Assembly (NCBI GenBank): GCA_045563025.1 | Contig: JBJKUS010000005.1 | Coordinates: forward strand, 34,718-98,717 | Source: Alphaproteobacteria bacterium | GTDB taxonomy: Bacteria > Pseudomonadota > Alphaproteobacteria > Methylaequorales > Methylaequoraceae | Length of the DNA: 64,000 bases | Direction of reading: 5' to 3' | Part shown: positions 1 to 64,000 of the stretch, piece after piece | How the letters are laid out: the number at the start of each line of letters is the position of its first letter | Numbering within the stretch: the first letter of the stretch is position 1 | Made by a program: the position numbers and the translations under genes | The notes under the pieces: generated by a model | Databases searched by the model: none | The model's input: the letters and a program-made list of their open reading frames with translations, nothing else | What the model was told of the DNA's origin: nothing

Positions 1-560
1 ATCCCATCATTAAAAAATCCTGAATCACCGCTTCCATATTTTATTAAAATCTTGCCCTTCACAGGCCAAATGAATTTTTGGGTATTACTAGACTTTGATA
101 TACTCTTTACTTTAACAACTTTTTTTTTCTTTTGGATTGTTTTTTTTTTAAGTGTTGGATTATTTTTTTTTTGTTCAAAATATTCAGGAATTAGGATTCT
201 TTGACCAACTTTAATTTGATTTATATCTTTAAGTTTATTCAGTTTTGAAATTGAGTAAACATTACTTTTTAATTTCCTTGAAATAGAATACAGTGTGTCA
301 CCTTTTTTTACTCTATAGTAGACATTTTTTGGTAAAAATATTCTTTGGTTTGGATAGATTTTAAAAGGTTCTTTAATTCCGTTATGTTTAATAATCTTTT
401 TGATTGAAATATTAAATTTTTTTGAGATCGAATATAAATTATCTCCTTTTTTAACTTTATAAAAATCAGTTTTTTTTGGTTCTATTTTAGGATATTTAAT
501 CGTAAATTCATCATAAAAAATTGATTCACAACCATATAAAAAAAATATTAGTAATATAAT
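1..560 (-). CDS. nlpD: LysM-domain peptidoglycan peptidase (NlpD/M23 family), N-terminal part; the gene continues beyond the window start
   Basis: The minus-strand ORF begins at an ATG near 558-560 (MKIIILLIFF..., signal/lipobox-like). It has two LysM repeats (YKVKKGDNLYSISKKF..., YRVKKGDTLYSISRKL...) and the start of an M23 domain (FIWPVKGKIL). Its position beside pcm matches the conserved alphaproteobacterial pcm-nlpD order. Confidence 0.7.
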   Translation of the reverse strand, partial: MILLIFFLYGCESIFYDEFTIKYPKIEPKKTDFYKVKKGDNLYSISKKFNISIKKIIKHNGIKEPFKIYPNQRIFLPKNVYYRVKKGDTLYSISRKLKSNVYSISKLNKLKDINQIKVGQRILIPEYFEQKKNNPTLKKKTIQKKKKVVKVKSISKSSNTQKFIWPVKGKILIKYGSGDSGFFNDG

Positions 561-565
561 TATTT

Positions 566-1213
566 TCATTGATTTTCTTTTCCTTCTACTAAAGGTACAA
601 ATCTGACTTTCATTAAATTTTCTATTTTTATATCATTATCATTTTTTATTATTTTTTTTAAGACTTGTTCGTTATAATCATCACCAATCGGAATTATCAT
701 TATACCTTTATTTGCAAGTTGTTTTAAAAGATTGTGAGGAATCTCTGGGGCATTTGCTGTTACTAAAATCCTGTCAAAAGGTGCTTGCTCTTTCCAACCT
801 AGACCTCCATCAGCATGTTTGAAAAATATATTTTTCGTTCCAAGTTGCCTTAAAAGGTTCTCGGCTTTTTTTTTTAAGCTATTGTACCTTTCAATAGTGT
901 AGACGAATCTGCATAATTTTGATAAAATATATGACTGATAACCGCTTCCAGTACCTATCTCTAACACTCTTAAATTTTTATTTAATTCAAGTGACTGCGT
1001 CATATGAGCCACTACCAAGGGTTGGGATATTGTTTGGCCACAGTCTATCGGCAAAGCAATATTCAGATTTGATTTTTGCTTTAAATTCTCATCAACAAAA
1101 AACGATCTATCTGCTGATTCGATTATATTTAAAACTGATCTATCAACAATACCATTTTTCTTTAATTCCATTAACAAGTCAAACTTTTTACTTTTTTTAA
1201 TTTTCTCAAACAT
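566..1213 (-). CDS. pcm: protein-L-isoaspartate O-methyltransferase
   Basis: 215 aa with the PCMT motif VLEIGTGSGYQSYILSKL. Its start overlaps the serS stop by 8 nt. Confidence 0.9.
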   Translation of the reverse strand: MFEKIKKSKKFDLLMELKKNGIVDRSVLNIIESADRSFFVDENLKQKSNLNIALPIDCGQTISQPLVVAHMTQSLELNKNLRVLEIGTGSGYQSYILSKLCRFVYTIERYNSLKKKAENLLRQLGTKNIFFKHADGGLGWKEQAPFDRILVTANAPEIPHNLLKQLANKGIMIIPIGDDYNEQVLKKIIKNDNDIKIENLMKVRFVPLVEGKENQ

Positions 1214-2489
1214 TAAGCTGTAATTTTTTTATACCATTCATATATTTGCTTATTACTTGTGGTATTTCTATTGTTCCCTCCTCATTTTGAAAGTTCTCAA
1301 TGATTGCAATTAATATTCTTCCGACTGCAAGAGATGAACCATTTAAAGTATGAGGGAAAAAAATTTGACCATTCTCGTAATTTTTGACTCTTGTTTTCAT
1401 TCTTCTGGATTGAAAGTCTTTACAGTTTGAACAACTTGAGACCTCTCGGTATTTATTTTGTCCTGGCATCCAAACTTCAAAATCAACAGTATATGAAGAT
1501 GAAAAGCCAATATCTCCTGCGCAAAGCTCAATCATTCTAAAAGGTAAATTTAAATCCGTAAGAATTTTTTCAACACAATTCAGCATATGCGATAGTTCTT
1601 TCTTTGAATCATCGGGGTGAGTTATAGAAACCAATTCAACTTTTCCAAATTGATGTTCTCTCATTAAACCTCTAGTATCCTTTCCAGCTGCACCTGCCTC
1701 TGCTCTAAAACAATTTGTAAAAGCCGTATATCTTAGAGGTAGATCTTTTATGTCAATAATTTCTTCCCTATGAAAATTTGTCAAAGGAACCTCACTAGTA
1801 GGTATCAACCATAATTCGTTAAAATTAGTTTTGAAAAGATCTTCTCCAAATTTTGGAAGTTGACCTGTACCGTAAAGACATTCCTCTTTTACCATTTCAG
1901 GAACTGTACATTCAATATAATCAAAAACTTGTGTATTAATATCAATCATAAAATTCATTAAAGCCCTGTGTAATTGAGATAAACTTGATTTCAAAACTGA
2001 AAATCTTGTTCCAGACATCTTAATTGCTTTTTTGTAATCAATCAGATTCAAATTTTCTAATAATTCTAAGTGATCTTTAGGCTTAAAACTAAACTTTTTT
2101 TTATCACCTTTCTGTTTTATAATCTTATTATTTTTTTCAGTTAAACCCTCTGGCGTTTGTTCATCAATTAAATTAGGAATTTCTGAAAGCAATTGATCCA
2201 AAATTTTTTTCTTATTCAATGATTCTTCTTTACATAATTCAAGGTCAGCCTTCAAAGTCTTAACTTCCTTTGAAATTTTTGAAAATTCTTCAGAACTTTT
2301 ATCATTAATCGAAGATACTTTTTTTGATAAACTATTCTTTTTTTCTTGATAATTTTGAACTTTATTAAGCGACTCAAGATAGCTGTTATGTAAATCAATT
2401 AATTTTTTAGAATCTACAAAACAGTTTCTTTTTTTTAGAGATTTTTCAAAATTATCCGGGTTTTCTTTGATAAATTTAATATCATGCAT
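1206..2489 (-). CDS. serS: seryl-tRNA synthetase
   Basis: 427 aa with an N-terminal coiled-coil arm and class II motifs (FRAEAGAAGKDTRGLMREHQFGKVE, GSSLAVGR). Confidence 0.95.
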   Translation of the reverse strand: MHDIKFIKENPDNFEKSLKKRNCFVDSKKLIDLHNSYLESLNKVQNYQEKKNSLSKKVSSINDKSSEEFSKISKEVKTLKADLELCKEESLNKKKILDQLLSEIPNLIDEQTPEGLTEKNNKIIKQKGDKKKFSFKPKDHLELLENLNLIDYKKAIKMSGTRFSVLKSSLSQLHRALMNFMIDINTQVFDYIECTVPEMVKEECLYGTGQLPKFGEDLFKTNFNELWLIPTSEVPLTNFHREEIIDIKDLPLRYTAFTNCFRAEAGAAGKDTRGLMREHQFGKVELVSITHPDDSKKELSHMLNCVEKILTDLNLPFRMIELCAGDIGFSSSYTVDFEVWMPGQNKYREVSSCSNCKDFQSRRMKTRVKNYENGQIFFPHTLNGSSLAVGRILIAIIENFQNEEGTIEIPQVISKYMNGIKKLQLNV

Positions 2490-3213
2490 TTTTATCTTTT
2501 AAAAATATTTTTATAAACAATATTGAGAATTCATAAAAGATTATTAATGGAATAGCAATCCCTATCTGGGAAATAACATCTGGAGGTGTAAAAATTGCCG
2601 AAAAAATAAGAATTCCTATAAAAAAATATTTTCTATTTCTTGATAAAAATTTTTGATTAAATATTTTCAATTTTGTTAACAATATAATTAATACAGGGAA
2701 CTCAAATGACAATCCACTTGCTAATAACAAAAACATTGTTAACTTTACGTACTCTGAATATTTTGACTCTAACTCCACAGGCAGTGATTCATTTAAAAAG
2801 TTTTCATATGAAATAAAAAAATTCCAAATGACTGGAATTAAAAAATAATAAGCAAAAAGCAAACCAGCAAAAAAAAAGAAAGGACTTAAAATAACTAATG
2901 GTATAAATATTTTCTTTTCTTTTTTATAAAGTGCAGGAGATGCAAACAAAATAACCTGTATTAGGAGGAAAGGTATAGAAACTAAAAAGGAAGCAAAAAG
3001 TGAAATTTTTAGATTAGAAACAAAAACCTCTGGTAAAGCAGTAAATATCATTCTCTGATTAGATGAATCAGATAGTAAGTTAAAAAGTGGTTTAGTTAAA
3101 AAATTCCCAATATATTCGACATTATATAAAAAAAAAAAAAAACATAAAAAGAGAAATAAAAAAGAAAACAATAGTCTGTTTCTTAGTTCTTTCAAATGAT
3201 CTAAGTATTTCAT
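2482..3213 (-). CDS. tatC: twin-arginine translocase subunit TatC
   Basis: 243 aa polytopic membrane protein. The N-terminus MKYLDHLKELRNRLL is typical of TatC. It overlaps the serS start. Confidence 0.9.
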   Translation of the reverse strand: MKYLDHLKELRNRLLFSFLFLFLCFFFFLYNVEYIGNFLTKPLFNLLSDSSNQRMIFTALPEVFVSNLKISLFASFLVSIPFLLIQVILFASPALYKKEKKIFIPLVILSPFFFFAGLLFAYYFLIPVIWNFFISYENFLNESLPVELESKYSEYVKLTMFLLLASGLSFEFPVLIILLTKLKIFNQKFLSRNRKYFFIGILIFSAIFTPPDVISQIGIAIPLIIFYEFSILFIKIFLKDKNA

Positions 3214-3461
3214 TTTTTTAAATTTTTTTTACTAGGTTTTAATTGTTTTTTATTTTGTCTATCAAAATCAAGTTTTATTTTTTTTAATTCCTCTATGCTG
3301 TCATATTCATCTAGCTCGTATTTAAAGTTTAATAAATATCTACTTATTTTCCTGTAAAATAGACCAAAATTCTTTGTGATTTTTGGGATTTCTTCAGGTT
3401 TAATAAATAATACTAAAAAGAAAAAAATGATTAAGAGTTCAATAATTCCAATGTTGAACAT
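3210..3461 (-). CDS. tatB: twin-arginine translocase subunit TatB
   Basis: 83 aa with an N-terminal TM helix then an amphipathic, charged tail (MFNIGIIELLIIFF...). It lies between tatA and tatC, and its ATG overlaps the tatA stop (TAATG). Confidence 0.75.
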   Translation of the reverse strand: MFNIGIIELLIIFFFLVLFIKPEEIPKITKNFGLFYRKISRYLLNFKYELDEYDSIEELKKIKLDFDRQNKKQLKPSKKNLKK

Positions 3462-3625
3462 TATTTTTTTTTATCGTTTTCTTTTTTTTCATCTTTCAGT
3501 CCTTCTTTAAAAGACTTTATACCTTTTGCAAGTTCACCAGCCACCTTTGGAAGTTTTCCAGCTCCAAATACGATTAAAACAATCAAAAGTATTAAAATTA
3601 TTTCCCAATGCCCAAGTCCAAACAT
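3461..3625 (-). CDS. tatA: twin-arginine translocase subunit TatA (54 aa; absent from the ORF track because it is under 60 aa)
   Basis: Manual translation of the minus strand gives MFGLGHWEIILILLIVLIVFGAGKLPKVAGELAKGIKSFKEGLKDEKKENDKKK, which carries the canonical TatA/E motif. The stop TAA overlaps the tatB ATG. Confidence 0.8.
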   Translation of the reverse strand: MFGLGHWEIILILLIVLIVFGAGKLPKVAGELAKGIKSFKEGLKDEKKENDKKK

Positions 3626-3645
3626 AAAAAAGCTCCAGTTAAATA

Positions 3646-4167
3646 TTACAAGATTATGGATTCTAATTCATCAACTTTCGGAAGATCTTTAATTGAAGTC
3701 AAACCAAAATGCTTTAAAAATTCATAATCAGTTATCCAAGTTACTGGTCTTCCAGGTGTTTCCCTACGACCACTTGGTTTTATCCACTTTAGTTCCAAAA
3801 GTGAATCTAAAGTACCTCTAAAGACTGGTTTACCTCTAATTTTTTCTATCTCAGCCCTAGTAACAGGTTGATGATAAGATATTATAGCCAAAGTTTCAAC
3901 AGCTGCTCCAGAGAGATTCTTTACTTTTTTTGTTTGGATACTCAAAAAGTCTTTTAAACTATTCGAGGTTTTAAAAAAGAATCTGTTATCAGCACTATCC
4001 AATAAAATCCCTCTATCTTTATAGTCCATCTTTAATTCATCTAGAATTTTATCTAAATCAAAATCTCCATATTCGGATAACATTTTTTTTAAATCTTTTT
4101 TATTCAAGGGTTCCAAAGATGAGAAAATTAAAGACTCGACGTAATTTTTTGCAATTTCATAATTCAT
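3646..4167 (-). CDS. scpB: segregation and condensation protein B
   Basis: 173 aa with ScpB winged-helix motifs (LEPLNKKDL, AIISYHQPVTRAEIEKIRG). Overlaps scpA. Confidence 0.85.
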   Translation of the reverse strand: MNYEIAKNYVESLIFSSLEPLNKKDLKKMLSEYGDFDLDKILDELKMDYKDRGILLDSADNRFFFKTSNSLKDFLSIQTKKVKNLSGAAVETLAIISYHQPVTRAEIEKIRGKPVFRGTLDSLLELKWIKPSGRRETPGRPVTWITDYEFLKHFGLTSIKDLPKVDELESIIL

Positions 4168-4877
4168 TCTTTAACCTTTATCATTATTTTATCATAATGG
4201 TCCTTTTGGTTCATTAATAATTTGCCCTGAGAAACTTTATTAAGAGAGGCTAAAAGTAATGATATAATTGCAGATTTTTTTTTATTGTCACTAACGGTAA
4301 CATTAGGTAAAAAATTGAAAAGAAAGAACCAGTCTTTTTCACTTTTTTCAAATAATCTACCCAACCACCTTATACCATCTTCCATTGAAAATAAATCTGT
4401 TTCATCAGAAAGTATTTTGATAGTATTTTTTTTTTTATATATTTCAGAGTATTTAAGTATTATGTCGTGAAGACTTATCTTAGGGACAATTTTACTACTA
4501 ATTACATATTCATTCTTAATATTTACAGAATGAAAGTCTTTTCCATCTTGCGGTAAATTAAATATTTTTTTTGCTAATTGTTTTATGGCATCATAGTGAA
4601 TCAACCTCTGTGTTAGATCCTCTTCAATATTTTCAGTTTCTTCTTTTTCGTCCTCCGGAAGTAAAAGTTTCGATTTTAAATAAGCTAATAGTGATGCCAT
4701 AACCAAATAATCAGCAGAAAGTTTAATCTGATTAATATTTTTATCTATAAAACTTAAGTACTGATTAGCTAACTCAAGAATAGAGATCTTTTTAATATCA
4801 ACTTTCTGTTTTTTTGATAAATCTAACAAAAGATCTAAAGGTCCTTCATATCCGCTAATATTTAAATTTAGTTGCAT
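4164..4877 (-). CDS. scpA: segregation and condensation protein A
   Basis: 237 aa; the N-terminus QLNLNISGYEGPLDLLLDLSKKQKVDIKKISI is typical of ScpA. Confidence 0.85.
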   Translation of the reverse strand: MQLNLNISGYEGPLDLLLDLSKKQKVDIKKISILELANQYLSFIDKNINQIKLSADYLVMASLLAYLKSKLLLPEDEKEETENIEEDLTQRLIHYDAIKQLAKKIFNLPQDGKDFHSVNIKNEYVISSKIVPKISLHDIILKYSEIYKKKNTIKILSDETDLFSMEDGIRWLGRLFEKSEKDWFFLFNFLPNVTVSDNKKKSAIISLLLASLNKVSQGKLLMNQKDHYDKIMIKVKE

Positions 4878-4881
4878 AACT

Positions 4882-5886
4882 TTATATTATACCCTCATTT
4901 TTTAGTTCTCGTCTAATATTTTCTATTTGCATTACTTTAGGATCTATTTTTTTTAATTTCTTTTGAAAGAAATTTAAGTATTTTTGAGAAATTGGTTTTG
5001 ATAATGGATAAATTCTTTTCATCTCATCTATTTTTCCATTACAATGTAAAATAATATCACAACCAGCGTCATATGATCTTTTCACAATTGTCTCTAGATT
5101 ATCTGTCAAACCCTTCATAGAAATATCGTCAGTTATTATTAAACCTTTAAAACTATTATAATCTCTTAACAATTTGTTAATTTTTTTTGAATACGTAGCT
5201 ATTTCCGAGTCAATGCCTGGATAGGTTATATGAGCTAGCATAACGAAAGTCTCTTCCTTTAAACATACAAATGGAATTAGATCAGTTTCTTTAAGAGTCT
5301 TTAAATCAGTTCTGATGCAAGAAACATCATTGTGCGTATCTTTCTTTGATCTCCCGTGACCAGGATAATGTTTTAACACAGGAAATACACCAGAATCCAT
5401 CAAGCCTTTACAATATTGACTAACGAGTTTATTTGCAGTTTCAGGATTTTTACCAAAAGATCTATTACCAATGATTTTATGAGCATTATCAAAAACAAGA
5501 TCACAAACTGGCGAAAAGTTTACATCAATTCCAATTTCTTTAAGTTCATTGCCAATTAAATATGAAGTAAGGTAACTTAAAGTTAAAGCTTTATTTTCAT
5601 TAACTTCACACAAGTCTCCAAAGATTTTTTGAGGTGGAAAATCGGTAAAATTATTACCTCTTAATCTTTGAACTTTACCTCCTTCTTGATCAATAAAAAT
5701 CAAAGGAGATCTATTAATAGTTGAAACTTTAAGTTCTAATATTAAATTCTTAATTTGCAAATAATTTTTAAAATTCCTTTTAAACAGAACAAAACCAAAA
5801 GGTTTAGTTTTTTTAAAAAATTTTTTTTCTACTGCAGTTAATTCTGTGTTGTTAACAGATAATATGATTCCATCAGGATTGTCCAC
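4882..5886 (-). CDS. nagZ: beta-N-acetylhexosaminidase (glycoside hydrolase family 3)
   Basis: 334 aa with GH3 N-terminal domain motifs (FIDQEGGKVQRL, KHYPGHGRSKKDTHND). Confidence 0.85.
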   Translation of the reverse strand: MDNPDGIILSVNNTELTAVEKKFFKKTKPFGFVLFKRNFKNYLQIKNLILELKVSTINRSPLIFIDQEGGKVQRLRGNNFTDFPPQKIFGDLCEVNENKALTLSYLTSYLIGNELKEIGIDVNFSPVCDLVFDNAHKIIGNRSFGKNPETANKLVSQYCKGLMDSGVFPVLKHYPGHGRSKKDTHNDVSCIRTDLKTLKETDLIPFVCLKEETFVMLAHITYPGIDSEIATYSKKINKLLRDYNSFKGLIITDDISMKGLTDNLETIVKRSYDAGCDIILHCNGKIDEMKRIYPLSKPISQKYLNFFQKKLKKIDPKVMQIENIRRELKNEGII

Positions 5887-6414
5887 TTAATTATCTTTCA
5901 ATACAATACAGTTTATCTTATTTTTTTTTAGTATTTTGCAATTACTATTAGCTTCTCTGTAGGAGAATACATTTTCTGAAACAACTCTAAAATACGTATT
6001 ATTTTTTTCTAAATTAAATTCTTTTATTTTTAAATTTATTTTATTTTTTTTAAAAAAATCGTTTTGTATTATCTGTTTAGAAATTTTTTCACTTTTTTTG
6101 TAATTTCTAAATGATGCCAACTGAAGCCTGTACTCTTTTTTCTCATTAAGACTTAAGCTTTGATCTTTTTCTTCAAGCTTTTCTTCAATTAGCTCATCAA
6201 TATTTTTTGGCTTATCTTTTTCAAGAATTTGATAAATACCCTCTTCATTGTATTGAAAGTTATTTTCTACTTTCTTTATAATAGACCTTTGATTCTCCAG
6301 TATTATTAATTCTTCATTTGGAACAATCGAAATATAAGACAAAATTATAAGAGCTATTAAAATAAGATAACTAAAAAAAATTATAGAAACTTTTAATTTA
6401 AAATTTTTCATCAC
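5887..6414 (-). CDS. SPOR-domain membrane protein (DedD/FtsN-like septal peptidoglycan-binding)
   Basis: 175 aa with an N-terminal TM helix and a C-terminal SPOR-like segment (YRLQLASFRNYKKSEKI...YFRVVSENVFSYREANSNCKILKKNKINCIVLK). Confidence 0.6.
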   Translation of the reverse strand: MMKNFKLKVSIIFFSYLILIALIILSYISIVPNEELIILENQRSIIKKVENNFQYNEEGIYQILEKDKPKNIDELIEEKLEEKDQSLSLNEKKEYRLQLASFRNYKKSEKISKQIIQNDFFKKNKINLKIKEFNLEKNNTYFRVVSENVFSYREANSNCKILKKNKINCIVLKDN

Positions 6415-8135
6415 ATTTTATTTGGACATTTAATTTTTAATAAGCTCAGACCTTTATTTAAAACTTTTTTAACTGCAAAAACCAAATAAGTTCTAGCCCG
6501 TGTAGTATCGTCATCATTTTCAATTAAAATTCTTTTTTTGGCATCAATATTACCAATACTCCAATAATTATGAAATATTTTTGCCAAATCATACAAATAA
6601 GCAGATATTCTATGGGGTTCATAATGTATAGCGGAATTTTTAATTATATCATAAAAACTACAAATATGTTTAATTATCAATTTTTCTTCCTCAAGCATTA
6701 ATTTGTTTAACTTAAGTGAATCAGTATTTTTTTCATCAATACTAATCTCTTTTCTTTTCTCTTTTACAATTTGAATTATTGACATACATCTGGCATATGC
6801 GTACTGAATATAAAAAACCGGGTTTTCCTTATTTTTTTGAAAAAAAATATCTAAATCAAAATCAATTTTTTTATCTGCATTTCTAGATATCATCATATAT
6901 CTTATCGCATCAGAACCTACTTCAGATACGACTTCGTTCATCGTAATAAAATTCCCAGACCTTTTTGACATCTTTATTTGTTTATTTTTTTTCAAAAGGT
7001 TAACTAGGGAGGTTAATTTAATTTCTAAGTTCACATTTTCTTTATTCAATGCATTTAACACATTTTTAAGCCTCTTAACATAACCAAAATGATCAACTCC
7101 CCATATATTAATCATTAAATCAAACTTCCTTGATATTTTGTTTTGGTGATACAAAATATCTGACATAAAATATGTTAGAGATCCATTTGGTTTAATAAGG
7201 GCTCTATCAGAGTCATCCCCAAATTTTTTAGAACGAAATAAGAAATGCTTTTTTTTTATCCAATCCTTCTCCTCAATATTCTTTGGTTTTTCCTGAAATC
7301 CGTAATATGCTAATTCCATTTCCAAAAGTTTTTTTTTTAGTTTTTCTATATTTTGTAAAGATGAAATCTCTTTTTCAGAAACAAAACTTTGATGAAAAAC
7401 GTTTATTAACTCTAAATCAGCTTTAATATCATTTAGTATATTTTCAATTATTATTTTTTTGTACTTTTCATTAAGAACATTAATCTTTTCTTTCTTAAAA
7501 ATTTTTTTTGTTAAGTTCTTTAGATAATCGCCAGGATATAATGTGTCAGGCATCTCATCTTCAACTCTTCTTGTATTAGTGAGATGAAATTTAACTGTTT
7601 CTATTAATTTATTTATTTGCTCACCAGCATCATTTATGTAGTACTCACCAGTAACTTTATGTCCAACCTCACATAGAATTGAAAATAAGCTGTCACCCAA
7701 AATAGCTCCTCTGGCATGACCAATATGCATTTGTCCAGTTGGATTTGCCGATACATATTCAAGACAAATTTTTCTTGATTTAATTTTATAATCAAATTTG
7801 TCCGGTAAATCTAAAAACTCTTGTAATTGATTCTGCCAAAATATACTTTTAAAAAAAAAATTTATAAAACCAGGTTTAACAATCTCTAATTTTAGGATCA
7901 TTTTATTCTTATTTAATTGATTTACTATTTTCTCAGCTAACCTAATGGGAGACAATTTTAATATCTTACAAGCGACCATAGCGATATTACTAGAAAGATC
8001 TCCAAATTCTTTCCTGGGTGAAATATCTATTGAGAAATTCAAATTATTAGAGAGGTTTTTGTTTAAACAATTCTCTGAAAATATTTTTTTTAAAATTATC
8101 TCCAGTTCATTTCTTAGGTATTCTTGATAAAGCAT
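6411..8135 (-). CDS. argS: arginyl-tRNA synthetase
   Basis: 574 aa with the class I HIGH (MHIGHARGAILGD) and KMSKS (KMSKRSGNF) motifs and a DALR-like C-terminus. Confidence 0.95.
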   Translation of the reverse strand: MLYQEYLRNELEIILKKIFSENCLNKNLSNNLNFSIDISPRKEFGDLSSNIAMVACKILKLSPIRLAEKIVNQLNKNKMILKLEIVKPGFINFFFKSIFWQNQLQEFLDLPDKFDYKIKSRKICLEYVSANPTGQMHIGHARGAILGDSLFSILCEVGHKVTGEYYINDAGEQINKLIETVKFHLTNTRRVEDEMPDTLYPGDYLKNLTKKIFKKEKINVLNEKYKKIIIENILNDIKADLELINVFHQSFVSEKEISSLQNIEKLKKKLLEMELAYYGFQEKPKNIEEKDWIKKKHFLFRSKKFGDDSDRALIKPNGSLTYFMSDILYHQNKISRKFDLMINIWGVDHFGYVKRLKNVLNALNKENVNLEIKLTSLVNLLKKNKQIKMSKRSGNFITMNEVVSEVGSDAIRYMMISRNADKKIDFDLDIFFQKNKENPVFYIQYAYARCMSIIQIVKEKRKEISIDEKNTDSLKLNKLMLEEEKLIIKHICSFYDIIKNSAIHYEPHRISAYLYDLAKIFHNYWSIGNIDAKKRILIENDDDTTRARTYLVFAVKKVLNKGLSLLKIKCPNKM

Positions 8136-9275
8136 TTAAAAATTATATAAATCAAAAAACTTTTTGTGAGTATTAATAGCATATTTGTCAGTCATACCTG
8201 AAATATAATCGCAAACTACAAAATATCTTTGTTCTTTATTATTAAATTTCTTCCATTTTTCTGGAAGAAGGTCAGATTCACTAATAAACAGATCAAATAA
8301 ATCTGAAATGATTCTTTTAGCCTTTAAAGTCATTGTTCTTATTTTGGGATGCATATACATTTTTTCTTTTAAAAATTTTTTAAGTTCAATTTCATTTTTT
8401 TTCATTGAATCACTGAAACATACTACACTTTTATCTAATGAGACAATATCGTTAGCAGATAATATTTTAAATTTCTTTAAATTTTCTTGAGTATTTTTGA
8501 TTAAATCATCTATCATCAATTTTATAAGTTTCCTAACCAGCTCATATCGTAATCTTGCATTATTAGGTCTTTGTATCTTAAATGAACCCAAAGCTTTTTT
8601 TACAAGCTTTAGTTGTTCTAATTCCTCTAAATCAAAGAATTTAGCATACAGTCCATCATCGATATCATTATTATTGTATGCTATATCATCACAAATTGAG
8701 GAAAGCTGTGATTCAAAAGAACCAAATTTATTCAAGTCGCCTTTAAAGAAATTAATAAAGTTTTGAATATAAATTGGAACTTTTTGATTTTTGATTGGAC
8801 CATTATGTTTAAGAATCCCGTCTAAAGTTTCAAAAGTAAGATTTAATCCGTCAAATTTTAAATACTTTTTTTCCAGGGAAGTTAAAATCTTTAATGCCTG
8901 ATAATTATGATTAAAACCACCGTATGCCTTCATTTTCTTACTAAGCTCATCCTCCCCCGCATGTCCAAAAGGTGTATGCCCAAGATCATGAGACAATGAT
9001 ATTGACTCAGCTAGATCATCATTAACTTTAAAAACTTTAGCAATTGATCGAGCTAGTTGAGACACCTCAATACTATGAGAGAGTCTTGTTCTGTAATAAT
9101 CTTCTTTATTGTAAACAAATACTTGTGTTTTATATTTTAGCCTTCTAAATGCTGAACTATGAATGATTCTATCTCTGTCTCTCATAAAACAAGATCTATT
9201 TACATCTTCTTCTTCAAGAAACATTCTTCCTTTTGATTTTTTTAAATCAGATGAAAAGATTGAATAATCTGTCAT
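8136..9275 (-). CDS. dgt: dGTPase-like HD-domain triphosphohydrolase
   Basis: HD motifs HSIEVSQLARSIA and HDLGHTPFGHAGE are present. The start is placed at the internal MTDYSIF Met, because the ORF-track start (9341) would overlap the divergent erpA. The RDRDRIIHSSAFRRL motif follows. Confidence 0.85.
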   Translation of the reverse strand: MTDYSIFSSDLKKSKGRMFLEEEDVNRSCFMRDRDRIIHSSAFRRLKYKTQVFVYNKEDYYRTRLSHSIEVSQLARSIAKVFKVNDDLAESISLSHDLGHTPFGHAGEDELSKKMKAYGGFNHNYQALKILTSLEKKYLKFDGLNLTFETLDGILKHNGPIKNQKVPIYIQNFINFFKGDLNKFGSFESQLSSICDDIAYNNNDIDDGLYAKFFDLEELEQLKLVKKALGSFKIQRPNNARLRYELVRKLIKLMIDDLIKNTQENLKKFKILSANDIVSLDKSVVCFSDSMKKNEIELKKFLKEKMYMHPKIRTMTLKAKRIISDLFDLFISESDLLPEKWKKFNNKEQRYFVVCDYISGMTDKYAINTHKKFFDLYNF

Positions 9276-9316
9276 AATATATAATATATTGATAACATAA
9301 AAAAAAAAATAGTATA

Positions 9317-9637
9317 ATGTTTGATGTATCAAAAAGTGCACTTGACAGAATAGAAAGCGTTTGTAAGGAAAAAGAATCTGATAACTTTTTTCGTATATCA
9401 GTAGATGGAGGGGGATGTCAGGGTTTTTCCTATAAATTTACATTTGATAACAAAGTAAATAAAGACGATAAGATTCTAAATTTTGATAAAGTAAAGGTTT
9501 TAATAGACGAAACTTCACTTGGATTTGTGCAAGGATCAAAACTTGATTTTGTTGAAGATATGATCGGATCATATTTCAAAATATCCAATCCTAATGCCAC
9601 TTCTACTTGTGGTTGTGGAACTTCCTTCTCCGTATAA
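9317..9637 (+). CDS. erpA: A-type iron-sulfur carrier (ErpA/IscA/HesB family)
   Basis: 106 aa with GGGCQGFSY and the C-terminal CGCGTSFSV motif of the A-type carrier (ATC) fold. Confidence 0.75.
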   Translation: MFDVSKSALDRIESVCKEKESDNFFRISVDGGGCQGFSYKFTFDNKVNKDDKILNFDKVKVLIDETSLGFVQGSKLDFVEDMIGSYFKISNPNATSTCGCGTSFSV

Positions 9638-9640
9638 TCT

Positions 9641-10423
9641 ATGAAAATTTGTTCGTGGAACATTAATTCAGTTAGGATTAGGACTGAGATGCTTGAACTA
9701 TTAGTTGAAAAACACCAACCAGAGATTATTCTTCTTCAAGAGATCAAATGTGAAAATTCTGAATTTCCAGAATTTTATAAAACCTTAAACTATAACTTAG
9801 AAGTTAATGGTCAGAAAGGTAGACATGGAGTAGCAATATTATTGAAAAAAGATCTAACTTATAAAAGGATTGATTTCGAATCGCAAATACTAAATTTAGA
9901 ATCTAGAATAAATGGGGTTTCATTTAAAAATTTGAATATAGTTAATGTTTATGTTCCAAATGGTAATCCAGTTGAAGATAAAAAAAAATTTGACTTTAAG
10001 TTAAAGTGGCTAAATGAATTAAAGAGGATTGTAGAAAGTTTTATAAATAATTATGAAAATCTTTTAGTTGCCGGAGATTTTAACGTTTTGGAAAATGAGT
10101 CTGATGTGAAAGATTTTGATAAATGGAAATTAGATGCCCTCGGAAAAATTGAAACGAGAGAGTATTTTAGAAAAATTTTAGAAAAAGGACTTTTCAACAT
10201 TGAAAGACTATTTAACAGTCCTGGCACAAATTATTCATTTTGGGATTATCAAAAAGCTTCTTGGGAAAGAAATTATGGTTTACTTATTGATCATTTTTTA
10301 GCTTCACCATTTATAATTCAAAATACTAAAAGTATTTTTTTTGATAAAGAATTTAGAGGTTTGGAAAGACCCTCTGATCATATTCCAGTAATTATTGAAA
10401 TTGAAAAGAATTTAAATATCTGA
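9641..10423 (+). CDS. xthA: exodeoxyribonuclease III (AP endonuclease)
   Basis: 260 aa; [14 protein letters not shown] at the N-terminus and SDHIPV at the C-terminus are typical of ExoIII/APE1. Confidence 0.9.
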
Positions 10424-12127
10424 AAAACTCCTCTTTTCTTTTTTAGCACCAGGATGTGTGACTGCCCCAAACCTAGCAGAACCAACACTTTGGGAAAATT
10501 TCCACAAGGCACCTGAGCCAAAATCATTTTCTCTTTCTCTAATTTTTTTTGATCTTTCTTTCAATTTTGATTCAGGTACTAATAACTCTATTATTCCTTT
10601 TTCAGCATCAAGTATTATTTCATCATCATCCTCGATCAAAGAGATTGGTCCTTGAACAGCTGCCTCAGGACTTATATGTCCAACACAAAAACCTCTAGTT
10701 GCTCCAGAAAACCTTCCATCAGTAATCAATGCAACTTTATCTCCCATACCCTGACCATAAATCGCAGCTGTTGTTGCGAGCATTTCTCTCATTCCAGGAC
10801 CGCCCTTCGGGCCTTCATATCTAATAACAATTACATCCCCTTCCTTATATTTCTTTTTACTTACAGCCTCAAATGCATCCTCTTCACAATTGAAGCACCT
10901 TGCTTTTCCTTTAAAAGATAGCGATTTCATTCCTGCAACTTTTACTATTGCTCCGTCTGGTGCCAAATTACCCTTTAAACCGACCACCCCACCTGTTTTT
11001 GTAATAGGTTTTTTTACTGGATAAACTACATTTTGAGATGAATAATTAACATCAATTTCTCTAAGGTTGTCTTTTATACTTTTACCATTAACATTAATAC
11101 AATCATCGTAGAGTAATCCCCCTTCTTGAAGTGCTTTCATTATTATTGGAACACCGCCTATTTCATATAAATCCTTAGCTAAATATTTTCCTCCAGGTTT
11201 AAGATCAACAATATAGGGAGTCTCCTTAAAAATTTTAGCTACATCAAGTAAATCAAAATCAATCCCAATTTCATTCGCAATTGCTGGTAGATGAAGTGCA
11301 GCATTTGTTGATCCTCCACTACATGCAACAACTCTAGCAGCATTAACTAAAGACTTTTTATTCACTATTTCTCTTGGTTTTATTTGTTTTTCTATTAAAT
11401 TCATAACAGCAACGCCTGATTGATAAGCATATTTATCTCGTGATTCAAATGGAGCAGGAGTCGAAGAAGACCCTGGAATTGCTAGGCCTATAGCCTCTGC
11501 TACACATGCCATAGTATTTGCCGTAAATTGTCCTCCGCATGAACCTGCAGATGGACAAGCAACTTTTTCTAATTCGCATAACTCTTTCTCTGAAATTTTG
11601 TTGGCATCAAACTTCCCTACAGCTTCAAAAACATCTTGAACAGTTACTTCTTTATCTTTGTATTTTCCTGGCAAGATTGAACCTCCATATAAAAAAACTG
11701 ATGGAACATTCAAACGTAACATAGCCATCATTAATCCTGGTAACGATTTGTCGCAACCTGCAATACCTACAAGACCATCATAACAATGTCCTCTCATTGA
11801 TACCTCTACTGAATCAGCGATTATTTCTCTTGATACTAAAGATGACTTCATACCTTCATGGCCCATAGCTATGCCGTCTGTTACAGTAATAGTTGTAAAC
11901 TCTCGAGGGGTACCATCACTTTCCTTAACACCTTTTTTTGTAGACTGAGCTTGCCTAGAAAGGGATATATTACAAGGTGCTGATTCATTCCAACAGGTTG
12001 CGACACCTACAAATGGTTGATTTATTTCTTTTTCAGTCATACCCATTGCATAGTAGTAGGATCTATGTGGTGAGCTTTTTGCACCTAAACTTACATGTCT
12101 GCTAGGTAGTTTAGATTTATCAATCAT
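10412..12127 (-). CDS. ilvD: dihydroxy-acid dehydratase
   Basis: 571 aa with IlvD/EDD motifs ([31 protein letters not shown]). Confidence 0.95.
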
Positions 12128-12897
12128 TTAAAATTCCTTTCATTAATTGACTTATTGAAGATTTTTCTAAATTCATAAGAGTTTTCGTAAAAACTAAAAT
12201 GACCACAATCATATATCTTATATCTTATTGAACCAAATAAAAATTCTGAAAAAAAAAAATTTGACTTTTCTCCATACAAATAAATTCTTTTGTTAAAAAA
12301 TGATTTATAAAACCTCATAAGATCACCAGAATTGCTATATGAAACAGCATCTTTTGATATATTATAAAATGAATCTGGCGATGTTTTTTTTAGAGATTCT
12401 GACCATTTCCTCAAACCAACTTCTTTAGAAGATGAGCAAATCGAAATTAAATTATTATATTTTTCATTAAATATTTCTTTTGAATATGAAACAGTTTTCT
12501 TTGTAATAGTTGAAGTATCATAATGAGTTAAATTTCCTTCATAATTTATAAAGTTTTTAAAAATCTTTTTTTTTAAAAATCTTTTAGCAAGAAGAATGGG
12601 TATTATACCTCCAACAGAATGAGCAAAAAAAATAATTTTTCTTAATTTTTTTTTTTTTATAAATAAAAAAATTTTTTTTGTATAACTATTTAGATTACTA
12701 TTTCTTGAGTTAGTTTTACGGTGATGTCCGGGTAATTCCGGAATTAGTATTTGAAATTTTTTATTTATTGACCTAATCAGAAAATTAAAGTCATTGCTAC
12801 AACAACCTAAACCGTAAAAAAAAAGAATTGTTTTTTTTTTTAATACCTTCCTATTGTTAGAATTTATAATTAGATCATCAAATTTAATTTTATACAT
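12124..12897 (-). CDS. alpha/beta-fold hydrolase
   Basis: 257 aa with a nucleophile elbow AHSVGG (GxSxG), an HGxxxxS/T-like oxyanion region (FFYGLG) and a C-terminal His. Confidence 0.55.
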
Positions 12898-12915
12898 TAA
12901 TTTCTTTTGTATAAT

Positions 12916-15513
12916 TTACTTTTTAAGGAGAATAAGATTTTCCTCAGCTTCTTTAAGCTTACTCTTATTTTCATTTACAATTTTAACAGGAGCGTTAGAA
13001 ATAAAATTTTTGTTACTAAGTTTATTTTTGAAAAATTTTACTTCTTCCTCGTAAAATTTTATTTTCTTTGCTTTTTCGATATTTGTACTTTCTACATCAT
13101 TTTGTGAGTGAATAATAAATTTTATTCCTGATGAAATAAAGTCGATGTTGTCTTTTGTTTTAATGTCATATTCCAGTGAACTCAAATTAAAGAAAGAAAT
13201 TATTAATTCTTTGTTACTTTCTATCCATTTAACTTTTTTAGAATTAACAATAACTAAACTTATAGTTTGTTTTTTTCCTTCAGTTATTGATCTTAGGTTT
13301 CTAAGAAGCTGAATAATTTTTTTAAATTCAGCAACCTTTGATTTTTGAACCAACTTTGATTTGACGGTTACAAACTTATTATCAAATAAACTTTTTGTGG
13401 TGTATCCCAAATCCTTAGATATTTTTTCAGATACAAAAGGTATTATAGGATTAATTAGATTTAAAATATTTGCAAAGATAAAATTAAAGTTATAAGAAAT
13501 TTCATAAAAGTTTTTTTTATCTTTTAAGTAAATTTTAGATAATTCAATATAAATATCGCAAAAATCATTCCAAATGAAATGATAAAGCTCTTTGACTAAA
13601 AGATTAAATTTATAATTTTTTAAGTGTTTGATAACAATTTGCTGTGTTTGATTTAATCTTTCTAGTATCCAATCATTAATAATAAGTTTATTTTTTTTTA
13701 AGCTATGTTTATTTGTTTCTGAGAATTTATGAAACTGCGAGAATCTTGCAGCATTCCAAAGTTTAGTTATGAAATTTCTGCTATTTTCGACTAGTTTATT
13801 AGACAATTTTATATCTCTACCTTGAGTAGATAAATTCACTAAAGTAAATCTTAATGCATCAGCACCATAAATATTTATTAAATCTAGTGGGTCAATTACA
13901 TTACCCTTTGATTTTGACATTTTATTTCCCTTTTCATCTCTTACCAACGGATGAATATAAACATTTTTAAAGGGAACTTTTTTCATAAAATATGAGCCCA
14001 TCATAACCATCCTCGCAACCCAAAAAAAGATTATATCAAATCCTGTAACTAAAACATTTGTGGGATAAAATTTTTTTAGGAATTCATTTTTTTTTGGCCA
14101 ACCCAGTGTTGAGAATGGCCATAGTGCCGATGAAAACCACGTGTCCAAGACATCCTCATCTTGATGAGATATATATTCATTTGGCTTTTTTTTCTTTAAA
14201 ATTTCTCTGGCATTCTTTTCATTCAAAGCTGCTACTTTGAAACCTTTATTAGAATACCAAACTGGAATTCTATGTCCCCACCAGATTTGTCTCGAAATAC
14301 ACCAAGGTTCAATGTTTTTAACCCAATGCTTAAATGTTTTCATCCAAGATGATGGAAAAAAAACAAGTTGATTATTTTTAATAATCTTTTCTACATGAAT
14401 ACAGAGTTTTTTTGAGTCAACAAACCACTGTAAAGTCATAAAAGGCTCAATTACTGCTCCACTTCTATCACCAACGGGAATAGTCATCTTTTGATCTATT
14501 TCTTTTTCTATCAAACCAAGGTTTTTTAAAGAATGGAGTAACTTTTTTCTAGCTGTATTTCTATCTAATCCAATAAAATCATTGCTAGCATTTTCATTTA
14601 ATTTCGCATTTTTATCAAAGATATTAACAAATTCTAAATTATGTCTTTTGCCAACTAAAAAATCGTTAAAATCATGTGCAGGTGTTATTTTTACAGCTCC
14701 CGATCCTTTTTCTGGGTCAGCATATTCATCTGCTATTATAGGAATTTGTTTATTTTTAAAAGGAATTATTGCAAATCTTCCAATAAAATCTTTTAGTTTT
14801 TTATTTTTAGGATGAATTGCTATTGCAGTATCACCAAACATAGTTTCTGGCCTAGTTGTTGCTACTGTTAAGTACTTTTCACTATCTTGGATTTTGTATT
14901 TAATATACCATAGTTTGCCGTTAATTTCTTTCTGGTTAACCTCAAGGTCAGATACTGCTGTTTCCAGAACGGGATCCCAATTAACCAGTCGGTTATCTTG
15001 GTAAATAAGGTTGTTATTAAATAAATCAATAAATACTTTTTTTACAGATTCACTTAAACCTTCATCCAATGTAAACCTGCTAATTGACCAATCAACAGCT
15101 GTACCTAATTTGTTTAGTTGATCAATAATTTTATTTCCAGAAATTTCTTTCCATTCCCAAATCTTTGCCAAAAATTTTTCTCTACCAATACTTTTTTTTG
15201 ATAATCCGTGCTCATTATTAAGTTTTTTTTCAACAATTATTTCAGTAGCAATCCCTGCGTGATCTGTTCCGGGTTGCCATAGAACATTCTTCCCTAGTTT
15301 CTTATAATATCTTACTAAAATATCTTGAAGTGTAAAAGTAAGCGCGTGTCCCATATGTAGGCTTCCAGTCACATTTGGAGGTGGCATCATTAAACAAAAA
15401 GGTTTTTCTTTTTGTGAATTTTTAAATTTAAAGACATTATCATTCTTCCAATTTAAAATTAAATTTTCTTCTGTTTCCTTAAAAGGGAATCTTTTTTCTA
15501 GTTCATTGTTCAT
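12916..15513 (-). CDS. valS: valyl-tRNA synthetase
   Basis: Contains the HIGH (PPPNVTGSLHMGHA) and KMSKS motifs and a C-terminal coiled coil. The start is taken at the internal Met (MNNELEKRF) that immediately follows the tolC stop; the ORF-track extension to 15531 overlaps tolC. Confidence 0.93.
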   Translation of the reverse strand: MNNELEKRFPFKETEENLILNWKNDNVFKFKNSQKEKPFCLMMPPPNVTGSLHMGHALTFTLQDILVRYYKKLGKNVLWQPGTDHAGIATEIIVEKKLNNEHGLSKKSIGREKFLAKIWEWKEISGNKIIDQLNKLGTAVDWSISRFTLDEGLSESVKKVFIDLFNNNLIYQDNRLVNWDPVLETAVSDLEVNQKEINGKLWYIKYKIQDSEKYLTVATTRPETMFGDTAIAIHPKNKKLKDFIGRFAIIPFKNKQIPIIADEYADPEKGSGAVKITPAHDFNDFLVGKRHNLEFVNIFDKNAKLNENASNDFIGLDRNTARKKLLHSLKNLGLIEKEIDQKMTIPVGDRSGAVIEPFMTLQWFVDSKKLCIHVEKIIKNNQLVFFPSSWMKTFKHWVKNIEPWCISRQIWWGHRIPVWYSNKGFKVAALNEKNAREILKKKKPNEYISHQDEDVLDTWFSSALWPFSTLGWPKKNEFLKKFYPTNVLVTGFDIIFFWVARMVMMGSYFMKKVPFKNVYIHPLVRDEKGNKMSKSKGNVIDPLDLINIYGADALRFTLVNLSTQGRDIKLSNKLVENSRNFITKLWNAARFSQFHKFSETNKHSLKKNKLIINDWILERLNQTQQIVIKHLKNYKFNLLVKELYHFIWNDFCDIYIELSKIYLKDKKNFYEISYNFNFIFANILNLINPIIPFVSEKISKDLGYTTKSLFDNKFVTVKSKLVQKSKVAEFKKIIQLLRNLRSITEGKKQTISLVIVNSKKVKWIESNKELIISFFNLSSLEYDIKTKDNIDFISSGIKFIIHSQNDVESTNIEKAKKIKFYEEEVKFFKNKLSNKNFISNAPVKIVNENKSKLKEAEENLILLKK

Positions 15514-16868
15514 TCGATAATATCCAACCACCTCTTTTTAACTTTATTATAATTTTTTTCATCATCAAAAATTTCAACATTTAAGCTAAGGTCTTTTGCA
15601 TTCAATTTTCCTATAAAAAACATAACTTCGTAATAAGAAATGAAATAGTCTTTGTATGCTTTGATAAGATCAAGTTCTGATTCAAGAAGTTCCTGTTCAC
15701 CATCTAAAACATCTAATGTCGTTCTCTCGCCGAGTTGAAATTCTTGTTTTAATCCATCTAAATAAATCTTATTTGATTCAATCTGTTTTTTATATGCAAT
15801 TATTCTTGAAAAAGAGTAATCATAAGATGACTTTGACGAGACAATACTAGCAGTAAGATTTTCAGTTTCTAATTTTAACAACTCTTGTTGTGCAAAAAGC
15901 TTTTCCTTGGCTTCTCTAATTTTTGAAGAAGCCATTCCTGACTGATAAATTGGTATATCAACTTTTGCAAAAGCAGACAAAACTTCTCTTTCACTATCTG
16001 TCCTAAAATAACCCTGATTAATTTTAGCCTCAGCCTCAAGTTTCAAGGAAGGAAGTCTTTTTCTTTTTAAAGAAGATATTTCGTTTTTTAAAGACGCTAA
16101 AGTAAATCCAACACTTCGAATCTTAGGATTATTATTTTTTCCCTCAGCAATTAAATCTTCCTCATCAAATTGTTTTTCTTCAAGTGGAATAATTATTTCT
16201 GGATTAGTTGGACTTACTCCAAAAATTGATAAGTATTTTGCTTTTATTGAGTTTATTATATTTAGTGATTCCATCAACTCTGACTCAGCTAATGTAAATC
16301 TAGCTTCGGATATTGAAACATCTGTCAGTGTTACTTCTCCTATCTCAAATTGTTCTTTTGTGAGCTCTAGTTGTCTTTTTAAAACTTCAACGTTTTTTTC
16401 TTTAACTTTTAAGTTTGATTTTTCTGTTGCTAAGTCAGCATAAAGTTTTATAGCTTCAAGAAAAACTTCCTGCTCAACATTTTTTAAATTACTTCTTTGA
16501 GATAATATTTCATTTTTTGCAACCTTAATTTTACTTAAACTACTTCCTCCCTCAAAGATACTTTGAGAAACAACAACACCTTTATTCGTTTCAGTTCTTA
16601 TGCCATCGGAGGTGATATTAAAGCCTTCGGAATTTGTATCAACCTTACCTTTTTGATAGTAACCTCTAATTTCTGGTCTAAACTCTGACAAAGCCATTGG
16701 CATTAACTCGTCCTTTACCATAAGATTTTTTCTTTCGTACTTAAGTTTAGGATTAAAAATATATAATTTCTGTAGTGAATTAGATAAATCTTGGCTTATA
16801 TAGATTTCTGTGCTCAATACTCGAGAGTCAATAAAGAAAATAAAAAATAATAAAATAAGTTTTTTCAT
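15510..16868 (-). CDS. tolC: TolC-family outer-membrane efflux channel
   Basis: 452 aa with a signal peptide (MKKLILLFFIFFIDSRVLS) and the two-repeat coiled-coil/beta-barrel architecture typical of OMF proteins. Confidence 0.8.
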   Translation of the reverse strand: MKKLILLFFIFFIDSRVLSTEIYISQDLSNSLQKLYIFNPKLKYERKNLMVKDELMPMALSEFRPEIRGYYQKGKVDTNSEGFNITSDGIRTETNKGVVVSQSIFEGGSSLSKIKVAKNEILSQRSNLKNVEQEVFLEAIKLYADLATEKSNLKVKEKNVEVLKRQLELTKEQFEIGEVTLTDVSISEARFTLAESELMESLNIINSIKAKYLSIFGVSPTNPEIIIPLEEKQFDEEDLIAEGKNNNPKIRSVGFTLASLKNEISSLKRKRLPSLKLEAEAKINQGYFRTDSEREVLSAFAKVDIPIYQSGMASSKIREAKEKLFAQQELLKLETENLTASIVSSKSSYDYSFSRIIAYKKQIESNKIYLDGLKQEFQLGERTTLDVLDGEQELLESELDLIKAYKDYFISYYEVMFFIGKLNAKDLSLNVEIFDDEKNYNKVKKRWLDIIE

Positions 16869-16877
16869 AAAACTAAC

Positions 16878-17525
16878 TTAGATTATAGTATCTAATGAAT
16901 CTTTTAGACTTGTATTGAAAAACTTTTCTATTGATAGGTTCGATTCTATCTTCAATGCTCTTACAAAATCTCCGATGTAGTCCTCATTTTTTAAAATTAC
17001 AAATATTTCTCCTTTACTTTTTAATTGTTTAACCAGATGAGAAGGTATGGATTTTACTGACCCTTCGATAAATATTTTATCGTAAGGAGCATTTTTGCTT
17101 AGACCTTGAGATAGTTCTTTTTTAAAAAAAATTGAACAATTAAGGATATTTAAATCATTAATGTTTTTAGATGCAATCTCTGTTATTTCTTTATCATTGT
17201 CTATTCCAAATACATAATTTACCATCTTAGAAACAACGGCCAAAGAATAACCAGTTAAACAACCGATAAATAAAATTTTGTCATCTTTATTAAAGTTACA
17301 TCTATCTAACATTTTTGCCACAATGAAAGTTTTCATCATAAATCTATTTTTAGATATTTTTATTTCAGCATCACTGTATGTAAGGTCATATTGCTCTTTT
17401 GGAACAAAATTCTCTTTTTTTACATTATAAAAAGCATCAATCAACTCTTTATTTTTTACATTATTTGGAAGAATTTGATTCTTTACCATATTTAATCTTG
17501 CTTTTTGAAAAAATTTATCGTGCAT
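16878..17525 (-). CDS. protein-L-isoaspartate O-methyltransferase-like protein (second, divergent PCMT homolog)
   Basis: 215 aa; the PCMT fold is present but motif I is altered (ILFIGCLTGYSLAVVSKM, versus VLEIGTGSGY in the pcm at 566..1213). Confidence 0.7.
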   Translation of the reverse strand: MHDKFFQKARLNMVKNQILPNNVKNKELIDAFYNVKKENFVPKEQYDLTYSDAEIKISKNRFMMKTFIVAKMLDRCNFNKDDKILFIGCLTGYSLAVVSKMVNYVFGIDNDKEITEIASKNINDLNILNCSIFFKKELSQGLSKNAPYDKIFIEGSVKSIPSHLVKQLKSKGEIFVILKNEDYIGDFVRALKIESNLSIEKFFNTSLKDSLDTII

Positions 17526-17530
17526 TTTTT

Positions 17531-17558
17531 TTAGTTAATGTATAAGTATTGCTATAAT
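17531..17558 (+). promoter_or_regulatory. putative sigma70-type promoter for the tRNA-Cys/tRNA-Asn pair (extended -10 TGcTATAAT at 17550-17558; weak -35 TTAGTT with a 17 nt spacer)
   Basis: Hexamers read directly about 45 nt upstream of tRNA-Cys. An AT-rich genome gives many chance TATAAT matches. Confidence 0.3.
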
Positions 17559-17601
17559 ATATTTAGTATTAATATTTATTACAATAGATTAGAAATTTAA
17601 T

Positions 17602-17675
17602 GGTGCGGTGGCGGAGAGGCTACGCACCGGCCTGCAAAGCCGAGTACACCGGTTCGAATCCGGTCCGCACCTCCA
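17602..17675 (+). tRNA. tRNA-Cys (GCA)
   Basis: Cloverleaf read by hand: acceptor GGTGCGG/CCGCACC, anticodon stem CGGC/GCCG with loop CTGCAAA (anticodon GCA), T-arm GGTTCGAATCC, and an encoded 3' CCA. Confidence 0.9.
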
Positions 17676-17726
17676 AAAAATAAATGTTTTTACAAATTAA
17701 AAAATTAAACTATTATAGCTCTAATT

Positions 17727-17802
17727 TTCCGGCGTAGCTCAGTTGGTAGAGCAAGCGACTGTTAATCGCTGGGTCACAGGTTCGAGTCCTGTCGCCGGAG
17801 CC
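17727..17802 (+). tRNA. tRNA-Asn (GTT)
   Basis: Acceptor TCCGGCG/CGCCGGA, D-arm AGCTCAGTTGGTAGAGC, anticodon loop CTGTTAA (GTT), T-arm GGTTCGAGTCC, discriminator G, and an encoded CCA. Confidence 0.9.
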
Positions 17803-17840
17803 ATCATAATAATAAACGTTTATAAGTTATCGCAAAGTTT

Positions 17841-18767
17841 ATGGTTAAAGTCAGTTTCGTTTGTCCTATTTTTAATAAATCCAAATATTTAAAAGATGTG
17901 CTTAATGCACTTAATAAACAGACAGGAAATTTTGAAAAAGAATTCATTTTTGTCAATGACGGCTCATCAGATAATTCATTAGAATTACTCAAATCTTTGA
18001 CAAAAGGTTGGAAAAATAAAAAAATTTTAAGTCAAAAAAATAAAGGTCCAGCAAGTGCTACTCAGCGAGGCATAGATTTTTCTACTGGGGATTACATTAA
18101 ATTAGTTGGTGGAGACGATGTATTGTCGCCTAACTGTACAAAAACACTATTAGATGTTTTAAGACAAAGTAATGCTGTTGCTGTTTTTAGTCGTTACAAA
18201 TTAGTTGAAAATATAAAAAAATTTGATTTTGAAAATAAACCTCTTCAAAATTTAAGAGTTTTAAAAGATCCCCTTCAAAAAACTATCTTATCTAGTTACT
18301 CTGGAACGTCTCCTAACCTTTATTGTAGAAAAACAATTGAAAAATCTGGGGGGTGTGATCTCAGACTTTTCATTGAAGATTTTTCTTTAGTTCTTGGACT
18401 TTCAAAACTTGGAAAATTTAGTTTTATTGATAACGTCACTTCAATAGGTCCAGCTGACGATCCAAATAGAATTATGTTAGGAAAACAAACACAACTAATC
18501 CATGACTTTAACGCAGCACTTTATTATTTCTTTATTGAAAATGATTCACTGCCTAGTAATCTAAAAAAATTAGCCTGTTTAAAGGCTATCGGAAGAGCAG
18601 AAAAATGGGCCAGAAGGATTAAAAATCAATCTTTTTTTAATAAAATGAACCTTCTTAAACTTAAACTCTATATAGGTGACAAAAATTATTTAAAATTCCT
18701 TAAAATGTCATGTTTATTTTTTTACGATGACTTTAATGATGAAAAAATAAGATATAAGATTTCTTAG
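17841..18767 (+). CDS. family 2 glycosyltransferase
   Basis: 308 aa; the GT-A N-terminus (VSFVCPIFNKSKYLKDVLNALNKQT...FIFVNDGSSDNS) and DxD-like GGDD are present. Confidence 0.8.
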   Translation: MVKVSFVCPIFNKSKYLKDVLNALNKQTGNFEKEFIFVNDGSSDNSLELLKSLTKGWKNKKILSQKNKGPASATQRGIDFSTGDYIKLVGGDDVLSPNCTKTLLDVLRQSNAVAVFSRYKLVENIKKFDFENKPLQNLRVLKDPLQKTILSSYSGTSPNLYCRKTIEKSGGCDLRLFIEDFSLVLGLSKLGKFSFIDNVTSIGPADDPNRIMLGKQTQLIHDFNAALYYFFIENDSLPSNLKKLACLKAIGRAEKWARRIKNQSFFNKMNLLKLKLYIGDKNYLKFLKMSCLFFYDDFNDEKIRYKIS

Positions 18768-19559
18768 TTATTCACCTTGATTTATTAAAATTCCGTGTTT
18801 TCTTGAGGATTTTATCATCAACATAAAAAAGAGAATTGAAGAACTCAAATATAAAAAGTTAAGTAATAAAATCTTGCTTAAGTTCTTAAAGTCAATTATT
18901 TGTTCTATAAGAATCATTCTCATAGATTCAAAAACGTAAACTGGTGGAAGAAGTTGAGAAATCTTTTGCATTATTGGAGGAAGTGAATCTAACGGATAGT
19001 AAACGCAAGAAAAGGGTAATAAGATAAATATAATTGCCCAAGCCAACTCTTCAAAAGAATGACCATACCTTAGAACTAGCCCAGATACTATAAATCCTAT
19101 AGACCATCCTATGGCTATAAGATTAAAAAAAAAGAAAATCAAATAAAAACCCATTTCAAAAAGATGAAAATTAAAAAAATAATTTGCCAAAAAAACTGCT
19201 GGAGTGAGACCAACCAAAGTTCTTAATGCACTTATTATTATTAGGCTTGAAACAAGCTCATACTCTTTAAGTGGGGTAATAAATAAATTAGTTAAGTTTC
19301 TAGACCATATTTCTTCTAAAAAAGACATCGTTAAACCTAATTGTCCTCGAAATAAAACATCCCAGAGAACAACAGCAGATAAAATTATACTTAATACATT
19401 AAAAACAGAAGATGAATTATTCTGAATCAAGAAATTGCTAAAAAAACCCCAAAATAATATTTGTACAGAAGGCCAATAAAAAATACTCAATAACCTTGGA
19501 AAAGAACCAAAAGATATAGTTTTATATCTAATTATTAGTGCAAATATTCTTCCAAACAT
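18768..19559 (-). CDS. ABC-2 type exporter permease
   Basis: 263 aa with six predicted TM segments. It is translationally coupled to the ATPase (the stop/start overlap by 1 nt at 19559). Confidence 0.65.
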   Translation of the reverse strand: MFGRIFALIIRYKTISFGSFPRLLSIFYWPSVQILFWGFFSNFLIQNNSSSVFNVLSIILSAVVLWDVLFRGQLGLTMSFLEEIWSRNLTNLFITPLKEYELVSSLIIISALRTLVGLTPAVFLANYFFNFHLFEMGFYLIFFFFNLIAIGWSIGFIVSGLVLRYGHSFEELAWAIIFILLPFSCVYYPLDSLPPIMQKISQLLPPVYVFESMRMILIEQIIDFKNLSKILLLNFLYLSSSILFFMLMIKSSRKHGILINQGE

Positions 19560-20266
19560 TAGCCTTGCCCTAAAAAAAATTCTTCAAGTGAAGAATACTT
19601 GTTTTTTTGTAATAAAAATTCAAGATTACCATGCGAATCAATTTCTCCTGATTTAAGTAATATGATTTCAGAACATATACTTTGAATCTCATCTAAATTA
19701 TGAGATGTAATAATTATTGATGACTTATGTAATCTTTTATAATTAACTAAAAAATCCCTGATAAAAATTGAAGTTTCCGGATCCAATGATGCTGTTGGTT
19801 CATCAAGTAAAAGAAGTTTTGGTGTATTTAACAGTGCTTTACACAAATTTACTTTTGTTTTTTGTCCAGCAGACAAAGACCCATAATTTTTCTTTAACAA
19901 ATCATTCATTTGAAGGTTTTTAGCTAAATCATCAATAACATCTTTAAAATACATTACTCCATATAACCTAGAATAAAAAAAAAGATTTTGTTGAACAGTC
20001 ATTTTTTTTGGGAGGTCAATGTAAGGACTCTGGAAATTTATTTTTTTAAGTATTTCATTTTTATATTTTTTAAGATTTTTCCCAAAAACATTTATCTCAC
20101 CAGATGAAGGTGAAATCAGACCCATTAACATTCCTAGTAGTGTAGTTTTTCCAGCACCATTCTTTCCTAAAACTCCAACTATTGAATTATCAGTTACATT
20201 AAACGAAATATTCTTAATAATCATCTTGTTATTAAAGCTTTTAAAAAGCTTAGAAACTTTTAACAT
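19559..20266 (-). CDS. ABC transporter ATP-binding protein
   Basis: 235 aa with Walker A (GKNGAGKTT), the ABC signature (LSAGQKTKV) and Walker B (LLLLDEPTASLD). Confidence 0.9.
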   Translation of the reverse strand: MLKVSKLFKSFNNKMIIKNISFNVTDNSIVGVLGKNGAGKTTLLGMLMGLISPSSGEINVFGKNLKKYKNEILKKINFQSPYIDLPKKMTVQQNLFFYSRLYGVMYFKDVIDDLAKNLQMNDLLKKNYGSLSAGQKTKVNLCKALLNTPKLLLLDEPTASLDPETSIFIRDFLVNYKRLHKSSIIITSHNLDEIQSICSEIILLKSGEIDSHGNLEFLLQKNKYSSLEEFFLGQG

Positions 20267-20385
20267 AATACTTATGGATATTTAAATTCTATTACAATTT
20301 AACTGTTTAAATATTTATAATTTTTTATATATCATTATAAAGTAATAACATTACAATTAAAAAAAAATCTATAATTATCAATCAA

Positions 20386-21387
20386 ATGAAAAAAGTTTTA
20401 TTAAAAAAAAATTTTAATGAATGTATAGGTAACACTCCTCTTATAAAACTTAACAGGGCCTCAGAATTATCAGGAAACAACATATACGGAAAATGTGAGT
20501 TCTTGAATCCTGGAGGATCAGTGAAAGATCGACCAGCACTTCAAATAATTAAAGATGCATTAAATAAAAAAGTTATAACTAAAGGTGGAACAATTGTCGA
20601 AGGTACAGCTGGAAACACAGGTATAGGCCTATGTCTCGTAGGAAATACATTTGGTATGAAATCAGAAATTGTAATGCCAAAAACTCAGAGTGAAGAAAAA
20701 AAAAAAATGCTTCAAATTTGTGGAGCAAACCTCCACTTAGTTGAGGCAGTTCCATACAAAAATCCAAAAAATTATGTTAGGTATTCAGAAACATTAGCCA
20801 AAAGTATAAAAAATGATAATGGTGTGCTTTGGGCGAATCAATTTGACAACCTTTCAAATAAAAAAGCCCATTATACTTCAACAGGCCCAGAAATATGGAG
20901 TCAACTTGAGGGTAAAGTCGATGGCTTTATATGCTCAGTAGGAACGGGTGGGACACTTGCTGGGACATCTGAATATCTTAAAGAAAAAAATAAGAATGTT
21001 ACTATTGGACTTGCAGACCCATTTGGGTCTGCAATGTATAATTATTTTAAGAATGGAATACTTAAGTCCGAGGGCGATTCAATTACTGAAGGAATTGGTC
21101 AAGGAAGGATTACCAAAAATCTAGAGAATATAAAAATTGATGAAAGCTTTCAGATCTCGGATTTTGATGCATTACACATTGTTTTTAAAATGATTGCAGA
21201 GGAAGGTTTGATATTAGGAGGTTCTTCTGGAATCAATGTTATGGGTGCTATAATGTTAGGTAAAAAATTAGGTAAAAATAAGAATATTGTGACCATATTA
21301 TGTGATTATGGAACAAAATACGAAAGTAAAATCTTCAATAAAAAATTTTTATTAGAAAAACAATTACCTATTCCTGAATGGTTATGA
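20386..21387 (+). CDS. cysteine synthase / cystathionine beta-synthase family PLP enzyme (fold type II)
   Basis: 333 aa; contains the PLP lysine motif (NPGGSVKDRPAL) and GTGGT/SSG loops. Confidence 0.85.
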   Translation: MKKVLLKKNFNECIGNTPLIKLNRASELSGNNIYGKCEFLNPGGSVKDRPALQIIKDALNKKVITKGGTIVEGTAGNTGIGLCLVGNTFGMKSEIVMPKTQSEEKKKMLQICGANLHLVEAVPYKNPKNYVRYSETLAKSIKNDNGVLWANQFDNLSNKKAHYTSTGPEIWSQLEGKVDGFICSVGTGGTLAGTSEYLKEKNKNVTIGLADPFGSAMYNYFKNGILKSEGDSITEGIGQGRITKNLENIKIDESFQISDFDALHIVFKMIAEEGLILGGSSGINVMGAIMLGKKLGKNKNIVTILCDYGTKYESKIFNKKFLLEKQLPIPEWL

Positions 21388-22202
21388 ACAAAGAAAAAAA
21401 TAACTTAATAAGCGCTTCAGAGCTTAAAAAAAAATTAAACAATAAAAAAATAAAAATCTTGGATGCTAGATGGTTTCTAGAAGATTCGCAAAAAGGGAAA
21501 AAACTATATGATAAACTGCATATTCCTCAAGCCATTTTTTTTGATATAAACAATCTTTCTGATAAAACCTCAGACCTTCCTCATATGCTTCCTAAGAAAG
21601 AGATTTTTAAAAAATACTTAGATGAAAATGGAATATCCAAAGAAAATGAAATTATAGTTTATGATCAAATCGGTTTTTTTTCCTCAGCAAGAGTATGGTT
21701 CATTTTTAAATATTTTAGTTTTGATAAAGTAAAGATTTTAAATGAAGGTTTTTTAATGTGGGAAAAAAAAAATTATCCAACAGACAATAAAATTCATAAG
21801 AAAGAAACTACAAATAATAAACTTACTGAAAATAAAGATTTACTGGCAAACAAGGCCCTCATTGAAAAAAATATTAAAAGTAAAAATATTTTAGTTATAG
21901 ATGCAAGATCTAAAAAAAGATTTCTTGGAGTTGAAAAAGAACCAAGAAAGAATTTAAAATCTGGAAATATTCCAGGCAGCATTAATATTCCCTACTCATT
22001 ATTATCCAAAAACGGTAAATTTTTAAATTATGGAGATCTTAGTAAAGTTTTTAATACTAAACTCAATTTAAAAAAACAAAAAATTATTTGTAGTTGTGGA
22101 TCTGGTATAACTGCTTGCAATTTAATTTTTGCTTTAGATATTTTAGGTTATAATAATGTTAAACTTTACGATGGTTCTTGGGCAGAATGGGGAAAAAAAT
22201 AA
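21378..22202 (+). CDS. sseA: 3-mercaptopyruvate/thiosulfate sulfurtransferase (tandem rhodanese)
   Basis: 274 aa with two rhodanese domains and the active-site loop CSCGSGITAC. Confidence 0.85.
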   Translation: MVMNKEKNNLISASELKKKLNNKKIKILDARWFLEDSQKGKKLYDKLHIPQAIFFDINNLSDKTSDLPHMLPKKEIFKKYLDENGISKENEIIVYDQIGFFSSARVWFIFKYFSFDKVKILNEGFLMWEKKNYPTDNKIHKKETTNNKLTENKDLLANKALIEKNIKSKNILVIDARSKKRFLGVEKEPRKNLKSGNIPGSINIPYSLLSKNGKFLNYGDLSKVFNTKLNLKKQKIICSCGSGITACNLIFALDILGYNNVKLYDGSWAEWGKK

Positions 22203-23344
22203 AAACACGAATTATCCACACTGGATCAGAACCGAAAAAACACTTTGGTTCAATAAGCGACCCAATCTATAGAAACTCAACTCTTGTTTTTGAATCCTAC
22301 AAGAGGTTTATCGAAGCAAAAAAAAATCGATTCATCCTTCCTTATTACGGAAGAATTAGCACTTACTCGACAAGAAGCTTTGAAAAAGTTATCACATCGT
22401 TATATAAATCAAGGCATACTATACTTACAAGCTCAGGTTTATCAGCCATAACAATTACTCTAAAAAGTCTTTTAAAGTGTAATGATCAAATATTAGTAAC
22501 TGAAAATTGTTATGAACCTGTTTTTAATTTTTCTAAACTTGAATTATCAAGGTTTGGAATTAAAACAACTTTCTATCCAAACAACTTTAAGAAACTAGAA
22601 AATTTAATATCAAAAGAAACTAAAATTTTATATGTTGAATCTCCTAGCTCTCTCAATTATGAAGTTGAGGACTTATTAAAAATTACAAAAATTGCTAAAA
22701 AAAATAAAATTATTACTGTCATTGATAATACTTGGTCAACTTTTTTAGGCTGTAATCCTCTTGATTATAATTTTGATATAGTTATTGAATCTGCAACAAA
22801 ATATCTGTCTGGTCATTCAGATAACTTCTTAGGTATAATTACAACAAATTCAGATAATCTCTGGAAAAAAATTAAAAAAACCGCGGTATTAAATGGAGAC
22901 TTCGTTTCTTCAGAAAGCTGTTTTAATGCTATGAAAGGTTTGAAAACACTTGAGGTTCGAATGAGTAAACATAGTGACAACGCAAAGAAGATTTTTGATT
23001 ATTTGAATTCAAAGAATTCTGTCGAGCAAATAATATATTTACCTGATCCAAAAAATAAAAATCATAAACTATGGAAAAAATATCATAAAATGAGTAATGG
23101 GCTGATTACTTTTTCATTAAAAAAAAAACGTAAAATTGAATACTTCTTAGACAAATTAAGTTTATTTAAGATAGGGTTTAGTTGGGGTGGTTATGAAAGT
23201 TTAATTTTACCGTTAAATAATTTAAAACCTTCAAAAAAATTGGCGACAAATTCGAATTATTGGTTTAGAATTCATATTGGTTTAGAGGATGTTAGTGATT
23301 TAATCAATGATTTAGAAACAGCAATTAAAAATTATGAAAAATAA
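22178..23344 (+). CDS. metC: cystathionine beta-lyase (Cys/Met metabolism PLP enzyme family)
   Basis: 388 aa; the PLP lysine context ESATKYLSGHSD matches the MetC/MetB family. Confidence 0.85.
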   Translation: MGRMGKKIKTRIIHTGSEPKKHFGSISDPIYRNSTLVFESYKRFIEAKKNRFILPYYGRISTYSTRSFEKVITSLYKSRHTILTSSGLSAITITLKSLLKCNDQILVTENCYEPVFNFSKLELSRFGIKTTFYPNNFKKLENLISKETKILYVESPSSLNYEVEDLLKITKIAKKNKIITVIDNTWSTFLGCNPLDYNFDIVIESATKYLSGHSDNFLGIITTNSDNLWKKIKKTAVLNGDFVSSESCFNAMKGLKTLEVRMSKHSDNAKKIFDYLNSKNSVEQIIYLPDPKNKNHKLWKKYHKMSNGLITFSLKKKRKIEYFLDKLSLFKIGFSWGGYESLILPLNNLKPSKKLATNSNYWFRIHIGLEDVSDLINDLETAIKNYEK

Positions 23345-23639
23345 AGAAAAATTTTTAATTTTCCAACCTGCAAAATCCGCAATGCAATCCGGTCTCTTTA
23401 ATACAAATAAATGGTGTCTTTCGAATTGTGAAATGCAAGAATCATATTTAAGCAGTAAGTTTTGTTGGAACGGAAGCTCAAACCCTGAAAAAAAAATAAA
23501 AATATTTTTCAAGACCCTTGATGAAGCAAAAAAATTTGCTGAAAAGAAAAATATAAGCTTTGAGATAGTTCTTCCAGGTAAAAGAAAAATTCTAAAAAAA
23601 TCTTATTCACAAAATTTCTTCAGAAAAAAAAATGCCTAA
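23334..23639 (+). CDS. NDUFS4-like ETC complex I subunit-family protein (PF04800-type)
   Basis: 101 aa. It aligns by eye to the eukaryotic NDUFS4 core (FQPAKSAMQSGLFNTNKW ... WNGSSNP ... FKTLDEAKKFAEKKNISFEIV ... KSYSQNF, versus NDUFS4 PARNNMQSGVNNTKKW ... GWASTADP ... KEDAVSFAEKNGWSYDI ... KSYGANF). Confidence 0.75.
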   Translation: MKNKEKFLIFQPAKSAMQSGLFNTNKWCLSNCEMQESYLSSKFCWNGSSNPEKKIKIFFKTLDEAKKFAEKKNISFEIVLPGKRKILKKSYSQNFFRKKNA

Positions 23640-24132
23640 AATTGATAAATTTTGTCCCCTTTGGTTATATAAAGTTGTAATATCAGTTACTGTATATGAT
23701 TACATTGTTAGAGACGTTGCAATTTTTGTATCTACAAAAAAATTTGAAAGTTTTTTCAGTAAATACTATAAAGATTTAACTGTGGATGAAATAGAAACCG
23801 GAGCAACTTCATTTATCCAATTTTTAGGAGAAGTAAAGACAAAAGATCCCTTTTTACTGCTAAATCATTTTACATACAATCTAGTGGAAGAAACAAAAGC
23901 TAAGTTAGGAAAGCTCTTCAAAAAAGATCCATATGAAGGTGACTCTGAAAAAGAATACAGCTCAGAAGTTGCTCTAAAAGACTTTAAAGTTTTTTCATTT
24001 TCATGTAGATCTGGTTTAACAAAAAAAGCTCCTGTCGGATGGGAGATAAGAAATGAGCAAGATTTAGGTATACTAAATAAAGCAATTGAAAAAGAGTTTT
24101 CAATTGATGATATGATAGATAGTGTACTTTAA
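23632..24132 (+). CDS. hypothetical protein
   Basis: 166 aa; no recognisable motif. It is translationally coupled on both sides (8 nt and 11 nt overlaps) within the same co-directional string. Confidence 0.4.
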   Translation: MPKIDKFCPLWLYKVVISVTVYDYIVRDVAIFVSTKKFESFFSKYYKDLTVDEIETGATSFIQFLGEVKTKDPFLLLNHFTYNLVEETKAKLGKLFKKDPYEGDSEKEYSSEVALKDFKVFSFSCRSGLTKKAPVGWEIRNEQDLGILNKAIEKEFSIDDMIDSVL

Positions 24133-24922
24133 TATGAGAAATCTATTTATATTTGTATTTTTGTTTAGTTTAATATTTGAAGCTAAAACTGCTGAAAGCG
24201 ACGATTTATTAATTAGCTCAATTAAGAACGAAAAAAGAAGTGAAAAAAATATTAAAAGAGACAAATACAGAAACCCTTTTGAGACACTAACATTTTTTGA
24301 AATTGATCGGAAAAAAAAAATTTTGGAAATTTCACCCGGCGGCGGTTATTATTCAGAGATAATTTCACATTATATGAAAAAAACAAATAACTTTTTTTCA
24401 ACCGAATATCTTGTCCCACCAGTTGAAGCTGTTAGAAAAGCTCAAGAAAGATATAACAAATTCTTTGAGGAAAATAAAAAAGATTTTGGTCAGATTAATA
24501 AGATATACTTTTTAAAAAATAATAAACTAGAATTTGAAGAAAAAAACTTTGACCTAGTTCTTACATTTAGAAACACTCATAACTGGCTAGGGTCAAATTC
24601 AGCAGGAAATGTATACCAAACTATTTATGATGTAATGAACAAAGGCGGGATTTTAGGTATAGTACAACATAGAGCTGATGAAAAATCAAAATTCAATTTT
24701 AAAAATGGGTATGTTAAAGAATCATTTCTTATAAGCTTTTTAGAAGATATTGGATTTAAACTTTTAGATAAATCCGATATCAATCAAAATACAAAGGATA
24801 AGAAAGACTATAAAAATGGAGTTTGGACACTTCCGCCAAGATTGGTTCTGGGTGATCTTGATAGACAAAAATATCTGGACATTGGTGAAAGTGATAGAAT
24901 GACATTAAAATTTATAAAATAA
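24122..24922 (+). CDS. putative class I SAM-dependent methyltransferase with an N-terminal signal peptide
   Basis: 266 aa with a cleavable-looking signal (MRNLFIFVFLFSLIFEAKTA) and a Rossmann motif I-like ILEISPGGGYYSEI, followed by an acidic residue (LVLTF). Confidence 0.5.
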   Translation: MYFNMRNLFIFVFLFSLIFEAKTAESDDLLISSIKNEKRSEKNIKRDKYRNPFETLTFFEIDRKKKILEISPGGGYYSEIISHYMKKTNNFFSTEYLVPPVEAVRKAQERYNKFFEENKKDFGQINKIYFLKNNKLEFEEKNFDLVLTFRNTHNWLGSNSAGNVYQTIYDVMNKGGILGIVQHRADEKSKFNFKNGYVKESFLISFLEDIGFKLLDKSDINQNTKDKKDYKNGVWTLPPRLVLGDLDRQKYLDIGESDRMTLKFIK

Positions 24923-24923
24923 A

Positions 24924-25715
24924 GTGATACACTTCATAGTTGCTACAACCTCTGAGGCAAGACCGTTAATCGACTTTTTTAAACTAAAAAAAAAAAATTC
25001 TATTTCTAATTTTGTTTTTTTTGATAATGATGAAATCTCTCTTACTATTAGTGGAATTGGAAAAATAAACGCAGCAATGAGCGTCACGCACACCTATTAT
25101 GAATTTAACAAAATTAAAAATAATGTTTGGGTAAACTTTGGGATTGCAGGACATATTAGTCATAGTATAGGAAAAATTTTTCTTATAAATAAAATAGTTG
25201 ATAAAGAAACTAATTATAAATATTTTCCTCACATAATCAAAAACTGCAAATTAGACCAAAAAAGCTGTATAACTTACAGTGAACAAAATTTTTTTTATAA
25301 TGATGATTTATCAGATATGGAAGCTAGTGGTTTTTTTATGGCTGCAGACAAATATTCAACTAAGGAACTGATTCATTCAATAAAAATTATTTCTGACAAT
25401 AAAGAAGAAAAAATTGATTTTTCTGATAAAAAAAAATTATATGACATAATTAAACCTAATGAAAAAATGATAACTTCATACATAGAAAATATATATAAAA
25501 TTTGGAAGAAGTTTTACTTCTACAAAAAAACAATTGATGAAAAAGTAAAAAAAGTTCTTCAAAATAAAAATCTTTCATTTTATCAAAAAAAAGAATTTGC
25601 AAAAGTTTTAGAATATTACTTTCTAAATAGTGAAAAAAATTCATCTAAAACATTAGATTTTTCAAATAATTTTGCTGAAAAAATAAAATTAATTAAACGA
25701 AATCTGAAAATATGA
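24924..25715 (+). CDS. nucleoside phosphorylase/nucleosidase family 1 protein (MTA/SAH-nucleosidase-like) with a C-terminal extension
   Basis: 263 aa. The N-terminal 150 aa align to the Pfs/MTAN fold: IVATTSEARPLI (cf. IGIIGAMEEE), LTISGIGKINAAMSV (cf. KSGIGKVAAA), VNFGIAGHI (cf. NTGSAGGL), SDMEASGFFMAA (cf. VEMEATAIAHV). Confidence 0.65.
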   Translation: MIHFIVATTSEARPLIDFFKLKKKNSISNFVFFDNDEISLTISGIGKINAAMSVTHTYYEFNKIKNNVWVNFGIAGHISHSIGKIFLINKIVDKETNYKYFPHIIKNCKLDQKSCITYSEQNFFYNDDLSDMEASGFFMAADKYSTKELIHSIKIISDNKEEKIDFSDKKKLYDIIKPNEKMITSYIENIYKIWKKFYFYKKTIDEKVKKVLQNKNLSFYQKKEFAKVLEYYFLNSEKNSSKTLDFSNNFAEKIKLIKRNLKI

Positions 25716-26680
25716 AATTTGAAAATATATATATAGAGGATGAAATTAAAAGTTTGAAAAAAACAAAAAGTATTTTGAGTAGAATTAAATATAAAAATAT
25801 AATTTTTTGCGACAAATACACTGAAATATTTAATCCAAAAAATCAAAACTTTCGAATCCAAAAAATAAATCCAAATATAATTTTAGCAAAAAAATATGGA
25901 AAGTTTATTTTAAAAACACCCCCAAAATTTAATATTGGATTCAAATACAACTATTATTTTTCACATATGCTTAATTGTGTTTATGATTGTAAATATTGTT
26001 TTTTACAAGGAATGTTTAATTCAGCTAATTTTTTAGTTTTTGTTAATTATGAGGATTTTTTTAAGGAGATTGACTGTATTTTAACAAAAAATCCAAATAA
26101 GAAAATTTGTTTCTTCTCCGGTTATGATTGTGATAGTTTGGCCTTGGAGAAAATAACGAATTTTCTTAATTCTTTTTTAACTTTTTTTGAGCAAAGAAAA
26201 AACGCATTCTTAGAAGTCAGAACCAAAAGTACTAATATAGAAGTTTTCAAAAAAATTAAACCAATTAATAATGTAATCATTGCATATAGTTTGAATCCAG
26301 AAGAAATTATTCAAAAGTATGAGCAAAAAACTCCAACTTTTGCAAAAAGACTTGAAAGTTTGCACTTATTACAGAGTCTAGGTTGGAGGGTTGGTATTAG
26401 ATTTGATCCAATTTTTGTTTCACATAATAATGTTAATATTTACAATCGCTTCGTAGAAAATATTTTTTTAAAGATAAATCCAAATACCTTGCATTCAGTA
26501 ACAATTGGTGAATTTAGAATGCCGAATAATTTTCTTAACAAGATACTCAAGATTAGAACTAATGACTCACTTGAATTTTTAGAGTTGCATAATAACAAAT
26601 TAAAGAAAAAAGAGAGTTATAGTTTATTTAAGAAAAAATTAAGAACCTTTGTAAGTGCAAGAAAAATTTATGAAAATTAA
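25712..26680 (+). CDS. spore photoproduct lyase-family radical SAM protein (SplB-like DNA repair lyase)
   Basis: 322 aa. The CxxxCxxC cluster sits in the SPL context NCVYDCKYCFLQ (cf. SplB C..HC.YCYLQ). The ATGA overlap with the upstream nucleosidase gene indicates coupling. Confidence 0.75.
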   Translation: MKFENIYIEDEIKSLKKTKSILSRIKYKNIIFCDKYTEIFNPKNQNFRIQKINPNIILAKKYGKFILKTPPKFNIGFKYNYYFSHMLNCVYDCKYCFLQGMFNSANFLVFVNYEDFFKEIDCILTKNPNKKICFFSGYDCDSLALEKITNFLNSFLTFFEQRKNAFLEVRTKSTNIEVFKKIKPINNVIIAYSLNPEEIIQKYEQKTPTFAKRLESLHLLQSLGWRVGIRFDPIFVSHNNVNIYNRFVENIFLKINPNTLHSVTIGEFRMPNNFLNKILKIRTNDSLEFLELHNNKLKKKESYSLFKKKLRTFVSARKIYEN

Positions 26681-27057
26681 AACTTCTTTTGTTTTACCTC
26701 AAACTTTTTACAGTTAAATGTTAAAGAGGTAATTTTTCCATCATCATGTTTCTCAAAATTTAATACGAGCTGTCCACTATATCTTCCAATAATACCTGAA
26801 ACATCACCATTGGAATCAGGATACAAAGGTATATCTTTTGCAGTCCACGAAATATTTGAATCAGTATTTTTGAATCTATCAGCAAAAAAACTTAATCCAC
26901 CTATGTCAATTTTTTTTTTATCTGTATCAATTATTAAGAAAACATCTTTTACATCAAGACTTCGTACATCTATATAATTATTTGTACATATTAGATTTAG
27001 TTCATTTGAAAAAGAAATTTTGGGAAGAAAAAGAAGAAATAATAACAGCCTGATCAT
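26677..27057 (-). CDS. secreted hypothetical protein
   Basis: 126 aa with a signal peptide (MIRLLLFLLFLPKISFS) and two Cys; no known motif. Its stop overlaps the SPL stop, in convergent orientation. Confidence 0.4.
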   Translation of the reverse strand: MIRLLLFLLFLPKISFSNELNLICTNNYIDVRSLDVKDVFLIIDTDKKKIDIGGLSFFADRFKNTDSNISWTAKDIPLYPDSNGDVSGIIGRYSGQLVLNFEKHDDGKITSLTFNCKKFEVKQKKF

Positions 27058-27216
27058 AATTTGATAATTTCAAAAAAAAAGAAAATGTCAATTTTATTTT
27101 TATATAATTGTTATAAAGTTATTAACAAAATATAAACTTTTAATTTGAAAAAATTTTCATAAAAAGTTTTTAACTGATAATAATTTTTTTTTTTGTTAAC
27201 ATAACTTAATAAGTGT

Positions 27217-27951
27217 ATGTGGAAAAAGAAAGTTTACATAAGTGATTCCGCTCAGCCATTCAGATTAAATAGAACAAAAATTGATTTATTTTTTGATTGC
27301 GAACGTTGTTTTGTCCTTGATCAAAAATTTGGTATAAAAAGACCTTTTGGGACTCCTTTGGTAATGAATAATAAAATAGTAAATACGCTTAAGGATGAAT
27401 TAGAGATTTGCAGAGAAAAAAAACAAATTCATCCTCAAGTTTTGGAGAATAATCTGAATTATATTCCCAATAACTTTGAGCTTCTGAATGATTGGAAAAA
27501 TCCATTTAAGGGTGTAAAATATACTCACAAGAAAACTAATTTTTTACTTAATGGGACTATTGATGATGTTTGGATAAATAAAACTACAAAAAAAAACTAC
27601 TGTTTAATTATTAAAAGTACTTCAAAAAAAGAACAACTGTCATATGAGCAAATATGGTCTGGATATTGGAGGCAATTATCTTTTTATACATATCTTCTGG
27701 AAAAAAACTCAATTGAAATGTCAAAAACTGGAATTCTTGTATTTATAAAAACTTTTGACAATTCTGAAAAATTCTCCAAAAGTTTATCATTTAATTTAAG
27801 TATCTTTGAAAAAATATTAGATCTTGATTGGATTGAACCAACACTGTTAAACATACATAAGATTTTAAATAGTAACGAAATTCCAAAAAATTCAAACTAT
27901 TGTAAATATTGCAAATATTATTTTAACATTAAAAACAAAATTAATGAATAA
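27217..27951 (+). CDS. putative PD-(D/E)XK-type nuclease, Cas4/RecB-like, with four Cys (possible Fe-S or Zn site)
   Basis: 244 aa. A CERC pair lies at residues 28-31 and CKYC at 229-232. A QxxxY motif (RQLSFY) follows a candidate active-site Asp (GTIDDVW). The gene is coupled to the ligase by an 8 nt overlap. Confidence 0.45.
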   Translation: MWKKKVYISDSAQPFRLNRTKIDLFFDCERCFVLDQKFGIKRPFGTPLVMNNKIVNTLKDELEICREKKQIHPQVLENNLNYIPNNFELLNDWKNPFKGVKYTHKKTNFLLNGTIDDVWINKTTKKNYCLIIKSTSKKEQLSYEQIWSGYWRQLSFYTYLLEKNSIEMSKTGILVFIKTFDNSEKFSKSLSFNLSIFEKILDLDWIEPTLLNIHKILNSNEIPKNSNYCKYCKYYFNIKNKINE

Positions 27952-29263
27952 TGCAGAGATTATAAAACTTATTGAATCATCGAATTCAAGACTTTTTAAA
28001 GAAAATATAATTCTTGAGCAAATGAAATTGCAAAATAATATACTTTTCTCTGGTTTGTCATTAGCTTACAACAAACTACTGACCTTTGGTGTTAAGCAGC
28101 TTCCAATCTCTGATAATGATGGCACTGGAATAAATTGGTTAGAATTTAAGGAATTATGTGACCAATTAATTAAAAGAAAGCTGACCGGTCATGCTGCACG
28201 AGATAGAATCATTGAATTAAAAGATAAATCTGGGAAAGATGAATGGAATTTTTTTTATAAAAGAATTTTGCAAAAGGATATGAGATGTGGACTTTCGGAA
28301 AAAACGATTAATAATGTTGCAAAAAAAAATAATTTTGAAAATTACACAATTCCTGTTTTTTCATGTCAATTAGCGCAGGATTGTGAACTTCACAAAAAAA
28401 AGTTAAGCGGAAGAAAAATCTTAGAAGTAAAACTTGACGGAGTCAGGGCAATAACTGTTGTATACCCTAATGGTAAAATTGATATTTTCAGTAGAAATGG
28501 TAAAGAATTAAATAATTTCGACCATCTTAAAAATGAAATTAATAGATTACTAGACATAAATCTAGTTTCAAAACCTATTATTTTTGATGGTGAAATCGTG
28601 AGTGAAGACTTCCAATCATTAATGAAACAGATCCATAGAAAGAATTCATTGCAAAACAAAGATGCAAAACTTTTTATTTTTGATTTTTTACCACTTGAGG
28701 ATTTTAAAAATGGAATTTACAAAAAAACTTTTGAAGATAGAAAAAATCTTTTAAAAAAATTTTACGAAAAGTTATTTTCAGAAAGTAAACTTATCAGACT
28801 TATGGATTCATTAAGTGTAGATCTTGATACTGAAAATGGGAAAGATGAATTTAAAAAATTTAATAGTGAATCTATCATAAATGGCTATGAGGGTATAATG
28901 ATCAAAGACCCAAGCTCTTTTTATGAATGTAAAAGATCTACAACTTGGTTAAAATCAAAACCATTTATAGAAGTTTCACTAGAAGTAAAAGACTATGAAG
29001 AAGGTACCGGAAGAAATCAAGGTAAATTAGGAGCTATCATTGCTGAAGGAACTGATAACAATAAATATTTCAAAACTAATGTAGGGTCAGGTTTTTCTGA
29101 TATTCAAAGAGAAAACTTTTGGATAAAAAGAGATGAACTTATCGGGCAAATAATAGAAATTCGCGCAGACTCTGTAAGTAAGGCTCAAGACGGAAAATAT
29201 TGGAGTTTGAGATTCCCTCGTTTTAAAACGTTTAGGGGTTTTGAAAAAAAAGAAAAATTATAG
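27944..29263 (+). CDS. ATP-dependent DNA ligase
   Basis: 439 aa with nucleotidyltransferase motifs I (EVKLDGVRA), III (FDGEIV), IV (EGIMIKD) and V (WLKSKP), plus an OB-fold C-terminus. No signal peptide is present. Confidence 0.85.
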   Translation: MNNAEIIKLIESSNSRLFKENIILEQMKLQNNILFSGLSLAYNKLLTFGVKQLPISDNDGTGINWLEFKELCDQLIKRKLTGHAARDRIIELKDKSGKDEWNFFYKRILQKDMRCGLSEKTINNVAKKNNFENYTIPVFSCQLAQDCELHKKKLSGRKILEVKLDGVRAITVVYPNGKIDIFSRNGKELNNFDHLKNEINRLLDINLVSKPIIFDGEIVSEDFQSLMKQIHRKNSLQNKDAKLFIFDFLPLEDFKNGIYKKTFEDRKNLLKKFYEKLFSESKLIRLMDSLSVDLDTENGKDEFKKFNSESIINGYEGIMIKDPSSFYECKRSTTWLKSKPFIEVSLEVKDYEEGTGRNQGKLGAIIAEGTDNNKYFKTNVGSGFSDIQRENFWIKRDELIGQIIEIRADSVSKAQDGKYWSLRFPRFKTFRGFEKKEKL

Positions 29264-29283
29264 TATATTAAAAATCAAGGCAT

Positions 29284-29751
29284 ATGCAAAAAATTAAGAA
29301 AAAAATAGTTGTACTTTTATGTATTTTTTTAATTGGATGCTCATCCCAAGAAGATAATAAATTTATCGGGCAAATACTCGGATCAGCTGCGGGTGCGTAT
29401 TTGGGTTCTAAAGTTGGAACAGGAGTGAGTAATAATTTGGCAATTATTTTAGGAGGTGCAGTTGGTTTACTTGTTGGGGGCAAAATTGCTGAGGCATTGG
29501 ATAAAGATGAACAATTAGACCTAAGCAATAATGTTAATGAATCTCTTGAAGAAAATGAAGATTATGAGATCAAAGAGTGGAAAAGTAAGAAAAACATAGA
29601 AAAGACTGCAAAAATTATTCCTCTGAACAAATATGATATAGATGAAGAGACATGCAGAGATTTTAAAAAAATTGTTACTTCTGAAGGTAAAGTTATCGAA
29701 GAAAATTCTACAGCTTGCAGAGATGAAAATGGCAATTGGAAAATTATCTAG
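29284..29751 (+). CDS. 17 kDa surface antigen-family lipoprotein (glycine-zipper 2TM)
   Basis: 155 aa with a lipobox (LIGCSS) and a glycine zipper (GSAAGAYLGSKVGTG...GGAVGLLVGG). The C-terminal ACRDENGNWKII resembles the Rickettsia 17 kDa antigen terminus (ACRQPDGQWQVV). Confidence 0.7.
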   Translation: MQKIKKKIVVLLCIFLIGCSSQEDNKFIGQILGSAAGAYLGSKVGTGVSNNLAIILGGAVGLLVGGKIAEALDKDEQLDLSNNVNESLEENEDYEIKEWKSKKNIEKTAKIIPLNKYDIDEETCRDFKKIVTSEGKVIEENSTACRDENGNWKII

Positions 29752-32248
29752 AAGAAATTTTAAACATCTTTATAATTAATGGGAGAAAAATCAATGAAGA
29801 AATTAATGTCATTGTTAAACTTATAAAAAGTAAAATACCCATAGAAGATGTTCCTTGATGACCTGAAATTGCTAAAGTACTAAATGAACAAATTGTTGTC
29901 GATGCACTAAGTAATATTGCTGGTGGAGTTTTACTTCTGATCACTTTGTTAAGGTTTCCTAACTCCCTATACCTTCTTAAAAAATATACAGGATATGAAA
30001 CTCCCAGACTAAATAATAATGGCAACGAAATCATATTTGCAAAATTAAAATTCAAATTAAACAAAATCATAAAAAAAAGTGTAAAAATTACACCTATTAG
30101 GAGACAAGAAAAAGTAATTAAAACAAATTTTAAATCTTTAAAAATAAAAAATAGAAAAATAAAAAGAAATGAAATAGATACTAATATTGCAAATAAAAAA
30201 GAATCTATTACAACCTCACCAGCAAAGTATTGAACAATTGGCATTCCAGTGGCATTTGGAAATACATCTAATGCATCATTGACAAATTCTTTTAAATTTT
30301 CTTTTTTACTTACGTCCTTGGATGGGAATATTTCCACTCTATATTTTCCGTTAACAGATAAATACCTATCTTTATAAAAAAAAGGTAAATTTTCTAAAAA
30401 TAAATCATCTTTAATCCCAAGTCCACTTAGAATAACAACTAAGTCATCAAATTTTCTAAAGTATCTTTCCTCAATATCTCTAAAATCATTTTGAGAAAGA
30501 ATTTGTTTTTCCAGTTTATCTAACAGTAGTTTTGCTTCAAATGAAATTGACAATTCATCGAGAGATTTTATTGATTTAAGTAAACTTTTAAACCTATCAA
30601 ATTCCTCAATATTTGAATAAAACTTATTACTATTTTCAGATGAAACTAAAAATTTAAAGTAATCTAATTCTTCATTTTTATAATCCTGAGTTAATTCAGA
30701 ATATGAAAAAGTTGATTTAATTAATTTCTTTGAGTTTAAATTTTCAAAAAGAGATCTATTTTTTAATTGCGTTTCATCTAATATAACTGAAATAACATAA
30801 TCTGAAGTTGGATTCTGCTCGATTAATTCTTTAGCTAATTTTACTGACCCTAAACTGTTATCCTTAAGATTTAATGGATCTGAATCAAAATTTAGTGATT
30901 TATAATGCAATACATTATAACTCACAATAATTAACAAAATTAAAAGTATAAACTTTTTTTTCTTTTCAAAATACCAAAATAGTTCTTCGTATTTATTTAT
31001 ATTTTTAGATTCGTATTGTTTATCAAAACTACCAAATTGTTTTTGTAGTGAAGTGAATAAAAAAATATTTGTCAATAACCCCACCACTAAACCAAAAAAA
31101 GATATGATGCCCAGTTCAGATAAACCAATATAATCAGTTGGAATAAAAGAAATGAAACCAACCATTGACGGCACTGAGGCCATCAATAATGTTGTTGAGA
31201 TACTGGAGGTATCGTTATCCATTTTTTTTTTTAAATTAATTTTTTTTGAGCCATTTTCTAAGAATCTTGAATAAATTTGAATACCAAAATCTACAGAAAG
31301 TCCTATAAACAAAACAGCAAAAGCTACAGAAATAAGATTTAAGTGGCCTATTAAAATAGTCGTCAAAGCCATCGTTATCGAGAGTCCTGACAAAATTGTC
31401 AAAATAATAAAAAATATATTTTTAAAATTTCGAAAAGCAAATAATAATATTATCGCCACCAAAATTATACTTAGAATGCCTGCTGTAGATGCACCATCTG
31501 CCACTGATGATATCTCTTCATAATCTATTACAATTCCACCAGTGTAGTTAATCTCAACAGTCTTATATTTAGAAGAAATTGAGGTTAAGTAATTATAAAA
31601 ATCCAAAAAACCATTTTTTTTCAGTCCCTCCTCCTCAAAACCAAGAATTATATAATTATTTAAATCAGAGTTTAATAACTCAGTCCAATCAACATACTTT
31701 TTATTATCAAGTGATAAAATAAAGCTTTTAAATATTCTTTGAAAGCCCTCAAAATCCTCGTTGTTTTTATTCTCTGATTTAAGAATTAATTCTAACAAGT
31801 TATTCAATCCAGTAAATTTAGTATTAGAGTTTAATTCAGAGATAAAGGGTTGAAATTGATAAAGTTTAGAAATCAATTCATTTTTTTGTTCAGAATTTAA
31901 GAAAGTAAAAAAATTTTTTTTAAACACTGGATCAGTTTGAGGTGAATAAAAGAAATTTAGTTCTTTTTTATCTTTTAAATCAATTAAAATTTCATTTGAA
32001 ACTCTGTTAATTTCTTCTTTATTTGTCCCGGATATTCTAATAAGGATATTATTGTCTAAAATTTTAAACTCTTTTTTCAAATTTGCTTGATCAATTTTGA
32101 ATTTAAGATCCTTATTAATTAATCCATCAGTCGAAGTATCGATTTTCAAATAATTCAAACTAACTATCAGTGAACAAAAAGTTAGAAAAAGAAAAAAAAG
32201 AATGATCGTTCTCGGAAAACCTAAGGTAAATCCAACAATTTTTTTCAT
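29744..32248 (-). CDS. RND-superfamily exporter (MMPL/HpnN-like, COG1033)
   Basis: 834 aa with two blocks of about six TM helices (roughly residues 250-400 and 690-830), each preceded by a large soluble loop. Confidence 0.65.
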   Translation of the reverse strand: MKKIVGFTLGFPRTIILFFLFLTFCSLIVSLNYLKIDTSTDGLINKDLKFKIDQANLKKEFKILDNNILIRISGTNKEEINRVSNEILIDLKDKKELNFFYSPQTDPVFKKNFFTFLNSEQKNELISKLYQFQPFISELNSNTKFTGLNNLLELILKSENKNNEDFEGFQRIFKSFILSLDNKKYVDWTELLNSDLNNYIILGFEEEGLKKNGFLDFYNYLTSISSKYKTVEINYTGGIVIDYEEISSVADGASTAGILSIILVAIILLFAFRNFKNIFFIILTILSGLSITMALTTILIGHLNLISVAFAVLFIGLSVDFGIQIYSRFLENGSKKINLKKKMDNDTSSISTTLLMASVPSMVGFISFIPTDYIGLSELGIISFFGLVVGLLTNIFLFTSLQKQFGSFDKQYESKNINKYEELFWYFEKKKKFILLILLIIVSYNVLHYKSLNFDSDPLNLKDNSLGSVKLAKELIEQNPTSDYVISVILDETQLKNRSLFENLNSKKLIKSTFSYSELTQDYKNEELDYFKFLVSSENSNKFYSNIEEFDRFKSLLKSIKSLDELSISFEAKLLLDKLEKQILSQNDFRDIEERYFRKFDDLVVILSGLGIKDDLFLENLPFFYKDRYLSVNGKYRVEIFPSKDVSKKENLKEFVNDALDVFPNATGMPIVQYFAGEVVIDSFLFAILVSISFLFIFLFFIFKDLKFVLITFSCLLIGVIFTLFFMILFNLNFNFANMISLPLLFSLGVSYPVYFLRRYRELGNLNKVIRSKTPPAILLSASTTICSFSTLAISGHQGTSSMGILLFISLTMTLISSLIFLPLIIKMFKISSR

Positions 32249-32318
32249 AATACGAATATAAATAACAAATATTTTTTTTTTTGTTTGAAAAAAATAAACT
32301 TTTTAGTAATTAAGTATT

Positions 32319-32516
32319 ATGGAGTTATTTATAGATAATATTTTAGAAAGAATTTCGGACGGTGATTTTCCACCTAAAAGATTCAAAATAAGACGTCTAA
32401 AAACTATCTCAGGCCTTATACATGCTGTCATTGTAGATTTAAAAGATGAACAATCAGAAATGTTGGTTGCATTATCTGTCCTAGAGGATAAAAGTAAGTA
32501 TAAGATAATTAAATAA
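32319..32516 (+). CDS. small hypothetical protein (65 aa)
   Basis: An ORF in the only sizeable gap upstream of the SRPBCC gene; no homology recognised. It could be a leader peptide or non-coding. Confidence 0.25.
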   Translation: MELFIDNILERISDGDFPPKRFKIRRLKTISGLIHAVIVDLKDEQSEMLVALSVLEDKSKYKIIK

Positions 32517-32532
32517 CGATGAAAGCAAGCTA

Positions 32533-33060
32533 ATGAAATCTGTAAAAATTTTTTTGATTCTATCTATATTTTTTTTAACCCCTTTTGAAAGCTTTTCACA
32601 TGGTCCTTCTAGGCAAAAGGTTTCTGAATCAATCATAGTAAATGCTAGCGCCGAAACAGTTTGGGATATTGTAAAGAATTTTAAAGACTTTAAGTGGAAT
32701 GAAGATGTGAAAAATTGTTTAGCTACAGACAACAAGATTGGATCCGAAAGAACAATTGAATTTAACAACGGCAGTAAATTAAAGCAAAAACTAGAAAAGT
32801 TAGATGATGAAAAACTTATGATTGGTTGGAGAGTAACAGAAACAGATAATAAGATGCTCCCGGTTAATAGTTATGCAGCTAAAATTTTTATTTCATCAAA
32901 GGATGATAATACAGCTCAGGTTAAATATAAGGCTGGTTTTTATAGAGGTTTTATGGGAAATGATCCTCCCGAAGAGCTAAATGACGAAAATTCAAAGAAA
33001 AAAGTTGAAAATTTCATTAAAAAATCTCTTGACGGTTTGAAAAAATTTGCTGAGAAATAA
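32533..33060 (+). CDS. SRPBCC (START/Bet v1/polyketide-cyclase-like) family protein, secreted
   Basis: 175 aa with a signal peptide and an SRPBCC-type N-terminus (ESIIVNASAETVWDIVKNFKDFKWN). Confidence 0.65.
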   Translation: MKSVKIFLILSIFFLTPFESFSHGPSRQKVSESIIVNASAETVWDIVKNFKDFKWNEDVKNCLATDNKIGSERTIEFNNGSKLKQKLEKLDDEKLMIGWRVTETDNKMLPVNSYAAKIFISSKDDNTAQVKYKAGFYRGFMGNDPPEELNDENSKKKVENFIKKSLDGLKKFAEK

Positions 33061-34012
33061 TATCTACCTCTTTTTTTTCTTTTTTGTATTTTTAGTGTGC
33101 TCAAATGCTAACTCTAAAACAGACATAGCCATAATCACTAATCAAGAAGCCAATAAAGTTGATATTATTGATTTGAAAAATCAAAAAGTAATTTCACAAA
33201 TTCTAGTTGGTAAAAAACCTGCAGGTATCATTGTGGATTCATCTGACAATACTATTTATACTTCAAATCCTGGTAGTAATAATATTTCTCAAATCAATTT
33301 GACAAACTTTGATCAAAAATTACTGTTTGCCGGAAAAAGTCCAATGGGCATCCAACTGGAAAGAACTGAAAAAATTTTATTTGTTAGCAATTGGTTCGAA
33401 AATCAAATTTCTGTAGTTAATACATTAACAAACGAAATTATTTCAAAAATAAATGTTGGAAAGTTTCCTGCAGGAATGTATTTAACAGACGCTAATTTAC
33501 TTTTTGTTGCAATTAAAGGAGAAAATAAATTAACAGTAATAAATTCAAAATCCCTTGAAATAGTTAAAAGAATTAGTGTTGGAAAAGCGCCTTATGGAGT
33601 TTTTTCGAGTTCTGAAACAGATCTATTATTTGTCACAAATGTTCAATCAAACACAGTTTCAATTGTAAACAAAAAAACCTTAGAACTTATCAAGGAAGTT
33701 GATGTTGGAAGTTGGCCATACCAAACAGCATTTAATAAAAACACTAAATTGTTATATGTAACTAATCAAAGAGATAATAGTATTTCCATTATTGATACCA
33801 AAGAATACACAAACATCAAAACACTTTATGATGTATGTGAATATCCAGAAGGAATTGACATTAGTTACAACGAAAATTTAATTGTTGTTGCTTGTTGGTT
33901 TGAAGATAATATTATTTTACTAGATTTAAAAAATTATAATTTAATAAAAAAAATTAAGGTTTCCGGTGGTCCAAGATCATTCGGGAATTTTATTTTAGAG
34001 GGTTATGAATAA
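33047..34012 (+). CDS. YVTN-family beta-propeller repeat protein, secreted
   Basis: 321 aa with a signal peptide and about seven 40-residue repeats of the form (VGK.P.G..................YVTN......SV...). Confidence 0.7.
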   Translation: MLRNNIYLFFFFFVFLVCSNANSKTDIAIITNQEANKVDIIDLKNQKVISQILVGKKPAGIIVDSSDNTIYTSNPGSNNISQINLTNFDQKLLFAGKSPMGIQLERTEKILFVSNWFENQISVVNTLTNEIISKINVGKFPAGMYLTDANLLFVAIKGENKLTVINSKSLEIVKRISVGKAPYGVFSSSETDLLFVTNVQSNTVSIVNKKTLELIKEVDVGSWPYQTAFNKNTKLLYVTNQRDNSISIIDTKEYTNIKTLYDVCEYPEGIDISYNENLIVVACWFEDNIILLDLKNYNLIKKIKVSGGPRSFGNFILEGYE

Positions 34013-35960
34013 AGAAAAACTTAAAATAATGTCTAATGCCATTAGAGCTCTTTCAATTGATGCAATAGAAAAAGCCAACTCAGGGCATCCTGGGCTCCCT
34101 CTAGGTATGGCAGATGTTGCAACAGTATTGTTCTCAAAGTTTCTTAAATTTGATCCCTCTAAACCTGATTGGCTAGATAGGGATAGGTTTGTTTTATCAG
34201 CAGGTCATGGCTCAATGCTACTTTACGCTTTATCTTACTTAGTTGGTTATAAAGATTGCTCATTAAATCAACTCAAAAATTTTAGACAACTTGGGAGTAA
34301 AACAGCCGGGCATCCTGAATTTGGTTTACTAAAAAGTATTGAAACAACAACAGGACCACTTGGTCAAGGATTAGCAAATGCTGTTGGGATGGCAATCTCT
34401 GAGAAAGTACTAAATCAAAAATACGGTAATATTTTTAATCATAAGACTTGGGTAATTGCTGGGGATGGTTGTCTAATGGAGGGAATCTCACAAGAAGCTA
34501 TATCAATGGCAGGTCACTTAAAATTAAAAAATTTAATAGTTTTTTTTGATGATAATAAAATCTCAATCGATGGACCAACAAATCTTACTTGTTCGGATAA
34601 TCAAAAAGAAAGGTTTGAAGCATCTAACTGGCATACCATTGAAATTAATGGTCATTCATTTAAAGAAATAGAAAAAGGTATCAATGAAGCTTTAAAATCA
34701 TCAAAACCATCACTTATCATTTGCAGAACCATTATTGGTTTTGGATCACCTAATAAATCAGGTAAAGAAACAGTTCACGGCGCTCCATTAGGAGCTGAAG
34801 AGTTAAAACTTACAAAAAAAAGGCTTGATTGGCCATATGAAAGTTTTTTTATTCCAAATATAATTATCAAAAATTGGAGAAAAATTGGAATTAATGGGAA
34901 AAAAAAAAGATTAAATTGGGAAAAAAAGTACAATAGCTCGAAACATTTTTTGGAAATAAAAAAACAATTTAAACAAAGAAAAGTTACTCGAGACAATAAT
35001 TCAATAAGTTTTCTATCAAATATTCTTAAAAATAAAAAAGATGAAGCTACAAGGAAATCATCTCTAAATTCTCTTGAATTTTTTTCTTCAAAAATTGAAA
35101 ATTTTATGGGAGGCTCAGCAGATCTTACTGGCTCAAATTTGACTAAAACAAAAAATTCTAGAACAAATAAAAACATAAATTATATTCATTATGGTGTAAG
35201 AGAGCATTTAATGGCTGCCGCAATGAATGGCATTGCAGTACACGGAGGGTTTATTCCATATGGAGGGACTTTTTTAGTTTTTTCGGATTATTGTAAAAAC
35301 GCAATAAGACTCTCTGCAATGATGAAACAACAAGTGATTTATGTGTTTACACATGATTCAATTGGTTTAGGAGAAGATGGTCCCACTCATCAACCTATAG
35401 AACATTTAGTAGCACTTAGATCAATTCCAGGACTTACAGTTTTAAGACCAAGCGATGCAATAGAAACCTTTGAGGCATGGGAAATCGCCTTAAATAACTT
35501 CAGTGGACCAAGTGCAATTATTTTAACAAGACAAAACCTTCCTCTGATAAGAAATAATTTCAAAAATAATGAATCAATAAAAGGCGGATATCTAATTAAG
35601 TCAAATACAAATTCAAAATTTACAATTCTTTCCACGGGATCAGAAGTAAGTTTAGGGCTTGAAGTATTAAACCATATAAAACAAAAATTTAATATTGAAT
35701 CAAATTTAGTTTCTATGCCTTCCCTTGAACTTTTTGACAATCAAAATAAAAGTTATCAAAAAAAAATTTTAGGTAATAAACCCAAAATTGTTATCGAGGC
35801 AGCATCCGGACATAGTTGGTATAAGTATCTTGAACAAAAAGATTTAATTGTTTGTATTGATAAGTTTGGTGAATCTGGGAAAGCAAAGGATCTTTATAAT
35901 TACTTTGGTTTTAATTGTAAAAATATAGTAGAATTAATTAAAAAAAACAATTTTTTGTGA
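34005..35960 (+). CDS. tkt: transketolase
   Basis: 651 aa with the TPP-binding motifs (ANSGHPG, GDGCLMEG) and pyrimidine-binding and C-terminal domains. Confidence 0.95.
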   Translation: MNKEKLKIMSNAIRALSIDAIEKANSGHPGLPLGMADVATVLFSKFLKFDPSKPDWLDRDRFVLSAGHGSMLLYALSYLVGYKDCSLNQLKNFRQLGSKTAGHPEFGLLKSIETTTGPLGQGLANAVGMAISEKVLNQKYGNIFNHKTWVIAGDGCLMEGISQEAISMAGHLKLKNLIVFFDDNKISIDGPTNLTCSDNQKERFEASNWHTIEINGHSFKEIEKGINEALKSSKPSLIICRTIIGFGSPNKSGKETVHGAPLGAEELKLTKKRLDWPYESFFIPNIIIKNWRKIGINGKKKRLNWEKKYNSSKHFLEIKKQFKQRKVTRDNNSISFLSNILKNKKDEATRKSSLNSLEFFSSKIENFMGGSADLTGSNLTKTKNSRTNKNINYIHYGVREHLMAAAMNGIAVHGGFIPYGGTFLVFSDYCKNAIRLSAMMKQQVIYVFTHDSIGLGEDGPTHQPIEHLVALRSIPGLTVLRPSDAIETFEAWEIALNNFSGPSAIILTRQNLPLIRNNFKNNESIKGGYLIKSNTNSKFTILSTGSEVSLGLEVLNHIKQKFNIESNLVSMPSLELFDNQNKSYQKKILGNKPKIVIEAASGHSWYKYLEQKDLIVCIDKFGESGKAKDLYNYFGFNCKNIVELIKKNNFL

Positions 35961-37144
35961 TTACTCTTAAAAAAAAATTTACTGATATAACTAACTTTGT
36001 TTTTAAAAAAAAAGTTATTGTCAGAGTTGATTTAAACTTACCTTTCTTCGAAGATAAAGTTTCAGATTACACTAGATTAGAAAAAATAATTCCTACTATT
36101 GATTTTCTTTTAAAAAACAACTCAAAAATTATTTTAATTTCTCACTTTGGAAGACCGAATGGAGAAAAAAAAAAAGAACTCTCATTAGAACTAATCAAAG
36201 ATGAAATTCAAAAATTTTTAAAAAAAGAAATATATTTTTGTGCAGACAATTTAAAAATAATAAAACGAGACAAAATTAATAAAATTCTTGAAAGAAATGA
36301 CATCATATTGCTTGAAAATATTAGATTCTATCCAGAAGAAGAATCGAATGATGACGTTTTTGCAAAAAAAATTGCAAGCTTAGGTGATATCTATATAAAT
36401 GAATGTTTTTCTGTGTCTCATAGGGAGCACGCCTCAATTGTTGGTATTCCAAAATATCTACCTGCTTTTCCTGGGATGCTTCTTGAAAATGAAATTTCTA
36501 ATTTAAAAAACTTAATTACAGTTAACAATACATCTTCCATTGCGATTTTTGGAGGAGCTAAGATTTCATCTAAGCTAGAAATAATAGAGTTTTATTTGAA
36601 TAAATTTCAAAGAGTAATAGTTGGTGGAGCTATGGCAAATACATTTTTGAAAGCTCAAGGTATAGAAATTGGTAATTCTATGTATGAAAAAACTATGTTA
36701 AAAACAGCTAGCTCATTCATCGAGAATTACGCAGATAAGATTCTTCTGCCTGAGGATGTAATTGTTTTAACTAAAGATCAAAAAAAAACTGAAGCTAAAC
36801 CCACTGGGGTAATTGATAAAAATGATAAAATTTTTGATATTGGTCCGAAAACAAGGTTGAAATTTTTCAATCATATAATAAATTCTAATAAACTATTATG
36901 GAATGGTCCACTTGGATTTTTTGAAAAAAAACCATTCGATGAAGGCACAAACTTTGTAGTAAAAGCTGTAAAGAATAACAAAAATAAAAATTTCTTTTCT
37001 GTTGCGGGTGGAGGTGATACTATATCGGCATTGAAACAGATGAATGCCTTTCAATTTTTTTCATTTATATCAACAGGTGGTGGAGCATTTCTTGAGTTCA
37101 TTAGAGGCCAGGGCCTACCTGGTCTTGATAGTTTAAATGAATGA
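35957..37144 (+). CDS. pgk: phosphoglycerate kinase
   Basis: 395 aa with PGK N- and C-domain motifs (RVDLNLP, ISHFGRP, GGGA.LE). Confidence 0.95.
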   Translation: MITLKKKFTDITNFVFKKKVIVRVDLNLPFFEDKVSDYTRLEKIIPTIDFLLKNNSKIILISHFGRPNGEKKKELSLELIKDEIQKFLKKEIYFCADNLKIIKRDKINKILERNDIILLENIRFYPEEESNDDVFAKKIASLGDIYINECFSVSHREHASIVGIPKYLPAFPGMLLENEISNLKNLITVNNTSSIAIFGGAKISSKLEIIEFYLNKFQRVIVGGAMANTFLKAQGIEIGNSMYEKTMLKTASSFIENYADKILLPEDVIVLTKDQKKTEAKPTGVIDKNDKIFDIGPKTRLKFFNHIINSNKLLWNGPLGFFEKKPFDEGTNFVVKAVKNNKNKNFFSVAGGGDTISALKQMNAFQFFSFISTGGGAFLEFIRGQGLPGLDSLNE

Positions 37145-37153
37145 AGACAAAGT

Positions 37154-38185
37154 ATGAATAAAGAAAATTTAAAAATAATTGCAGAAAAATTATGTGCAGA
37201 CTCAAAAGGTATCCTTGCCGCAGATGAGAGCACTAATACCATTAAAAAAAGATTTGATTCAATAAACGTAGACTCAAATTTTGAAACTAGAAGAACCTAC
37301 AGGGAAATTTTATTTAAAACACCAGATCTAAATAAATATATTAGTGGTGTAATTTTATTTGATGAAACACTAAGACAAAAAGGTTCAGATGATGTTTTAC
37401 TCTCTGAATATCTTATCAGTAAAAATATTATTCCTGGAATAAAAGTCGATATTGGTGCTATTGAATTAGAAAAAAACTCCGAAGAAAAATTAACAGAGGG
37501 CTTAGATGGACTAGGTAAAAGGTTAGAAGAATATAGAAAGTTTGGTGCTGCTTTTACAAAATGGAGAGCAATAATTAACATTGACACAAAGAAAAAACAG
37601 CCAAGTGAATATTGTATCGAAGCAAATTCTTATAATTTAGGAAGGTACGCTAAAATTGTCCAAGACTATGGGATGGTTCCAATAGTAGAACCAGAAGTTA
37701 TTATGGATGGTGAGCATTCAATCAAGGATTGTTTTGATGTGACATCAAAAACTTTAAAAAGTGTTTTCAAACATCTTAACATTCACAAAGTCTACATAGA
37801 AGGCATTTTATTAAAACCCAATATGGTTATATCTGGAACAAAAAATGAAAAACAGGCATCTGTGGGTGAGGTTGCCAGTATGACAATAAAATGTTTAAAA
37901 GATAATGTACCTGATAATCTCCCGGGTATAGTTTTTTTGTCAGGAGGTCAAAGTAATGAACTAGCTACTCAGCATCTAAATGAAATGAATAAAGAAAACA
38001 CTGATTTACCGTGGAAACTTAGTTTTTCATACGGAAGAGCATTACAACAACCTGCTTTGAGCAAGTGGTTAGGAGAAGATAGGAATATCGAATCATCTCA
38101 AAAAGCTCTTTTCCATAGAAGCAAATTAAATTCAGATGCCGCCTCAGGTATTTATAAACCAGAGGACGAAAAATTAATATTATGA
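37154..38185 (+). CDS. fba: fructose-bisphosphate aldolase, class I
   Basis: 343 aa; GILAADESTNTIKKR and the Schiff-base lysine region (LLKPNMV) indicate a class I aldolase. Confidence 0.9.
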   Translation: MNKENLKIIAEKLCADSKGILAADESTNTIKKRFDSINVDSNFETRRTYREILFKTPDLNKYISGVILFDETLRQKGSDDVLLSEYLISKNIIPGIKVDIGAIELEKNSEEKLTEGLDGLGKRLEEYRKFGAAFTKWRAIINIDTKKKQPSEYCIEANSYNLGRYAKIVQDYGMVPIVEPEVIMDGEHSIKDCFDVTSKTLKSVFKHLNIHKVYIEGILLKPNMVISGTKNEKQASVGEVASMTIKCLKDNVPDNLPGIVFLSGGQSNELATQHLNEMNKENTDLPWKLSFSYGRALQQPALSKWLGEDRNIESSQKALFHRSKLNSDAASGIYKPEDEKLIL

Positions 38186-38832
38186 GTAGCAATATAAAAA
38201 TTGCTCCATCAATTTTATCAGCTGATTTTTCAAAACTTGGGCAAGAAATCAAAGTTTTAGATAAAAGCAACTGTGAATATATTCATATTGACGTTATGGA
38301 TGGACATTTCGTACCAAACCTTACTATTGGGCCTGATGTTGTAAAGTCACTAAGGAAATATACAGCAAAAGTTTTTGATGTTCATTTAATGATTGATCCA
38401 GTCAAAGAGTTCATTCCTCAGTTTATAGAAGCTGGAGCAGATATAATAACAATCCACCATGAAATTTCAGATGAAGTAATTAAGTCATTAGAATTAATAA
38501 AAAAAAATAAAAAAGAAGTTGGAATTTCAATTAAACCACTAACGCCTGCAAAAGTTATACATAAATACTTAGAAATAATTGACTTAGTTTTAATTATGAC
38601 AGTCGAGCCAGGTTTTGGTGGACAACAGTTGATTAAAAGTCAAATTGAAAAAATTAAAGAAATAAGAAAAATTATTGCAAATAGAGATATTGACATTGAA
38701 GTAGATGGTGGAGTGAATTTAAATAATGCCAAAGAGCTCAAAAACGCTGGCGCCAACATTTTGGTATCAGGTTCAACCATATTCAAATCTGAAAATTATC
38801 AGGAAACAATTGATATACTTAGAAAATTATGA
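38182..38832 (+). CDS. rpe: ribulose-phosphate 3-epimerase
   Basis: 216 aa with the motifs HIDVMDGHFVPN and MTVEPGFGGQ. Confidence 0.95.
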   Translation: MSSNIKIAPSILSADFSKLGQEIKVLDKSNCEYIHIDVMDGHFVPNLTIGPDVVKSLRKYTAKVFDVHLMIDPVKEFIPQFIEAGADIITIHHEISDEVIKSLELIKKNKKEVGISIKPLTPAKVIHKYLEIIDLVLIMTVEPGFGGQQLIKSQIEKIKEIRKIIANRDIDIEVDGGVNLNNAKELKNAGANILVSGSTIFKSENYQETIDILRKL

Positions 38833-39818
38833 AGATAATTTCCTTTATTTTTTTCTTTATATCTAGCGCTGTTTACTCACAACAAATCATTACCGTTGGA
38901 GCAAACATACCAACAACTAAAATTATTGAAGATACGTTAAACTTACCTGCGTCAGTTATAGCAAATGAAAGCGTAAAAATAACACCTGTTGTATCAGAAA
39001 AAATAAAAAAAATTTTTTTTCAAGAAGGAAAGTTTGTCAAAAAGGGCCAACTTTTAGTTGAATTGGTAGATCTTGAGGAGCAGGCTGTTCTAAAACAATT
39101 TGATGCTGAATTGGATGAAGCGAACCTTAACTATGAAAGAGCAAAAAAACTTATATCTAAAGGTAATATATCCCAATCAATTCTTGACAATAGAATTATG
39201 ATTAGGGAAAAATTGATAGCTAAAATTGAAGAAATTGAAGCAAAAATTGATGATCTGAAAATAAGAGCCCCCTTCAACGGAATAACAAGCGTGAGAAACT
39301 TCAGCGAAGGCTCCTTTATAAAACCCGGAGACATAATAACAGAATTATATGATATCAAAACATTAAAGATCCAAGCGTTTGTTCCTGAAAGCTTTATAAC
39401 AAAACTTAAAGAAGATAATAATTTCATTGTAACTTCAGATCTGATTGAACGTTTAAATATTTCAGGGAAGATATCAGTTATAGATCCTTTGATTGATACT
39501 AAAACAAGAACTTTTAAGATCCAGGGGAGGATTGCAAATAAAAATAATATTATTAAGCCTGGAATGATGGTTAAGTTAAAACTTTTATTTGAAAAAAGAG
39601 AAAGTTTATTAATAAGAGAGAACTCAGTTTTTAATCAAGATGACATAAGTTTTGTTTATTTAGTCAATAAAAATAAAAAAATTGAAAAGAAACAGATTAA
39701 GGTTGGTTTAAAGTTCGATGGAATGATTGAAGTAAAAGATGGAATTAAAGCTGATGATCTAATTGTTTATGAAGGCATAAATAAAATTAGAAATGGTGTT
39801 GAAGTAAAAATAAAATGA
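38829..39818 (+). CDS. RND efflux pump periplasmic adaptor (membrane fusion protein)
   Basis: 329 aa with a signal peptide and the lipoyl/coiled-coil/beta-barrel organisation of the HlyD/AcrA family. It overlaps the rpe stop. Confidence 0.8.
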   Translation: MKIISFIFFFISSAVYSQQIITVGANIPTTKIIEDTLNLPASVIANESVKITPVVSEKIKKIFFQEGKFVKKGQLLVELVDLEEQAVLKQFDAELDEANLNYERAKKLISKGNISQSILDNRIMIREKLIAKIEEIEAKIDDLKIRAPFNGITSVRNFSEGSFIKPGDIITELYDIKTLKIQAFVPESFITKLKEDNNFIVTSDLIERLNISGKISVIDPLIDTKTRTFKIQGRIANKNNIIKPGMMVKLKLLFEKRESLLIRENSVFNQDDISFVYLVNKNKKIEKKQIKVGLKFDGMIEVKDGIKADDLIVYEGINKIRNGVEVKIK

Positions 39819-42800
39819 ATATTTCAGAGTTTTTTATAAAAAAACCAGTTTTTTGTTTAGTTCTTTCCATTTTTTTAATTTTAGTTGGCTATCTCTCTCT
39901 TGAAAAACTCCCTCTTAGACAATTCCCAGATACTGAACGTTCGGAGATAACAATTGATACTGTTTATCCAGGAGCCTCTTCAAGCATAGTTGAAACTAAG
40001 ATTACTGAAATAATAGAAGCACAAATAAGTGGTATTGATGGAATTGAATCAATTTCTTCAGTAAGTAGAGACGGTAGATCAAAGATTACAATAGAATTTA
40101 TTGTAGATAAAAAAATTGATGAAGCTGCTAATGATATAAGGGATGCAGTTTCAAGAATTTTAGAAAACCTTCCTAAAGATTCAAATCCCCCAGAAATCTC
40201 TAAAATTGATTCAGACAGCAATCCTGTGATGTGGCTAAATTTAACCTCTGATGACATAAATCAATTAGAATTAACAGATTATGCGGAAAGATATTTAGTA
40301 GATAGATTATCAGTGATTCCTGGTGTTGCAAAAGTGAGAATTTCAGGAGGGAAAAAAAAATCACTCAGAGTATGGTTAGATCCAATCGCCCTTTCACAAT
40401 ATAAAGTTTCTGTGATAGATATTGAAAAAAAACTGTTAGAAGAAAATGTCGAAATCCCAGCTGGAAGGCTTGAATCAAAATACAGAGATTATACCGTAAA
40501 ATTAGAAAGTGGTTTTAAAACAGTTGAAGACTTTAGAAACTTGGTAATCAAAAAAGGTGAAGGATTTTCTTTTGTAAAATTAGGAGATGTTTCAAAGATT
40601 GAAATTGGTCCTGAGGAGACCAGACAATTATTTAGAGGAAATGCAGAAGAAATGATTGGTTTGGGTATATTAAAACAAACCTCTGCAAATCTAATAGATG
40701 TAACAGATTTAGTTAAGAAAGAATTTGAATTAATTGAAGAAAGTTTGCCATCAAACATAAAAATTTATAAAAGTTATGACACGTCATTATTTGTGGCTGA
40801 AGCTTTAAGGGAAGTTATTTTTACTTTATGTTTTGCAATAATCTTAGTAACGATAATTATTTTAATTTTTCTCAAAAATTTTAAAAGTACACTCATTCCT
40901 TTTTTAACAGTTCCAATATCAATTTTATCAACTTTTATTTTTTTAAATTTTTTCGGTTTTTCAATTAATCTTATTACGTTATTAGCACTAGTTTTATGTA
41001 CTGGACTAGTTATTGATGATTCAATTGTTATGTTAGAAAATATATATAAAAAAATTGAAGCAGGAGAGACAAAGTTAAATGCTGCAATAAATGGAGCAAA
41101 AGAAGTTTTCTTTGCAATCATCTCAACCTCGATTGTACTAATAAGTATTTTCATCCCAATAGTTTTCTTAGATGGTGACACTGCAAAACTTTTTAAGGAG
41201 TTGGCAATAACTATCATTGGAGCAGTATTTTTTTCAACACTTATTTCTTTAACTTTGACACCTATGCTTTGTTCAAGAATTATTGATAAAAAAATAAAAA
41301 ATAATAAAAGTAATTTTGAAAGTTTTTATCTAAATTCTCTTGAATTTTTTTTAAGAAGAGACTTCTTGATAATTTCTCTTATTGTAGGAATTATTGTTGG
41401 AATCTTTTATCTTACAAAGAATGTTTCAAAGGAATTGTCACCTCGAGAAGATAGAGGTGCTTTTTTTATGATTATGGAATCTCCAGAAGGAAGTACCTAT
41501 GAAAATACGGTTAATCAAATGTTAATCCTTGAAAGTAAATTAATGAAATTTAATTCAAACAATGAAGCTAATAGAATTCTTCTGAGGGTCCCAAGAAGTT
41601 TCTCAGGCACAGAAAATTTTAGTGATGGCATTGGTATTATTGTTTTAAACCATTGGGACAAAAGAAGAAGCATTTGGGAAATTATCGAAGAAATAAAAAA
41701 GATATCTACTGAGATTACTGATTCTAAAATCATTATTTTTCCTCCTAGAGGCCTTGGTCAACGAAGATCTGGTTCTCAACTTCAATTTGTTATTTCTGGT
41801 GATACTTATGAAAAAATTTTTGAGAATGTAAGTATTCTTATGGAAGAAATTGAAACGAATGATAATTTCTTGTTTTCTAGAATTGATTATAAAAAAAATA
41901 GGCCACAGTTGGAAATTCAAATAGATAAAGAGAAATCATTCGATCTAGGAATTTCTAATTACGAAATTGGAAGAACGCTTGAAATATTATTAGCTGGTAG
42001 AAAAATAAATACATTTATTGAAGATGGAGAAGAATATTATGTTATCCTTCAAGCAAAAAAAAGCAGTAGAGAAAATATAAAAGATCTCGGTTCATTTGAA
42101 GTAAAAACAATCGATGGAAACTTTGTTAGATTAGAAAATATTCTCCATTTCAAAGAGGTCGTTGAGGCAAAAGAATTAAATAGATTTAATAAAATGAGAT
42201 CAATAACAATTAGTGCTGGTCTAAAAAAAGGATATGCATTAGGAGAAGCAATTAAATATTTAGAAAATATTTCTGATGAAAAATTAAAAGGTGAATTCTT
42301 AATAGATTATAAAGGACAAAGTAAAGAGTATAAAAAATCAACTAATCAATTTAATTTCCTCTTTATAGTGTCACTTCTTTTTGTTTATCTTGTTTTAAGT
42401 GCTCAATTTGAAAGTTTTCGTTATCCTTTAATAATAATGCTATCAGTTCCCCTAACCTTGATATTTCCACTTTTGTCACTTTTTATATTCGAAAATTCAT
42501 TAAACATTTTTAGTCAAATTGGAATTATTATTTTAATGGGTATTGCAGCTAAAAACGGAATCTTAATTGTAGAATTTGCTAGACAGTTAAAAGTTAAAGG
42601 CGAAAGTTCCTATAATGCTTTGATCTCATCTTGTAAAAAGAGATTTCGACCAATTGTTATGACAGGTTTGTCGACAGTAGTTGGGATATTTCCTCTCATT
42701 ATTGGCTCTGGTGCTGGTTATGAGTCTAGACTAACAATCGGTATAGTTCTTATATCAGGAATAATTTTTTCTATTTTTTTAACTTTGTTTTTGACACCAT

Positions 42801-42832
42801 ATTTTTTTAAAATATTAGACAAAAAAGATTAA
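39815..42832 (+). CDS. RND efflux pump permease (AcrB/HAE1 family)
   Basis: 1005 aa with a 12-TM topology, two large periplasmic loops, and conserved TM4/TM10 Asp-containing segments (TGLVIDDSIVMLENI). Confidence 0.9.
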   Translation: MNISEFFIKKPVFCLVLSIFLILVGYLSLEKLPLRQFPDTERSEITIDTVYPGASSSIVETKITEIIEAQISGIDGIESISSVSRDGRSKITIEFIVDKKIDEAANDIRDAVSRILENLPKDSNPPEISKIDSDSNPVMWLNLTSDDINQLELTDYAERYLVDRLSVIPGVAKVRISGGKKKSLRVWLDPIALSQYKVSVIDIEKKLLEENVEIPAGRLESKYRDYTVKLESGFKTVEDFRNLVIKKGEGFSFVKLGDVSKIEIGPEETRQLFRGNAEEMIGLGILKQTSANLIDVTDLVKKEFELIEESLPSNIKIYKSYDTSLFVAEALREVIFTLCFAIILVTIIILIFLKNFKSTLIPFLTVPISILSTFIFLNFFGFSINLITLLALVLCTGLVIDDSIVMLENIYKKIEAGETKLNAAINGAKEVFFAIISTSIVLISIFIPIVFLDGDTAKLFKELAITIIGAVFFSTLISLTLTPMLCSRIIDKKIKNNKSNFESFYLNSLEFFLRRDFLIISLIVGIIVGIFYLTKNVSKELSPREDRGAFFMIMESPEGSTYENTVNQMLILESKLMKFNSNNEANRILLRVPRSFSGTENFSDGIGIIVLNHWDKRRSIWEIIEEIKKISTEITDSKIIIFPPRGLGQRRSGSQLQFVISGDTYEKIFENVSILMEEIETNDNFLFSRIDYKKNRPQLEIQIDKEKSFDLGISNYEIGRTLEILLAGRKINTFIEDGEEYYVILQAKKSSRENIKDLGSFEVKTIDGNFVRLENILHFKEVVEAKELNRFNKMRSITISAGLKKGYALGEAIKYLENISDEKLKGEFLIDYKGQSKEYKKSTNQFNFLFIVSLLFVYLVLSAQFESFRYPLIIMLSVPLTLIFPLLSLFIFENSLNIFSQIGIIILMGIAAKNGILIVEFARQLKVKGESSYNALISSCKKRFRPIVMTGLSTVVGIFPLIIGSGAGYESRLTIGIVLISGIIFSIFLTLFLTPYFFKILDKKD

Positions 42833-44469
42833 CAATATTTGAAGTTACTATTTCTAAAGAAATCAGTATTTACTTTAAAATCATCTACATCTAAAGAATA
42901 AAATCTATTAACCCAGCTCTGAAGGTCTTTGGTAATTGACCTTTCATATCTTATATCAACAGCTATTGTTGATGACTTGTGATATTTTAAAATCTTTCCG
43001 TTTCTTACAATTTCATTTCCATTTTTAAAAACATATTTAGCACTTTGAAACATCTGGTCTATTTTTTTCTTGGGATCATATACTGATATATCAGCAATAC
43101 AACCATCTCTTAGAGAGCCTCTATCTTTTAATCCCAAAATTTTTGCAGGAGATGATCTAGTCATTATTGCAATATCATACATTGAATAAGTTCTTTTAAT
43201 ATCTTTTAGAAAAGAAAATTTGAGAGATTCTTGGTTTATTTTACTTATTTTTTCAAGTCTAAATTCGTAATCCATTAACAATCTAAACAACTCTGGATAA
43301 CTTGTGAATGGAGCACCATTTGGGTGATCAGTAGTAAAAAATACTTTGGATGGATCTTTTATCATTAAAAAAATCTCAAGTCCTATTAACCATTGAAGAG
43401 AGTTTACAAAATTTTTGCTTTTGTATTCATACGGAACTATACCTCCTCCTCCGTCTTCCACCTCATTAATTATCCATTTTTTGGGATTAGCATTATTTCT
43501 AGCTTCATACTGTCTAAGAATATCTGATGAAATCGTAACAGTTGGTTTAAACATAACCTGACCAACGTCAACAGTAATATTTTTATTTTTGTTAACTGCG
43601 TCAGCAAGTTGAACAGACCCTGATGAAAAACCTCTTTTTCCCTCATTATCGTATCCATAAAATTGGACATGTGCCAAATGCATTCTTCTACCCTCTGCAG
43701 TTTTTATTGTTTCGAGAATTGTTTTAATATTTCCTGGCACTCCTAAGTTATTGCAATGAACATGCAGGGGGTGTTTAATTTTTAAATCTTCATTAGCTTT
43801 ATTTAGTGCAGTTAAGATTTGTCTCGATGTGACACCATAACTTGGAACCACATCATCTAAGTCAAAAGTTTCACCACCTTTTTTAAAAAATTCTGCTCCT
43901 CCTGCATTAATTACCTTTAAACCCAGACACTTTGTTGAGTTTAATGTGTAGGCGACATAGTCATTTAAAAAATTTTGACCTTTCTTTTTGTGCATACTTT
44001 CAAGTAAAAAACTATCATTACCAAGGATAGCCAAGCCTGCCTTGTCAATCATCGGTATTTTCTCAAGTTCTAAGTGAGTTAAAAATGAGTTTATAGGAAG
44101 CACTGCTGGCTCTACTACAGTTGTAAAACCCATTTCAGCATATCTATACCCAGTTCCATCTGACGTCCAACGAGAATTAAATCCAGGAAGATTTTTTTTT
44201 CTATTTAGATTCTGCTTTAAAAAATTTGAATGAATTTCAGGTGATAATAATCTGGCATTATTAACATTTCCTCCAGCAATATGTGAATGTATATCAATTG
44301 CTCCAGCCATTACTATTAAATCCGTTGCATCATATACTGTTTTAAACTTATAAAATTCAGACGGATTTGGTTTAACAATTATTCCGTTATCGACATAAAT
44401 ATCAGTTTTGTTTCCATTTAAATTTTGGGTAGGGTCAAAAACTTTTCCGTTGATGATTTTAAATTTCAT
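42829..44469 (-). CDS. amidohydrolase-superfamily protein, formylmethanofuran dehydrogenase subunit A (FwdA)-like
   Basis: 546 aa; the metal-binding HxH motif (IDIHSHIAGG) lies in a TIM-barrel amidohydrolase context typical of FwdA-like proteins. Confidence 0.7.
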   Translation of the reverse strand: MKFKIINGKVFDPTQNLNGNKTDIYVDNGIIVKPNPSEFYKFKTVYDATDLIVMAGAIDIHSHIAGGNVNNARLLSPEIHSNFLKQNLNRKKNLPGFNSRWTSDGTGYRYAEMGFTTVVEPAVLPINSFLTHLELEKIPMIDKAGLAILGNDSFLLESMHKKKGQNFLNDYVAYTLNSTKCLGLKVINAGGAEFFKKGGETFDLDDVVPSYGVTSRQILTALNKANEDLKIKHPLHVHCNNLGVPGNIKTILETIKTAEGRRMHLAHVQFYGYDNEGKRGFSSGSVQLADAVNKNKNITVDVGQVMFKPTVTISSDILRQYEARNNANPKKWIINEVEDGGGGIVPYEYKSKNFVNSLQWLIGLEIFLMIKDPSKVFFTTDHPNGAPFTSYPELFRLLMDYEFRLEKISKINQESLKFSFLKDIKRTYSMYDIAIMTRSSPAKILGLKDRGSLRDGCIADISVYDPKKKIDQMFQSAKYVFKNGNEIVRNGKILKYHKSSTIAVDIRYERSITKDLQSWVNRFYSLDVDDFKVNTDFFRNSNFKYC

Positions 44470-44552
44470 TTTGTACTTTTTAAAATTAGTAGTATTAAAT
44501 ATATAGCTTTTTGTTTTAATAATACATATATTAATAACTTACAAGTAAGAGA

Positions 44553-45161
44553 ATGGATTCAATAGTTACAAAAAAAACGCTTAGAGACGCTTTGGATAAA
44601 AGAGTATCTAGAGAAGATGCTGAAAAAGCTGTTGAAACACTTATCAAATGGGCTGGGGATAATCCTAAGAGAGAAGGTCTTAAGGAAACCCCAAAAAGAG
44701 TTATCAAAGCTTTTGAAGAGTTTTTCTCTGGATATAAAGAGTCTCCAGAGGATTATTTATCCAAAACCTTTGAAGATGTTCAGGGGTATGAGGATATTGT
44801 TATGCTTAAAGACATTGCCTTTAATTCTCATTGCGAACATCACATGGTTCCAATCGAGGGAAAAGTTCATCTAGCATATATTCCAGTAAAAAAAGTTGTT
44901 GGAATTTCAAAATTAGCAAGGGTAGTTGACATCTTTGCAAAACGCCTCCAAACTCAAGAAACAATGACCCAACAGATTGCTAATTGTGTTTTTAACGCCT
45001 TAAAACCAAAAGGTGTTGCTGTTTACATCGAAGCTATCCATCAATGTATGACAACAAGGGGCGTGATGAAACCTAATGTCTCAACAATCACTAACTGTTT
45101 TTTAGGAAATTTCAAGGAACAGATAGATCTTCAAGAAAGATTCAATAATTATTTCAAATAG
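44553..45161 (+). CDS. folE: GTP cyclohydrolase I
   Basis: 202 aa with the CEHHMVP zinc-binding motif and a QERL-like C-terminus. Confidence 0.95.
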
Positions 45162-45635
45162 ATGAAAATTATTTTTGGGAACAGGAAGTCAGTCGAAGAA
45201 GTTGAAGAAGGAAATGAACTTCAACCCAAATTTGACAATCAGGGTCTAATTCCAGCTATCACTGTTGAATATAATTCGAACGAAATCCTTATGCATGGAT
45301 ATATGAATGAAGAGGCTTTAAGGTTGTCTATAGAAACAAAAAAAGCACATTATTGGTCAAGAAGTAGAAAATCTATCTGGAAAAAAGGTGAAGTTAGCGG
45401 ACTTTATCAAACTATAAAACAAATTAAAATCGATGACGATCAAGATTGTATTATACTTTTTGTGGATCTTGAAGGACTTCAGGCGAGTTGTCATGTTGGA
45501 TATAAATCTTGTTTTTACAGAGAAATATCAAAAAAAAATGATAACTTCTCCGGTAAATTAAAGTTTACTGAAAATGAAAAGGTATTCGATCCAAAGAAGA
45601 TCTACGGTGATACTCCTAATCCAACAAAACTTTAA
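45162..45635 (+). CDS. hisI: phosphoribosyl-AMP cyclohydrolase
   Basis: 157 aa; the HisI core (LIPAITVEY..., DCDQD-like DDDQDCIILFVDLEGLQASCHVGYKSCFY) has a roughly 25 aa N-terminal extension. The start abuts the folE stop (TAGATG). Confidence 0.85.
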   Translation: MKIIFGNRKSVEEVEEGNELQPKFDNQGLIPAITVEYNSNEILMHGYMNEEALRLSIETKKAHYWSRSRKSIWKKGEVSGLYQTIKQIKIDDDQDCIILFVDLEGLQASCHVGYKSCFYREISKKNDNFSGKLKFTENEKVFDPKKIYGDTPNPTKL

Positions 45636-45721
45636 TATTTTAACAGAAGTTTTAATCTAAAACTTTAAAAATACTTTGAAAATGTCAATTTCCTGATATT
45701 ATTAGATATGCATAAACTATT

Positions 45722-45727
45722 AGGAGG
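45722..45727 (+). promoter_or_regulatory. canonical Shine-Dalgarno sequence (AGGAGG), 7 nt upstream of the aldehyde dehydrogenase ATG
   Basis: Read directly as tAGGAGGaaattaaATG. Strong SD sequences are uncommon elsewhere in this window. Confidence 0.55.
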
Positions 45728-45734
45728 AAATTAA

Positions 45735-47252
45735 ATGGATGCTTCAGTATTAAACTATACAGTTAATGATAATGTTGGTGAATTTTTAAATAAAACTAAA
45801 CAACTATATATAAATGGTAAATGGGTAGACTCCGCTTCTGGTAAAACATTTGATGTTGAAGACCCCGCTACTGGAAAAAAAATTGCTACATGTTCAGCTG
45901 GTGACAAAAATGACATAGATGCCGCAGTTAAAGCAGCTAGGACAGCATTTGATTCAGGTGTTTGGACAAATATGCCAAATAACGAAAGAGGTAAAATTAT
46001 ATGGAAGATGGGAGATTTGATTGAAAAGCACGGTCAGGAATTAGCACAACTTGAGTCTTTAGATAATGGTAAACCTGTGGCCGTTGCTGGAGCAGCAGAT
46101 GTTCCATTATCTGCTGATATTTGTAGATATATGGCTGGTTGGGCGACCAAAATTGAAGGGAATACAATCCCATATTCTTGTCTTTATACTCCAGGAACGC
46201 AATATCATAGCTATACATTAAGAGAGCCTGTTGGTGTATGTGGTCAGATCATACCTTGGAATTTTCCACTTTTAATGGCCGCCTGGAAAATTGCTCCAGC
46301 ATTAACCGCTGGTTGCACGGTTATTATGAAACCTGCAGAACAAACCCCTTTATCCGCCTTAAGATTGATGGAAATAATAAATGATGCTGGTATATTACCA
46401 GATGGTGTACTTAATATGGTTACTGGTTTTGGTGAAGAAGCCGGAGCACCTTTGGCCGAACATCCAATGGTTGATAAGGTAGCTTTTACTGGTTCAACAG
46501 AAGTTGGAAAGATTATTACAAGAGCTGCATCCGGTAATTTGAAAAAAGTATCTTTAGAGCTTGGTGGTAAGTCACCTACAATTATATTTCCTGACGCTGA
46601 CATTGATGCTGCAATAGCTGGTGCTGCATCAGCAATATTTTTTAATCATGGTCAATGTTGCTGCGCCGGCTCAAGGTTATTTGCTCATGAGAAAATCTTT
46701 GACAAAGTGTCTGAAGGTATAGCAAAAATAGCAGAGAATATTAAAGTTGGACCAGGCATGGATACATCAACTGAAATGGGTCCTCTAGTTTCTGACGAGC
46801 AGTTCAAAAAAGTCTCAGGATATATTGAGTCAGGGAAATCTGAAGGTGGCGAAATTGTTGCAGGAGGCAAATACGATAACTCGAGTGGAGGACATTTTGT
46901 TCATCCAACAGTATTTGCTAAAACTAATGCAGATATGACTCTTGTCAAAGAAGAAATTTTTGGCCCAGTAGTATGCGCGCAACCATTTTCTGATGAGAAT
47001 TTAGAAAAAATTGCCGCAGAAGCCAATAATACATCCTTTGGTCTTGCAGCAAGTGTTTGGACTAAAAATATCAGTGTTGCACATAAACTTGCATCTAAAA
47101 TCCGAGCTGGAACAGTTTGGGTTAACTGCCATAATATTTTTGATGCCTCTCTTCCATTTGGTGGTTATAAAGAGTCAGGTTGGGGCAGAGAAATGGGTCA
47201 TGAAGTTCTAAAAAACTACACTGAAGTTAAAGCTGTTACTGTTAGCTTATAG
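45735..47252 (+). CDS. NAD(P)-dependent aldehyde dehydrogenase
   Basis: 505 aa with the catalytic Cys (FFNHGQCCCAGSR), the Glu motif (ELGGKSP) and the GxGxxxG-like NAD site (FTGSTEVG). Confidence 0.9.
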   Translation: MDASVLNYTVNDNVGEFLNKTKQLYINGKWVDSASGKTFDVEDPATGKKIATCSAGDKNDIDAAVKAARTAFDSGVWTNMPNNERGKIIWKMGDLIEKHGQELAQLESLDNGKPVAVAGAADVPLSADICRYMAGWATKIEGNTIPYSCLYTPGTQYHSYTLREPVGVCGQIIPWNFPLLMAAWKIAPALTAGCTVIMKPAEQTPLSALRLMEIINDAGILPDGVLNMVTGFGEEAGAPLAEHPMVDKVAFTGSTEVGKIITRAASGNLKKVSLELGGKSPTIIFPDADIDAAIAGAASAIFFNHGQCCCAGSRLFAHEKIFDKVSEGIAKIAENIKVGPGMDTSTEMGPLVSDEQFKKVSGYIESGKSEGGEIVAGGKYDNSSGGHFVHPTVFAKTNADMTLVKEEIFGPVVCAQPFSDENLEKIAAEANNTSFGLAASVWTKNISVAHKLASKIRAGTVWVNCHNIFDASLPFGGYKESGWGREMGHEVLKNYTEVKAVTVSL

Positions 47253-47264
47253 TAGGTTTAAAAA

Positions 47265-47294
47265 AGCCAGATTCACAAAGTCTGGCTTTTTTTA
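47265..47294 (+). terminator. rho-independent terminator
   Basis: A stem AGCCAGA/TCTGGCT with a 9 nt loop is followed by T7 and preceded by A6, 12 nt after the aldehyde dehydrogenase stop. The symmetric A/T flanks suggest it could act in either direction. Confidence 0.6.
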
Positions 47295-47299
47295 ATGCT

Positions 47300-47578
47300 A
47301 TGGATAATTCAAATTCTTCGTCCAACTTTAAAAAACTTGTCTTTTTCAACCAATTAGTAAGTTTTTCTCTTTCTTTTATTATACTAACACTTTATTTTTC
47401 ATTCATTTTAATCATAGGTTTTTACCCAAATATTTTTCATATTTTTATTTTCAAAAGCTCCATAACTTTTGGAATTGCACTTGGGTTATTCATAATTTTA
47501 ATTTCAATTTTTTTAACTCTTATTTATGTAATTATTTCAAATCTCTTTTTGGATAAATTAAAAGAGCATAATGAGTAA
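47300..47578 (+). CDS. DUF485 (YjcH-like) small membrane protein, companion of ActP
   Basis: 92 aa with two TM helices; the pattern resembles YjcH (YF.FIL.I.F.P......IT.GI..G...I..S.FLT.IYV). It overlaps the actP start by 8 nt. Confidence 0.7.
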
Positions 47579-49175
47579 AGTTTTCTTAATTTTCACTTTA
47601 TTACTAACTTTTCCAAATCTAAGTTTTGCTTCAGAAAATATAAGCGCAAATTATGCTGGAGTAATTTTTGCTTTATTTGTTTTTGTAACGCTATTAATCA
47701 CTTTTTTTGCATCAAAAAAGTCAAGTAGTAAAAGCAATTATTATGCAGCCGGTGAAAAAATATCTGGATTTCAAAATGGTTTAGCAATTGCAGGAGATTA
47801 TATGTCTGCAGCTTCATTTCTTGGCATTTCAGGATTAGTATTTTTTTCAGGTTTTGATGGTTTAATCTATTCAATAGGTTTTTTGGTTGGCTGGCCAATA
47901 ATTTTGTTTTTGATTGCTGAAAAATTAAAAAATTTAGGTAAATTTACATTTGCTGATGTAACGTCCTTAAGACTCAAACAATCAAAAATCAGAATTCTTG
48001 CAGCAGCTGGGACACTTTTTACTGTAATCTTTTATTTGATTGCACAAATGGTTGGTGCTGGATCCTTAATTCAAATATTATTCGATCTTCCTTATTCTTT
48101 TGCTATTTGGATTGTTGGAATTTTAATGATAATTTATGTAAGCTTTGGAGGAATGATTGCAACTACTTGGGTTCAAATTATAAAAGCTTTTTTGTTATTA
48201 TTTGGAGCCTCAATTCTCGCATATTTTGTCTTGGATAATTTCTCATTTAGTCTTAACAATTTATTGAATGAAGCTACAAATATACATCCAAGTAAAGATC
48301 TAATTCTATATCCAGGAAAATTAATATCTGATCCAATTTCAGCAATTTCTTTGGGTGTAGCCTTGATTTTTGGGACAGCTGGCCTGCCTCATATTTTAAT
48401 GAGATTTTTTACCGTTCCTGACGCTAAAAGTGCTAGGGTCTCAGCATTTTATGCAACTACTTTTATTGGTTATTTTTATATTTTAACATTTGTAATAGGT
48501 TTTGGTGCTATAGTATATTTGACCAACAATCCTATATATATTGATCAAAATAATAACCTTATTGGTTCAAATAATATGGCAGCTGTTCACTTATCACATG
48601 CCTTGGGTGGAGATATTTTCTTGGGCTTCATTTCAGCAGTTGCCTTTGCAACAATTTTGGCAGTAGTTTCAGGTCTCACTTTAGCAGGTGCTTCAGCAAT
48701 TGGAAGAGATCTTTATGTTTATGTATTGAACAATGGTGAGGCAGATGAAAACAAAGAAATTTTTGTTTCAAAACTCTCTTCAGTCTTCATTGGAATTTTA
48801 GCAATTATTTTAGGTATTATTTTTCAAGGTCAGAATGTAGCCTTTCTTGTTGGGCTAGCATTTGCTATTGCAGCAAGTACAAATTTTCCAATTTTAATAC
48901 TTTCAATTTTATGGAAAGGCTTAACAACCAATGGTGCTTTTTATGGAGGGCTTATTGGACTCTTTACTGCAATTATTTTAGTTGTATTAAGCCCTACAAT
49001 ATGGGTTGAAATATTTAAATTTGAAAATGCAATTTTTCCTTACAAATACCCTGGTCTATTCTCAATGACAGCCAGCTTTCTTTCAATTTTTTTAATTTCT
49101 AAAATTGATAAGAAAAATATTGATGAGAATAAATTTTATTTGCTAACAAAACAAGCTTACTTTGGAAGAAAATAA
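47571..49175 (+). CDS. actP: cation/acetate symporter (sodium:solute symporter family)
   Basis: 534 aa with long identical stretches to E. coli ActP ([64 protein letters not shown]). Confidence 0.9.
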
Positions 49176-49451
49176 TTGCTTTTTTTTGATCTAGATAAAC
49201 CCAATCCACAAGAAATAAAAAAATGGATGGAAAAAAATGAATTTTCTATTAAAAGTGCTTCAGATGCATTAGGAGTCAGCAAACGTCAATTTTCTAGGTT
49301 TTTATCAGGAGAAACTGAAGCTAAAAGAGTACACTCACTGGCTATGCAAATGATATGGTTAATTAATGAAAATAAAAAAAATATCTTAGATGAAAGTGAA
49401 AAAAAGAATAATGCCAAAGGTTCAAAAAGGATTTCTATTCCAATAAAATAA
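49176..49451 (+). CDS. small helix-turn-helix protein, putative regulator
   Basis: 91 aa with an HTH-like segment (SIKSASDALGVSKRQFSRFLSGE). It starts 1 nt after the actP stop. Confidence 0.4.
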   Translation: MLFFDLDKPNPQEIKKWMEKNEFSIKSASDALGVSKRQFSRFLSGETEAKRVHSLAMQMIWLINENKKNILDESEKKNNAKGSKRISIPIK

Positions 49452-49456
49452 ATGTA

Positions 49457-50374
49457 TCAATCCTTAAACAATAGAAAGTTTAACCGTTTATTTTCGAATC
49501 TTATTTTTTTTATACTATCCAGAATTAAACCACAAAAAAAACTTAAGAATGATATGACCATTAATAATCCAGATAAAATTGCTGATGGAAACCTTTCAAC
49601 TAGACCAGTAATATAAAACTCAAAAATTATTGGGAGTCCAATGGACAATGAAAAAATAAAGAAAAATAAACTAAATAATGAAAAAAATAAAAGAGGCTTC
49701 TCATCCTTAATCATTATTAAAATAAGTCTAAGTATTTTAAAACCGTCTTTGTATGTATTTAGTTTACTTAATGATCCTGGAGGACGAGCTTTATATTTAC
49801 AATTAAATTCTCCCACTCTAGTTTTTTGTTCAAGAGCATGAATTGTAAGCTCAGCCTCAATCTCAAATTCTGAAGAATTCTGGGGAAATGTTTTTACAAA
49901 TCTTTTTGAAAAAATTCTAAAACCAGAAAAAATATCTGAAATTTTATTACCAAAACAAAAATTAACGAATTTTGTAAAAAAAAAATTTCCGACAACATGT
50001 CCCTTTCTATATGCTTCAGAATCAGTATGTATTCTTTTTGCAACTAACATATCAAACTTCTCGCTTATCATTTTTTTTAATGCTTCAGAAATTTGACTAA
50101 CATCATAGGTGTTATCAGCATCTATCATAATAAAATAATTAGCATCAATTTCATCTGAAAACATTCTTCTAACAACATTCCCTTTTCCTCTTTTTTTTTC
50201 AATAACAATTACTGCTCCACTTTTTTTTGCCACAGTTATCGAATTATCTGAAGAATCATTGTCATAAACGATAATTTTTGCAGATGGCAGTTTTTTTTTT
50301 ATATCCTTAACTACAATTCCTATTGTCTTTTCCTCGTTTAAGCAAGGTATCTGGACAACAACTTTATTCCTCAT
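49457..50374 (-). CDS. family 2 glycosyltransferase (polyprenyl-phosphate sugar transferase-like) with C-terminal TM helices
   Basis: 305 aa; the GT-A N-terminus (VQIPCLNEEKTIGIVV, YDNDSSDNS, IDADN) is followed by two C-terminal TM helices, as in the GtrB/DPM1/ArnC family. Confidence 0.8.
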   Translation of the reverse strand: MRNKVVVQIPCLNEEKTIGIVVKDIKKKLPSAKIIVYDNDSSDNSITVAKKSGAVIVIEKKRGKGNVVRRMFSDEIDANYFIMIDADNTYDVSQISEALKKMISEKFDMLVAKRIHTDSEAYRKGHVVGNFFFTKFVNFCFGNKISDIFSGFRIFSKRFVKTFPQNSSEFEIEAELTIHALEQKTRVGEFNCKYKARPPGSLSKLNTYKDGFKILRLILIMIKDEKPLLFFSLFSLFFFIFSLSIGLPIIFEFYITGLVERFPSAILSGLLMVISFLSFFCGLILDSIKKIRFENKRLNFLLFKD

Positions 50375-51129
50375 TTTTTTACAAAAATAAAATTATTTAG
50401 CTTCTCATCAAAAGTATAAAAACTAAAACCTAAATCTGAATAGTCCTTAATATCATTTAATTTTTTTATTTGATTCTGTATTAGAAATTTTGCCATAGAC
50501 CCCCTACACTTTTTGATGGTCATACCTATATTAATCAGCTTTCCTTTTTCAATTTTTTTAAAATCAAAATTTACAGTAGTCGTTCCTAAAATTGATTCAT
50601 TTATTGAAGAAAAATATTCTTTTGAAGCCAAATTAAATAGATATTCAGAATCATTTTCTAAAATATCTTTTTTCAATGAAGTCGTTATATCTTTTTGCCA
50701 AAATTCTAGTAGAGATTGCCCTAAAATAGACTTGGTATTAGTACCCATTTCAAGTCTGTATGGACTTATTAAATCTAAAGGTTTCAATATTCCATATAAA
50801 CCAGATAAGATCCTTAATCTCTTTTGAGCTAAAATTAAGGAATTCTTGTCGAAAGAATTTATAGACAAACCATTAAAAGTATCGCCAGAGAATAAAAAAA
50901 CGGCAGGCTTTCTTAGAACATTATCATCTGAGAAATCAGAAAATCTTTTTGAATTTAAATCTGCTAGAGAGTCACTGATATTCATAAGACTCTTTATGTC
51001 TTGTACATTAAGTTTGTCTAGAACACTTATTAATTTTTTAGTTTTTTCTTTGAAAGCCGGAATACTATTCTGAATCTTAAATTCAAAAGGTTCAAGATTT
51101 AAGTTTTTAGCAGGTGAAATTAATATCAT
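50371..51129 (-). CDS. yaaA: YaaA-family (UPF0246/DUF328) peroxide-stress protein
   Basis: 252 aa with the N-terminus MILISPAKNL and conserved SGLYGILKPLDLISPYRLEM. Confidence 0.8.
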   Translation of the reverse strand: MILISPAKNLNLEPFEFKIQNSIPAFKEKTKKLISVLDKLNVQDIKSLMNISDSLADLNSKRFSDFSDDNVLRKPAVFLFSGDTFNGLSINSFDKNSLILAQKRLRILSGLYGILKPLDLISPYRLEMGTNTKSILGQSLLEFWQKDITTSLKKDILENDSEYLFNLASKEYFSSINESILGTTTVNFDFKKIEKGKLINIGMTIKKCRGSMAKFLIQNQIKKLNDIKDYSDLGFSFYTFDEKLNNFIFVKK

Positions 51130-51172
51130 TATGTAATGATATAATGAATTTAAAAAAAAAATAAACTTTAAA

Positions 51173-51640
51173 TTATTTTATCATAGCCCATTGCCCACTT
51201 TCCTTTCTACAAGCTGTATCAAAGGTATTTTGAGCAATATCTTTTCTATTAATGTAAATATGTTCAATTAATCTACAATTTGGTTTTCCGTAATATCCTT
51301 TTATCTTGACAACACCCTTGCTTCCACTTTTAGGGTTTCTCCAATAACCAGTCAAAAGAGAATTATCATAATCATTTAATTCTAAAGTTCTAAGAGTCTC
51401 CTGTTTGTAAAAATAATAATCATCTTGTCCCAAAAAATCTGCTAGGTATGAACCAATGATTAATCCAACAGTCGAACCTATTGATGTTGAGAATAAATCA
51501 CCATCCGATAGATGATAACCTATATACCCACCGCCAGCAGAGGATGTTGTCTTTACAAGATTATTTTGATTAAAATCTGATAATGTACAACTTTCTGAAG
51601 AAAAAATTAGTGTTAAAATTAATAAAAATCTTTTAATCAT
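51173..51640 (-). CDS. 17 kDa surface antigen-family lipoprotein (paralog of 29284..29751)
   Basis: 155 aa with a lipobox (SSESC), a glycine zipper (SSAGGGYIGYH...GSTVGLIIGS), and a C-terminal ACRKESGQWAMIK that matches ACRDENGNWKII of the paralog and the Rickettsia 17 kDa antigen. Confidence 0.7.
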   Translation of the reverse strand: MIKRFLLILTLIFSSESCTLSDFNQNNLVKTTSSAGGGYIGYHLSDGDLFSTSIGSTVGLIIGSYLADFLGQDDYYFYKQETLRTLELNDYDNSLLTGYWRNPKSGSKGVVKIKGYYGKPNCRLIEHIYINRKDIAQNTFDTACRKESGQWAMIK

Positions 51641-52109
51641 TCAAATACCTGCTAATAAGTTGATCTCTTTCACTTAGATTATAAATACTTTTATTAAAGT
51701 TTCCATTATTCCTAAATTCTATAGATTTAAAAGAAAAAGCATTATTATTCATTTCATTTCTAAAATTATTGACTAAATTTATCTGATCTGATTTTGCCTT
51801 AACTGAAAGCATATTTGCATTATGAGTGTTTGTTGAAAAATAATCCTTATAACCAAGAGGCGAGAGATTTATTATCTCATCTGGAACAATATTGAAGGGT
51901 GAAAAAAAACCAGAGTCAAACAATTGTTTTCCCAGGTATCCGATTGATCCTGATAATGTTAAGTATTGAAAAGCATAACTTAAACTTCTTATTTTAGGAT
52001 TATTTATTCCAGCAGCACCTTCACTTCCAAAAATTTCTGTAAAAGCACTTGCCTTTAAATTTGAACTAAAGAAAAATAAAATAAAGTAAAAAATAAAAAA
52101 ATATCTCAT
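51633..52109 (-). CDS. secreted hypothetical protein
   Basis: The start is placed at the internal Met (MRYFFIFYFILFFFSSNLKASA, signal peptide); the ORF-track start is 52145. No known motif. Confidence 0.4.
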   Translation of the reverse strand: MRYFFIFYFILFFFSSNLKASAFTEIFGSEGAAGINNPKIRSLSYAFQYLTLSGSIGYLGKQLFDSGFFSPFNIVPDEIINLSPLGYKDYFSTNTHNANMLSVKAKSDQINLVNNFRNEMNNNAFSFKSIEFRNNGNFNKSIYNLSERDQLISRYLND

Positions 52110-52169
52110 TACATTAACTTGCATTATAAACTTAAAACGACACATCTCTAAAAAATTTAGAAAAAATTT

Positions 52170-52460
52170 CTAATTATTTAGATAATTAATTTCTTCAATA
52201 ATCAGCATTTGTTGTTGTATAGGAAGGCTTTCAAAGCTCCTAAAAGAAATATCTTGTGATTTATTTTGATAGAAATTTGAAAGGATCTTATTTTTTTTGT
52301 AGAGATCGCTCTCATAATTTAGTGATTTGTCAAAATACTGATCATAAACCATTGCAGCACCAGTTTTTATAAGGAAAAATTCAAATAAATTCAAAGAACT
52401 TACCGATCCAGGAATAAAAACAATGAGGTTAGTAAAAAGAATTATTTTTTTTAAAATCAT
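52170..52460 (-). CDS. small secreted hypothetical protein
   Basis: 96 aa with an N-terminal signal-like helix (MILKKIILFTNLIVFIPGSVSS). Confidence 0.35.
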   Translation of the reverse strand: MILKKIILFTNLIVFIPGSVSSLNLFEFFLIKTGAAMVYDQYFDKSLNYESDLYKKNKILSNFYQNKSQDISFRSFESLPIQQQMLIIEEINYLNN

Positions 52461-52547
52461 ACTGTAACATTACAGAAAAAACATTTATTTAACAAGTTTA
52501 TGATATGAAATACAATTAATAAATAAGTAATTCTTTAATAATTAGAA

Positions 52548-53576
52548 TTAATTTTGTCCAAATCCAAACTGCCATCCAATCATAATTTTATATGTTTCAG
52601 ACATTTGAATTCCTCTTACTTTTTGATAAATGGGTAGAACTATCTCTAATCCTAACCTATGATTTCTTAAAAAGTCCTTGTTATTAATATAATTTATTCC
52701 GAAACCTAAATTTATTTTCTGATGACCAACATTATTTGAATCCATTGATGGGTTCATTCTTTTATTCATTTCATCATCACTTCCATTAATTTGTCCAAGA
52801 TATTTATAATTAAATTTGATAGCAGTACTGACATTCTCCAGCCATCTGTAAGAAGACCAAATTGTTGTATCTATTGATGTACCATAGTGATAACCATTTC
52901 TATTATATCCTGAAACTGGTTTTTTAATAATAAATTGCTCACCTACTTTAACTTTGTCAAAATTATTCACATTATTAATTAAAAAATATGGATCAAATGT
53001 TCCGGTTCCATTCTGCATACCATAACCTAATCTAGCACTTGAAGACATAGGAGTAGAGTCTCGCTTATCAATTCCCCCCATTGGAAAGCTTACTCCAAGA
53101 CCAATATGTGATTTTAAGAAATCGCTTTTATATAATCGGATAAGAGCTGATAATCTCGTATCACTAATACCATTTGAATTAACATTGAATCTAGTTCCTC
53201 CAGACATTCTCATTCTTTCTGAAGTCATTTCTTTTTCAAGATAACCTGTCATTAACATAAAAGTTAAATTATCTGTAGGTGCATACATTCCCCCAAACAT
53301 ATGCATATTCATATTCATTAAAGTTGGTGAATTCATATATCTACCAGAACTATCCGAAGCGCCATTAGGTGCAGACATTACTGAATCTATTGAAATTTTA
53401 TTTTGTCCTTGTAACATGCCACCCATCTTCATTTTGCTTAATCGATATGAAAACATAAATTCATTTTTTTTATGCAGATGATCACCAATAACAGAGATTG
53501 GTCCGTGACTATCTGCGAATATAATTTCGTCTGATAAAGCCGAACTTGAGTAAATAAATAATAAAAAACAAAACAA
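52548..53576 (-). CDS. putative outer-membrane beta-barrel protein, methionine-rich (CopB-like?)
   Basis: 342 aa with a signal peptide and Met/His-rich segments (DHLH, MNMNMHMFGGM, MTSERMRM). Alternating hydrophobic strands end in an aromatic-rich C-terminus (IMIGWQFGFGQN). The CopB assignment is tentative. Confidence 0.4.
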   Translation of the reverse strand: MFCFLLFIYSSSALSDEIIFADSHGPISVIGDHLHKKNEFMFSYRLSKMKMGGMLQGQNKISIDSVMSAPNGASDSSGRYMNSPTLMNMNMHMFGGMYAPTDNLTFMLMTGYLEKEMTSERMRMSGGTRFNVNSNGISDTRLSALIRLYKSDFLKSHIGLGVSFPMGGIDKRDSTPMSSSARLGYGMQNGTGTFDPYFLINNVNNFDKVKVGEQFIIKKPVSGYNRNGYHYGTSIDTTIWSSYRWLENVSTAIKFNYKYLGQINGSDDEMNKRMNPSMDSNNVGHQKINLGFGINYINNKDFLRNHRLGLEIVLPIYQKVRGIQMSETYKIMIGWQFGFGQN

Positions 53577-53630
53577 CTGATCTAAGCATAAGATCTCTCC
53601 TTCAAAGTGTTAAATTAAAATTAGATTAGA

Positions 53631-53951
53631 TTAAATTAAATTTGCAGTTGGAGGAGAGTTGTTTTTTTGTTCAATATATAATTGGTATTCTTCTTTTTTT
53701 AATTCAATGTTGATTTGAAATCTTGATATATTGTATTCAACATTATTGAAAGTTTTAAAAGAGGTATCTTCAGATGCAAAACAATTAAATTTACAACACT
53801 CATAGTTTTTTTCTGAATTTTTATTTTGGTTCTCTGTACAAAACTTTATGGGAAAAATTTTAACAATATCGTTTGCAATAGAGACTTGTAAAAAGAAACA
53901 GTAAAATAAAGTGGTGAAAAAACTTGAGAATAATAAATTTCTTTTTTTCAT
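53631..53951 (-). CDS. small secreted Cys-rich hypothetical protein
   Basis: 106 aa with a signal peptide and five Cys in the mature part (FCTEN...YECCKFNCF). Confidence 0.35.
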   Translation of the reverse strand: MKKRNLLFSSFFTTLFYCFFLQVSIANDIVKIFPIKFCTENQNKNSEKNYECCKFNCFASEDTSFKTFNNVEYNISRFQINIELKKEEYQLYIEQKNNSPPTANLI

Positions 53952-54064
53952 CTTAAATTTTATTTTAGTAATCTGTAATAAGTACTATATTTAATAATTA
54001 TTTAATATATATTTTTTTATTTGTAGTATAAGAGTTTAAGTTTAGGGTTTTATAAATTATAAAT

Positions 54065-54436
54065 ATGGAATTTTTCTTAGAGTCATTTCTTAATCAATAC
54101 TCAGGTAATCTAAGGGGGTTTATTTTTGGATTTGTCCACGTAGGTATAATGTTGTTAGGGTATTATTCAGGATGGAGTATAAATAGATTTTTAAAAATAG
54201 TTTCCAATGGATATATTGCAGGAATTGTAGGCGCAGCAATGTCGCATATCATTGCCGATCTCATAGCAAGTTATCTAGATCCGCACTTAAGAACTATGAT
54301 AATTGGAATAGTTTTAGGTGGAGTAGTTCCTTTATTATTTATACCTCTCCTTGAAACCTTAATTAAAACAAAGAGTAAACATCACATTGTTACAGGAGAC
54401 CACGAAGATGTTAAAAAGGACCTTGACTCCCATTAA
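54065..54436 (+). CDS. hypothetical small membrane protein (3-4 TM)
   Basis: 123 aa; hydrophobic segments (GFIFGFVHVGIMLLGYY, IAGIVGAAMSHIIADLIA, MIIGIVLGGVVPLLFIPLL) and a His-rich C-terminus. Confidence 0.4.
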   Translation: MEFFLESFLNQYSGNLRGFIFGFVHVGIMLLGYYSGWSINRFLKIVSNGYIAGIVGAAMSHIIADLIASYLDPHLRTMIIGIVLGGVVPLLFIPLLETLIKTKSKHHIVTGDHEDVKKDLDSH

Positions 54437-54472
54437 GATTTCAACTTAACACCCTGCCCTCTTCGAGTTTTA

Positions 54473-54549
54473 TGGTAGCGGAGGAGGGACTTGAACCCCC
54501 GACACGCGGATTATGATTCCGCTGCTCTAACCACCTGAGCTACTCCGCC
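54473..54549 (-). tRNA. tRNA with CAT anticodon (elongator tRNA-Met or lysidine-modified tRNA-Ile2)
   Basis: The minus strand reads GGCGGAGTAGCTCAGGTGGTTAGAGCAGCGGAATCATAATCCGCGTGTCGGGGGTTCAAGTCCCTCCTCCGCTACCA. The anticodon stem is GCGGA/TCCGC with loop ATCATAA. It is not an initiator (no three-GC anticodon stem). CCA is encoded. Confidence 0.85.
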
Positions 54550-54673
54550 ATTATTCTAGTTATCATATGCAAAAAGAAGTGACATATTCAATGCATCATC
54601 TAAATAAACGTAACTAAATTTAATATTAAGAACTAATTGATATAAATTAAATTGTAAAGTCTCTTTTTTAAAT

Positions 54674-55828
54674 CTATGAAAGTCTTTTTTCACCAGATAT
54701 AATCCATCCACCACCAATCAATTTATTCAGATTATCATAAAAAACACAGGCTTGCCCAGGTGCTATTCCAAACTCTGGTTTAAATAATTCTACAATGCCT
54801 GTTTTTTTTTCTTTGTCAGAAATTTTTACTTTTGCAGATATAAGACTCCTTCTAGATCTTACTTTTACATATGCATTAAAATTTGTAGACGGAAATTTTT
54901 TTGAAAAGAAATTTAAATCTTTAACATAAACATAATACTTTCTAAGTTGTTCTTTTGGACCAACAACAATTTTGTTTTGCTTTGAATCAATATCAACAAC
55001 GTAAAGTGGCTTTTGTTCAGATTCTCCTTTAATTCCTCCTACACCGATCCCTCTTCTTTGACCAATGGTAAAATCATAAATGCCCTGATGATCTCCTAAT
55101 ACTTTACCATCATAAGTCACAATCTTTCCTTTTTTTGGTTTATAATTGAGTGTTTTTTTTATAAAATCTCTATAATTACCGTCTGGAACAAAACATATGT
55201 CTTGACTGTCAGGCTTTAAAGCTACATCAAGCTCGTATGATTGTGCTATCTCTCTTATCTGTTTTTTACTAAAATGACCAAGAGGAAACCTTAAATACTT
55301 TAATTGATCTTGAGTTGTAGCAAATAAAAAATAGCTTTGATCTTTCTGACCGTCATTAGCTTGATGAAGCTGAATACCATCTTTAGATTCTATTCTTTTT
55401 ACATAATGCCCTGTGACTAACACGTTGGAATTGAGTTTTTTACTAAATTCTATTAGATCTCTAAATTTAACAGTTTGGTTACACGTGATGCATGGAATTG
55501 GAGTTTGCCCATTTAGATAACTTTCGACAAAATCATTTATCACGGAATCTTTAAAGTTGTTTTCGAAATTTAGAATAAAATGTTTTATTCCAATTTTTTT
55601 GCAAACATTTCTTGCATCTGCTATGTCAATACCTGCGCAACACGTTTTTGTACCTTTTTTTTTTGCCTCATAGAGTTTCATAGTTACTCCAATTACCTCA
55701 AATCCTGCATTATGAAGTAAAACTGCCGTTACAGAGGAATCAACTCCACCTGACATCGCAACTACAACTCGTGAGCCCCTTGGTGGTAAATTGTTTATAC
55801 TAATTAATTTATCGTAATCAATATTCAT
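54674..55828 (-). CDS. mnmA: tRNA 2-thiouridine(34) synthase MnmA
   Basis: Contains the PP-loop SGGVDSSV and a catalytic Cys region. The start is taken at the Met whose ATG overlaps the iscX stop (TAATG); the ORF-track start is 55849. Confidence 0.9.
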   Translation of the reverse strand: MNIDYDKLISINNLPPRGSRVVVAMSGGVDSSVTAVLLHNAGFEVIGVTMKLYEAKKKGTKTCCAGIDIADARNVCKKIGIKHFILNFENNFKDSVINDFVESYLNGQTPIPCITCNQTVKFRDLIEFSKKLNSNVLVTGHYVKRIESKDGIQLHQANDGQKDQSYFLFATTQDQLKYLRFPLGHFSKKQIREIAQSYELDVALKPDSQDICFVPDGNYRDFIKKTLNYKPKKGKIVTYDGKVLGDHQGIYDFTIGQRRGIGVGGIKGESEQKPLYVVDIDSKQNKIVVGPKEQLRKYYVYVKDLNFFSKKFPSTNFNAYVKVRSRRSLISAKVKISDKEKKTGIVELFKPEFGIAPGQACVFYDNLNKLIGGGWIISGEKRLS

Positions 55829-56028
55829 TAATCTCTTTCCTCTATCCAAGCCATCTGAATAGCTTCTAATATCTTTTCATTTGATTTCTGAGGATCATCA
55901 TCAAAAGATTCTAAATCCGTTACCCATTTATGCAAATCTGTATATCTGAGATTTACATTATCAACCGTCGGGTACTTTTCCTCCAACATTATGGCGATAT
56001 CAGTGTAATCACTCCATTTTAAACTCAT
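55828..56028 (-). CDS. iscX: Fe-S cluster assembly protein IscX
   Basis: 66 aa with near-colinear identity to E. coli IscX (LKWSDYTDIA..YP.VD....RYTDLHKWVTDLESFDDDPQKSNEKILEAI). Confidence 0.8.
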   Translation of the reverse strand: MSLKWSDYTDIAIMLEEKYPTVDNVNLRYTDLHKWVTDLESFDDDPQKSNEKILEAIQMAWIEERD

Positions 56029-56030
56029 AA

Positions 56031-56360
56031 TTAAACACTCATATTTCTGGTACCGGAGGGAACTTTTACCCTCATACCATCATGTGATCCATCAATTATT
56101 ATTTGACAACCCAGACGTGATGTATGTGTTAGGCCCCACGCCAAATCTAACATATCTTCTTCTTCTTCTGATGGTTCAGGAAGTTTATCAAAGATTTTTT
56201 TTTCTAAAATTATATGACAAGTTGAACATGCTAGTGAGCCCTCACATGCACCCTCAAGAGAAATACCATTAGTATGAGCTACCTCTAACAAAGAAAGACC
56301 ATTTTGCGCGTCTACTTCTTTTTCTGTCCCATCAGCTTCAATAAAAATAATTTTGGTCAT
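56031..56360 (-). CDS. fdx: ISC-system [2Fe-2S] ferredoxin
   Basis: 109 aa with a Cys ligand pattern (CEGSLACSTCH ... C) typical of adrenodoxin-type Fdx. Confidence 0.9.
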   Translation of the reverse strand: MTKIIFIEADGTEKEVDAQNGLSLLEVAHTNGISLEGACEGSLACSTCHIILEKKIFDKLPEPSEEEEDMLDLAWGLTHTSRLGCQIIIDGSHDGMRVKVPSGTRNMSV

Positions 56361-58147
56361 TTTTGCTCCAGTATATCTATGTCTTTACCAACAAAATTTT
56401 TAAAATTTTTATTAACAATTTTTTCCGCAAAAGATTTCGTTATTTCATTAAGATCTTCAACTAAGTTATCAATTTCAACCTTATTATTTTTTTTAAGTTC
56501 ATTATTAAGCATATTAGTAATATTGTAAATTTTTTCTATATCTTTTTTTGAACAAAGATTTTGTATCTCTATTTTCGCATTATTTACTTCGTTAATTAGT
56601 CTTGTTGCCTTAATTTTTGATTCAATTAGGGATCGTGTATCCATATCTTCTTTTGCATTTTCAATACTTGACTCAACAATCTTCTTCATTTCCTCAACAC
56701 TAAGATCAATGCCAGTTTTTATTACAGAATTTTGTTCATTTCCTGTTGATTCGTCAATTGCAGAAACAAATAAAATACCATCAGCATCTAGAGAAAACCT
56801 TACCCTTACTCTCGGTATCCCTGCCGGTTTTGGTTCTAAGTTTGATAGAATTAATTCACCTAGAAAAGTATTATTTTTTGATATTTCTCTTTCACCTTGA
56901 AGAACACTAATTTTAATTGAAGTTTGTCCATTTTCATTAGTTGTAAAAACCTGCTCTTTGACTATGGGAATATTTGAGTTTCTTGGTATAATTTTCTCCA
57001 TCAAACCACCCATTGTTTCAATACCTAATGATAAAGGGGTTACATCTAATAAAAGGTTATCTGAACCATTTAACAACTCAAAACCATGTAAACTTGCTCC
57101 ATGTGAAACTACGTGATCAGGGTCTAATTCATTAAAGATTTTTTTTCTAAATTTTTCTTCTAGTTTCTTTGTTATGAGCTTTACCCTAGTTGAACCTCCA
57201 ACTAATATAAAACCATCGATTTCATTAATCTCTGCCTCACAGTCATTTAGTAATTCAGATGTAATTGAAATCGTTTTTTCAACCAATTCCTCTAATATCT
57301 CATCAATTTTGAACGAATTTACATTAATTTCTTTTTTTTCTCCATTTATAATCAATGAGGCAGTAAAGTTTTTAGTTTCTTGAGATTTTTCTTTTATTAG
57401 CTTAGCTTCTTTGAGCAAAACTTTAAGATTATTATCTGCAATATCTTCTTTTTTAATTTTTAAATCTTTTAAAATTAGTTCCTCTAAAATTAGGTTATCA
57501 AAATCATCCCCTCCTAGGTTTGCATCTCCACTAGTACCTACTACCTTAAATAATTTATCCTTTAATTTTAAAAGTGAAACATCAAATGTCCCTCCTCCTA
57601 AATCGTATACCAGAAAACTACCTCTTTTTTTTTCATCTAGTCCGTAAGCAAAAGCAGCAGCGGTTGGTTCATTAATCAACCTTCTGACGTTAAAGCCGGC
57701 CATTAAAGCTGATCTCATAATTCCTGATCTAGCTCTTTCATCAAAATATGCTGGTACGGTAAGTACACAATCACTTAAATCCTCTTTAAGATAATTCTTG
57801 GTCATTTTTTTTAAATATAAGAAAAATTCTTTAGATATTTCAACAGGTGACATTTCCAAATTATTGCTCAAAATCATTTTTTTATCAGGATTTTCTACAA
57901 AGTTTCTTTTGATAGAAAAAACACAATCTTGAATATTTTTCTTGAAATCAATATCATTACCTACAACTATTTCCTTCTTAAATAATAATGCAGTAGGAAT
58001 TAAAGTTTTCTTATTAGAATCCTCTATAAAAATCACTTTGTCATCTAGCTTCATTGAACAAACTGAATTTGTGGTTCCAAAGTCTATACCTAAACACTTT
58101 GAGATGGTCTGATTCTTGTTTGGTTCTTCTATATTTACCAGGCTCAT
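56357..58147 (-). CDS. hscA: Fe-S protein assembly chaperone HscA (Hsp70 family)
   Basis: 596 aa with the Hsp70 ATPase motifs (IDFGTTNSVCS, DLGGGTFDVSLL) and a substrate-binding domain. Confidence 0.9.
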   Translation of the reverse strand: MSLVNIEEPNKNQTISKCLGIDFGTTNSVCSMKLDDKVIFIEDSNKKTLIPTALLFKKEIVVGNDIDFKKNIQDCVFSIKRNFVENPDKKMILSNNLEMSPVEISKEFFLYLKKMTKNYLKEDLSDCVLTVPAYFDERARSGIMRSALMAGFNVRRLINEPTAAAFAYGLDEKKRGSFLVYDLGGGTFDVSLLKLKDKLFKVVGTSGDANLGGDDFDNLILEELILKDLKIKKEDIADNNLKVLLKEAKLIKEKSQETKNFTASLIINGEKKEINVNSFKIDEILEELVEKTISITSELLNDCEAEINEIDGFILVGGSTRVKLITKKLEEKFRKKIFNELDPDHVVSHGASLHGFELLNGSDNLLLDVTPLSLGIETMGGLMEKIIPRNSNIPIVKEQVFTTNENGQTSIKISVLQGEREISKNNTFLGELILSNLEPKPAGIPRVRVRFSLDADGILFVSAIDESTGNEQNSVIKTGIDLSVEEMKKIVESSIENAKEDMDTRSLIESKIKATRLINEVNNAKIEIQNLCSKKDIEKIYNITNMLNNELKKNNKVEIDNLVEDLNEITKSFAEKIVNKNFKNFVGKDIDILEQK

Positions 58148-58148
58148 T

Positions 58149-58727
58149 TTATTTCAAATCTTTTCTTATTTTTTCTAGGTAAGATAACTTAATACTTAGA
58201 TCTTGAGCCTTAGAAAATACTTTTTCTTTTATATTTTTTTCGATCTCATTTTCTAATGAACCAATCTGAAGCTTAATTTCATTTTTTATTTTTTGTTTCT
58301 CATTTTCATGTTCAATGGACATACACTTGCTTTGTAAATCCATTATTTCCTCTAATAAATCTGGATCTTTGAAAGATTTTCCTTCTTTATCATCTTGTTT
58401 AAAACCATAAAAGTCTAGAAGAACCTTCAATCTATCAACATTATTCATAAGCACATTATATGCATTGTTTATCTTTGCTGATTCAGCTATCGAAATTTGC
58501 TTTTGATTACTGTCTGCATTTACAAACTTATCTGGGTGAAAGATACTTTGAAGTTTCAAGAACTTCTCTTCAAGGTCATCAAAGTTTAAAATAAATGTTT
58601 TTTCTGTATCAAATATGTCATAAGGGTTGGCTTCCTTTATTTTTTGGATTTTGTTACAGGTCTGACATTGAAAGTTTATAACTTCTGTCCTTTTTTGACA
58701 GTACCAACAAGTTTGATTTGGTCTCAT
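58149..58727 (-). CDS. hscB: co-chaperone HscB (J-domain) with an N-terminal Cys4 zinc finger
   Basis: 192 aa with a CWYCQ...CQTC motif, then a J-like helix with HPDK (FLKLQSIFHPDKF) and a C-terminal helical bundle. Confidence 0.8.
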   Translation of the reverse strand: MRPNQTCWYCQKRTEVINFQCQTCNKIQKIKEANPYDIFDTEKTFILNFDDLEEKFLKLQSIFHPDKFVNADSNQKQISIAESAKINNAYNVLMNNVDRLKVLLDFYGFKQDDKEGKSFKDPDLLEEIMDLQSKCMSIEHENEKQKIKNEIKLQIGSLENEIEKNIKEKVFSKAQDLSIKLSYLEKIRKDLK

Positions 58728-58735
58728 TTATTTTT

Positions 58736-59059
58736 TTATATATGAAAAGATTCGCCACACCCACATCTGCCTTTTTCATTAGGGTTTATGAACTTAAAGC
58801 CTGATTCTAATTCACCTTTGATATAGTCCATTTGTGTTCCAATCAGAAAAAGAGAGGCTTTTTTATCTATAAAAATTTTTACATCATCGAAAACAAACAT
58901 TTCATCGTTTTGATCAACCTTATCGACGAACTCCATAGTGTATGACAACCCCGAGCATCCCTTGGTACTTATCCCTATTTTAATTCCAGATGTATTTTGA
59001 TTTCTGGAAGCAAATAAGCTTTTTATATGATCAACTGCGGAGGATGTTAAAGTTATCAT
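58736..59059 (-). CDS. iscA: iron-sulfur cluster assembly protein IscA
   Basis: 107 aa with the ATC-fold motifs (GCSGLSY, CGCGESFHI). Confidence 0.85.
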   Translation of the reverse strand: MITLTSSAVDHIKSLFASRNQNTSGIKIGISTKGCSGLSYTMEFVDKVDQNDEMFVFDDVKIFIDKKASLFLIGTQMDYIKGELESGFKFINPNEKGRCGCGESFHI

Positions 59060-59439
59060 TTTTTATTTTTATCTTTATAATCTGCTATTGCCGCTTTAAT
59101 CGCATCTTCAGCTAAAACAGAACAATGAATCTTTACTGGCGGTAAAGCTAAATGATTTGCTATCTCCGTATTTTTTATAGAGTCAGCTTCATCAACACTT
59201 TTTCCTTTAACCCATTCGGTAATCAACGAACTGGAGGCTATCGCCGAACCACATCCAAATGTTTTAAATTTAGCGTCTTCAATTATACCGGAGTCATCAA
59301 CTTTTATTTGGAGTTTCATTACATCACCACAAGCTGGCGCACCAACGAGTCCTGTCCCTACTTCCTTTGATTCTTTATCCAAGGAACCAACGTTTCTTGG
59401 GTTTTCATAGTGATCGACAAGTTTTTTACTATAAGCCAT
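59056..59439 (-). CDS. iscU: Fe-S cluster assembly scaffold IscU
   Basis: 127 aa with the motifs GAPACGDVMKLQIKV and LPPVKIHCSVLAEDAIKAA. Confidence 0.95.
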   Translation of the reverse strand: MAYSKKLVDHYENPRNVGSLDKESKEVGTGLVGAPACGDVMKLQIKVDDSGIIEDAKFKTFGCGSAIASSSLITEWVKGKSVDEADSIKNTEIANHLALPPVKIHCSVLAEDAIKAAIADYKDKNKK

Positions 59440-59464
59440 AATTTAGTATTCCTTTCAAATTAAA

Positions 59465-60700
59465 TTAATGTGCTGCCCAGTTAATTTTAGTCAAATCAAC
59501 TCCTTCTTGAGCCATCTCCCATAAAGGACTTAATGCTCTGAGTCTATTAACTTCATTAACAATTTTTTCAACTGCTTCGTTTACATCCTCTTCAGAAGTA
59601 AATCTTCCAAGTCCAATTCTAAGACTCGTATGAGCAAGTTCTTCTTCAACACCCAACGCTTTTAAGACGTAGGATGGCTCTAAAGAAGCTGATGTACAAG
59701 CCGAACCAGATGAAACAGCTAAATTTTTTATACCCATCATTAAGGATTCACCTTCTATATACGCAAAGCTAAGATTAAGGTTTCCTGGAACTCTTTCAAC
59801 TTCTGAACCATTTAGATAAATTTCATCACATTTACTTCTAATTCCATCTAACATCAAAGTCCTTAATTTTTCAAGTTTCTTGGATTCTTGATTCATCTCG
59901 CCAGAATAAATTTTACAGGCCTCTCCAAGTCCTACGCATAATGCAGGAGAAAGTGTGCCAGATCTCATACCTCTTTCTTGACCTCCACCGCTCATCATAG
60001 CTGCTATCCTTACCCTTGGTTTCCTTCTAACATAAAGCGCACCAACACCTTTTGGACCGTAAATTTTGTGACCTGATATGCTCATTAGATCAATATTCAT
60101 GTTATTAACATCTAAATCAATCTTTCCAACAGCCTGCGCACAGTCTGTATGAAAAAAAACATCATTTTCTCTACAAATCTTTCCAATCTCAGAGAGTGGT
60201 TGGATTACACCGATTTCATTGTGCACACCCATAATTGAGACTAAAAGAGTTTTTGGTGTTATGGACTTCTTCAATACTTCGAGGTCAATTAAGCCATCTG
60301 ATTTTACTGGGAGATAGGTAACATCAAAGTCCTTTTTCTCAGAAAGAAACCTGCAGGATTCTAGAACACACTTATGCTCAGTTACACAGGTAATAATGTG
60401 ATTTTTTTTGTCACCATAAAAATCGGCTAAACCTTTGATAGCAAGGTTATTAGACTCGGTAGCCCCTGAGGTAAAAATAATTTCTTTTGGGTTGGCCTTT
60501 ATAATTTTAGCTACATTTTCTCTAGCAACTTCAACAGCCTCCTCTGCTTCCCAACCAAAAGGATGGTTTCTTGAATGCGGGTTACCATATATCTCGCCGA
60601 AGTAAGGAATCATTTTCTTAATTACTCTTGGGTCGACAGGTGTAGTGGCTTGATAATCAAAGTAAATATTCTTTATCATAACGGTGAACTCCTTATACAT
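59465..60700 (-). CDS. iscS: cysteine desulfurase IscS
   Basis: 411 aa with the PLP-Lys motif ([15 protein letters not shown]) and the catalytic-Cys loop (SSGSACTS). Confidence 0.95.
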
Positions 60701-60751
60701 ACCTTAATTTGGTTAGAGAGGATATTAATTGCAAATAAATTCTTCATTTTT

Positions 60752-61237
60752 TTAAGAATAATTACTTCTTGAACTATGATTAACATACTCGTTTCCTTCA
60801 TTAAATTTAAACATAGAGTCATATCTATTATTTGACACATCCTGAATTGAAATAGAATTAAGAAAAAACGAAATATGATTAGTTAAATTATTCCATAAGT
60901 TGTGAGTACAACACTTTGTTTTCCTTTTTGTTGAAAAACAGCTAGAACCCTCTCCGTTACACCTCGTTATTTTTAACTCCTCATCAATTGCATTTATTAC
61001 ATCGTAAATCATTATAAACGACGGATCTTTGGCAAATATATAACCACCTGATGGCCCTCTGATGCTCCTTACAATTCCATTTTTCTTTAAAGAAGAAAAT
61101 ATCTGTTCCAAGAAAGCTGAAGAAATATTTTGTCTTTGAGAAATTTCAGATAAGCTTATTGGTTTATTTCCTCTCGAATTAATTGCCATATCCACCAATG
61201 AGGTAACAGCAAATCTTCCTTTTGATGTTAATTTCAT
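60752..61237 (-). CDS. iscR: Rrf2-family transcriptional regulator IscR
   Basis: 161 aa with the Rrf2 HTH (MKLTSKGRFAVTSLVDMA) and a Cys cluster (CNGEGSSC ... CC). It is the first gene of the isc operon. Confidence 0.85.
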   Translation of the reverse strand: MKLTSKGRFAVTSLVDMAINSRGNKPISLSEISQRQNISSAFLEQIFSSLKKNGIVRSIRGPSGGYIFAKDPSFIMIYDVINAIDEELKITRCNGEGSSCFSTKRKTKCCTHNLWNNLTNHISFFLNSISIQDVSNNRYDSMFKFNEGNEYVNHSSRSNYS

Positions 61238-62001
61238 TTTCCTCTACTTTCCTTTGATTTAACCGCTTTTTCTTTTTTTAATTTTAATTCAAATCGTTCT
61301 TTTTTATTTTCAGAATCAGATAGTTTAGATTCTAAGATCTTTACTTTTAAGTGTAAATTATGAAGTTCTTCAAACAATGCTAGTATACTTTTTTTATTTG
61401 GATCATCTATTTTTCCTTTGGAGATACCATACGCTTCAAAACATTCTTTATTAATTGATGATTCAAGTTTTCTAGCTGGAACCCCAACGTAAGTCATATT
61501 TTCAGGAACATCTCTTATGACAACAGCATTAGCACCTATTCTAGAGTTATTACCAATATGGATTGGTCCAAGGATTTGGGCACCTGATCCAACAATTACA
61601 TTATCACCTAAAGTCGGGTGTCTTTTAGAATTTCTTTGAGAAGCAGAATCAATTGAAGGAGAAATACCACCTAAAGTGGCTTGTTGATAGATTGTTACAT
61701 TCTTTCCAATAACGGCTGTTTCACCGATAACTAATCCAGCACCATGATCTATAAAAAAACCTTCAGCAATTATGGCAGCAGGATGTATTTCAACAGATGT
61801 AATAATTCTGGAGATATTACTAATGAACCTTGCAATAAACTTAAGTTTAAAGTTCCACAATAAATGGCATACCCTATGGAAACACAAGGAGTGAAAACCA
61901 GAATATGTAAATATTACTTCGAGTAAAGACCTTGCAGCAGGATCTCTCTCTTTTGCAGCTTTGAGATCTTTAAATATGAGGTAAAATATTCCTTTTGACA
62001 T
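61234..62001 (-). CDS. cysE: serine O-acetyltransferase
   Basis: 255 aa with the SAT N-terminal domain and left-handed beta-helix hexapeptide repeats (IDHGAGLVIGETAVIG, IGANAVV). It overlaps the iscR start (ATGA). Confidence 0.9.
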   Translation of the reverse strand: MSKGIFYLIFKDLKAAKERDPAARSLLEVIFTYSGFHSLCFHRVCHLLWNFKLKFIARFISNISRIITSVEIHPAAIIAEGFFIDHGAGLVIGETAVIGKNVTIYQQATLGGISPSIDSASQRNSKRHPTLGDNVIVGSGAQILGPIHIGNNSRIGANAVVIRDVPENMTYVGVPARKLESSINKECFEAYGISKGKIDDPNKKSILALFEELHNLHLKVKILESKLSDSENKKERFELKLKKEKAVKSKESRGK

Positions 62002-62064
62002 TTTTTAAAATTTATAATATATAATGATATAATTAATATATCCTACCAAATTAGTCAAGTATAA

Positions 62065-62697
62065 ATGCCAGAAATTTTATTAAACGGTCCGGTTGGTCGA
62101 CTTGAGGCTCATTACACTCACAATAATGCGGTAAACTCGCCTTCCATATTAATTTTACATGCGCATCCGGGTCATGGAGGTAATATGAACAACCCATTAA
62201 CTTTAAAACTTCACAAACTTTTTTCTGATAATGGTTTTTCTAGCTTAAGATTTAATTTCAGAGGTGTTGGAAAATCTGATGGTGAACATGATGGTAGTGA
62301 AGGAGAATTAGCAGACTCTGCCATAGCACTTGATTGGTTACAAAATCAAAACCCTGAATCAAGTGAATACTGGATTTGTGGAATTTCATTTGGTGCTTGG
62401 ATAGGAATGCAACTTTTAATGAGAAGACCAGAAATCCCAAAGTTCATTTTAATTAGCCCCCCGGTTGGAAAGTATGATTTTAATTTCTTAGCACCTTGTC
62501 CAGCCTCAGGTGTTATCATCAATGCTGATAAAGATAGCCTTATTGAAGTAGATCTCATAAAAGATGTTGTAAAAAGGTTAAATCAACAGAAATCAATTAA
62601 TGTACAGCAGGAGGTGATTAAATCCTCTGATCACTTTTTTACTAATATTGAAAATAAAGTAATAGAGAAAGTTAAAAACTACTGTAAAAATCAATAA
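62065..62697 (+). CDS. alpha/beta-fold hydrolase (COG2945-like)
   Basis: 210 aa with the nucleophile elbow GISFGA and an N-terminal HPxxGG region; the family is widespread in proteobacteria. Confidence 0.6.
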   Translation: MPEILLNGPVGRLEAHYTHNNAVNSPSILILHAHPGHGGNMNNPLTLKLHKLFSDNGFSSLRFNFRGVGKSDGEHDGSEGELADSAIALDWLQNQNPESSEYWICGISFGAWIGMQLLMRRPEIPKFILISPPVGKYDFNFLAPCPASGVIINADKDSLIEVDLIKDVVKRLNQQKSINVQQEVIKSSDHFFTNIENKVIEKVKNYCKNQ

Positions 62698-62698
62698 T

Positions 62699-63811
62699 CT
62701 AGGGTTTGAATAAATTGCCACAAATATTTTGTTTCTTGCATCCAGTTGTATTTGGAAAAGCCGAGGGTAGTTTTTTAAATGTTCTAATTGATATAAAAGC
62801 AAAGGCACAAGACTCTACGAAACTGGAATCAAAACCAAATTCGTCGGAAACGAAGACATTTTTTCTACCCAAAAGATCCTTTATGTCTTCCATCAAAATA
62901 GGATTTTTTGTACCGCCGCCAGTAAAGATCCAATAATCAATTTTTGCATTAATTTTATATTGCAACTCACTTATAAGTTTAGCAGAAAAGAAAGTTAATG
63001 TTCTCAATAAATCCTCATTTTTCTTTTTATTTTCCTGGCAAAAATCAGAATATTTAAAATTTTTAATATCAAAGGAAATAGGGGTTTTTTTATGAAAAAT
63101 TCTTTTATTAATCCATCTATTTACTAAATTGTAATCAATCTTACCTCTAGATGCCAACAAACCATTCCTATCATAAAATTTATTAAACTTTTCTATACAA
63201 AACCTATCAATCAAAGTGTTTCCAGGTCCAATATCTGAAGCTAAAACTTTATTTCTTCCTTCTAGAAAACTATAATTTGAAATCCCTCCAATATTAACAA
63301 CAATAATTTTTTTTTTTGATTTAGCAAAGATTGCTTTATGATAAACAGGAACTAACGGCGCTCCTTGTCCACTCATCTTAATATCTCTAATTCTAAAATT
63401 AGCTACAACAGGAGTATTAGTCTTCCTAGCAATAAAAAATGGATCACCTAATTGAATAGAAATTTTCTTTTTTGGATTATGGATTATTGTATTACCATGA
63501 AGTCCAATAATATCAAGTTTCTGTCGATTTATATTTGAATCAGAAAAGAAACTCTGAATTTTTTTATTAACATAATTGCTAAAGTTATTATTAGTTTTTT
63601 TGAAAATATCACAGCCACCTATTGCTTTATTTAGATCTGAAAACTTAATTAAATTACTTAGCTCTTCTCTTATTTTTAGACTAAATTTATAATATTCACT
63701 TTTTATGATTTTAACATAATTTAATCCATCTGATCTAATTAAAGAGAAATCTAAACCATCAAGTGATGTTCCACTCATTATACCTAAAGCATAAAATTCT
63801 TTTCTTTTCAT
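62699..63811 (-). CDS. anmK: anhydro-N-acetylmuramic acid kinase
   Basis: 370 aa with the N-terminus GIMSGTSLDGLDFSLI and an ASKHA-fold ATPase. Confidence 0.85.
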   Translation of the reverse strand: MKRKEFYALGIMSGTSLDGLDFSLIRSDGLNYVKIIKSEYYKFSLKIREELSNLIKFSDLNKAIGGCDIFKKTNNNFSNYVNKKIQSFFSDSNINRQKLDIIGLHGNTIIHNPKKKISIQLGDPFFIARKTNTPVVANFRIRDIKMSGQGAPLVPVYHKAIFAKSKKKIIVVNIGGISNYSFLEGRNKVLASDIGPGNTLIDRFCIEKFNKFYDRNGLLASRGKIDYNLVNRWINKRIFHKKTPISFDIKNFKYSDFCQENKKKNEDLLRTLTFFSAKLISELQYKINAKIDYWIFTGGGTKNPILMEDIKDLLGRKNVFVSDEFGFDSSFVESCAFAFISIRTFKKLPSAFPNTTGCKKQNICGNLFKP

Positions 63812-63840
63812 ATTAAAATATTATAACCACACTATAAAGT

Positions 63841-64000
63841 ATGAAGAATGATTTTTTAAAATATATCAAATCTCGAGGATATTTACATCAATGTACAAAT
63901 GATAAAGTCCTGGATGAAAAACTTAACCATTCTAAAGTTGGCTACATTGGGTTTGATTGCACTTCAGATTGTTTACATGTTGGCTCCCTTCTTCCATTGA
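63841..64000 (+). CDS. tyrS: tyrosyl-tRNA synthetase, N-terminal fragment; continues beyond the window end
   Basis: MKNDFLKYIKSRGYLHQCTN ... VGYIGFDCTSDCLHVGSLLPL contains the class I HIGH-equivalent (HVGSL). It sits divergent from anmK, as in many alphaproteobacteria. Confidence 0.8.
   Translation, partial: MKNDFLKYIKSRGYLHQCTNDKVLDEKLNHSKVGYIGFDCTSDCLHVGSLLPL

Follow-up and report, generated by a model that had tools for sequence, protein, structure and literature searches.

Eight genes lie head-to-tail on the + strand between positions 20386 and 26680 (g1-g8, Table 1) of the window, the whole stretch of 64,000 nucleotides analysed here, which has a low GC content of about 28%. They raise the question of whether cysteine and methionine enzymes, a methyltransferase-fold protein, a nucleosidase and a radical-SAM enzyme are encoded together as one sulfur/SAM operon, as an earlier note on this DNA had suggested, or by neighbouring but unrelated genes. 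Our analysis suggests that the string is probably a composite of unrelated modules packed together by genome streamlining, and not a sulfur/SAM operon. The eight ORFs are genuine genes, and we infer a SAR11 assignment for the window, which would place them in a marine alphaproteobacterium with a streamlined, SAR11-type genome. The MAG 'alpha proteobacterium MED-G10', formally an unclassified alphaproteobacterium, encodes proteins identical to those of the string.

Table 1. Positions of the eight genes and of the features bordering them
Feature	Position	Strand	Family match or role
Divergent intergenic gap, 119 nt, AT-rich	20267..20385	.	Likely promoter region of g1 and of the opposite-strand ABC-2 transporter
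g1, cysteine synthase A (O-acetylserine sulfhydrylase family), 333 aa	20386..21387	+	PF00291, NF007989
g2, two-domain rhodanese, 3-mercaptopyruvate sulfurtransferase-like (sseA-like), 274 aa	21378..22202	+	PF00581, NF008557
g3, Cys/Met-metabolism PLP enzyme nearest cystathionine beta-lyase MetC, 385 aa	22187..23344	+	PF01053
g4, small protein of the NDUFS4 type (family of complex I accessory subunits), 101 aa	23334..23639	+	PF04800
g5, uncharacterised, small family of about 160-170-aa proteins, 166 aa	23632..24132	+	No family match
g6, class-I methyltransferase-fold protein, signal-peptide-like N-terminus, 262 aa	24134..24922	+	Weak Methyltransf_11
g7, MTA/SAH-nucleosidase-type (MTAN) hydrolase, GTG start, 263 aa	24924..25715	+	Fold, catalytic residues
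g8, radical-SAM enzyme with the fold of spore-photoproduct lyase (SPL) but not orthologous to it, 322 aa	25712..26680	+	PF20903, fold
Convergent 126-aa gene, signal-peptide-like N-terminus	26677..27057	-	3' boundary of the string

Gene identities, packing and borders of the string

The gene identities given in the earlier note were borne out for all eight genes. g1 matched PF00291 (229 bits) and the 'cysteine synthase A' model NF007989 (501 bits, cut-off 387), contains a visible SVKDR PLP-lysine motif, and is identical to PDH56851.1, 'cysteine synthase A' of MED-G10. Its best solved relatives, 5JIS, 5I7W and 5JJC (about 400-407 bits), are named 'cysteine synthase', and we take them to be Brucella enzymes. 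PF00581 matched g2 over two stretches, and the 3-mercaptopyruvate sulfurtransferase model NF008557 scored 222 bits, just under its cut-off of 250. Homologues of g2 are named thiosulfate/3-mercaptopyruvate sulfurtransferase, and its visible CGSGITA active-site loop is presumably of the MST type. None of the best 120 of these homologues falls below 47% identity, and those examined on long contigs, three in number, are all SAR11-type loci. g3 matched PF01053 (324 bits), and its best NCBIfam models are all for cystathionine beta-lyase and all under cut-off (300 against 655, and 292 against 366). Among solved structures, its best match is 1CL1 (215 bits), a cystathionine beta-lyase chain that is presumably the E. 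coli enzyme. The longest ORF of g3 begins at TTG 22178, and the public record, like the gene calls of two relatives (L083 and L084), backs the 385-aa start.

g4 matched PF04800 (72 bits, cut-off 31.9) and carries the public MAG annotation 'oxidoreductase'; nothing ties it to sulfur or SAM chemistry. Searches of Pfam, NCBIfam and PADLOC gave no match for g5, and a profile search of the PDB found nothing. It matched 104 representative clusters at E ≤ 1e-3, whose distant members are likewise without a Pfam match. The Methyltransf_11 match of g6 was under cut-off (E 0.0064), a profile search of the PDB returned weak methyltransferase matches (E about 1e-3), and the public annotation is 'methyltransferase'; an alternative start lies at GTG 24122. 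A basic-then-hydrophobic N-terminal segment is present in every homologue of g6, including those from Methylococcaceae, and the protein appears from its sequence to be exported. It is therefore probably not a cytoplasmic SAM consumer. The adjoining positions of three sulfur genes and of three SAM-related folds are suggestive, and count against a composite.

With longest-ORF starts, the junctions from g1 to g8 measured -10, -25, -11, -8, -11, +1 and -4 nt. Independent gene calls in a close relative (L083, nucleosidase 88% identical) gave -10, -16, -11, -8, +1, +1 and -4 nt, corresponding to g3 starting at ATG 22187 and g6 at ATG 24134. Under both sets of starts, every junction is an overlap or a gap of ≤2 nt, as the earlier note had stated. 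Tight junctions are the norm of this genome and not special to the string: the coding share of the window is 95.7%, same-strand junctions have a median of -4 nt, with 33 of the 50 in the window at ≤2 nt, and convergent genes overlap too. g1-g8 sit head-to-tail because nearly all genes of this 96%-coding genome do.

At the 2-nt threshold, the seven junctions of the string form the longest tight run in the window, an observation that counts against a composite. When junction types were shuffled, 18% of trials contained a run of 7 or more, and the eight-gene run is thus within what chance can produce in this genome. Raising the threshold to 10 nt reveals a second eight-gene array, at 32533-42832. 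It joins the sugar-phosphate genes for transketolase, PGK, aldolase and RPE to an HlyD/AcrB efflux pump, with a 4-nt overlap between rpe and the pump, and provides an internal control in which tight junctions unite unrelated genes.

The 119-nt gap is the sole sizeable non-coding stretch bordering the string, and is poorly conserved among relatives. An Rfam search of the gap gave no match even at E ≤ 1, and no riboswitch or leader RNA (S-box, T-box, SAM riboswitch) was found at the string. Promoter-like matches lie inside the gap, from a scan that is uninformative in AT-rich DNA (58 found, 47 ± 8 expected). Within the string, there is no space for signals beyond coding sequence, and a scan for internal terminators, which the earlier note had named as possible evidence against a single unit, found no intrinsic-terminator-like site on the + strand. 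Judging from this layout, it is plausible that g1-g8 are co-transcribed, at least partly, from the gap upstream of g1. The - strand 126-aa gene, whose final 4 nt are shared with the stop end of g8, is kept at the same position in all related loci, and had no family match in Pfam, NCBIfam or PADLOC.

Gene order among SAR11-type relatives

An order unique to this genome had also been named as evidence against a single unit. The order is shared by 11 related SAR11-type loci, being complete in eight and consistent in three more that are cut by contig ends. Across three loci (L003, L004 and L007), collinearity holds for every one of the 19 genes tested, which lie on both strands: a GT2 gene, a - strand ABC-2 pair, g1-g8, the 126-aa gene on the - strand, a Cas4-like nuclease, an ATP-dependent ligase and MMPL, onward to transketolase. 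The gene tables of L001 and L083-L086 agree with this collinearity. A twelfth relative (L056) cleanly lacks g3 (metC) and g5, and its remaining genes are collinear and still tightly packed.

Gene-order conservation in SAR11 has been described as an extreme maximum (PMC3448164). Because order is so exceptionally conserved in SAR11, and because the string belongs to a collinear block of about 19 genes from both strands, the kept order of g1-g8 does not indicate an operon. Across the loci that share the order, identity of the SPL-like protein falls as low as 52%; order kept through such substantial divergence, as a real operon would also show, counts against a composite.

The nucleosidase and radical-SAM pair

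Sequence matches of g7 to PNP_UDP_1, futalosine hydrolase and MTAN were weak and all under cut-off, and the equivalog scores all fell far short of their cut-offs (25 against 169 with MtnN, and 30 against 125). The top PDB matches of its AlphaFold model (pLDDT 92) in Foldseek are all MTA/SAH nucleosidases or futalosine hydrolase (E about 1e-12). The invariant residues of the g7 family, E11, M132-E133 and S157-D158, presumably correspond to E12, M173-E174 and S196-D197 of E. coli MTAN. An extra C-terminal three-helix extension spans residues about 169-263 (about 95 residues).

g8 matched PF20903 (62 bits), scored 85 bits against a cut-off of 400 with the SPL equivalog TIGR04070, and is annotated 'DNA photolyase' in public records. 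A profile search of the PDB found only SPL (E 2.6e-21), and Foldseek with the AlphaFold model (pLDDT 83.5) gave TM 0.65-0.68 for SPL and 0.38 for the next match, DesII. C89/C93/C96, Y95, K172 and S193 are conserved, and the SPL beta-hairpin region is deleted. The g7/g8 ATGA overlap (-4 nt) is present in the window and in six of eight related loci.

Among 74 non-SAR11 loci, g7->g8 is the only adjacency of the string that survives. The nucleosidase gene directly precedes the SPL-like gene in 24 of them, from Gammaproteobacteria (including Arenicellales), other Alphaproteobacteria, Opitutaceae and Acidobacteriota (including Thermoanaerobaculia). None of g1-g5 was found near the SPL-like gene in these 74 loci. 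A search from the nucleosidase side agreed, with the two genes adjacent in L087, and with a GT2 gene followed by the MTAN gene, and the SPL-like gene 4 kb downstream, in a locus from Nitrospiria (L088). Outside the clade, GT2 lies upstream in 16 loci and SDR adjoins the SPL-like gene in 49, the family matches of both being generic and under every cut-off. Neither SDR nor an orthologous GT2 was found near the SAR11 string. To our knowledge, judging by taxon names, the hosts of the g8 family are not known spore formers. Because adjacency and direction persist across phyla, g7-g8 is the sole demonstrable functional unit of the string. This nucleosidase/radical-SAM pair is a modest lead.

Taken as a composite, the string would comprise at least four functionally independent modules: the cysteine synthase, the 3-mercaptopyruvate-sulfurtransferase-like rhodanese and the MetC-like lyase for sulfur amino acids; the NDUFS4-type complex I accessory protein with the 166-aa g5; the methyltransferase-fold g6, probably exported; and the MTAN-type nucleosidase g7 coupled to the SPL-fold radical-SAM g8. 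In the likeliest mechanism for this last module, g8 would bind a [4Fe-4S] cluster via C89/C93/C96 and cleave SAM to give a 5'-deoxyadenosyl radical. The radical would take a hydrogen from its substrate, which is unlikely to be a duplex-DNA lesion. g7 would then hydrolyse the inhibitory by-product 5'-deoxyadenosine (and perhaps also MTA/SAH) to adenine and a sugar, and the ATGA overlap would keep the two genes co-expressed. In Methylococcales, the SPL-like gene and SDR occur without an adjacent nucleosidase, which counts against by-product removal by g7.

Alternative explanations and known systems

A single dedicated operon, coupling the supply of cysteine, homocysteine and methionine (hence SAM) to SAM consumers and by-product disposal, would be a functional analogue of yrrT-mtnN-mccA-mccB of B. 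subtilis. The shared direction of the genes, their junctions of ≤2 nt, the lack of a terminator-like site on the + strand, the complete order in eight related loci, and the intact MTAN-type active site of g7, which could act on SAH, MTA or 5'-deoxyadenosine, are consistent with such an operon, as is the Firmicute precedent for joint regulation of a methyltransferase, a nucleosidase and Cys/Met enzymes (PMC2566862). We consider it unlikely, however, in view of flanks that are equally conserved, opposite-strand genes included, the loss of metC and g5 in L056, and the company of g7-g8 outside the clade, which is SDR and GT2 and never sulfur genes. Furthermore, g4 (NDUFS4) and g5 are off-theme, g6 looks exported, g1 matches O-acetylserine sulfhydrylase and not the MccA type, g3 matches beta-lyase and not gamma-lyase, g7 reaches only 25 bits with MtnN, and no S-box, T-box or SAM riboswitch is present. 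Pelagibacter cysK, cysE and metC are also reported to be unresponsive to sulfur limitation (PMC5069961). The earlier claim of one unit coupling methionine/SAM supply to SAM consumers is thus unsupported, given generic packing and synteny, the loss in L056, and g7->g8 as the only adjacency outside the clade.

Two further alternatives concern g7-g8. In adenosylation, the chemistry of HpnH and MqnE, an unsaturated substrate would receive the 5'-deoxyadenosyl radical from g8, and g7 would then remove adenine, leaving a ribose-derived extension that SDR and GT2 would process further in other bacteria. A PNP_UDP_1-superfamily nucleosidase directly adjoining a radical-SAM gene across phyla, the recurrent GT2 and SDR, the futalosine hydrolase matches among the best NCBIfam matches of g7-family members, and the resemblance of the gene set to HpnH (radical SAM), HpnG (nucleosidase) and HpnI (GT2), and to MqnE (PMC13459092), point to this chemistry. 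It is nevertheless improbable: g8 resembles only SPL, a hydrogen-abstracting lyase, retains the equivalent of SPL Tyr96 and an invariant Cys near the hydrogen-donor position, and showed no similarity to the HpnH or MqnE families in an NCBIfam search. The generic GT2 and SDR matches, the unpaired Methylococcales genes and the SAR11 string itself, with neither SDR nor orthologous GT2 nearby, also argue against it. More improbable still is DNA repair, with g8 as a lyase for a UV or radical lesion grouped with the PD-(D/E)XK Cas4-like nuclease and ATP-dependent ligase that lie 0.5 kb 3' of g8 in all related loci. The SPL fold and SAM-binding residues of g8 fit this role, and in several phyla LexA regulates some splB homologues of COG1533 (PMC4951493), which may be of a different subfamily from g8. 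Against it stand the low SPL equivalog score of g8, the deletion or lack of conservation of the lesion-flipping hairpin residues and K309, and the separation of nuclease and ligase from g8 by the opposite-strand gene and a 159-nt gap. Outside the clade, no locus showed either of the two near its SPL-like gene, and the conserved partners there are nucleosidase, SDR and GT2 and not repair genes.

MqnB is the partner of MqnE, and ArsS acts in arsenosugars. Radical-SAM adenosylation with subsequent base removal serves hopanoid side chains through HpnH-HpnG(-HpnI) and menaquinone synthesis through MqnE (PMC13459092). These systems and g7-g8 share a nucleosidase gene beside a radical-SAM gene, with GT2 and a reductase-type gene clustered in other phyla, whereas the SPL fold of g8 is unrelated to HpnH, MqnE and ArsS, and no adenosylated product is known for g7-g8. 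SplB of Geobacillus/Bacillus (PDB 4FHC) and g8 share the overall fold over the full length, the CX3CX2C motif, and the equivalents of Tyr96 and of the SAM-binding Lys174 and Ser195; a further likeness is the invariant Cys of g8, placed two residues off SplB Cys140. In g8, however, Tyr98 is Phe, and R304/Y305, carried by the lesion-flipping beta-hairpin, and K309 (roles from PMC3467042) are deleted or not conserved; the conserved gene partners of the SPL-like g8 family, nucleosidase, SDR and GT2, are a further difference. g7 has the fold and invariant catalytic residues of MtnN (Pfs) and the futalosine hydrolase MqnB, and differs in its C-terminal extension and its genomic coupling to one particular radical-SAM gene.

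The earlier note had not recognised the arrangement as described. Comparable Firmicute operons do exist, and the string is homologous to neither; g1-g8 itself is not known to have been discussed as a unit before. The B. subtilis operon (yrrT-mtnN-mccA-mccB-yrhC) combines a SAM methyltransferase, SAH nucleosidase, cystathionine beta-synthase and cystathionine gamma-lyase, and C. acetobutylicum ubiG-mccB-mccA a methyltransferase, synthase and lyase without a nucleosidase (PMC2566862). Both resemble the string in combining, in one direction, a methyltransferase-like gene with genes for two PLP enzymes, one of cysteine-synthase fold and one of the Cys/Met gamma family. The B. subtilis operon also shares an MTAN-type nucleosidase with it, g7 being of a distinct MTAN subfamily tied to the SPL-like gene. 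The string differs in the interposed NDUFS4-type gene and g5, the apparently exported g6, and the lack of a T-box, S-box or other leader. With the gene arrays of SAR11 (Pelagibacterales), it shares about 96% coding, overlapping or abutting genes, low GC and deep order conservation (PMC3448164, PMC6018831).

Layout and packing of the string

The eight genes from the cysK-like g1 to g8, which encodes a spore photoproduct lyase (SPL)-like protein, are co-directional with no opposite-strand gene between them, as the earlier note had described. The longest-ORF starts give junctions from g1 to g8 of -10, -25, -11, -8, -11, +1 and -4 nt, and independent gene calls in a close relative (locus L083) give -10, -16, -11, -8, +1, +1 and -4 nt. 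Under both sets of starts, neighbouring genes either overlap or lie at most 2 nt apart, as claimed, and the junctions range from -25 to +1 nt. Internal terminators had been named as evidence against a single transcription unit, and no terminator-like site was found on the + strand inside the string. A promoter scan found 58 sites against 47 ± 8 expected, and is uninformative in this 72% AT DNA. The 5' border of the string is a 119-nt AT-rich divergent gap, which showed little conservation when aligned across relatives. No riboswitch or leader RNA was matched in Rfam, either in the window at the gathering score or in 20150-27250 at E ≤ 1. The eight genes are plausibly co-transcribed, at least in part.

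Table. Features of the string and its surroundings in the window
Feature	Position	Strand	Remarks
tRNA-Cys(GCA), tRNA-Asn, then GT2 and ABC-2 pair	17602-20266		
GT2 glycosyltransferase	17841-18767		
ABC-2 permease/ATPase pair	18768-20266		Strand opposite to GT2
g1, cysK-like	20386-21387	+	ORF
g2, sseA-like	21378-22202	+	ORF
g3, metC-like	22178-23344	+	Longest ORF; ATG start at 22187 in L083-matched calls
g4, NDUFS4-like	23334-23639	+	ORF
g5	23632-24132	+	ORF
g6, methyltransferase-fold	24122-24922	+	Longest ORF; ATG start at 24134 in L083-matched calls
g7, nucleosidase	24924-25715	+	ORF
g8, SPL-like	25712-26680	+	ORF
126-aa protein	26677-27057	-	Conserved; signal-peptide-like N-terminus; no family match
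Cas4-like PD-(D/E)XK nuclease (244 aa) and ATP-dependent DNA ligase (439 aa)	27217-29263	+	
Second array	32533-42832	+	SRPBCC protein, beta-propeller, transketolase, PGK, class I aldolase, ribulose-phosphate epimerase, HlyD-type, AcrB-type

The tight packing of g1-g8 is not beyond chance in the window. In a simple ORF model, the coding share of the whole window is 95.7%; same-strand junctions have a median of -4 nt, 33 of the 50 being 2 nt or less, and overlaps also occur in convergent gene pairs. The window has no longer run of tight junctions than these seven, and shuffled junction types reach a run of at least seven in 18% of trials. Raising the threshold to 10 nt revealed a second eight-gene array, which serves as an internal control. 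There, a coherent sugar-phosphate module is joined to an unrelated efflux system, with a 4-nt overlap before the HlyD-type membrane-fusion protein, followed by the AcrB-type RND pump. Tight junctions in this genome link coherent modules to unrelated ones. In streamlined genomes, adjoining genes, overlaps and within-clade synteny are so common that they do not indicate shared function, and operon-style inference therefore needs an outgroup test.

Products of the string and its neighbours

Profile models and structure matches confirmed all the gene identities proposed from the sequence. The g1 product scores 501 bits on the cysteine synthase A model, above the cut-off of 387, and its nearest solved entries are the cysteine synthases 5JIS, 5I7W and 5JJC (407 bits), with cystathionine beta-synthase (CBS) entries farther away (about 190 bits). 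The g2 product is a two-domain rhodanese with the active-site loop CGSGITA, which falls slightly under the cut-off of the 3-mercaptopyruvate sulfurtransferase model (222 against 250). Across SAR11 genomes, the occurrence of the sulfurtransferase gene is uneven (PMC6018831). The g3 product is a Cys/Met PLP enzyme nearest to cystathionine beta-lyase (300 bits; best solved chain 1CL1, 215 bits) and under every equivalog cut-off; gamma-lyase models score lower than beta-lyase and far under their cut-offs. Sulfur limitation reportedly did not induce cysK, cysE or metC in cultured Pelagibacter, for which the source of cystathionine was reported to be unclear (PMC5069961).

The g4 product belongs to the NDUFS4 family (72 bits, cut-off 31.9). 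The g5 family consists of small, uncharacterised proteins, all of about 160-170 aa, with invariant P9 and W137 and a CPxW motif near the N-terminus. A search at E ≤ 1e-3 gave 104 representative clusters for it, and no Pfam, NCBIfam or PDB match was obtained for it, even with a 32-sequence profile.

The g6 product carries a weak class-I methyltransferase signature. It and every homolog inspected (for example in L042, 12827-13636) have a basic-then-hydrophobic, signal-peptide-like N-terminus, which probably places the catalytic domain outside the cytoplasm. Since this is its probable location, g6 is a poor fit to the SAM consumer proposed in the earlier note. Such an N-terminus is odd for a SAM-dependent enzyme. 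In Methylococcaceae, the g6 homolog sits after a gene with a DsbB-like product, as judged by eye.

For g7, matches to nucleosidase sequence models are weak and all far under the cut-offs. The AlphaFold model (pLDDT 92) has as its top PDB matches only MTA/SAH nucleosidases (MTAN type) or futalosine hydrolase. Across 27 family sequences, E11, M132-E133 and S157-D158 are invariant, which we take to be the counterparts of E12, M173-E174 and S196-D197, the catalytic residues of the E. coli enzyme MTAN. Compared with MTA/SAH (5'-deoxyadenosine) nucleosidase, g7 thus shares the fold and the catalytic Glu, Met-Glu and Ser-Asp, but lacks equivalog-level sequence membership. A C-terminal three-helix extension (about residues 169-263) is particular to the g7 family.

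The g8 product is SPL-like along its full length (profile E = 2.6e-21; Foldseek TM to 4FHC 0.65-0.68), the next fold being DesII (TM 0.38). Its radical-SAM CX3CX2C motif is formed by C89, C93 and C96. Relative to SplB, the cluster cysteines and the equivalents of Tyr96 and of the SAM-binding Lys174 and Ser195 are retained. An invariant cysteine of the family, C140, aligns two positions away from Cys140, the hydrogen donor of SPL, and the position of SPL Tyr98 is Phe in g8 and Phe or Tyr across the family (roles of Cys140 and Tyr98: PMC3467042). In SPL, a beta-hairpin (R304/Y305) recognises and flips the DNA lesion, and K309 binds phosphate (PMC3467042). This region is gapped in g8 and not conserved in its family, and AlphaFold predicts helices there; against the equivalog cut-offs, g8 scores 85.4 to 400 on TIGR04070 and 32 to 438 on TIGR03886. 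The g8 enzyme probably performs SPL-style hydrogen abstraction, with something other than a duplex-DNA lesion as its substrate.

On the 3' side, the gene for the 126-aa protein is convergent to g8, with a 4-nt overlap at the g8 stop codon. Beyond it, the Cas4-like nuclease and the ligase (domains ligase_A_M and OB_2) overlap by 8 nt and are kept as a pair in all related loci. No CRISPR context was found for this pair, which may serve in repair or DNA processing. On the 5' side, GT2 and the ABC-2 permease/ATPase pair look like a glycan-export set; in L084-L086, a gene for an NAD-dependent epimerase/dehydratase precedes GT2. A reading of g5-g8 as a defence system was set aside, as PADLOC returned no match.

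Gene order inside and outside the clade

Ten window proteins, six of them from the string, were looked up, and each of the ten has an identical entry in the MAG 'alpha proteobacterium MED-G10'; the accessions of the six string proteins fall within PDH56851-PDH56858. NCBI places MED-G10 among unclassified Alphaproteobacteria. We infer the SAR11 label from the 28% GC content, the coding density and the synteny with marine SAG/MAG loci.

Within the clade, 12 related loci were compared, with SPL-like proteins 52-91% identical. The earlier note had said that an order unique to one genome would count against its reading; the complete order is present in eight related loci (L003, L004, L005, L007 and L083-L086), and is consistent as far as the contig ends in L001, L006 and L008. 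The 120 best sseA-like homologs, retrieved to look for linkage of g1-g3 outside the clade, show identities of 47% or more; three on long contigs were inspected, and these are SAR11-type loci with the same layout. In L007 (3696-4652), about 950 nt of extra sequence separate the ABC transporter from the cysteine synthase gene, against a gap of 119 nt in the window.

The same related loci are collinear across about 19 genes on both strands, from the GT2 and opposite-strand ABC-2 transporter pair upstream to the 126-aa gene, the Cas4-like nuclease, the ATP-dependent ligase, an MMPL protein and on to transketolase downstream. The order of the string is not conserved beyond this background synteny, the flanks on both strands being equally kept. 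In L056 (6467-10978), from a more distant relative (MAG MED657), g3 and g5 are cleanly absent, and the other six genes and the flanks are in order with junctions of at most 19 nt. SAR11 genomes are reported to be at the very top of the range in gene-order conservation, 96% of metagenomic fragments being collinear with HTCC1062 (PMC3448164). Conservation of the string within the clade therefore says little about function.

Outside the clade, one genome per species was scanned, yielding 74 further loci with an SPL-like homolog; the 80 loci taken scored highest among at least 584 candidates, and Methylococcales are over-represented. In this best-scoring set, none of the 74 non-clade loci has g1-g5 near the SPL-like gene, 24 of the 74 have a g7-type nucleosidase immediately upstream and co-directional, an SDR gene adjoins the SPL-like gene in 49 loci (mostly directly downstream), and a GT2 gene lies upstream of the nucleosidase in 16. 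The 24 loci come from Gammaproteobacteria (including Arenicellales), other Alphaproteobacteria, Opitutaceae and Acidobacteriota (including Thermoanaerobaculia). Methylococcales-type loci keep the SPL-like and SDR genes without an adjacent nucleosidase. In the window and all SAR11-type loci, g7 and g8 are adjacent, and theirs is the most uniform junction: the window and six of eight relatives have an ATGA overlap there. Because, in these loci around SPL-like genes outside the clade, only the adjacency of g7 and g8 persists, this pair is the only part of the string with an outgroup-tested functional linkage.

A search from the nucleosidase side gave a locus (L087) in which the nucleosidase overlaps the SPL-like gene, with an SDR nearby, and a Nitrospiria contig (L088, 4138-5840) in which GT2 overlaps the nucleosidase by 4 nt and the SPL-like gene lies 4 kb downstream. 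The most distant homolog, on a contig with an epsilonproteobacterial-named protein, follows metK and a ferredoxin gene, without an SPL-like gene.

A four-gene neighbourhood of GT2, MTAN-type nucleosidase, SPL-fold radical-SAM enzyme and SDR recurs in Gamma- and Alphaproteobacteria (for example L014, L039, L041, L050, L053, L058, L072 and L079, at about locus positions 8000-12000), and parts of it occur in Nitrospiria, Opitutaceae and Acidobacteriota. The window has no SDR of this cluster, and its own GT2 was rejected as an ortholog of the module GT2, the similarity being generic (about 30% over about 100 aa). The module GT2 was also rejected as an 'arsenosugar biosynthesis glycosyltransferase', for which it scores under the cut-off and no better than for other generic GT2 models. 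Membership of g6 in the module was rejected as well: homologs are located 2-9 kb downstream from the SPL-like gene in seven loci, six of them from named Methylococcales-type taxa, which is probably one lineage's synteny and weak evidence for membership. What looked like a 630-aa fusion of nucleosidase and SPL in L010, from a high-GC genome, was also rejected: by frame arithmetic on the coordinates, the long ORF extends the SPL frame upstream, and the nucleosidase match sits in another frame.

The nucleosidase and SPL-fold pair, and known systems

We consider it likely that g1-g8 is an array packed by genome streamlining, joining independent modules, with g7-g8 as its only true functional couple. 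In this couple, g8 would produce 5'-deoxyadenosine, and g7 would be a dedicated MTAN-type enzyme removing the 5'-deoxyadenosine formed in the g8 reaction. The pair is kept across phyla, even in a minimal genome, and might disclose a housekeeping radical-SAM reaction retained there. It is usually annotated as 'DNA photolyase' and 'hypothetical', and its substrate, once found, would correct this widespread annotation. The first of these labels recalls the repair function given to g8 in the earlier note, which is unsupported, with the SPL hairpin missing and an equivalog score of 85 against 400. Genuine DNA repair by g8 together with the downstream nuclease and ligase, a reading in keeping with the LexA control of some COG1533 genes (PMC4951493), is improbable for an enzyme without the lesion-flipping hairpin.

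The earlier note had read the string as one unit linking sulfur and SAM genes to SAM consumers, and had not recognised the arrangement as described. An operon with a methyltransferase, a nucleosidase and Cys/Met enzymes is already known in B. subtilis, where yrrT-mtnN-mccA-mccB-yrhC includes genes for a SAM methyltransferase, SAH nucleosidase, cystathionine beta-synthase and cystathionine gamma-lyase; the related ubiG-mccB-mccA of C. acetobutylicum has the methyltransferase, lyase and synthase without the nucleosidase (PMC2566862). The idea is biologically reasonable, and if true, it would illustrate how metabolism is coupled in the most abundant heterotroph of the ocean. However, g1-g8 departs from this Firmicute Met-to-Cys operon family in several respects. 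By sequence, which does not disclose substrate preference, g1 looks more like O-acetylserine sulfhydrylase than like an MccA-type, O-acetylserine-dependent cystathionine beta-synthase; g3 resembles a beta-lyase, whereas the known operon has an MccB-type cystathionine gamma-lyase. Two unrelated genes are interposed, g6 seems to be exported whereas a cytoplasmic methyltransferase is expected in that family, and S-box, T-box or other leaders are absent. The nucleosidase g7 is of another subfamily, tied to g8, and scores 25 bits against 169 on the MtnN equivalog. Around the SPL-like genes examined outside the clade only g7 and g8 adjoin, the flanks are kept equally well, and L056 does without g3 and g5; a dedicated sulfur/SAM operon is thus unlikely.

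A parallel to the pair itself is offered by the radical-SAM adenosylation pathways of HpnH/HpnG/HpnI and MqnE (PMC13459092). By analogy, g8 would join a 5'-deoxyadenosyl radical to a substrate, g7 would take off the adenine, and the ribose-derived product would be reduced and glycosylated. A PNP_UDP_1-superfamily nucleosidase gene does adjoin a radical-SAM gene in the window, in the SAR11-type loci and in 24 of the 74 others, and SDR and GT2 genes flank the pair elsewhere, in at least four phyla. However, g8 is not homologous to HpnH or MqnE, and only SPL models and structures match it, so that adenosylation followed by deadenination appears quite improbable beside the removal of free 5'-deoxyadenosine by g7. 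MqnB is the partner of MqnE, and ArsS is another enzyme of the adenosylation type. If the adenosylation reading were true, g7-g8 would stand beside HpnH/HpnG, MqnE/MqnB and ArsS as a further example, on a different radical-SAM scaffold.

Follow-up and report, generated by a model that had tools for sequence, protein, structure and literature searches.

What do a nucleosidase-like protein and a radical SAM protein resembling spore photoproduct lyase (SPL) do together in a marine bacterium? The question is raised by two neighboring genes in the window, by which we mean the whole 64,000-nucleotide stretch of DNA analyzed, part of a marine MAG of 28.9% GC in which the pair has been kept. In public records, members of the radical SAM family go under "DNA photolyase" or "spore photoproduct lyase," and those of the nucleosidase family (NUC) are listed as "hypothetical protein." In the literature searched, no paper describes the family, connects homologues of SPL to a nucleosidase, to SAR11 or to methanotrophs, or uses the term "SPL-like." The original prediction saw the pair as a module for the repair of UV lesions. 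We suggest that it is the conserved core of an uncharacterized metabolic cassette, biosynthetic or tailoring in nature, and not a DNA-repair module. This is a tentative reading, to which we assign a probability of roughly 0.42.

Both ORFs are found on the plus strand at the positions first reported (Table 1), as are the ATGA stop/start overlap and the CVYDCKYCFLQ motif (residues 89-99 of the radical SAM protein). Proteins identical to the two products are encoded on 74-88 public contigs and homologues match with E values down to 1e-207 (NUC) and 1e-163 (radical SAM), so these are real genes and not chance ORFs. Translation from the GTG start yields MIHFIVA, the consensus N-terminus of the NUC family. 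Promoter and terminator scans of the window are uninformative in DNA of 29% GC (48 promoter sites where 37.5 +/- 6.7 are expected; a single terminator-like site, which is on the wrong strand). An apparent 630 aa fusion of the nucleosidase and the radical SAM protein in another locus (L016) is an ORF-calling artefact, its two matches lying in different reading frames.

Table 1. Positions in the window of the gene pair, its sequence elements and the gene upstream.
Feature	Position	Strand	Basis
NUC, 263 aa nucleosidase-like protein	24924..25715	+	ORF, GTG start
NUC compact MTAN-fold core, residues 1-165	24924-25418	+	structure model, family profile
NUC three-helix C-terminal domain, residues 166-263	25419-25712	+	structure model
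SPL-fold radical SAM protein, 322 aa	25712..26680	+	ORF, ATG start
ATGA overlap, NUC stop/radical SAM start	25712..25715	+	read from sequence
CxxxCxxC [4Fe-4S]/SAM cluster motif (Cys89, Cys93, Cys96)	25976..25999	+	within CVYDCKYCFLQ
c8, 266 aa predicted exported (signal-peptide) class I methyltransferase-fold protein	24122..24922	+	ORF

The pairing on which the original prediction depended is conserved in related genomes. At 32 of 33 genome loci outside the Methylococcales, the NUC gene is directly upstream of the radical SAM gene on the same strand; the hosts are Alphaproteobacteria, several gammaproteobacterial orders, Opitutaceae/Verrucomicrobiota and Acidobacteriota. Viewed from the NUC side, the radical SAM gene is next in 44 of 58 evaluable metagenome loci, in a scan for which the NUC alignment was a 12-sequence subset of the 39-sequence alignment. 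The junction is tight (-11 to +6 nt in 32 of the 33 genome loci). The genes overlap in 22 of the 33, most commonly by 4 nt (12 loci), and are translationally coupled in at least four phyla. The pair is not always intact. One Nitrospiria locus has the two genes approximately 4 kb apart, and the Methylococcales have a radical SAM-SDR pair without an adjacent NUC gene, while retaining NUC as a conserved orphan gene. Species-representative genomes that encode the radical SAM family number at least 598, and its metagenomic clusters run into the thousands.

NUC falls just under the threshold of the Pfam PNP_UDP_1 model (24.0 bits versus 25.1), and so its fold assignment rests on a structure model and the family profile. 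The top 44 PDB fold matches of the AlphaFold2 model (pLDDT 92.6) are all MTANs or futalosine hydrolases, with E values of about 1e-12. The predicted combination of a PNP/MTAN-fold core and a C-terminal extension is correct as to fold, but the core ends near residue 165 and not at 150, and the extension is a confidently modeled domain of three helices (169-212, 219-239, and 250-260). Among 1,061 cluster representatives, this domain is found only C-terminally in proteins of NUC architecture. Nine invariant residues align to MTAN catalytic residues (E11, N71, G73, G76, M132, E133, K154, S157, and D158). Four of them, E11, E133, D158, and K154, do not vary across 39 diverse members and match MTAN Glu12, Glu174, Asp197, and Arg193. 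The catalytic Asp and Glu, possible loss of which was a concern for the original prediction, are therefore in place. NUC scores well below the equivalog cutoffs of NF004079 (25 versus 169), TIGR01704 (20 versus 74) and futalosine hydrolase (30 versus 125). Nevertheless, its residues predict a catalytically intact, adenine-releasing nucleosidase of the MTAN type, and adenine release from 5'-substituted adenosines would be expected.

Is its partner a spore photoproduct lyase? The radical SAM protein passes the broad SPL superfamily model (Pfam PF20903, 62.4 bits versus a gathering threshold of 27) and keeps the SPL-type overall fold. However, the family assignment does not survive in its strict sense. 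The match to the SPL equivalog model TIGR04070 reaches 85.4 bits against a cutoff of 400. The residues needed for radical SAM chemistry are present: C89, C93, C96, Tyr95, and Gln99 are invariant in all 202 family members, and a profile alignment places K172 (202/202), S193 (197/202), and R269 (200/202) at the SAM-binding positions Lys174, Ser195, and Arg273 of SPL. The residues that complete the SPL reaction are a different matter. SPL has a strictly conserved fourth Cys as its H-atom donor, either Cys140 or, in clostridia, a Cys further upstream. In both single-sequence and profile alignments Cys140 of SPL aligns to Tyr138, a residue shared by all 202 members. These sequences lack an invariant fourth Cys, the nearest candidates being Cys33 (95.5%, otherwise Ile or Val) and the family's own Cys140 (93.6%, otherwise Ser, Gly, Thr, or Ala). 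It is possible that the latter is the spatial equivalent of the SPL donor. Position 97 corresponds to Tyr98, which is strictly conserved in SPL, but is Phe in 179 of 202 members (89%), including the window protein, and Tyr in 23.

A further difference concerns substrate binding. Lesion flipping and phosphate binding by SPL involve a beta-hairpin carrying Arg304 and Tyr305, together with Lys309. Neither the hairpin nor Lys309 has a counterpart in the model of the window protein. The profile alignment stops at SPL residue 299, and model residues 296-311 form a helix, with pLDDT rising from 68 (residues 291-300) to 91-96 (residues 301-320); the hairpin comparison is thus model-based. The protein lacks the SPL residues for H-atom return and SAM regeneration as well as the DNA-flipping hairpin, and it represents a subfamily separate from spore photoproduct lyase proper. 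Loss of the Cys/Tyr relay suggests that SAM is consumed and not regenerated.

More clues come from the neighboring genes. In 56 of 83 loci, one orthologous classical SDR gene begins right at the stop codon of the radical SAM gene. NUC is immediately preceded by a GT2 glycosyltransferase gene in some 35 loci (about 18 genome and about 17 metagenome loci), and GT2-NUC pairs without an adjacent radical SAM gene also occur (L091, L146, and L172). The full unit reads GT2-NUC-radical SAM-SDR and is found in many unrelated flanking contexts. Apart from GT2 and SDR, no widely recurrent partner accompanies the four-gene units in the loci surveyed, and neither of these two tailoring genes is within the 64 kb window. 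Some of the closest named relatives of the GT2 are glycosyltransferases found alongside radical SAM enzymes (MftF and TIGR04283). An adenine phosphoribosyltransferase gene adjoins the cassette in five loci. Divergent upstream SDRs in eight loci were not counted as a partner because they belong to a different subfamily, being about 24% identical to the downstream SDR.

In the window, the gene upstream of NUC is c8, which ends 1 nt before the NUC start. Its product has a weak Methyltransf_11 match and weak matches to PDB profiles of SAM methyltransferases. Within the window's clade, about 35 metagenome and 8 genome loci place c8 immediately before NUC, and it is near the cassette in unrelated arrangements elsewhere (GT2-NUC-SPL-SDR-c8 in L130; L031, L034, L056, and L063 in the Methylococcales). 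This is suggestive of a third unit member in the window's clade. c8 was rejected as an arsenite methyltransferase, since it has no Cys at all. The gene beside it in the Methylococcales, c9, encodes DsbB and is probably local synteny and not a partner. A defence system was also discarded: NUC, the radical SAM protein, c8 and the flanking small ORFs have no match among PADLOC models, and the genes are within conserved core synteny.

How might a metabolic cassette built from these parts work? The radical SAM enzyme would use SAM stoichiometrically and make an adenosyl-bearing product, the simplest route being addition of the 5'-deoxyadenosyl radical to the substrate, as in HpnH, MqnE, and ArsS. 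NUC would then hydrolyze adenine off this product, like HpnG and MqnB, so that a 5-deoxyribosyl appendage remains. In loci that carry them, the SDR could reduce or oxidize the 5-deoxyribosyl sugar, and the GT2 could glycosylate or transfer it. The window's clade would have a reduced version consisting of the exported methyltransferase-fold protein, the nucleosidase and the radical SAM enzyme. A more daring extension, which we consider doubtful, is that the SPL fold now serves chemistry outside DNA. The family would then be a fourth class of radical SAM enzymes that adenosylate their substrates, with no structural relation to MqnE, HpnH, and ArsS. Working with its private NUC, and in fuller versions with an SDR and a GT2, it would build a 5-deoxyribosyl or polyol group onto a metabolite or envelope lipid in Gram-negative bacteria, marine alphaproteobacteria and methanotrophs among them. 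The radical SAM protein is not homologous to a known adenosylating enzyme.

What if NUC is only a helper? The radical SAM enzyme might perform ordinary H-atom abstraction on a non-DNA substrate, with NUC, perhaps docked through its C-terminal domain, hydrolyzing the inhibitory 5'-deoxyadenosine. This compound is an established substrate of MTAN (MtnN/Pfs), and the MTAN fold and catalytic set of NUC are intact. Loss of the Cys/Tyr relay, with the SAM consumption that it suggests, fits as well, a C-terminal domain private to the NUC family is what partner docking might look like, and the Methylococcales radical SAM-SDR pair does without an adjacent NUC gene, as it could if NUC were an accessory. 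A dedicated scavenger is a serious rival to the metabolic cassette, if on balance an unlikely one. The hosts are expected to carry further radical SAM enzymes, and it would be unparsimonious to couple a scavenger to a single one. HpnG, a documented radical SAM-linked nucleosidase, acts on-pathway. In addition, clearance of 5'-deoxyadenosine leaves the extra partners unexplained, in particular the recurrent GT2 directly upstream of NUC, even in the three loci where no radical SAM gene is adjacent, and it does not account for NUC being a conserved orphan gene in the Methylococcales.

Two other explanations would keep the radical SAM protein on nucleic acid. To our knowledge, SPL is the sole characterized member of its fold, and its targets are pyrimidines in nucleic acid, which it flips out. 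By analogy, the window protein might act on a pyrimidine in tRNA, rRNA, or DNA, with NUC, SDR and GT2 elaborating the adduct into a hypermodified base. The very high conservation of the family across phyla (55% mean column identity) is what a universal, invariant substrate might impose. However, the model has no hairpin or recognizable nucleic-acid-binding element, tRNA- or rRNA-modification genes do not recur near the cassette in the loci surveyed, the partner c8 has a predicted signal peptide, and there is no match among known modifications. The isoelectric points of the family, which range from 5.6 to 11.3, also lack a consistent basic character, although such a range makes pI uninformative as a proxy for DNA binding. 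Hypermodification is improbable. The UV-lesion repair model, in which an SPL-type enzyme repairs a pyrimidine lesion in DNA while NUC clears 5'-deoxyadenosine, is more improbable still. Against it are the low TIGR04070 score, replacement of the H-donor Cys by an invariant Tyr with no invariant fourth Cys, the unconserved Tyr98 position, and the missing hairpin and Lys309. TIGR03886, to which we assume a Curtobacterium protein belongs, gives the window protein 32 bits against a cutoff of 437. The conserved partners (SDR, GT2, and an exported methyltransferase-like protein) have no DNA-repair role, and the DNA-repair genes in the neighborhood are clade-specific synteny, being convergent or beyond an opposite-strand gene. 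Spore photoproduct itself forms mainly in dehydrated, SASP-bound spore DNA. Nor does the distribution of the family track UV exposure, since symbionts of dark habitats and deep-water bacteria are among its hosts. Examples are a symbiont of Solemya gills, one of a deep-sea sponge, Methyloprofundus and a bacterium from deep in Lake Baikal.

The distinction matters because "photolyase" and SPL labels can mislead readers into inferring UV repair in methanotrophs and marine bacteria. The family is large and highly conserved, and the pair is retained even in a genome of such low GC content. If the metabolic cassette is real, the repertoire of radical SAM chemistry would grow by a second activity of the SPL fold, served by a co-evolved nucleosidase, and ecologically important bacteria could prove to make a new sugar-derived metabolite or to modify their envelope in a new way. 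The system is also testable: it comprises two to four soluble enzymes, methanotroph hosts can be cultivated, and an allele disrupted by an IS in L005, as compared with L004, offers a natural knockout.

How does the cassette compare with what is already known? The radical SAM protein is only 15% identical to SplB of Geobacillus thermodenitrificans (PDB 4FHC/4FHD; TIGR04070). Unlike SplB, its family has invariant N-terminal motifs of its own (Y7, E9, N41, Q45, Q50, K51, Y82, and H85), and its hosts are Gram-negative bacteria that do not sporulate, in which it is coupled to genes for the nucleosidase, SDR and GT2. NUC shares with MtnN/Pfs and MqnB the PNP/UDP-type fold and invariant equivalents of Glu12, Met173/Glu174, Arg193, and Ser196/Asp197. 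It differs in its shorter core (about 165 aa versus about 230 aa in MTANs), its additional 98 aa three-helix domain and its genetic coupling to one particular radical SAM enzyme. MqnB is itself a radical SAM-linked nucleosidase that acts on-pathway. Encoding a dedicated PNP-family nucleosidase with a radical SAM enzyme, as adenosylating pathways do, is seen here, with the two genes side by side and translationally coupled, at 33 genome and 44 metagenome loci.

In the arsenosugar route, ArsS adenosylates dimethylarsenite (PMC13598754). The cassette resembles this ArsM/ArsS route in combining predicted radical SAM adenosylation, adenine loss and a GT2-like step, and the arsenosugar glycosyltransferase model TIGR04283 is among the best named matches of the GT2. 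However, those matches reach 76-81 bits against a cutoff of 182. In the Nitrospiria locus L091, a fusion of a radical SAM/SPASM protein and an arsenite-methyltransferase-like protein is directly upstream of GT2-NUC. ArsS and ArsM are absent from the window and the other 171 loci, where a tblastn search with the L091 fusion found nothing similar. The arsenosugar pathway was rejected on these grounds: the fusion is unique among the loci, its radical SAM portion does not correspond to ArsS, and the GT2 falls short of the TIGR04283 cutoff. The route is of use here as an analogy, and the L091 fusion is anecdotal.

Another parallel is the hopanoid route, in which HpnH adenosylates the substrate, the PNP homologue HpnG removes adenine, and reduction is followed by the action of the glycosyltransferase HpnI (PMC13459092). 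Membership in that pathway was rejected because neither HpnG nor HpnH models match. The radical SAM protein is SPL-fold and not HpnH-like, the window's clade has no SDR and no GT2, and the likeness is an analogy of logic only. What the full cassette has in common with HpnH/HpnG/HpnI is a set of four enzyme types, namely a radical SAM enzyme, a PNP-family nucleosidase, a reductase and a GT2.

The two ORFs proposed as a gene pair, their overlap and the CVYDCKYCFLQ motif were confirmed in the sequence of the window, which has a GC content of 28.9% (see the table). Four bases, ATGA, are common to the end of the nucleosidase-like gene (NUC) and the start of the radical SAM gene, and the motif occupies residues 89-99 of the radical SAM protein. 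Sequence comparison indicates that both are genuine genes, because identical proteins are found on 74-88 public contigs and the best homologue matches have E values of 1e-207 and 1e-163. In the marine MAG 'alpha proteobacterium MED-G10', one source of identical proteins, the radical SAM protein is annotated as 'DNA photolyase' and NUC as 'hypothetical protein'.

Features of the window and a recurrent insert at related loci
Feature	Position	Strand	Description
tRNA-Cys(GCA) and tRNA-Asn(GTT)	17602-17803	+	tandem, Rfam
Upstream gene string	20386-23639		cysteine synthase; 274 aa rhodanese-type sulfurtransferase-like (by eye); cystathionine beta-lyase-like PLP enzyme; NDUFS4-like protein
c8	24122-24922		predicted exported, Cys-free methyltransferase-fold protein
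NUC	24924..25715	+	GTG start, 263 aa
Radical SAM gene	25712..26680	+	ATG start, 322 aa
126 aa ORF	26677-27057	-	hydrophobic N-terminus; clade-conserved (cluster c21)
Cas4/PD-(D/E)XK-like nuclease	27217-27951		244 aa
ATP-dependent DNA ligase	27944-29263		439 aa; DNA_ligase_A_M and OB
tRNA-Met(CAT)	54473-54549	-	Rfam
DSP-phosphatase/DUF442-like insert	between GT2 and NUC		loci L019, L024, L053, L066, L150, L170, L171, L134, L141

The expected pairing in related genomes is present. When species-representative genomes were scanned, at least 598 of them carried the radical SAM family. Eighty loci were kept and, with three more, were searched with HMMs. In 33 of these 83 loci NUC lies immediately upstream of the radical SAM gene and in the same orientation. 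This holds for 32 of the 33 loci from outside the Methylococcales; the sole exception has just 494 nt of sequence upstream. Hosts outside the Methylococcales are marine Alphaproteobacteria, Legionellales, Thiotrichales, Arenicellales, Granulosicoccaceae, a Solemya symbiont, Opitutaceae and Acidobacteriota. At 32 of the 33 paired loci the spacing between the two genes falls between -11 and +6 nt; in 22 the genes overlap, most commonly as the 4-nt ATGA type. Starting from NUC, the radical SAM gene is directly 3' in 44 of 58 evaluable metagenome loci. In Methylococcales the radical SAM gene has no NUC nearby, yet NUC is encoded nonetheless (788 matches), as an orphan gene in varied contexts; the exceptions are L035 and L061, where it is adjoining or about 2 kb away. 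Two assemblies of one 3.1 Mb genome differ at the SPL-like gene, which is intact in L004 (8812-9828) and IS-split in L005 (8812-12841), where HTH_Tnp_1 and rve_3 genes separate the halves. This natural knockout suggests that the gene is not needed under all conditions.

NUC falls slightly short of the Pfam PNP_UDP_1 threshold (24.0 against 25.1 bits, residues 5-101 only), and its weak NCBIfam matches ('nucleosidase', futalosine hydrolase, MTAN) are each far under cutoff. The MTAN catalytic Asp/Glu are present. In a 39-member alignment nine columns are invariant (E11, N71, G73, G76, M132, E133, K154, S157, D158), and a profile search against the PDB matches invariant residues to MTAN catalytic Glu12, Met173/Glu174, Arg193 and Ser196/Asp197. 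The AlphaFold2 model (pLDDT 92.6) has a compact alpha/beta core ending at about residue 165, followed by helices 169-212, 219-239 and 250-260; its top 44 Foldseek PDB matches are all MTANs or futalosine hydrolases (E ~1e-12). Searched exhaustively by itself with HMMER, the C-terminal domain matched 1,061 cluster representatives, and in the best 150 it is always C-terminal in the same NUC architecture. Therefore, judging from alignment and model, NUC is an MTAN relative with intact catalytic residues, predicted to release adenine, and with a private appendage.

The functional residues of SPL (SAM-binding Lys174, Ser195 and Arg273; H-donor Cys140; Tyr98; beta-hairpin Arg304/Tyr305; Lys309) were taken from the structure paper (PMC3467042) and mapped by profile alignment onto 202 family members. 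The SAM-binding residues are retained as K172, S193 and R269. However, the H-donor position is an invariant Tyr138, and no fourth Cys is invariant across the 202 members (family Cys140 is 93.6% conserved, otherwise Ser/Gly; Cys33 95.5%, otherwise Ile/Val). Tyr98 is replaced by Phe in 89%, and the hairpin and Lys309 are without counterpart, the structure model having a helix there. The protein is thus an SPL-fold homologue that apparently lacks what SP repair and SAM regeneration specifically require.

Of the neighbours, a classical SDR (about 238 aa) is the commonest: it forms a single orthologous group, and in 56 of the 83 loci its gene begins at the stop codon of the radical SAM gene. A gene for a soluble GT2 glycosyltransferase immediately precedes NUC in about 18 genome loci and about 17 metagenome loci. 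Loci with the full unit, GT2-NUC-radical SAM-SDR, come from Alphaproteobacteria, Gammaproteobacteria and Nitrospiria and have unrelated flanking genes, and neighbour clustering found no further widely recurring partner. In one sublineage a DSP-phosphatase/DUF442-like protein of about 151 aa (weak PF22741 and TIGR01244 matches) may be an extra member. An adenine phosphoribosyltransferase-like ORF (by eye) lies about 2-3 kb upstream of NUC in a Thiotrichales/Legionellales-like group (L019, L021, L024, L053, L150), which agrees with adenine release by NUC, and a ThiC-like ORF is convergent downstream of the cassette in seven loci; both may reflect clade synteny. A Nitrospiria MAG (L091, 2580-5090) has an 836 aa radical SAM/SPASM and arsenite-methyltransferase-like fusion immediately upstream of GT2-NUC (235 bits to PRK11873, cutoff 263), a single occurrence in 172 loci. 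In Methyloprofundus and Methylomonas loci (L038, L041, L047, L061, L068) an endonuclease III (Nth)-like ORF (by eye) is convergent 3' of the radical SAM-SDR pair. This would be a DNA-repair neighbour, but it lies on the opposite strand and is lineage-specific.

The window's clade has a reduced cassette, c8-NUC-radical SAM, and no SDR or GT2 of the cassette type lies within the 64 kb. The c8 family is strongly conserved (56% mean column identity in alignment A4; motifs RDKYRNPxETLxFF, TFRNxHNW, GVWTLPP and IGESDRMTLKF), has no curated model, and adjoins the cassette in two unrelated arrangements, in L130 and in four Methylococcales loci. For an exported protein, a SAM-type fold is unusual in its own right. 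The tightly packed, overlapping upstream string leads on the same strand into c22 (a neighbour-gene cluster)-c8-NUC-radical SAM, with no terminator or clear promoter between. Downstream, the convergent 126 aa ORF has no family match; there is a 4-nt overlap between its 3' end and the radical SAM gene at the stop codon of the latter. The nuclease gene overlaps the start of the ligase gene, with synteny kept across the clade (L007-L013, L081); the pair resembles a small unit for processing and ligating DNA ends. No Rfam families other than the tRNAs reach threshold in the window.

What does the cassette do? The original suggestion of a UV-lesion repair module is not supported. The SPL-specific residue tests failed; nucleosidase, glycosyltransferase and dehydrogenase partners are foreign to DNA lesion repair; and the radical SAM family occurs, among other hosts, in gill and sponge symbionts, in Methyloprofundus and in a bacterium of deep Lake Baikal. 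UV repair is very unlikely for these reasons. A role in nucleic-acid modification is scarcely more probable: the SPL fold speaks for it indirectly, and so may the induction by UVC of a Curtobacterium protein of the SPL family, if that protein is comparable. The main rival, though itself rather unlikely, is that NUC is a dedicated 5'-deoxyadenosine scavenger serving the radical SAM enzyme alone. This agrees with the unlinked genes in Methylococcales but leaves the GT2-NUC coupling unaccounted for. Tentatively favoured, at a probability of about 0.4, is an on-pathway NUC that would act on an adenosyl-bearing product of the radical SAM enzyme.

Within the searchable library, no description of the NUC or radical SAM family or of their pairing turned up. 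Folds and pathway logic are known; the combination is undescribed, widespread and misannotated. No specific similarity links the radical SAM protein to HpnH, MqnE or ArsS. The on-pathway role is favoured because the enzyme set follows a known pathway logic. For the hopanoid side chain, radical SAM HpnH adds a 5'-deoxyadenosyl group to its substrate, the PNP homologue HpnG strips adenine, and the ribose is reduced before the glycosyltransferase HpnI acts (PMC13459092); similarly, ArsS adenosylates dimethylarsenite en route to arsenosugars (PMC13598754).

Follow-up and report, generated by a model that had tools for sequence, protein, structure and literature searches.

A Cas4-like nuclease-fold gene overlapping an ATP-dependent DNA ligase gene in streamlined marine Alphaproteobacteria: a candidate two-gene repair unit

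Closest Described Systems

[quoted passage not shown] 2017, PMC5704561). They are PD-(D/E)XK proteins that carry four conserved cysteines in the arrangement C...Cx2Cx5C, occur in small-genome environmental bacteria without CRISPR, and have catalytic motifs that are reported to be conserved; the paper that describes them makes no use of the word “ligase” (PMC5704561).

The closest described ATP-dependent ligase is Pmar-Lig from Prochlorococcus marinus (PDB 6RAR, 6RAS, 6RAU, 6RCE), a nick-sealing enzyme that was captured on nicked DNA (PMC6698739). Its DNA-binding domain is a seven-helix bundle (PMC7470946). Neither the structure paper nor a review of these ligases describes a partner or an operon for it, and for the Pmar-Lig branch of the bacterial ATP-dependent ligases neither a biological role nor partners have been described (PMC6698739, PMC7470946); “Cas4” has 0 occurrences in the review. 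Accessory ligases in operons include those of the LigD-Ku end-joining system (NHEJ), the LigC-PrimPolC base-excision repair system and the LigB operon, in which the ligase gene lies beside that of an end- or lesion-processing enzyme (PMC7470946). A literature search for a nuclease-ligase pair in Pelagibacter or SAR11 found nothing relevant.

Nucleases that act on 5′ flaps or 5′ ends and hand a nick to a ligase include Dna2 or FEN1 with Lig1, MGME1 in mitochondria, and Exo5. The cysteines of Dna2 and Exo5 are arranged 1+3, and MGME1 is not known to carry a metal cluster.

The locus described here shares features with each of these systems. Its two genes lie on the + strand of the window, by which we mean the whole 64-kb stretch of DNA that was analyzed. 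ORF1 (27217..27951) encodes a 244-aa solo Cas4-family, RecB-like PD-(D/E)XK-fold protein, and ORF2 (27944..29263) encodes a 439-aa ATP-dependent DNA ligase of the Pmar-Lig/T4-like three-domain type. ORF1 resembles solo Cas4 in standing alone, in its four conserved cysteines and in belonging to streamlined environmental hosts that lack CRISPR. Its family has many members in Patescibacteria (CPR), which PMC5704561 also notes for solo Cas4. However, its cysteines follow a 2+2 pattern, CxxC...CxxC, and the marine clade to which it belongs lacks the acidic residue of motif III. Its sequence identity to the 5′-end nucleases named above is only 11–14%. ORF2 is colinear with Pmar-Lig over its full length, with ~50% identity to genomic orthologues, and the two share a small helical DNA-binding domain, adenylation and OB domains, and all nucleotidyltransferase motifs. 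They differ in host phylum, and the Prochlorococcus gene has no Cas4-like partner. As in the accessory-ligase operons, a ligase here adjoins a presumed end-processing enzyme, but the pair has no Ku, polymerase, primase or phosphoesterase, and ORF2 comes from the T4/phage-like branch.

Identity of the Two Genes

Both genes are real and lie just where the sequence-only reading had placed them. The analysis establishes their identity and motifs, the predicted fold of ORF1, purifying selection on both, and an adjacency with overlap that extends across the clade. Comparison with a 93%-identical relative gives dN/dS values of 0.11 (ORF1) and 0.067 (ORF2), which indicates purifying selection on each.

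ORF1 matches the Pfam family PF01930 (Cas_Cas4) at 27.0 bits, above the cutoff of 22.7, and PDDEXK_1 at 18.9 bits, just below the cutoff of 22. The NCBIfam equivalog TIGR00372 (cas4) scores 23.7 bits, under its cutoff of 65, and several PADLOC Cas4 models match weakly (E 7e-7 to 3e-4). A phmmer search of ORF1 against solved structures gave no direct sequence match, and the profile of its family reaches SSO0001 only, at E 0.08, so a fold comparison was required. The predicted fold (AF2 model) resembles the nucleases of the Cas4, RecB, Dna2, MGME1 and lambda-exonuclease type, which places ORF1 within the RecB-like PD-(D/E)XK fold expected of the Cas4 family. ORF1 is a single-domain protein without a helicase domain, and no UvrD-type helicase, as would mark an AddAB, RecBCD or AdnAB system, is fused to it or encoded among its neighbors. 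No cas domains were found in the neighboring genes, cas1 and cas2 are not adjacent, and the window contains no CRISPR-like repeat array. We read ORF1 as a stand-alone, Cas4-type protein (RecB-like PD-(D/E)XK) with an unusual metal-binding cysteine pattern.

ORF2, as far as its sequence can tell, is a genuine ATP-dependent DNA ligase of a well-known type. Residues 4-438 match 6RAU, 6RAS, 6RAR and 6RCE by phmmer at E 3.3e-134, and align end to end with residues 9-441 of 6rau_I. The alpha-helical domain for DNA binding at the N-terminus (residues ~1-140; 27944..28363) has no Pfam match and is assigned from its colinearity with that of Pmar-Lig. It is followed by the adenylation (nucleotidyltransferase) domain (residues 143-339; 28370..28960; PF01068, DNA_ligase_A_M, 88 bits), which holds motif I with K163 (28430-28432), and by the OB-fold domain with motif VI (residues 353-431; 29000..29236; PF14743, DNA_ligase_OB_2, 43 bits). 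The sequence-only reading, which was made without database searches, had recognized a bona fide ligase from motifs I, III, IV and V. The analysis located these as K163 LDGVR (I), FDGE 214 (III), EGIMIK 316 (IV) and WLKSK 335 (V), and added IIIa (FIFD) and VI (RFPRF 423). ORF2 thus has the full set of nucleotidyltransferase motifs, motif VI and the colinear N-terminal domain of the Pmar-Lig/T4-like type. ORF2 also matches phrog_114 at E 1e-88. By analogy with Pmar-Lig, it would seal nicks. Ku, LigD polymerase and LigD phosphoesterase domains are absent from ORF2 and from the neighboring genes, and the NCBIfam LigD models fall far below their cutoffs, in agreement with the earlier view that this is not the classical NHEJ arrangement.

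Overlap, Gene Order and Distribution

The ORF1 stop codon (TAA, 27949-27951) lies beyond the ORF2 start codon (ATG at 27944), and the two genes share the 8 nt ATGAATAA (27944..27951, + strand), just as had been read from the sequence. The further claim that this overlap signals translational coupling is weakened, because 25 of the 46 same-strand neighbors in the window (54%) overlap, and in six cases the shared stretch is exactly 8 nt. Overlap is the norm in this window, which is ~94% coding with ~28% GC, and so does not by itself mark coupled genes. The sequence upstream shows no purine run of the Shine-Dalgarno type.

Close to the pair, non-coding sequence of any length is confined to the 159-bp intergenic region upstream of it (27058..27216), a candidate promoter site with no assigned strand. 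Promoter-like hexamers occur on both strands of this region, and one block of it is conserved in six loci. The promoter of the pair probably lies here, shared with a divergent small gene. No terminator-like site occurs between 26600 and 29900.

Adjacency of ORF1 and ORF2 with a stop/start overlap is found in every locus of the marine alphaproteobacterial clade that was examined. The overlap is 14 nt at loci L001-L007 and L081/L082, 8 nt in the window and at loci L099-L104 and L105/L106, and 4 nt at locus L083. Only 0.9-kb contigs represent the divergent lineage P0426, and in these, too, the ligase N-terminus begins 8 nt ahead of the stop of the nuclease gene. Synteny of the pair holds in relatives with nuclease identity down to ~43%. 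The sequence-only reading had allowed for two outcomes that would undo it, namely that the 244-aa protein might match no PD-(D/E)XK profile and that the pair might be syntenic in no relative, as a chance adjacency would be. Neither holds, since PD-(D/E)XK/Cas4 matches were found (PF01930 at 27 bits and the PADLOC Cas4 models) and the pair is syntenic in relatives.

This synteny extends well beyond the pair. About 10 surrounding genes are equally syntenic in the clade, including unrelated methyltransferase-like, Gly-zipper lipoprotein and MMPL genes, and the conserved adjacency must therefore be counted as one inherited event rather than as repeated evidence. In all clade loci, a radical-SAM gene of the SPL family lies two genes upstream of the pair. 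A 5′-deoxyadenosine/MTA-nucleosidase-like gene adjoins this SPL-like gene in the block, and the two look functionally matched.

Outside the clade, the two genes are found apart. No ATP-dependent ligase occurs in the flanks of the nuclease family at any of 72 non-alphaproteobacterial genome loci, ~36 of which have full 6-kb flanks on both sides, nor at any of 12 loci on IMG/VR viral contigs, where the nuclease is of the non-marine type. The Prochlorococcus ligase orthologues follow a gene for a 139-aa protein, are divergent from a SprT-like gene, and have no Cas4-like nuclease upstream. The 139-aa protein was considered as a cryptic relative of the nuclease and rejected (BLASTP E 0.64; nothing significant in Pfam). 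Nor did a look for nuclease-ligase fusions of the Rosetta-stone kind find any: among the top 150 family representatives, the ten with the greatest length carry DUF2779, TIR+GYF, HD_4 or NUDIX domains and never a ligase. The co-occurrence that had been suggested for checking in other genomes thus holds among clade relatives and is absent beyond this one lineage, with no independent origin of the pairing in the loci examined. In Patescibacteria and other phyla, the nuclease family often lies beside UDG (11 loci), XseA (8 loci) or a protein with an Ogt DNA-binding domain (7 loci), and these neighbors point to a repair role for the family.

A Proposed Repair Unit

We propose that the two genes form a probably co-transcribed DNA-repair unit that is specific to this clade of streamlined marine Alphaproteobacteria, a reading to which we give a probability of roughly one half. 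The ~28% GC, the ~94% coding density and matches to marine single-cell genomes suggest that the clade is SAR11-like. Co-transcription, the substrate, and a pathway common to both proteins are inferred. A shared repair role of ORF1 and ORF2 is plausible, and it is graded no higher because the pairing is confined to one lineage. By analogy with Cas4, Dna2, MGME1 and Exo5, ORF1 would most likely act where DNA is damaged or gapped, threading and trimming 5′ flaps or single-stranded 5′ ends, with a Cys4 metal center (2+2 ligands) that would tie its N- and C-terminal helices together. Such trimming would leave a ligatable nick, and ORF2, as a ligase of the Pmar-Lig type, would encircle the nicked duplex and seal it. 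The clade-wide overlapping pair offers a testable hypothesis for both proteins: trimming of 5′ ends or flaps, followed by sealing. Of the earlier description as a compact repair or recombination module, the clade-wide adjacency and the repair-type neighbors speak in favor, while the separation of the partners outside the clade and the commonness of overlaps speak against.

Alternatively, the genes may owe their proximity to descent alone. In that case, a solo Cas4-like nuclease with a housekeeping role in repair and an accessory ligase that seals nicks would have been juxtaposed in the clade ancestor and would have lost their spacer through streamlining, while serving separate processes. This explanation, which we take to be a real if lesser possibility, would reduce the pair to two ordinary accessory repair genes. 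It fits the separation of the partners in every lineage examined outside the clade, the lack of fusions among the longer family representatives, the 54% of same-strand window neighbors that overlap, and the functionally unrelated genes in the syntenic block. It is harder to reconcile with the persistence of adjacency and overlap to ~43% nuclease identity. Moreover, if neighbors were functionally random, 4 kb would be unlikely to hold an SPL-family gene together with genes for a DNA ligase and a nuclease-fold protein. The order of genes in the block also appears to carry some functional information, because the nucleosidase-like gene adjoins the radical-SAM SPL-like gene, giving a second pair that looks functionally matched.

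Cysteine Pairs and Active Site of the Nuclease-Fold Protein

ORF1 has two CxxC motifs, CERC near the N-terminus (residues 28-31, C28 and C31; 27298..27309, + strand) and CKYC at the C-terminus (residues 229-232, C229 and C232; 27901..27912, + strand), both noted in the sequence-only reading. Each is invariant in 78/78 homologues, and they form the two halves of a putative Cys4 metal site. Two such motifs arise by chance in 105 of 20,000 composition-preserving shuffles of ORF1. The context of C28 (CPRC/CERC) is like that of the canonical N-terminal cysteine of Cas4, and C31 may be an additional ligand. The third canonical C-terminal cysteine of Cx2Cx5C is missing in ORF1; it is present in 3/39 non-marine homologues and in 0/39 members of the marine clade. 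The likeness to the Fe-S “staple” of Cas4 and AddB that was first drawn thus stands with respect to four invariant cysteines and fails with respect to their arrangement, which is 2+2 (C28-x2-C31, C229-x2-C232) and not the 1+3 of Cas4 and AddB. The sequence is compatible with either Fe-S or Zn at this site.

In motif II (D116-D117; 27562..27567, + strand), D116 aligns with the catalytic D99 of Cas4 SSO0001, in line with the candidate catalytic Asp proposed at the outset, and D116 and D117 are each kept in at least 38 of the 39 members of both the marine and the non-marine group. The Cas4 QhxxY motif is present as Q153-L-S-F-Y157 (27673..27687, + strand), the QLSFY already picked out from the sequence, which aligns with QLQIY of SSO0001; Q153 occurs in 77/78 and Y157 in 78/78 homologues. 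Motif III is degenerate. I131-I132-K133 (27607..27615, + strand) stands opposite E113-I-K115 of SSO0001 in the profile alignment, so that the (D/E)xK of Cas4 keeps its lysine and has isoleucine in place of the acid, which the earlier reader had also failed to find. The wider family has D-Y-K here. At position 131, the non-marine homologues have D (39/39), and those of the marine clade have I, V, S or L (37/39); the loss of the acid is specific to this clade. Mutation of the equivalent Glu in another Cas4 is reported to curtail DNase activity (PMC8610317).

It is conceivable, though distinctly unlikely, that ORF1 in this clade is a catalytically dead pseudo-nuclease, kept to recruit or regulate the ligase, either as a subunit that recognizes DNA ends, flaps or nicks or as a sensor of damage that bears a metal cluster. 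The lost acid is D or E in 144/147 family representatives and is lost in 0/39 homologues outside the clade, and its loss coincides with the sole lineage that links the nuclease gene to a ligase, while the gene stays under purifying selection. Other acids of the family are replaced too (D55 to V, E155 to S), but D55, K151 and E155 may have formed an inter-helix salt bridge that was exchanged for hydrophobic contacts. One divergent ligase-linked member of the clade has Y157 replaced by L, carries N61 and Q63, and has no E198. Against a non-catalytic scaffold, D116, D117, K133, Q153 and Y157 are each found in at least 38/39 members of a clade whose mean pairwise identity is 53%, a near-invariance that would be unexpected. 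In addition, E198 is a clade-specific Glu that is nearly mutually exclusive with D131, a pattern consistent with relocation of the acid. Among PD-(D/E)XK enzymes, relocated acids are known from Cfr10I and NgoMIV, for example. Because these five residues are nearly invariant and E198 arises where D131 is lost, we think that the active site has been rewired and that catalysis is kept in a modified form rather than abolished. The pair offers a natural experiment on how a PD-(D/E)XK active site copes with loss of the motif III acid.

A more elaborate version of the repair unit can be imagined, although we consider it doubtful. In this version, a Cas4-derived protein with a re-ligated staple (2+2 cysteines) and a relocated or lost active-site acid would have evolved into a dedicated partner, coupled in translation, for an ATP-dependent ligase of the phage type. 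The two would form a minimal two-protein system that makes sealed DNA out of damaged ends or 5′ flaps. Its hosts would be a bacterial lineage that ranks among the most abundant at the ocean surface, and it may belong to a light- or UV-damage repair cluster that includes the SPL-like radical-SAM gene.

A phage or mobile-element origin of the pair was rejected: tblastn against 50,697 phage records finds no match to the nuclease, its match among the PHROGs is weak and to an unknown one, and the family members on the 12 viral contigs have no ligase. A role in defense was rejected as well, because the PADLOC matches of the nuclease are limited to weak Cas4 models, the ligase has none, and no CRISPR array is present. 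The GC content and dN/dS of the pair are similar to those of neighboring genes, and there is no sign of recent acquisition. The matched relatives include marine single-cell genomes labeled Alphaproteobacteria or Rickettsiales, and the ligase is highly abundant in marine metagenomes, where it forms, as a lower bound, more than 7,900 distinct clusters at 90% identity.

A Cas4-like nuclease gene overlapping a DNA ligase gene

The nuclease gene (27217-27951, plus strand) encodes 244 amino acids and the ligase gene (27944-29263, plus strand) encodes 439. Both ORFs lie where the sequence-only reading had placed them, with an 8-nt overlap, ATGAATAA, between the nuclease TAA (27949-27951) and the ligase ATG (27944). 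The nuclease features listed in that reading are all there (C28-E-R-C31, C229-K-Y-C232, Q153-LSF-Y157 and D116-D117), as are ligase motifs I (K163LDGVR), III, IV and V; motifs IIIa and VI were likewise located. Compared to a 93%-identical relative, both genes are under purifying selection, with dN/dS of 0.11 for the nuclease and 0.067 for the ligase, which resembles the values for neighboring genes. The window has a GC content of ~28% and is ~94% coding.

We give about even odds (roughly 0.5) to the pair being a lineage-specific repair unit, in which the Cas4-like protein would trim 5′ ends or flaps to leave a nick and the ligase would close it. Fold, motifs, selection and synteny across the clade are shown; that the genes are co-transcribed and that their products cooperate on such a substrate we infer. 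Dna2, FEN1 and MGME1 act together with a ligase, and the proposed trim-then-seal analogy to them draws on the fold matches. The pair does not correspond to the better known arrangements. As the sequence-only reading had noted, Ku and LigD domains are absent, so this is not classical NHEJ. The pair lacks a helicase, unlike AddAB-type enzymes, and it is not CRISPR-linked; no CRISPR-like repeats were found within the window. A literature search found no paper describing this pair. It offers a testable handle on two very abundant marine proteins of unassigned role.

Identity of the two proteins

Along its full length the ligase is closely homologous (E 3e-134) to Pmar-Lig, an ATP-dependent ligase from Prochlorococcus marinus (PDB 6RAU, 6RAS, 6RAR, 6RCE), and so joins a type that has been characterized structurally. 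Its closest viral relatives are phage ligases, at ~31-37% identity, and it matches phrog_114. Pmar-Lig, which has been crystallized on nicked DNA, combines a minimal seven-helix DNA-binding domain with adenylation and OB domains and has been likened to T4 ligase (PMC6698739, PMC7470946). No genomic partner of Pmar-Lig is given in the structure paper (PMC6698739) or in a ligase review (PMC7470946).

Profile matches of the 244-aa protein to the PD-(D/E)XK and Cas4 families are mixed. Pfam Cas_Cas4 scores 27 bits against a gathering score of 22.7. PDDEXK_1 (18.9 bits) falls slightly under its cutoff of 22, the NCBIfam cas4 equivalog (23.7 bits) far under its cutoff of 65, and PADLOC returns weak Cas4 matches only. 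An AF2 model from an alignment of 78 sequences has high confidence (pLDDT 90.2, pTM 0.88). In the family profile alignment to Cas4 SSO0001, D116 corresponds to D99 of motif II, residues 131-133 to E113-I-K115 of motif III, and Q153/Y157 to the QxxxY motif. Where motif III should have its acid, the window protein has Ile, which bears out the doubt raised earlier about this residue.

The four cysteines proposed to form a Cas4/AddB-like Fe-S staple are present and invariant among 78 homologues, and shuffling the protein 20,000 times gives two CxxC motifs in just 105 cases. However, their layout is CxxC...CxxC (2+2), compared to the canonical C...Cx2Cx5C (1+3) of Cas4, AddB and Dna2. The canonical third C-terminal cysteine is still kept by only 3/39 distant, non-marine members, and C31 has probably taken its place as fourth ligand of a putative Fe-S or Zn site. 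Two defining features of Cas4 are missing from the marine protein, namely the acid of motif III and the 1+3 arrangement of cysteines, and it is therefore termed Cas4-like. It belongs to the uncharacterized assemblage of solo-Cas4 proteins described from bacteria with small genomes (PMC5704561).

Synteny of the nuclease and ligase genes

In every marine-clade locus that could be examined, the nuclease gene is followed directly by the ligase gene with a stop/start overlap, of 14 nt in L001-L007 and L081/L082, 8 nt in the window, L099-L104 and L105/L106, and 4 nt in L083; L031, from a nanopore MAG, is frameshifted. This adjacency persists to ~43% nuclease identity. The co-occurrence suggested from the window thus holds in these marine-clade loci but not outside the clade: tblastn, phmmer and a KxDGxR motif scan found no ATP-dependent ligase in the flanks of the nuclease family at 72 non-alphaproteobacterial genome loci or at 12 IMG/VR loci. 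Nor were nuclease-ligase fusions found among the longer family representatives, whose partners are DUF2779, TIR, HD or NUDIX domains.

The marine-clade loci share a block of ~10 genes, in the order Cys/Met PLP enzyme, NDUS4, an unknown gene, methyltransferase-like, nucleosidase-like, SPL-like radical SAM, small divergent ORF, nuclease, ligase, Gly-zipper lipoprotein and MMPL. That the pair is adjacent in all of them therefore counts as one inherited event, and support for a true module comes from a single lineage. In addition, gene packing in the window is extreme: 25 of 46 same-strand neighboring ORF pairs overlap, 12 by 4 nt, six by exactly 8 nt and the others by 1 to 25 nt. Stop/start overlap in this genome should therefore not be taken as a sign of functional coupling. 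That the two genes are neighbors by descent with independent functions is a serious, if somewhat less probable, explanation. It accommodates the single event and the ligase-free loci elsewhere, while gene order in the block does carry some functional signal, because the nucleosidase-like gene matches the radical-SAM gene (see below).

Two Prochlorococcus loci (L085 5944-8314, L086 5949-8332) carry the Pmar-Lig orthologue behind an unrelated 139-aa protein and divergent from a SprT-like metalloprotease gene. The 139-aa protein has an N-terminal hydrophobic segment and sub-threshold Pfam matches only, the best being MecA_N, an NTF2-like domain (E 0.007). In these loci the ligase may serve in another repair setting.

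Active-site changes in the marine clade

The nuclease family is large (>591 genome loci; 386 representatives of 50%-identity clusters at E ≤ 1e-30 and 1,546 at E ≤ 1e-10). Its hosts are mainly Patescibacteria and Saccharibacteria, with some Gammaproteobacteria and Woeseiaceae and a set of marine Alphaproteobacteria represented by single-cell genomes and MAGs. The 78 aligned sequences were divided into marine alphaproteobacterial members (group A, n=39) and the remainder (group B, n=39). The motif III acid position is D or E in 144/147 family representatives, and D131-Y-K133 is invariant in group B, whereas position 131 is I, V, S or L in 37/39 group A sequences. Further group A substitutions are D55V, K151W and E155S.

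Despite a mean pairwise identity of 53%, D116, D117, K133, Q153 and Y157 are each kept in at least 38/39 group A members. Moreover, position 198 is Pro in group B and Glu in 34/39 group A sequences, almost exactly those without D131. Because of this retention and the tracking of D131 loss by E198, the residue pattern is more in keeping with an active site that has been rewired and is still under selection than with a dead one. A pseudo-nuclease that helps the ligase recognize DNA would explain the missing acid, but is improbable given the residues kept. In P0426, a more divergent marine member, Y157 and E198 are gone as well, so some members of the clade may have an inactivated nuclease.

P0477 (L107, 317-1315) is a marine variant of 332 aa that resembles the nuclease over its first ~180 residues, where T replaces the motif III acid; the C-terminal half bears no relation to the family, and the second CxxC is missing. 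The adjacent gene, on the opposite strand, is DUF3299 and not a ligase. Lying on a 2-kb contig, P0477 may be a decayed copy or a fusion, or else a chimera produced in assembly.

Neighboring genes and repair context

In Patescibacteria, Saccharibacteria, Gammaproteobacteria and Woeseiaceae (L008-L080), the nuclease family adjoins a UDG-superfamily glycosylase (11 loci), XseA (8 loci), an Ogt protein consisting of the DNA-binding domain only (7 loci) or an ATP-cone plus Mrr_cat protein (18 loci). These neighbors favor a repair role for the family. The family form at these loci appears, from its residues, to be the catalytically intact type. MnmA is often nearby, which may be plain synteny.

Two genes upstream of the nuclease, the marine clade has a radical-SAM gene of the SPL family (25712-26680, plus strand). 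It matches PF20903 at 62 bits and TIGR04070 at 85 bits, far under the 400-bit cutoff, and its host here is a streamlined marine bacterium that does not sporulate. The gene before it, which overlaps it by 4 nt, resembles 5′-methylthioadenosine/5′-deoxyadenosine or futalosine nucleosidases (24924-25715, plus strand), and both are syntenic in all marine-clade loci. Clearance of a radical-SAM by-product by the nucleosidase-like enzyme is plausible, making the two a sensible pairing.

A 126-aa ORF (26677-27057, minus strand) lies between the SPL-like and nuclease genes. Between this ORF and the nuclease gene, the intergenic block GATAATTTCAAAAAAAAAGAAAATGTCAATTTTAT (about 27060-27095) is kept in six loci, although protein identity among them falls as low as 44%. 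Read on the minus strand, the block has TTGACA, a 16-nt spacer and an extended -10 (TG before AATTAT), the last ending 7 nt ahead of that ORF's ATG. This arrangement suggests that the transcript has little or no leader, or that the divergent nuclease-ligase genes share a regulatory site here.
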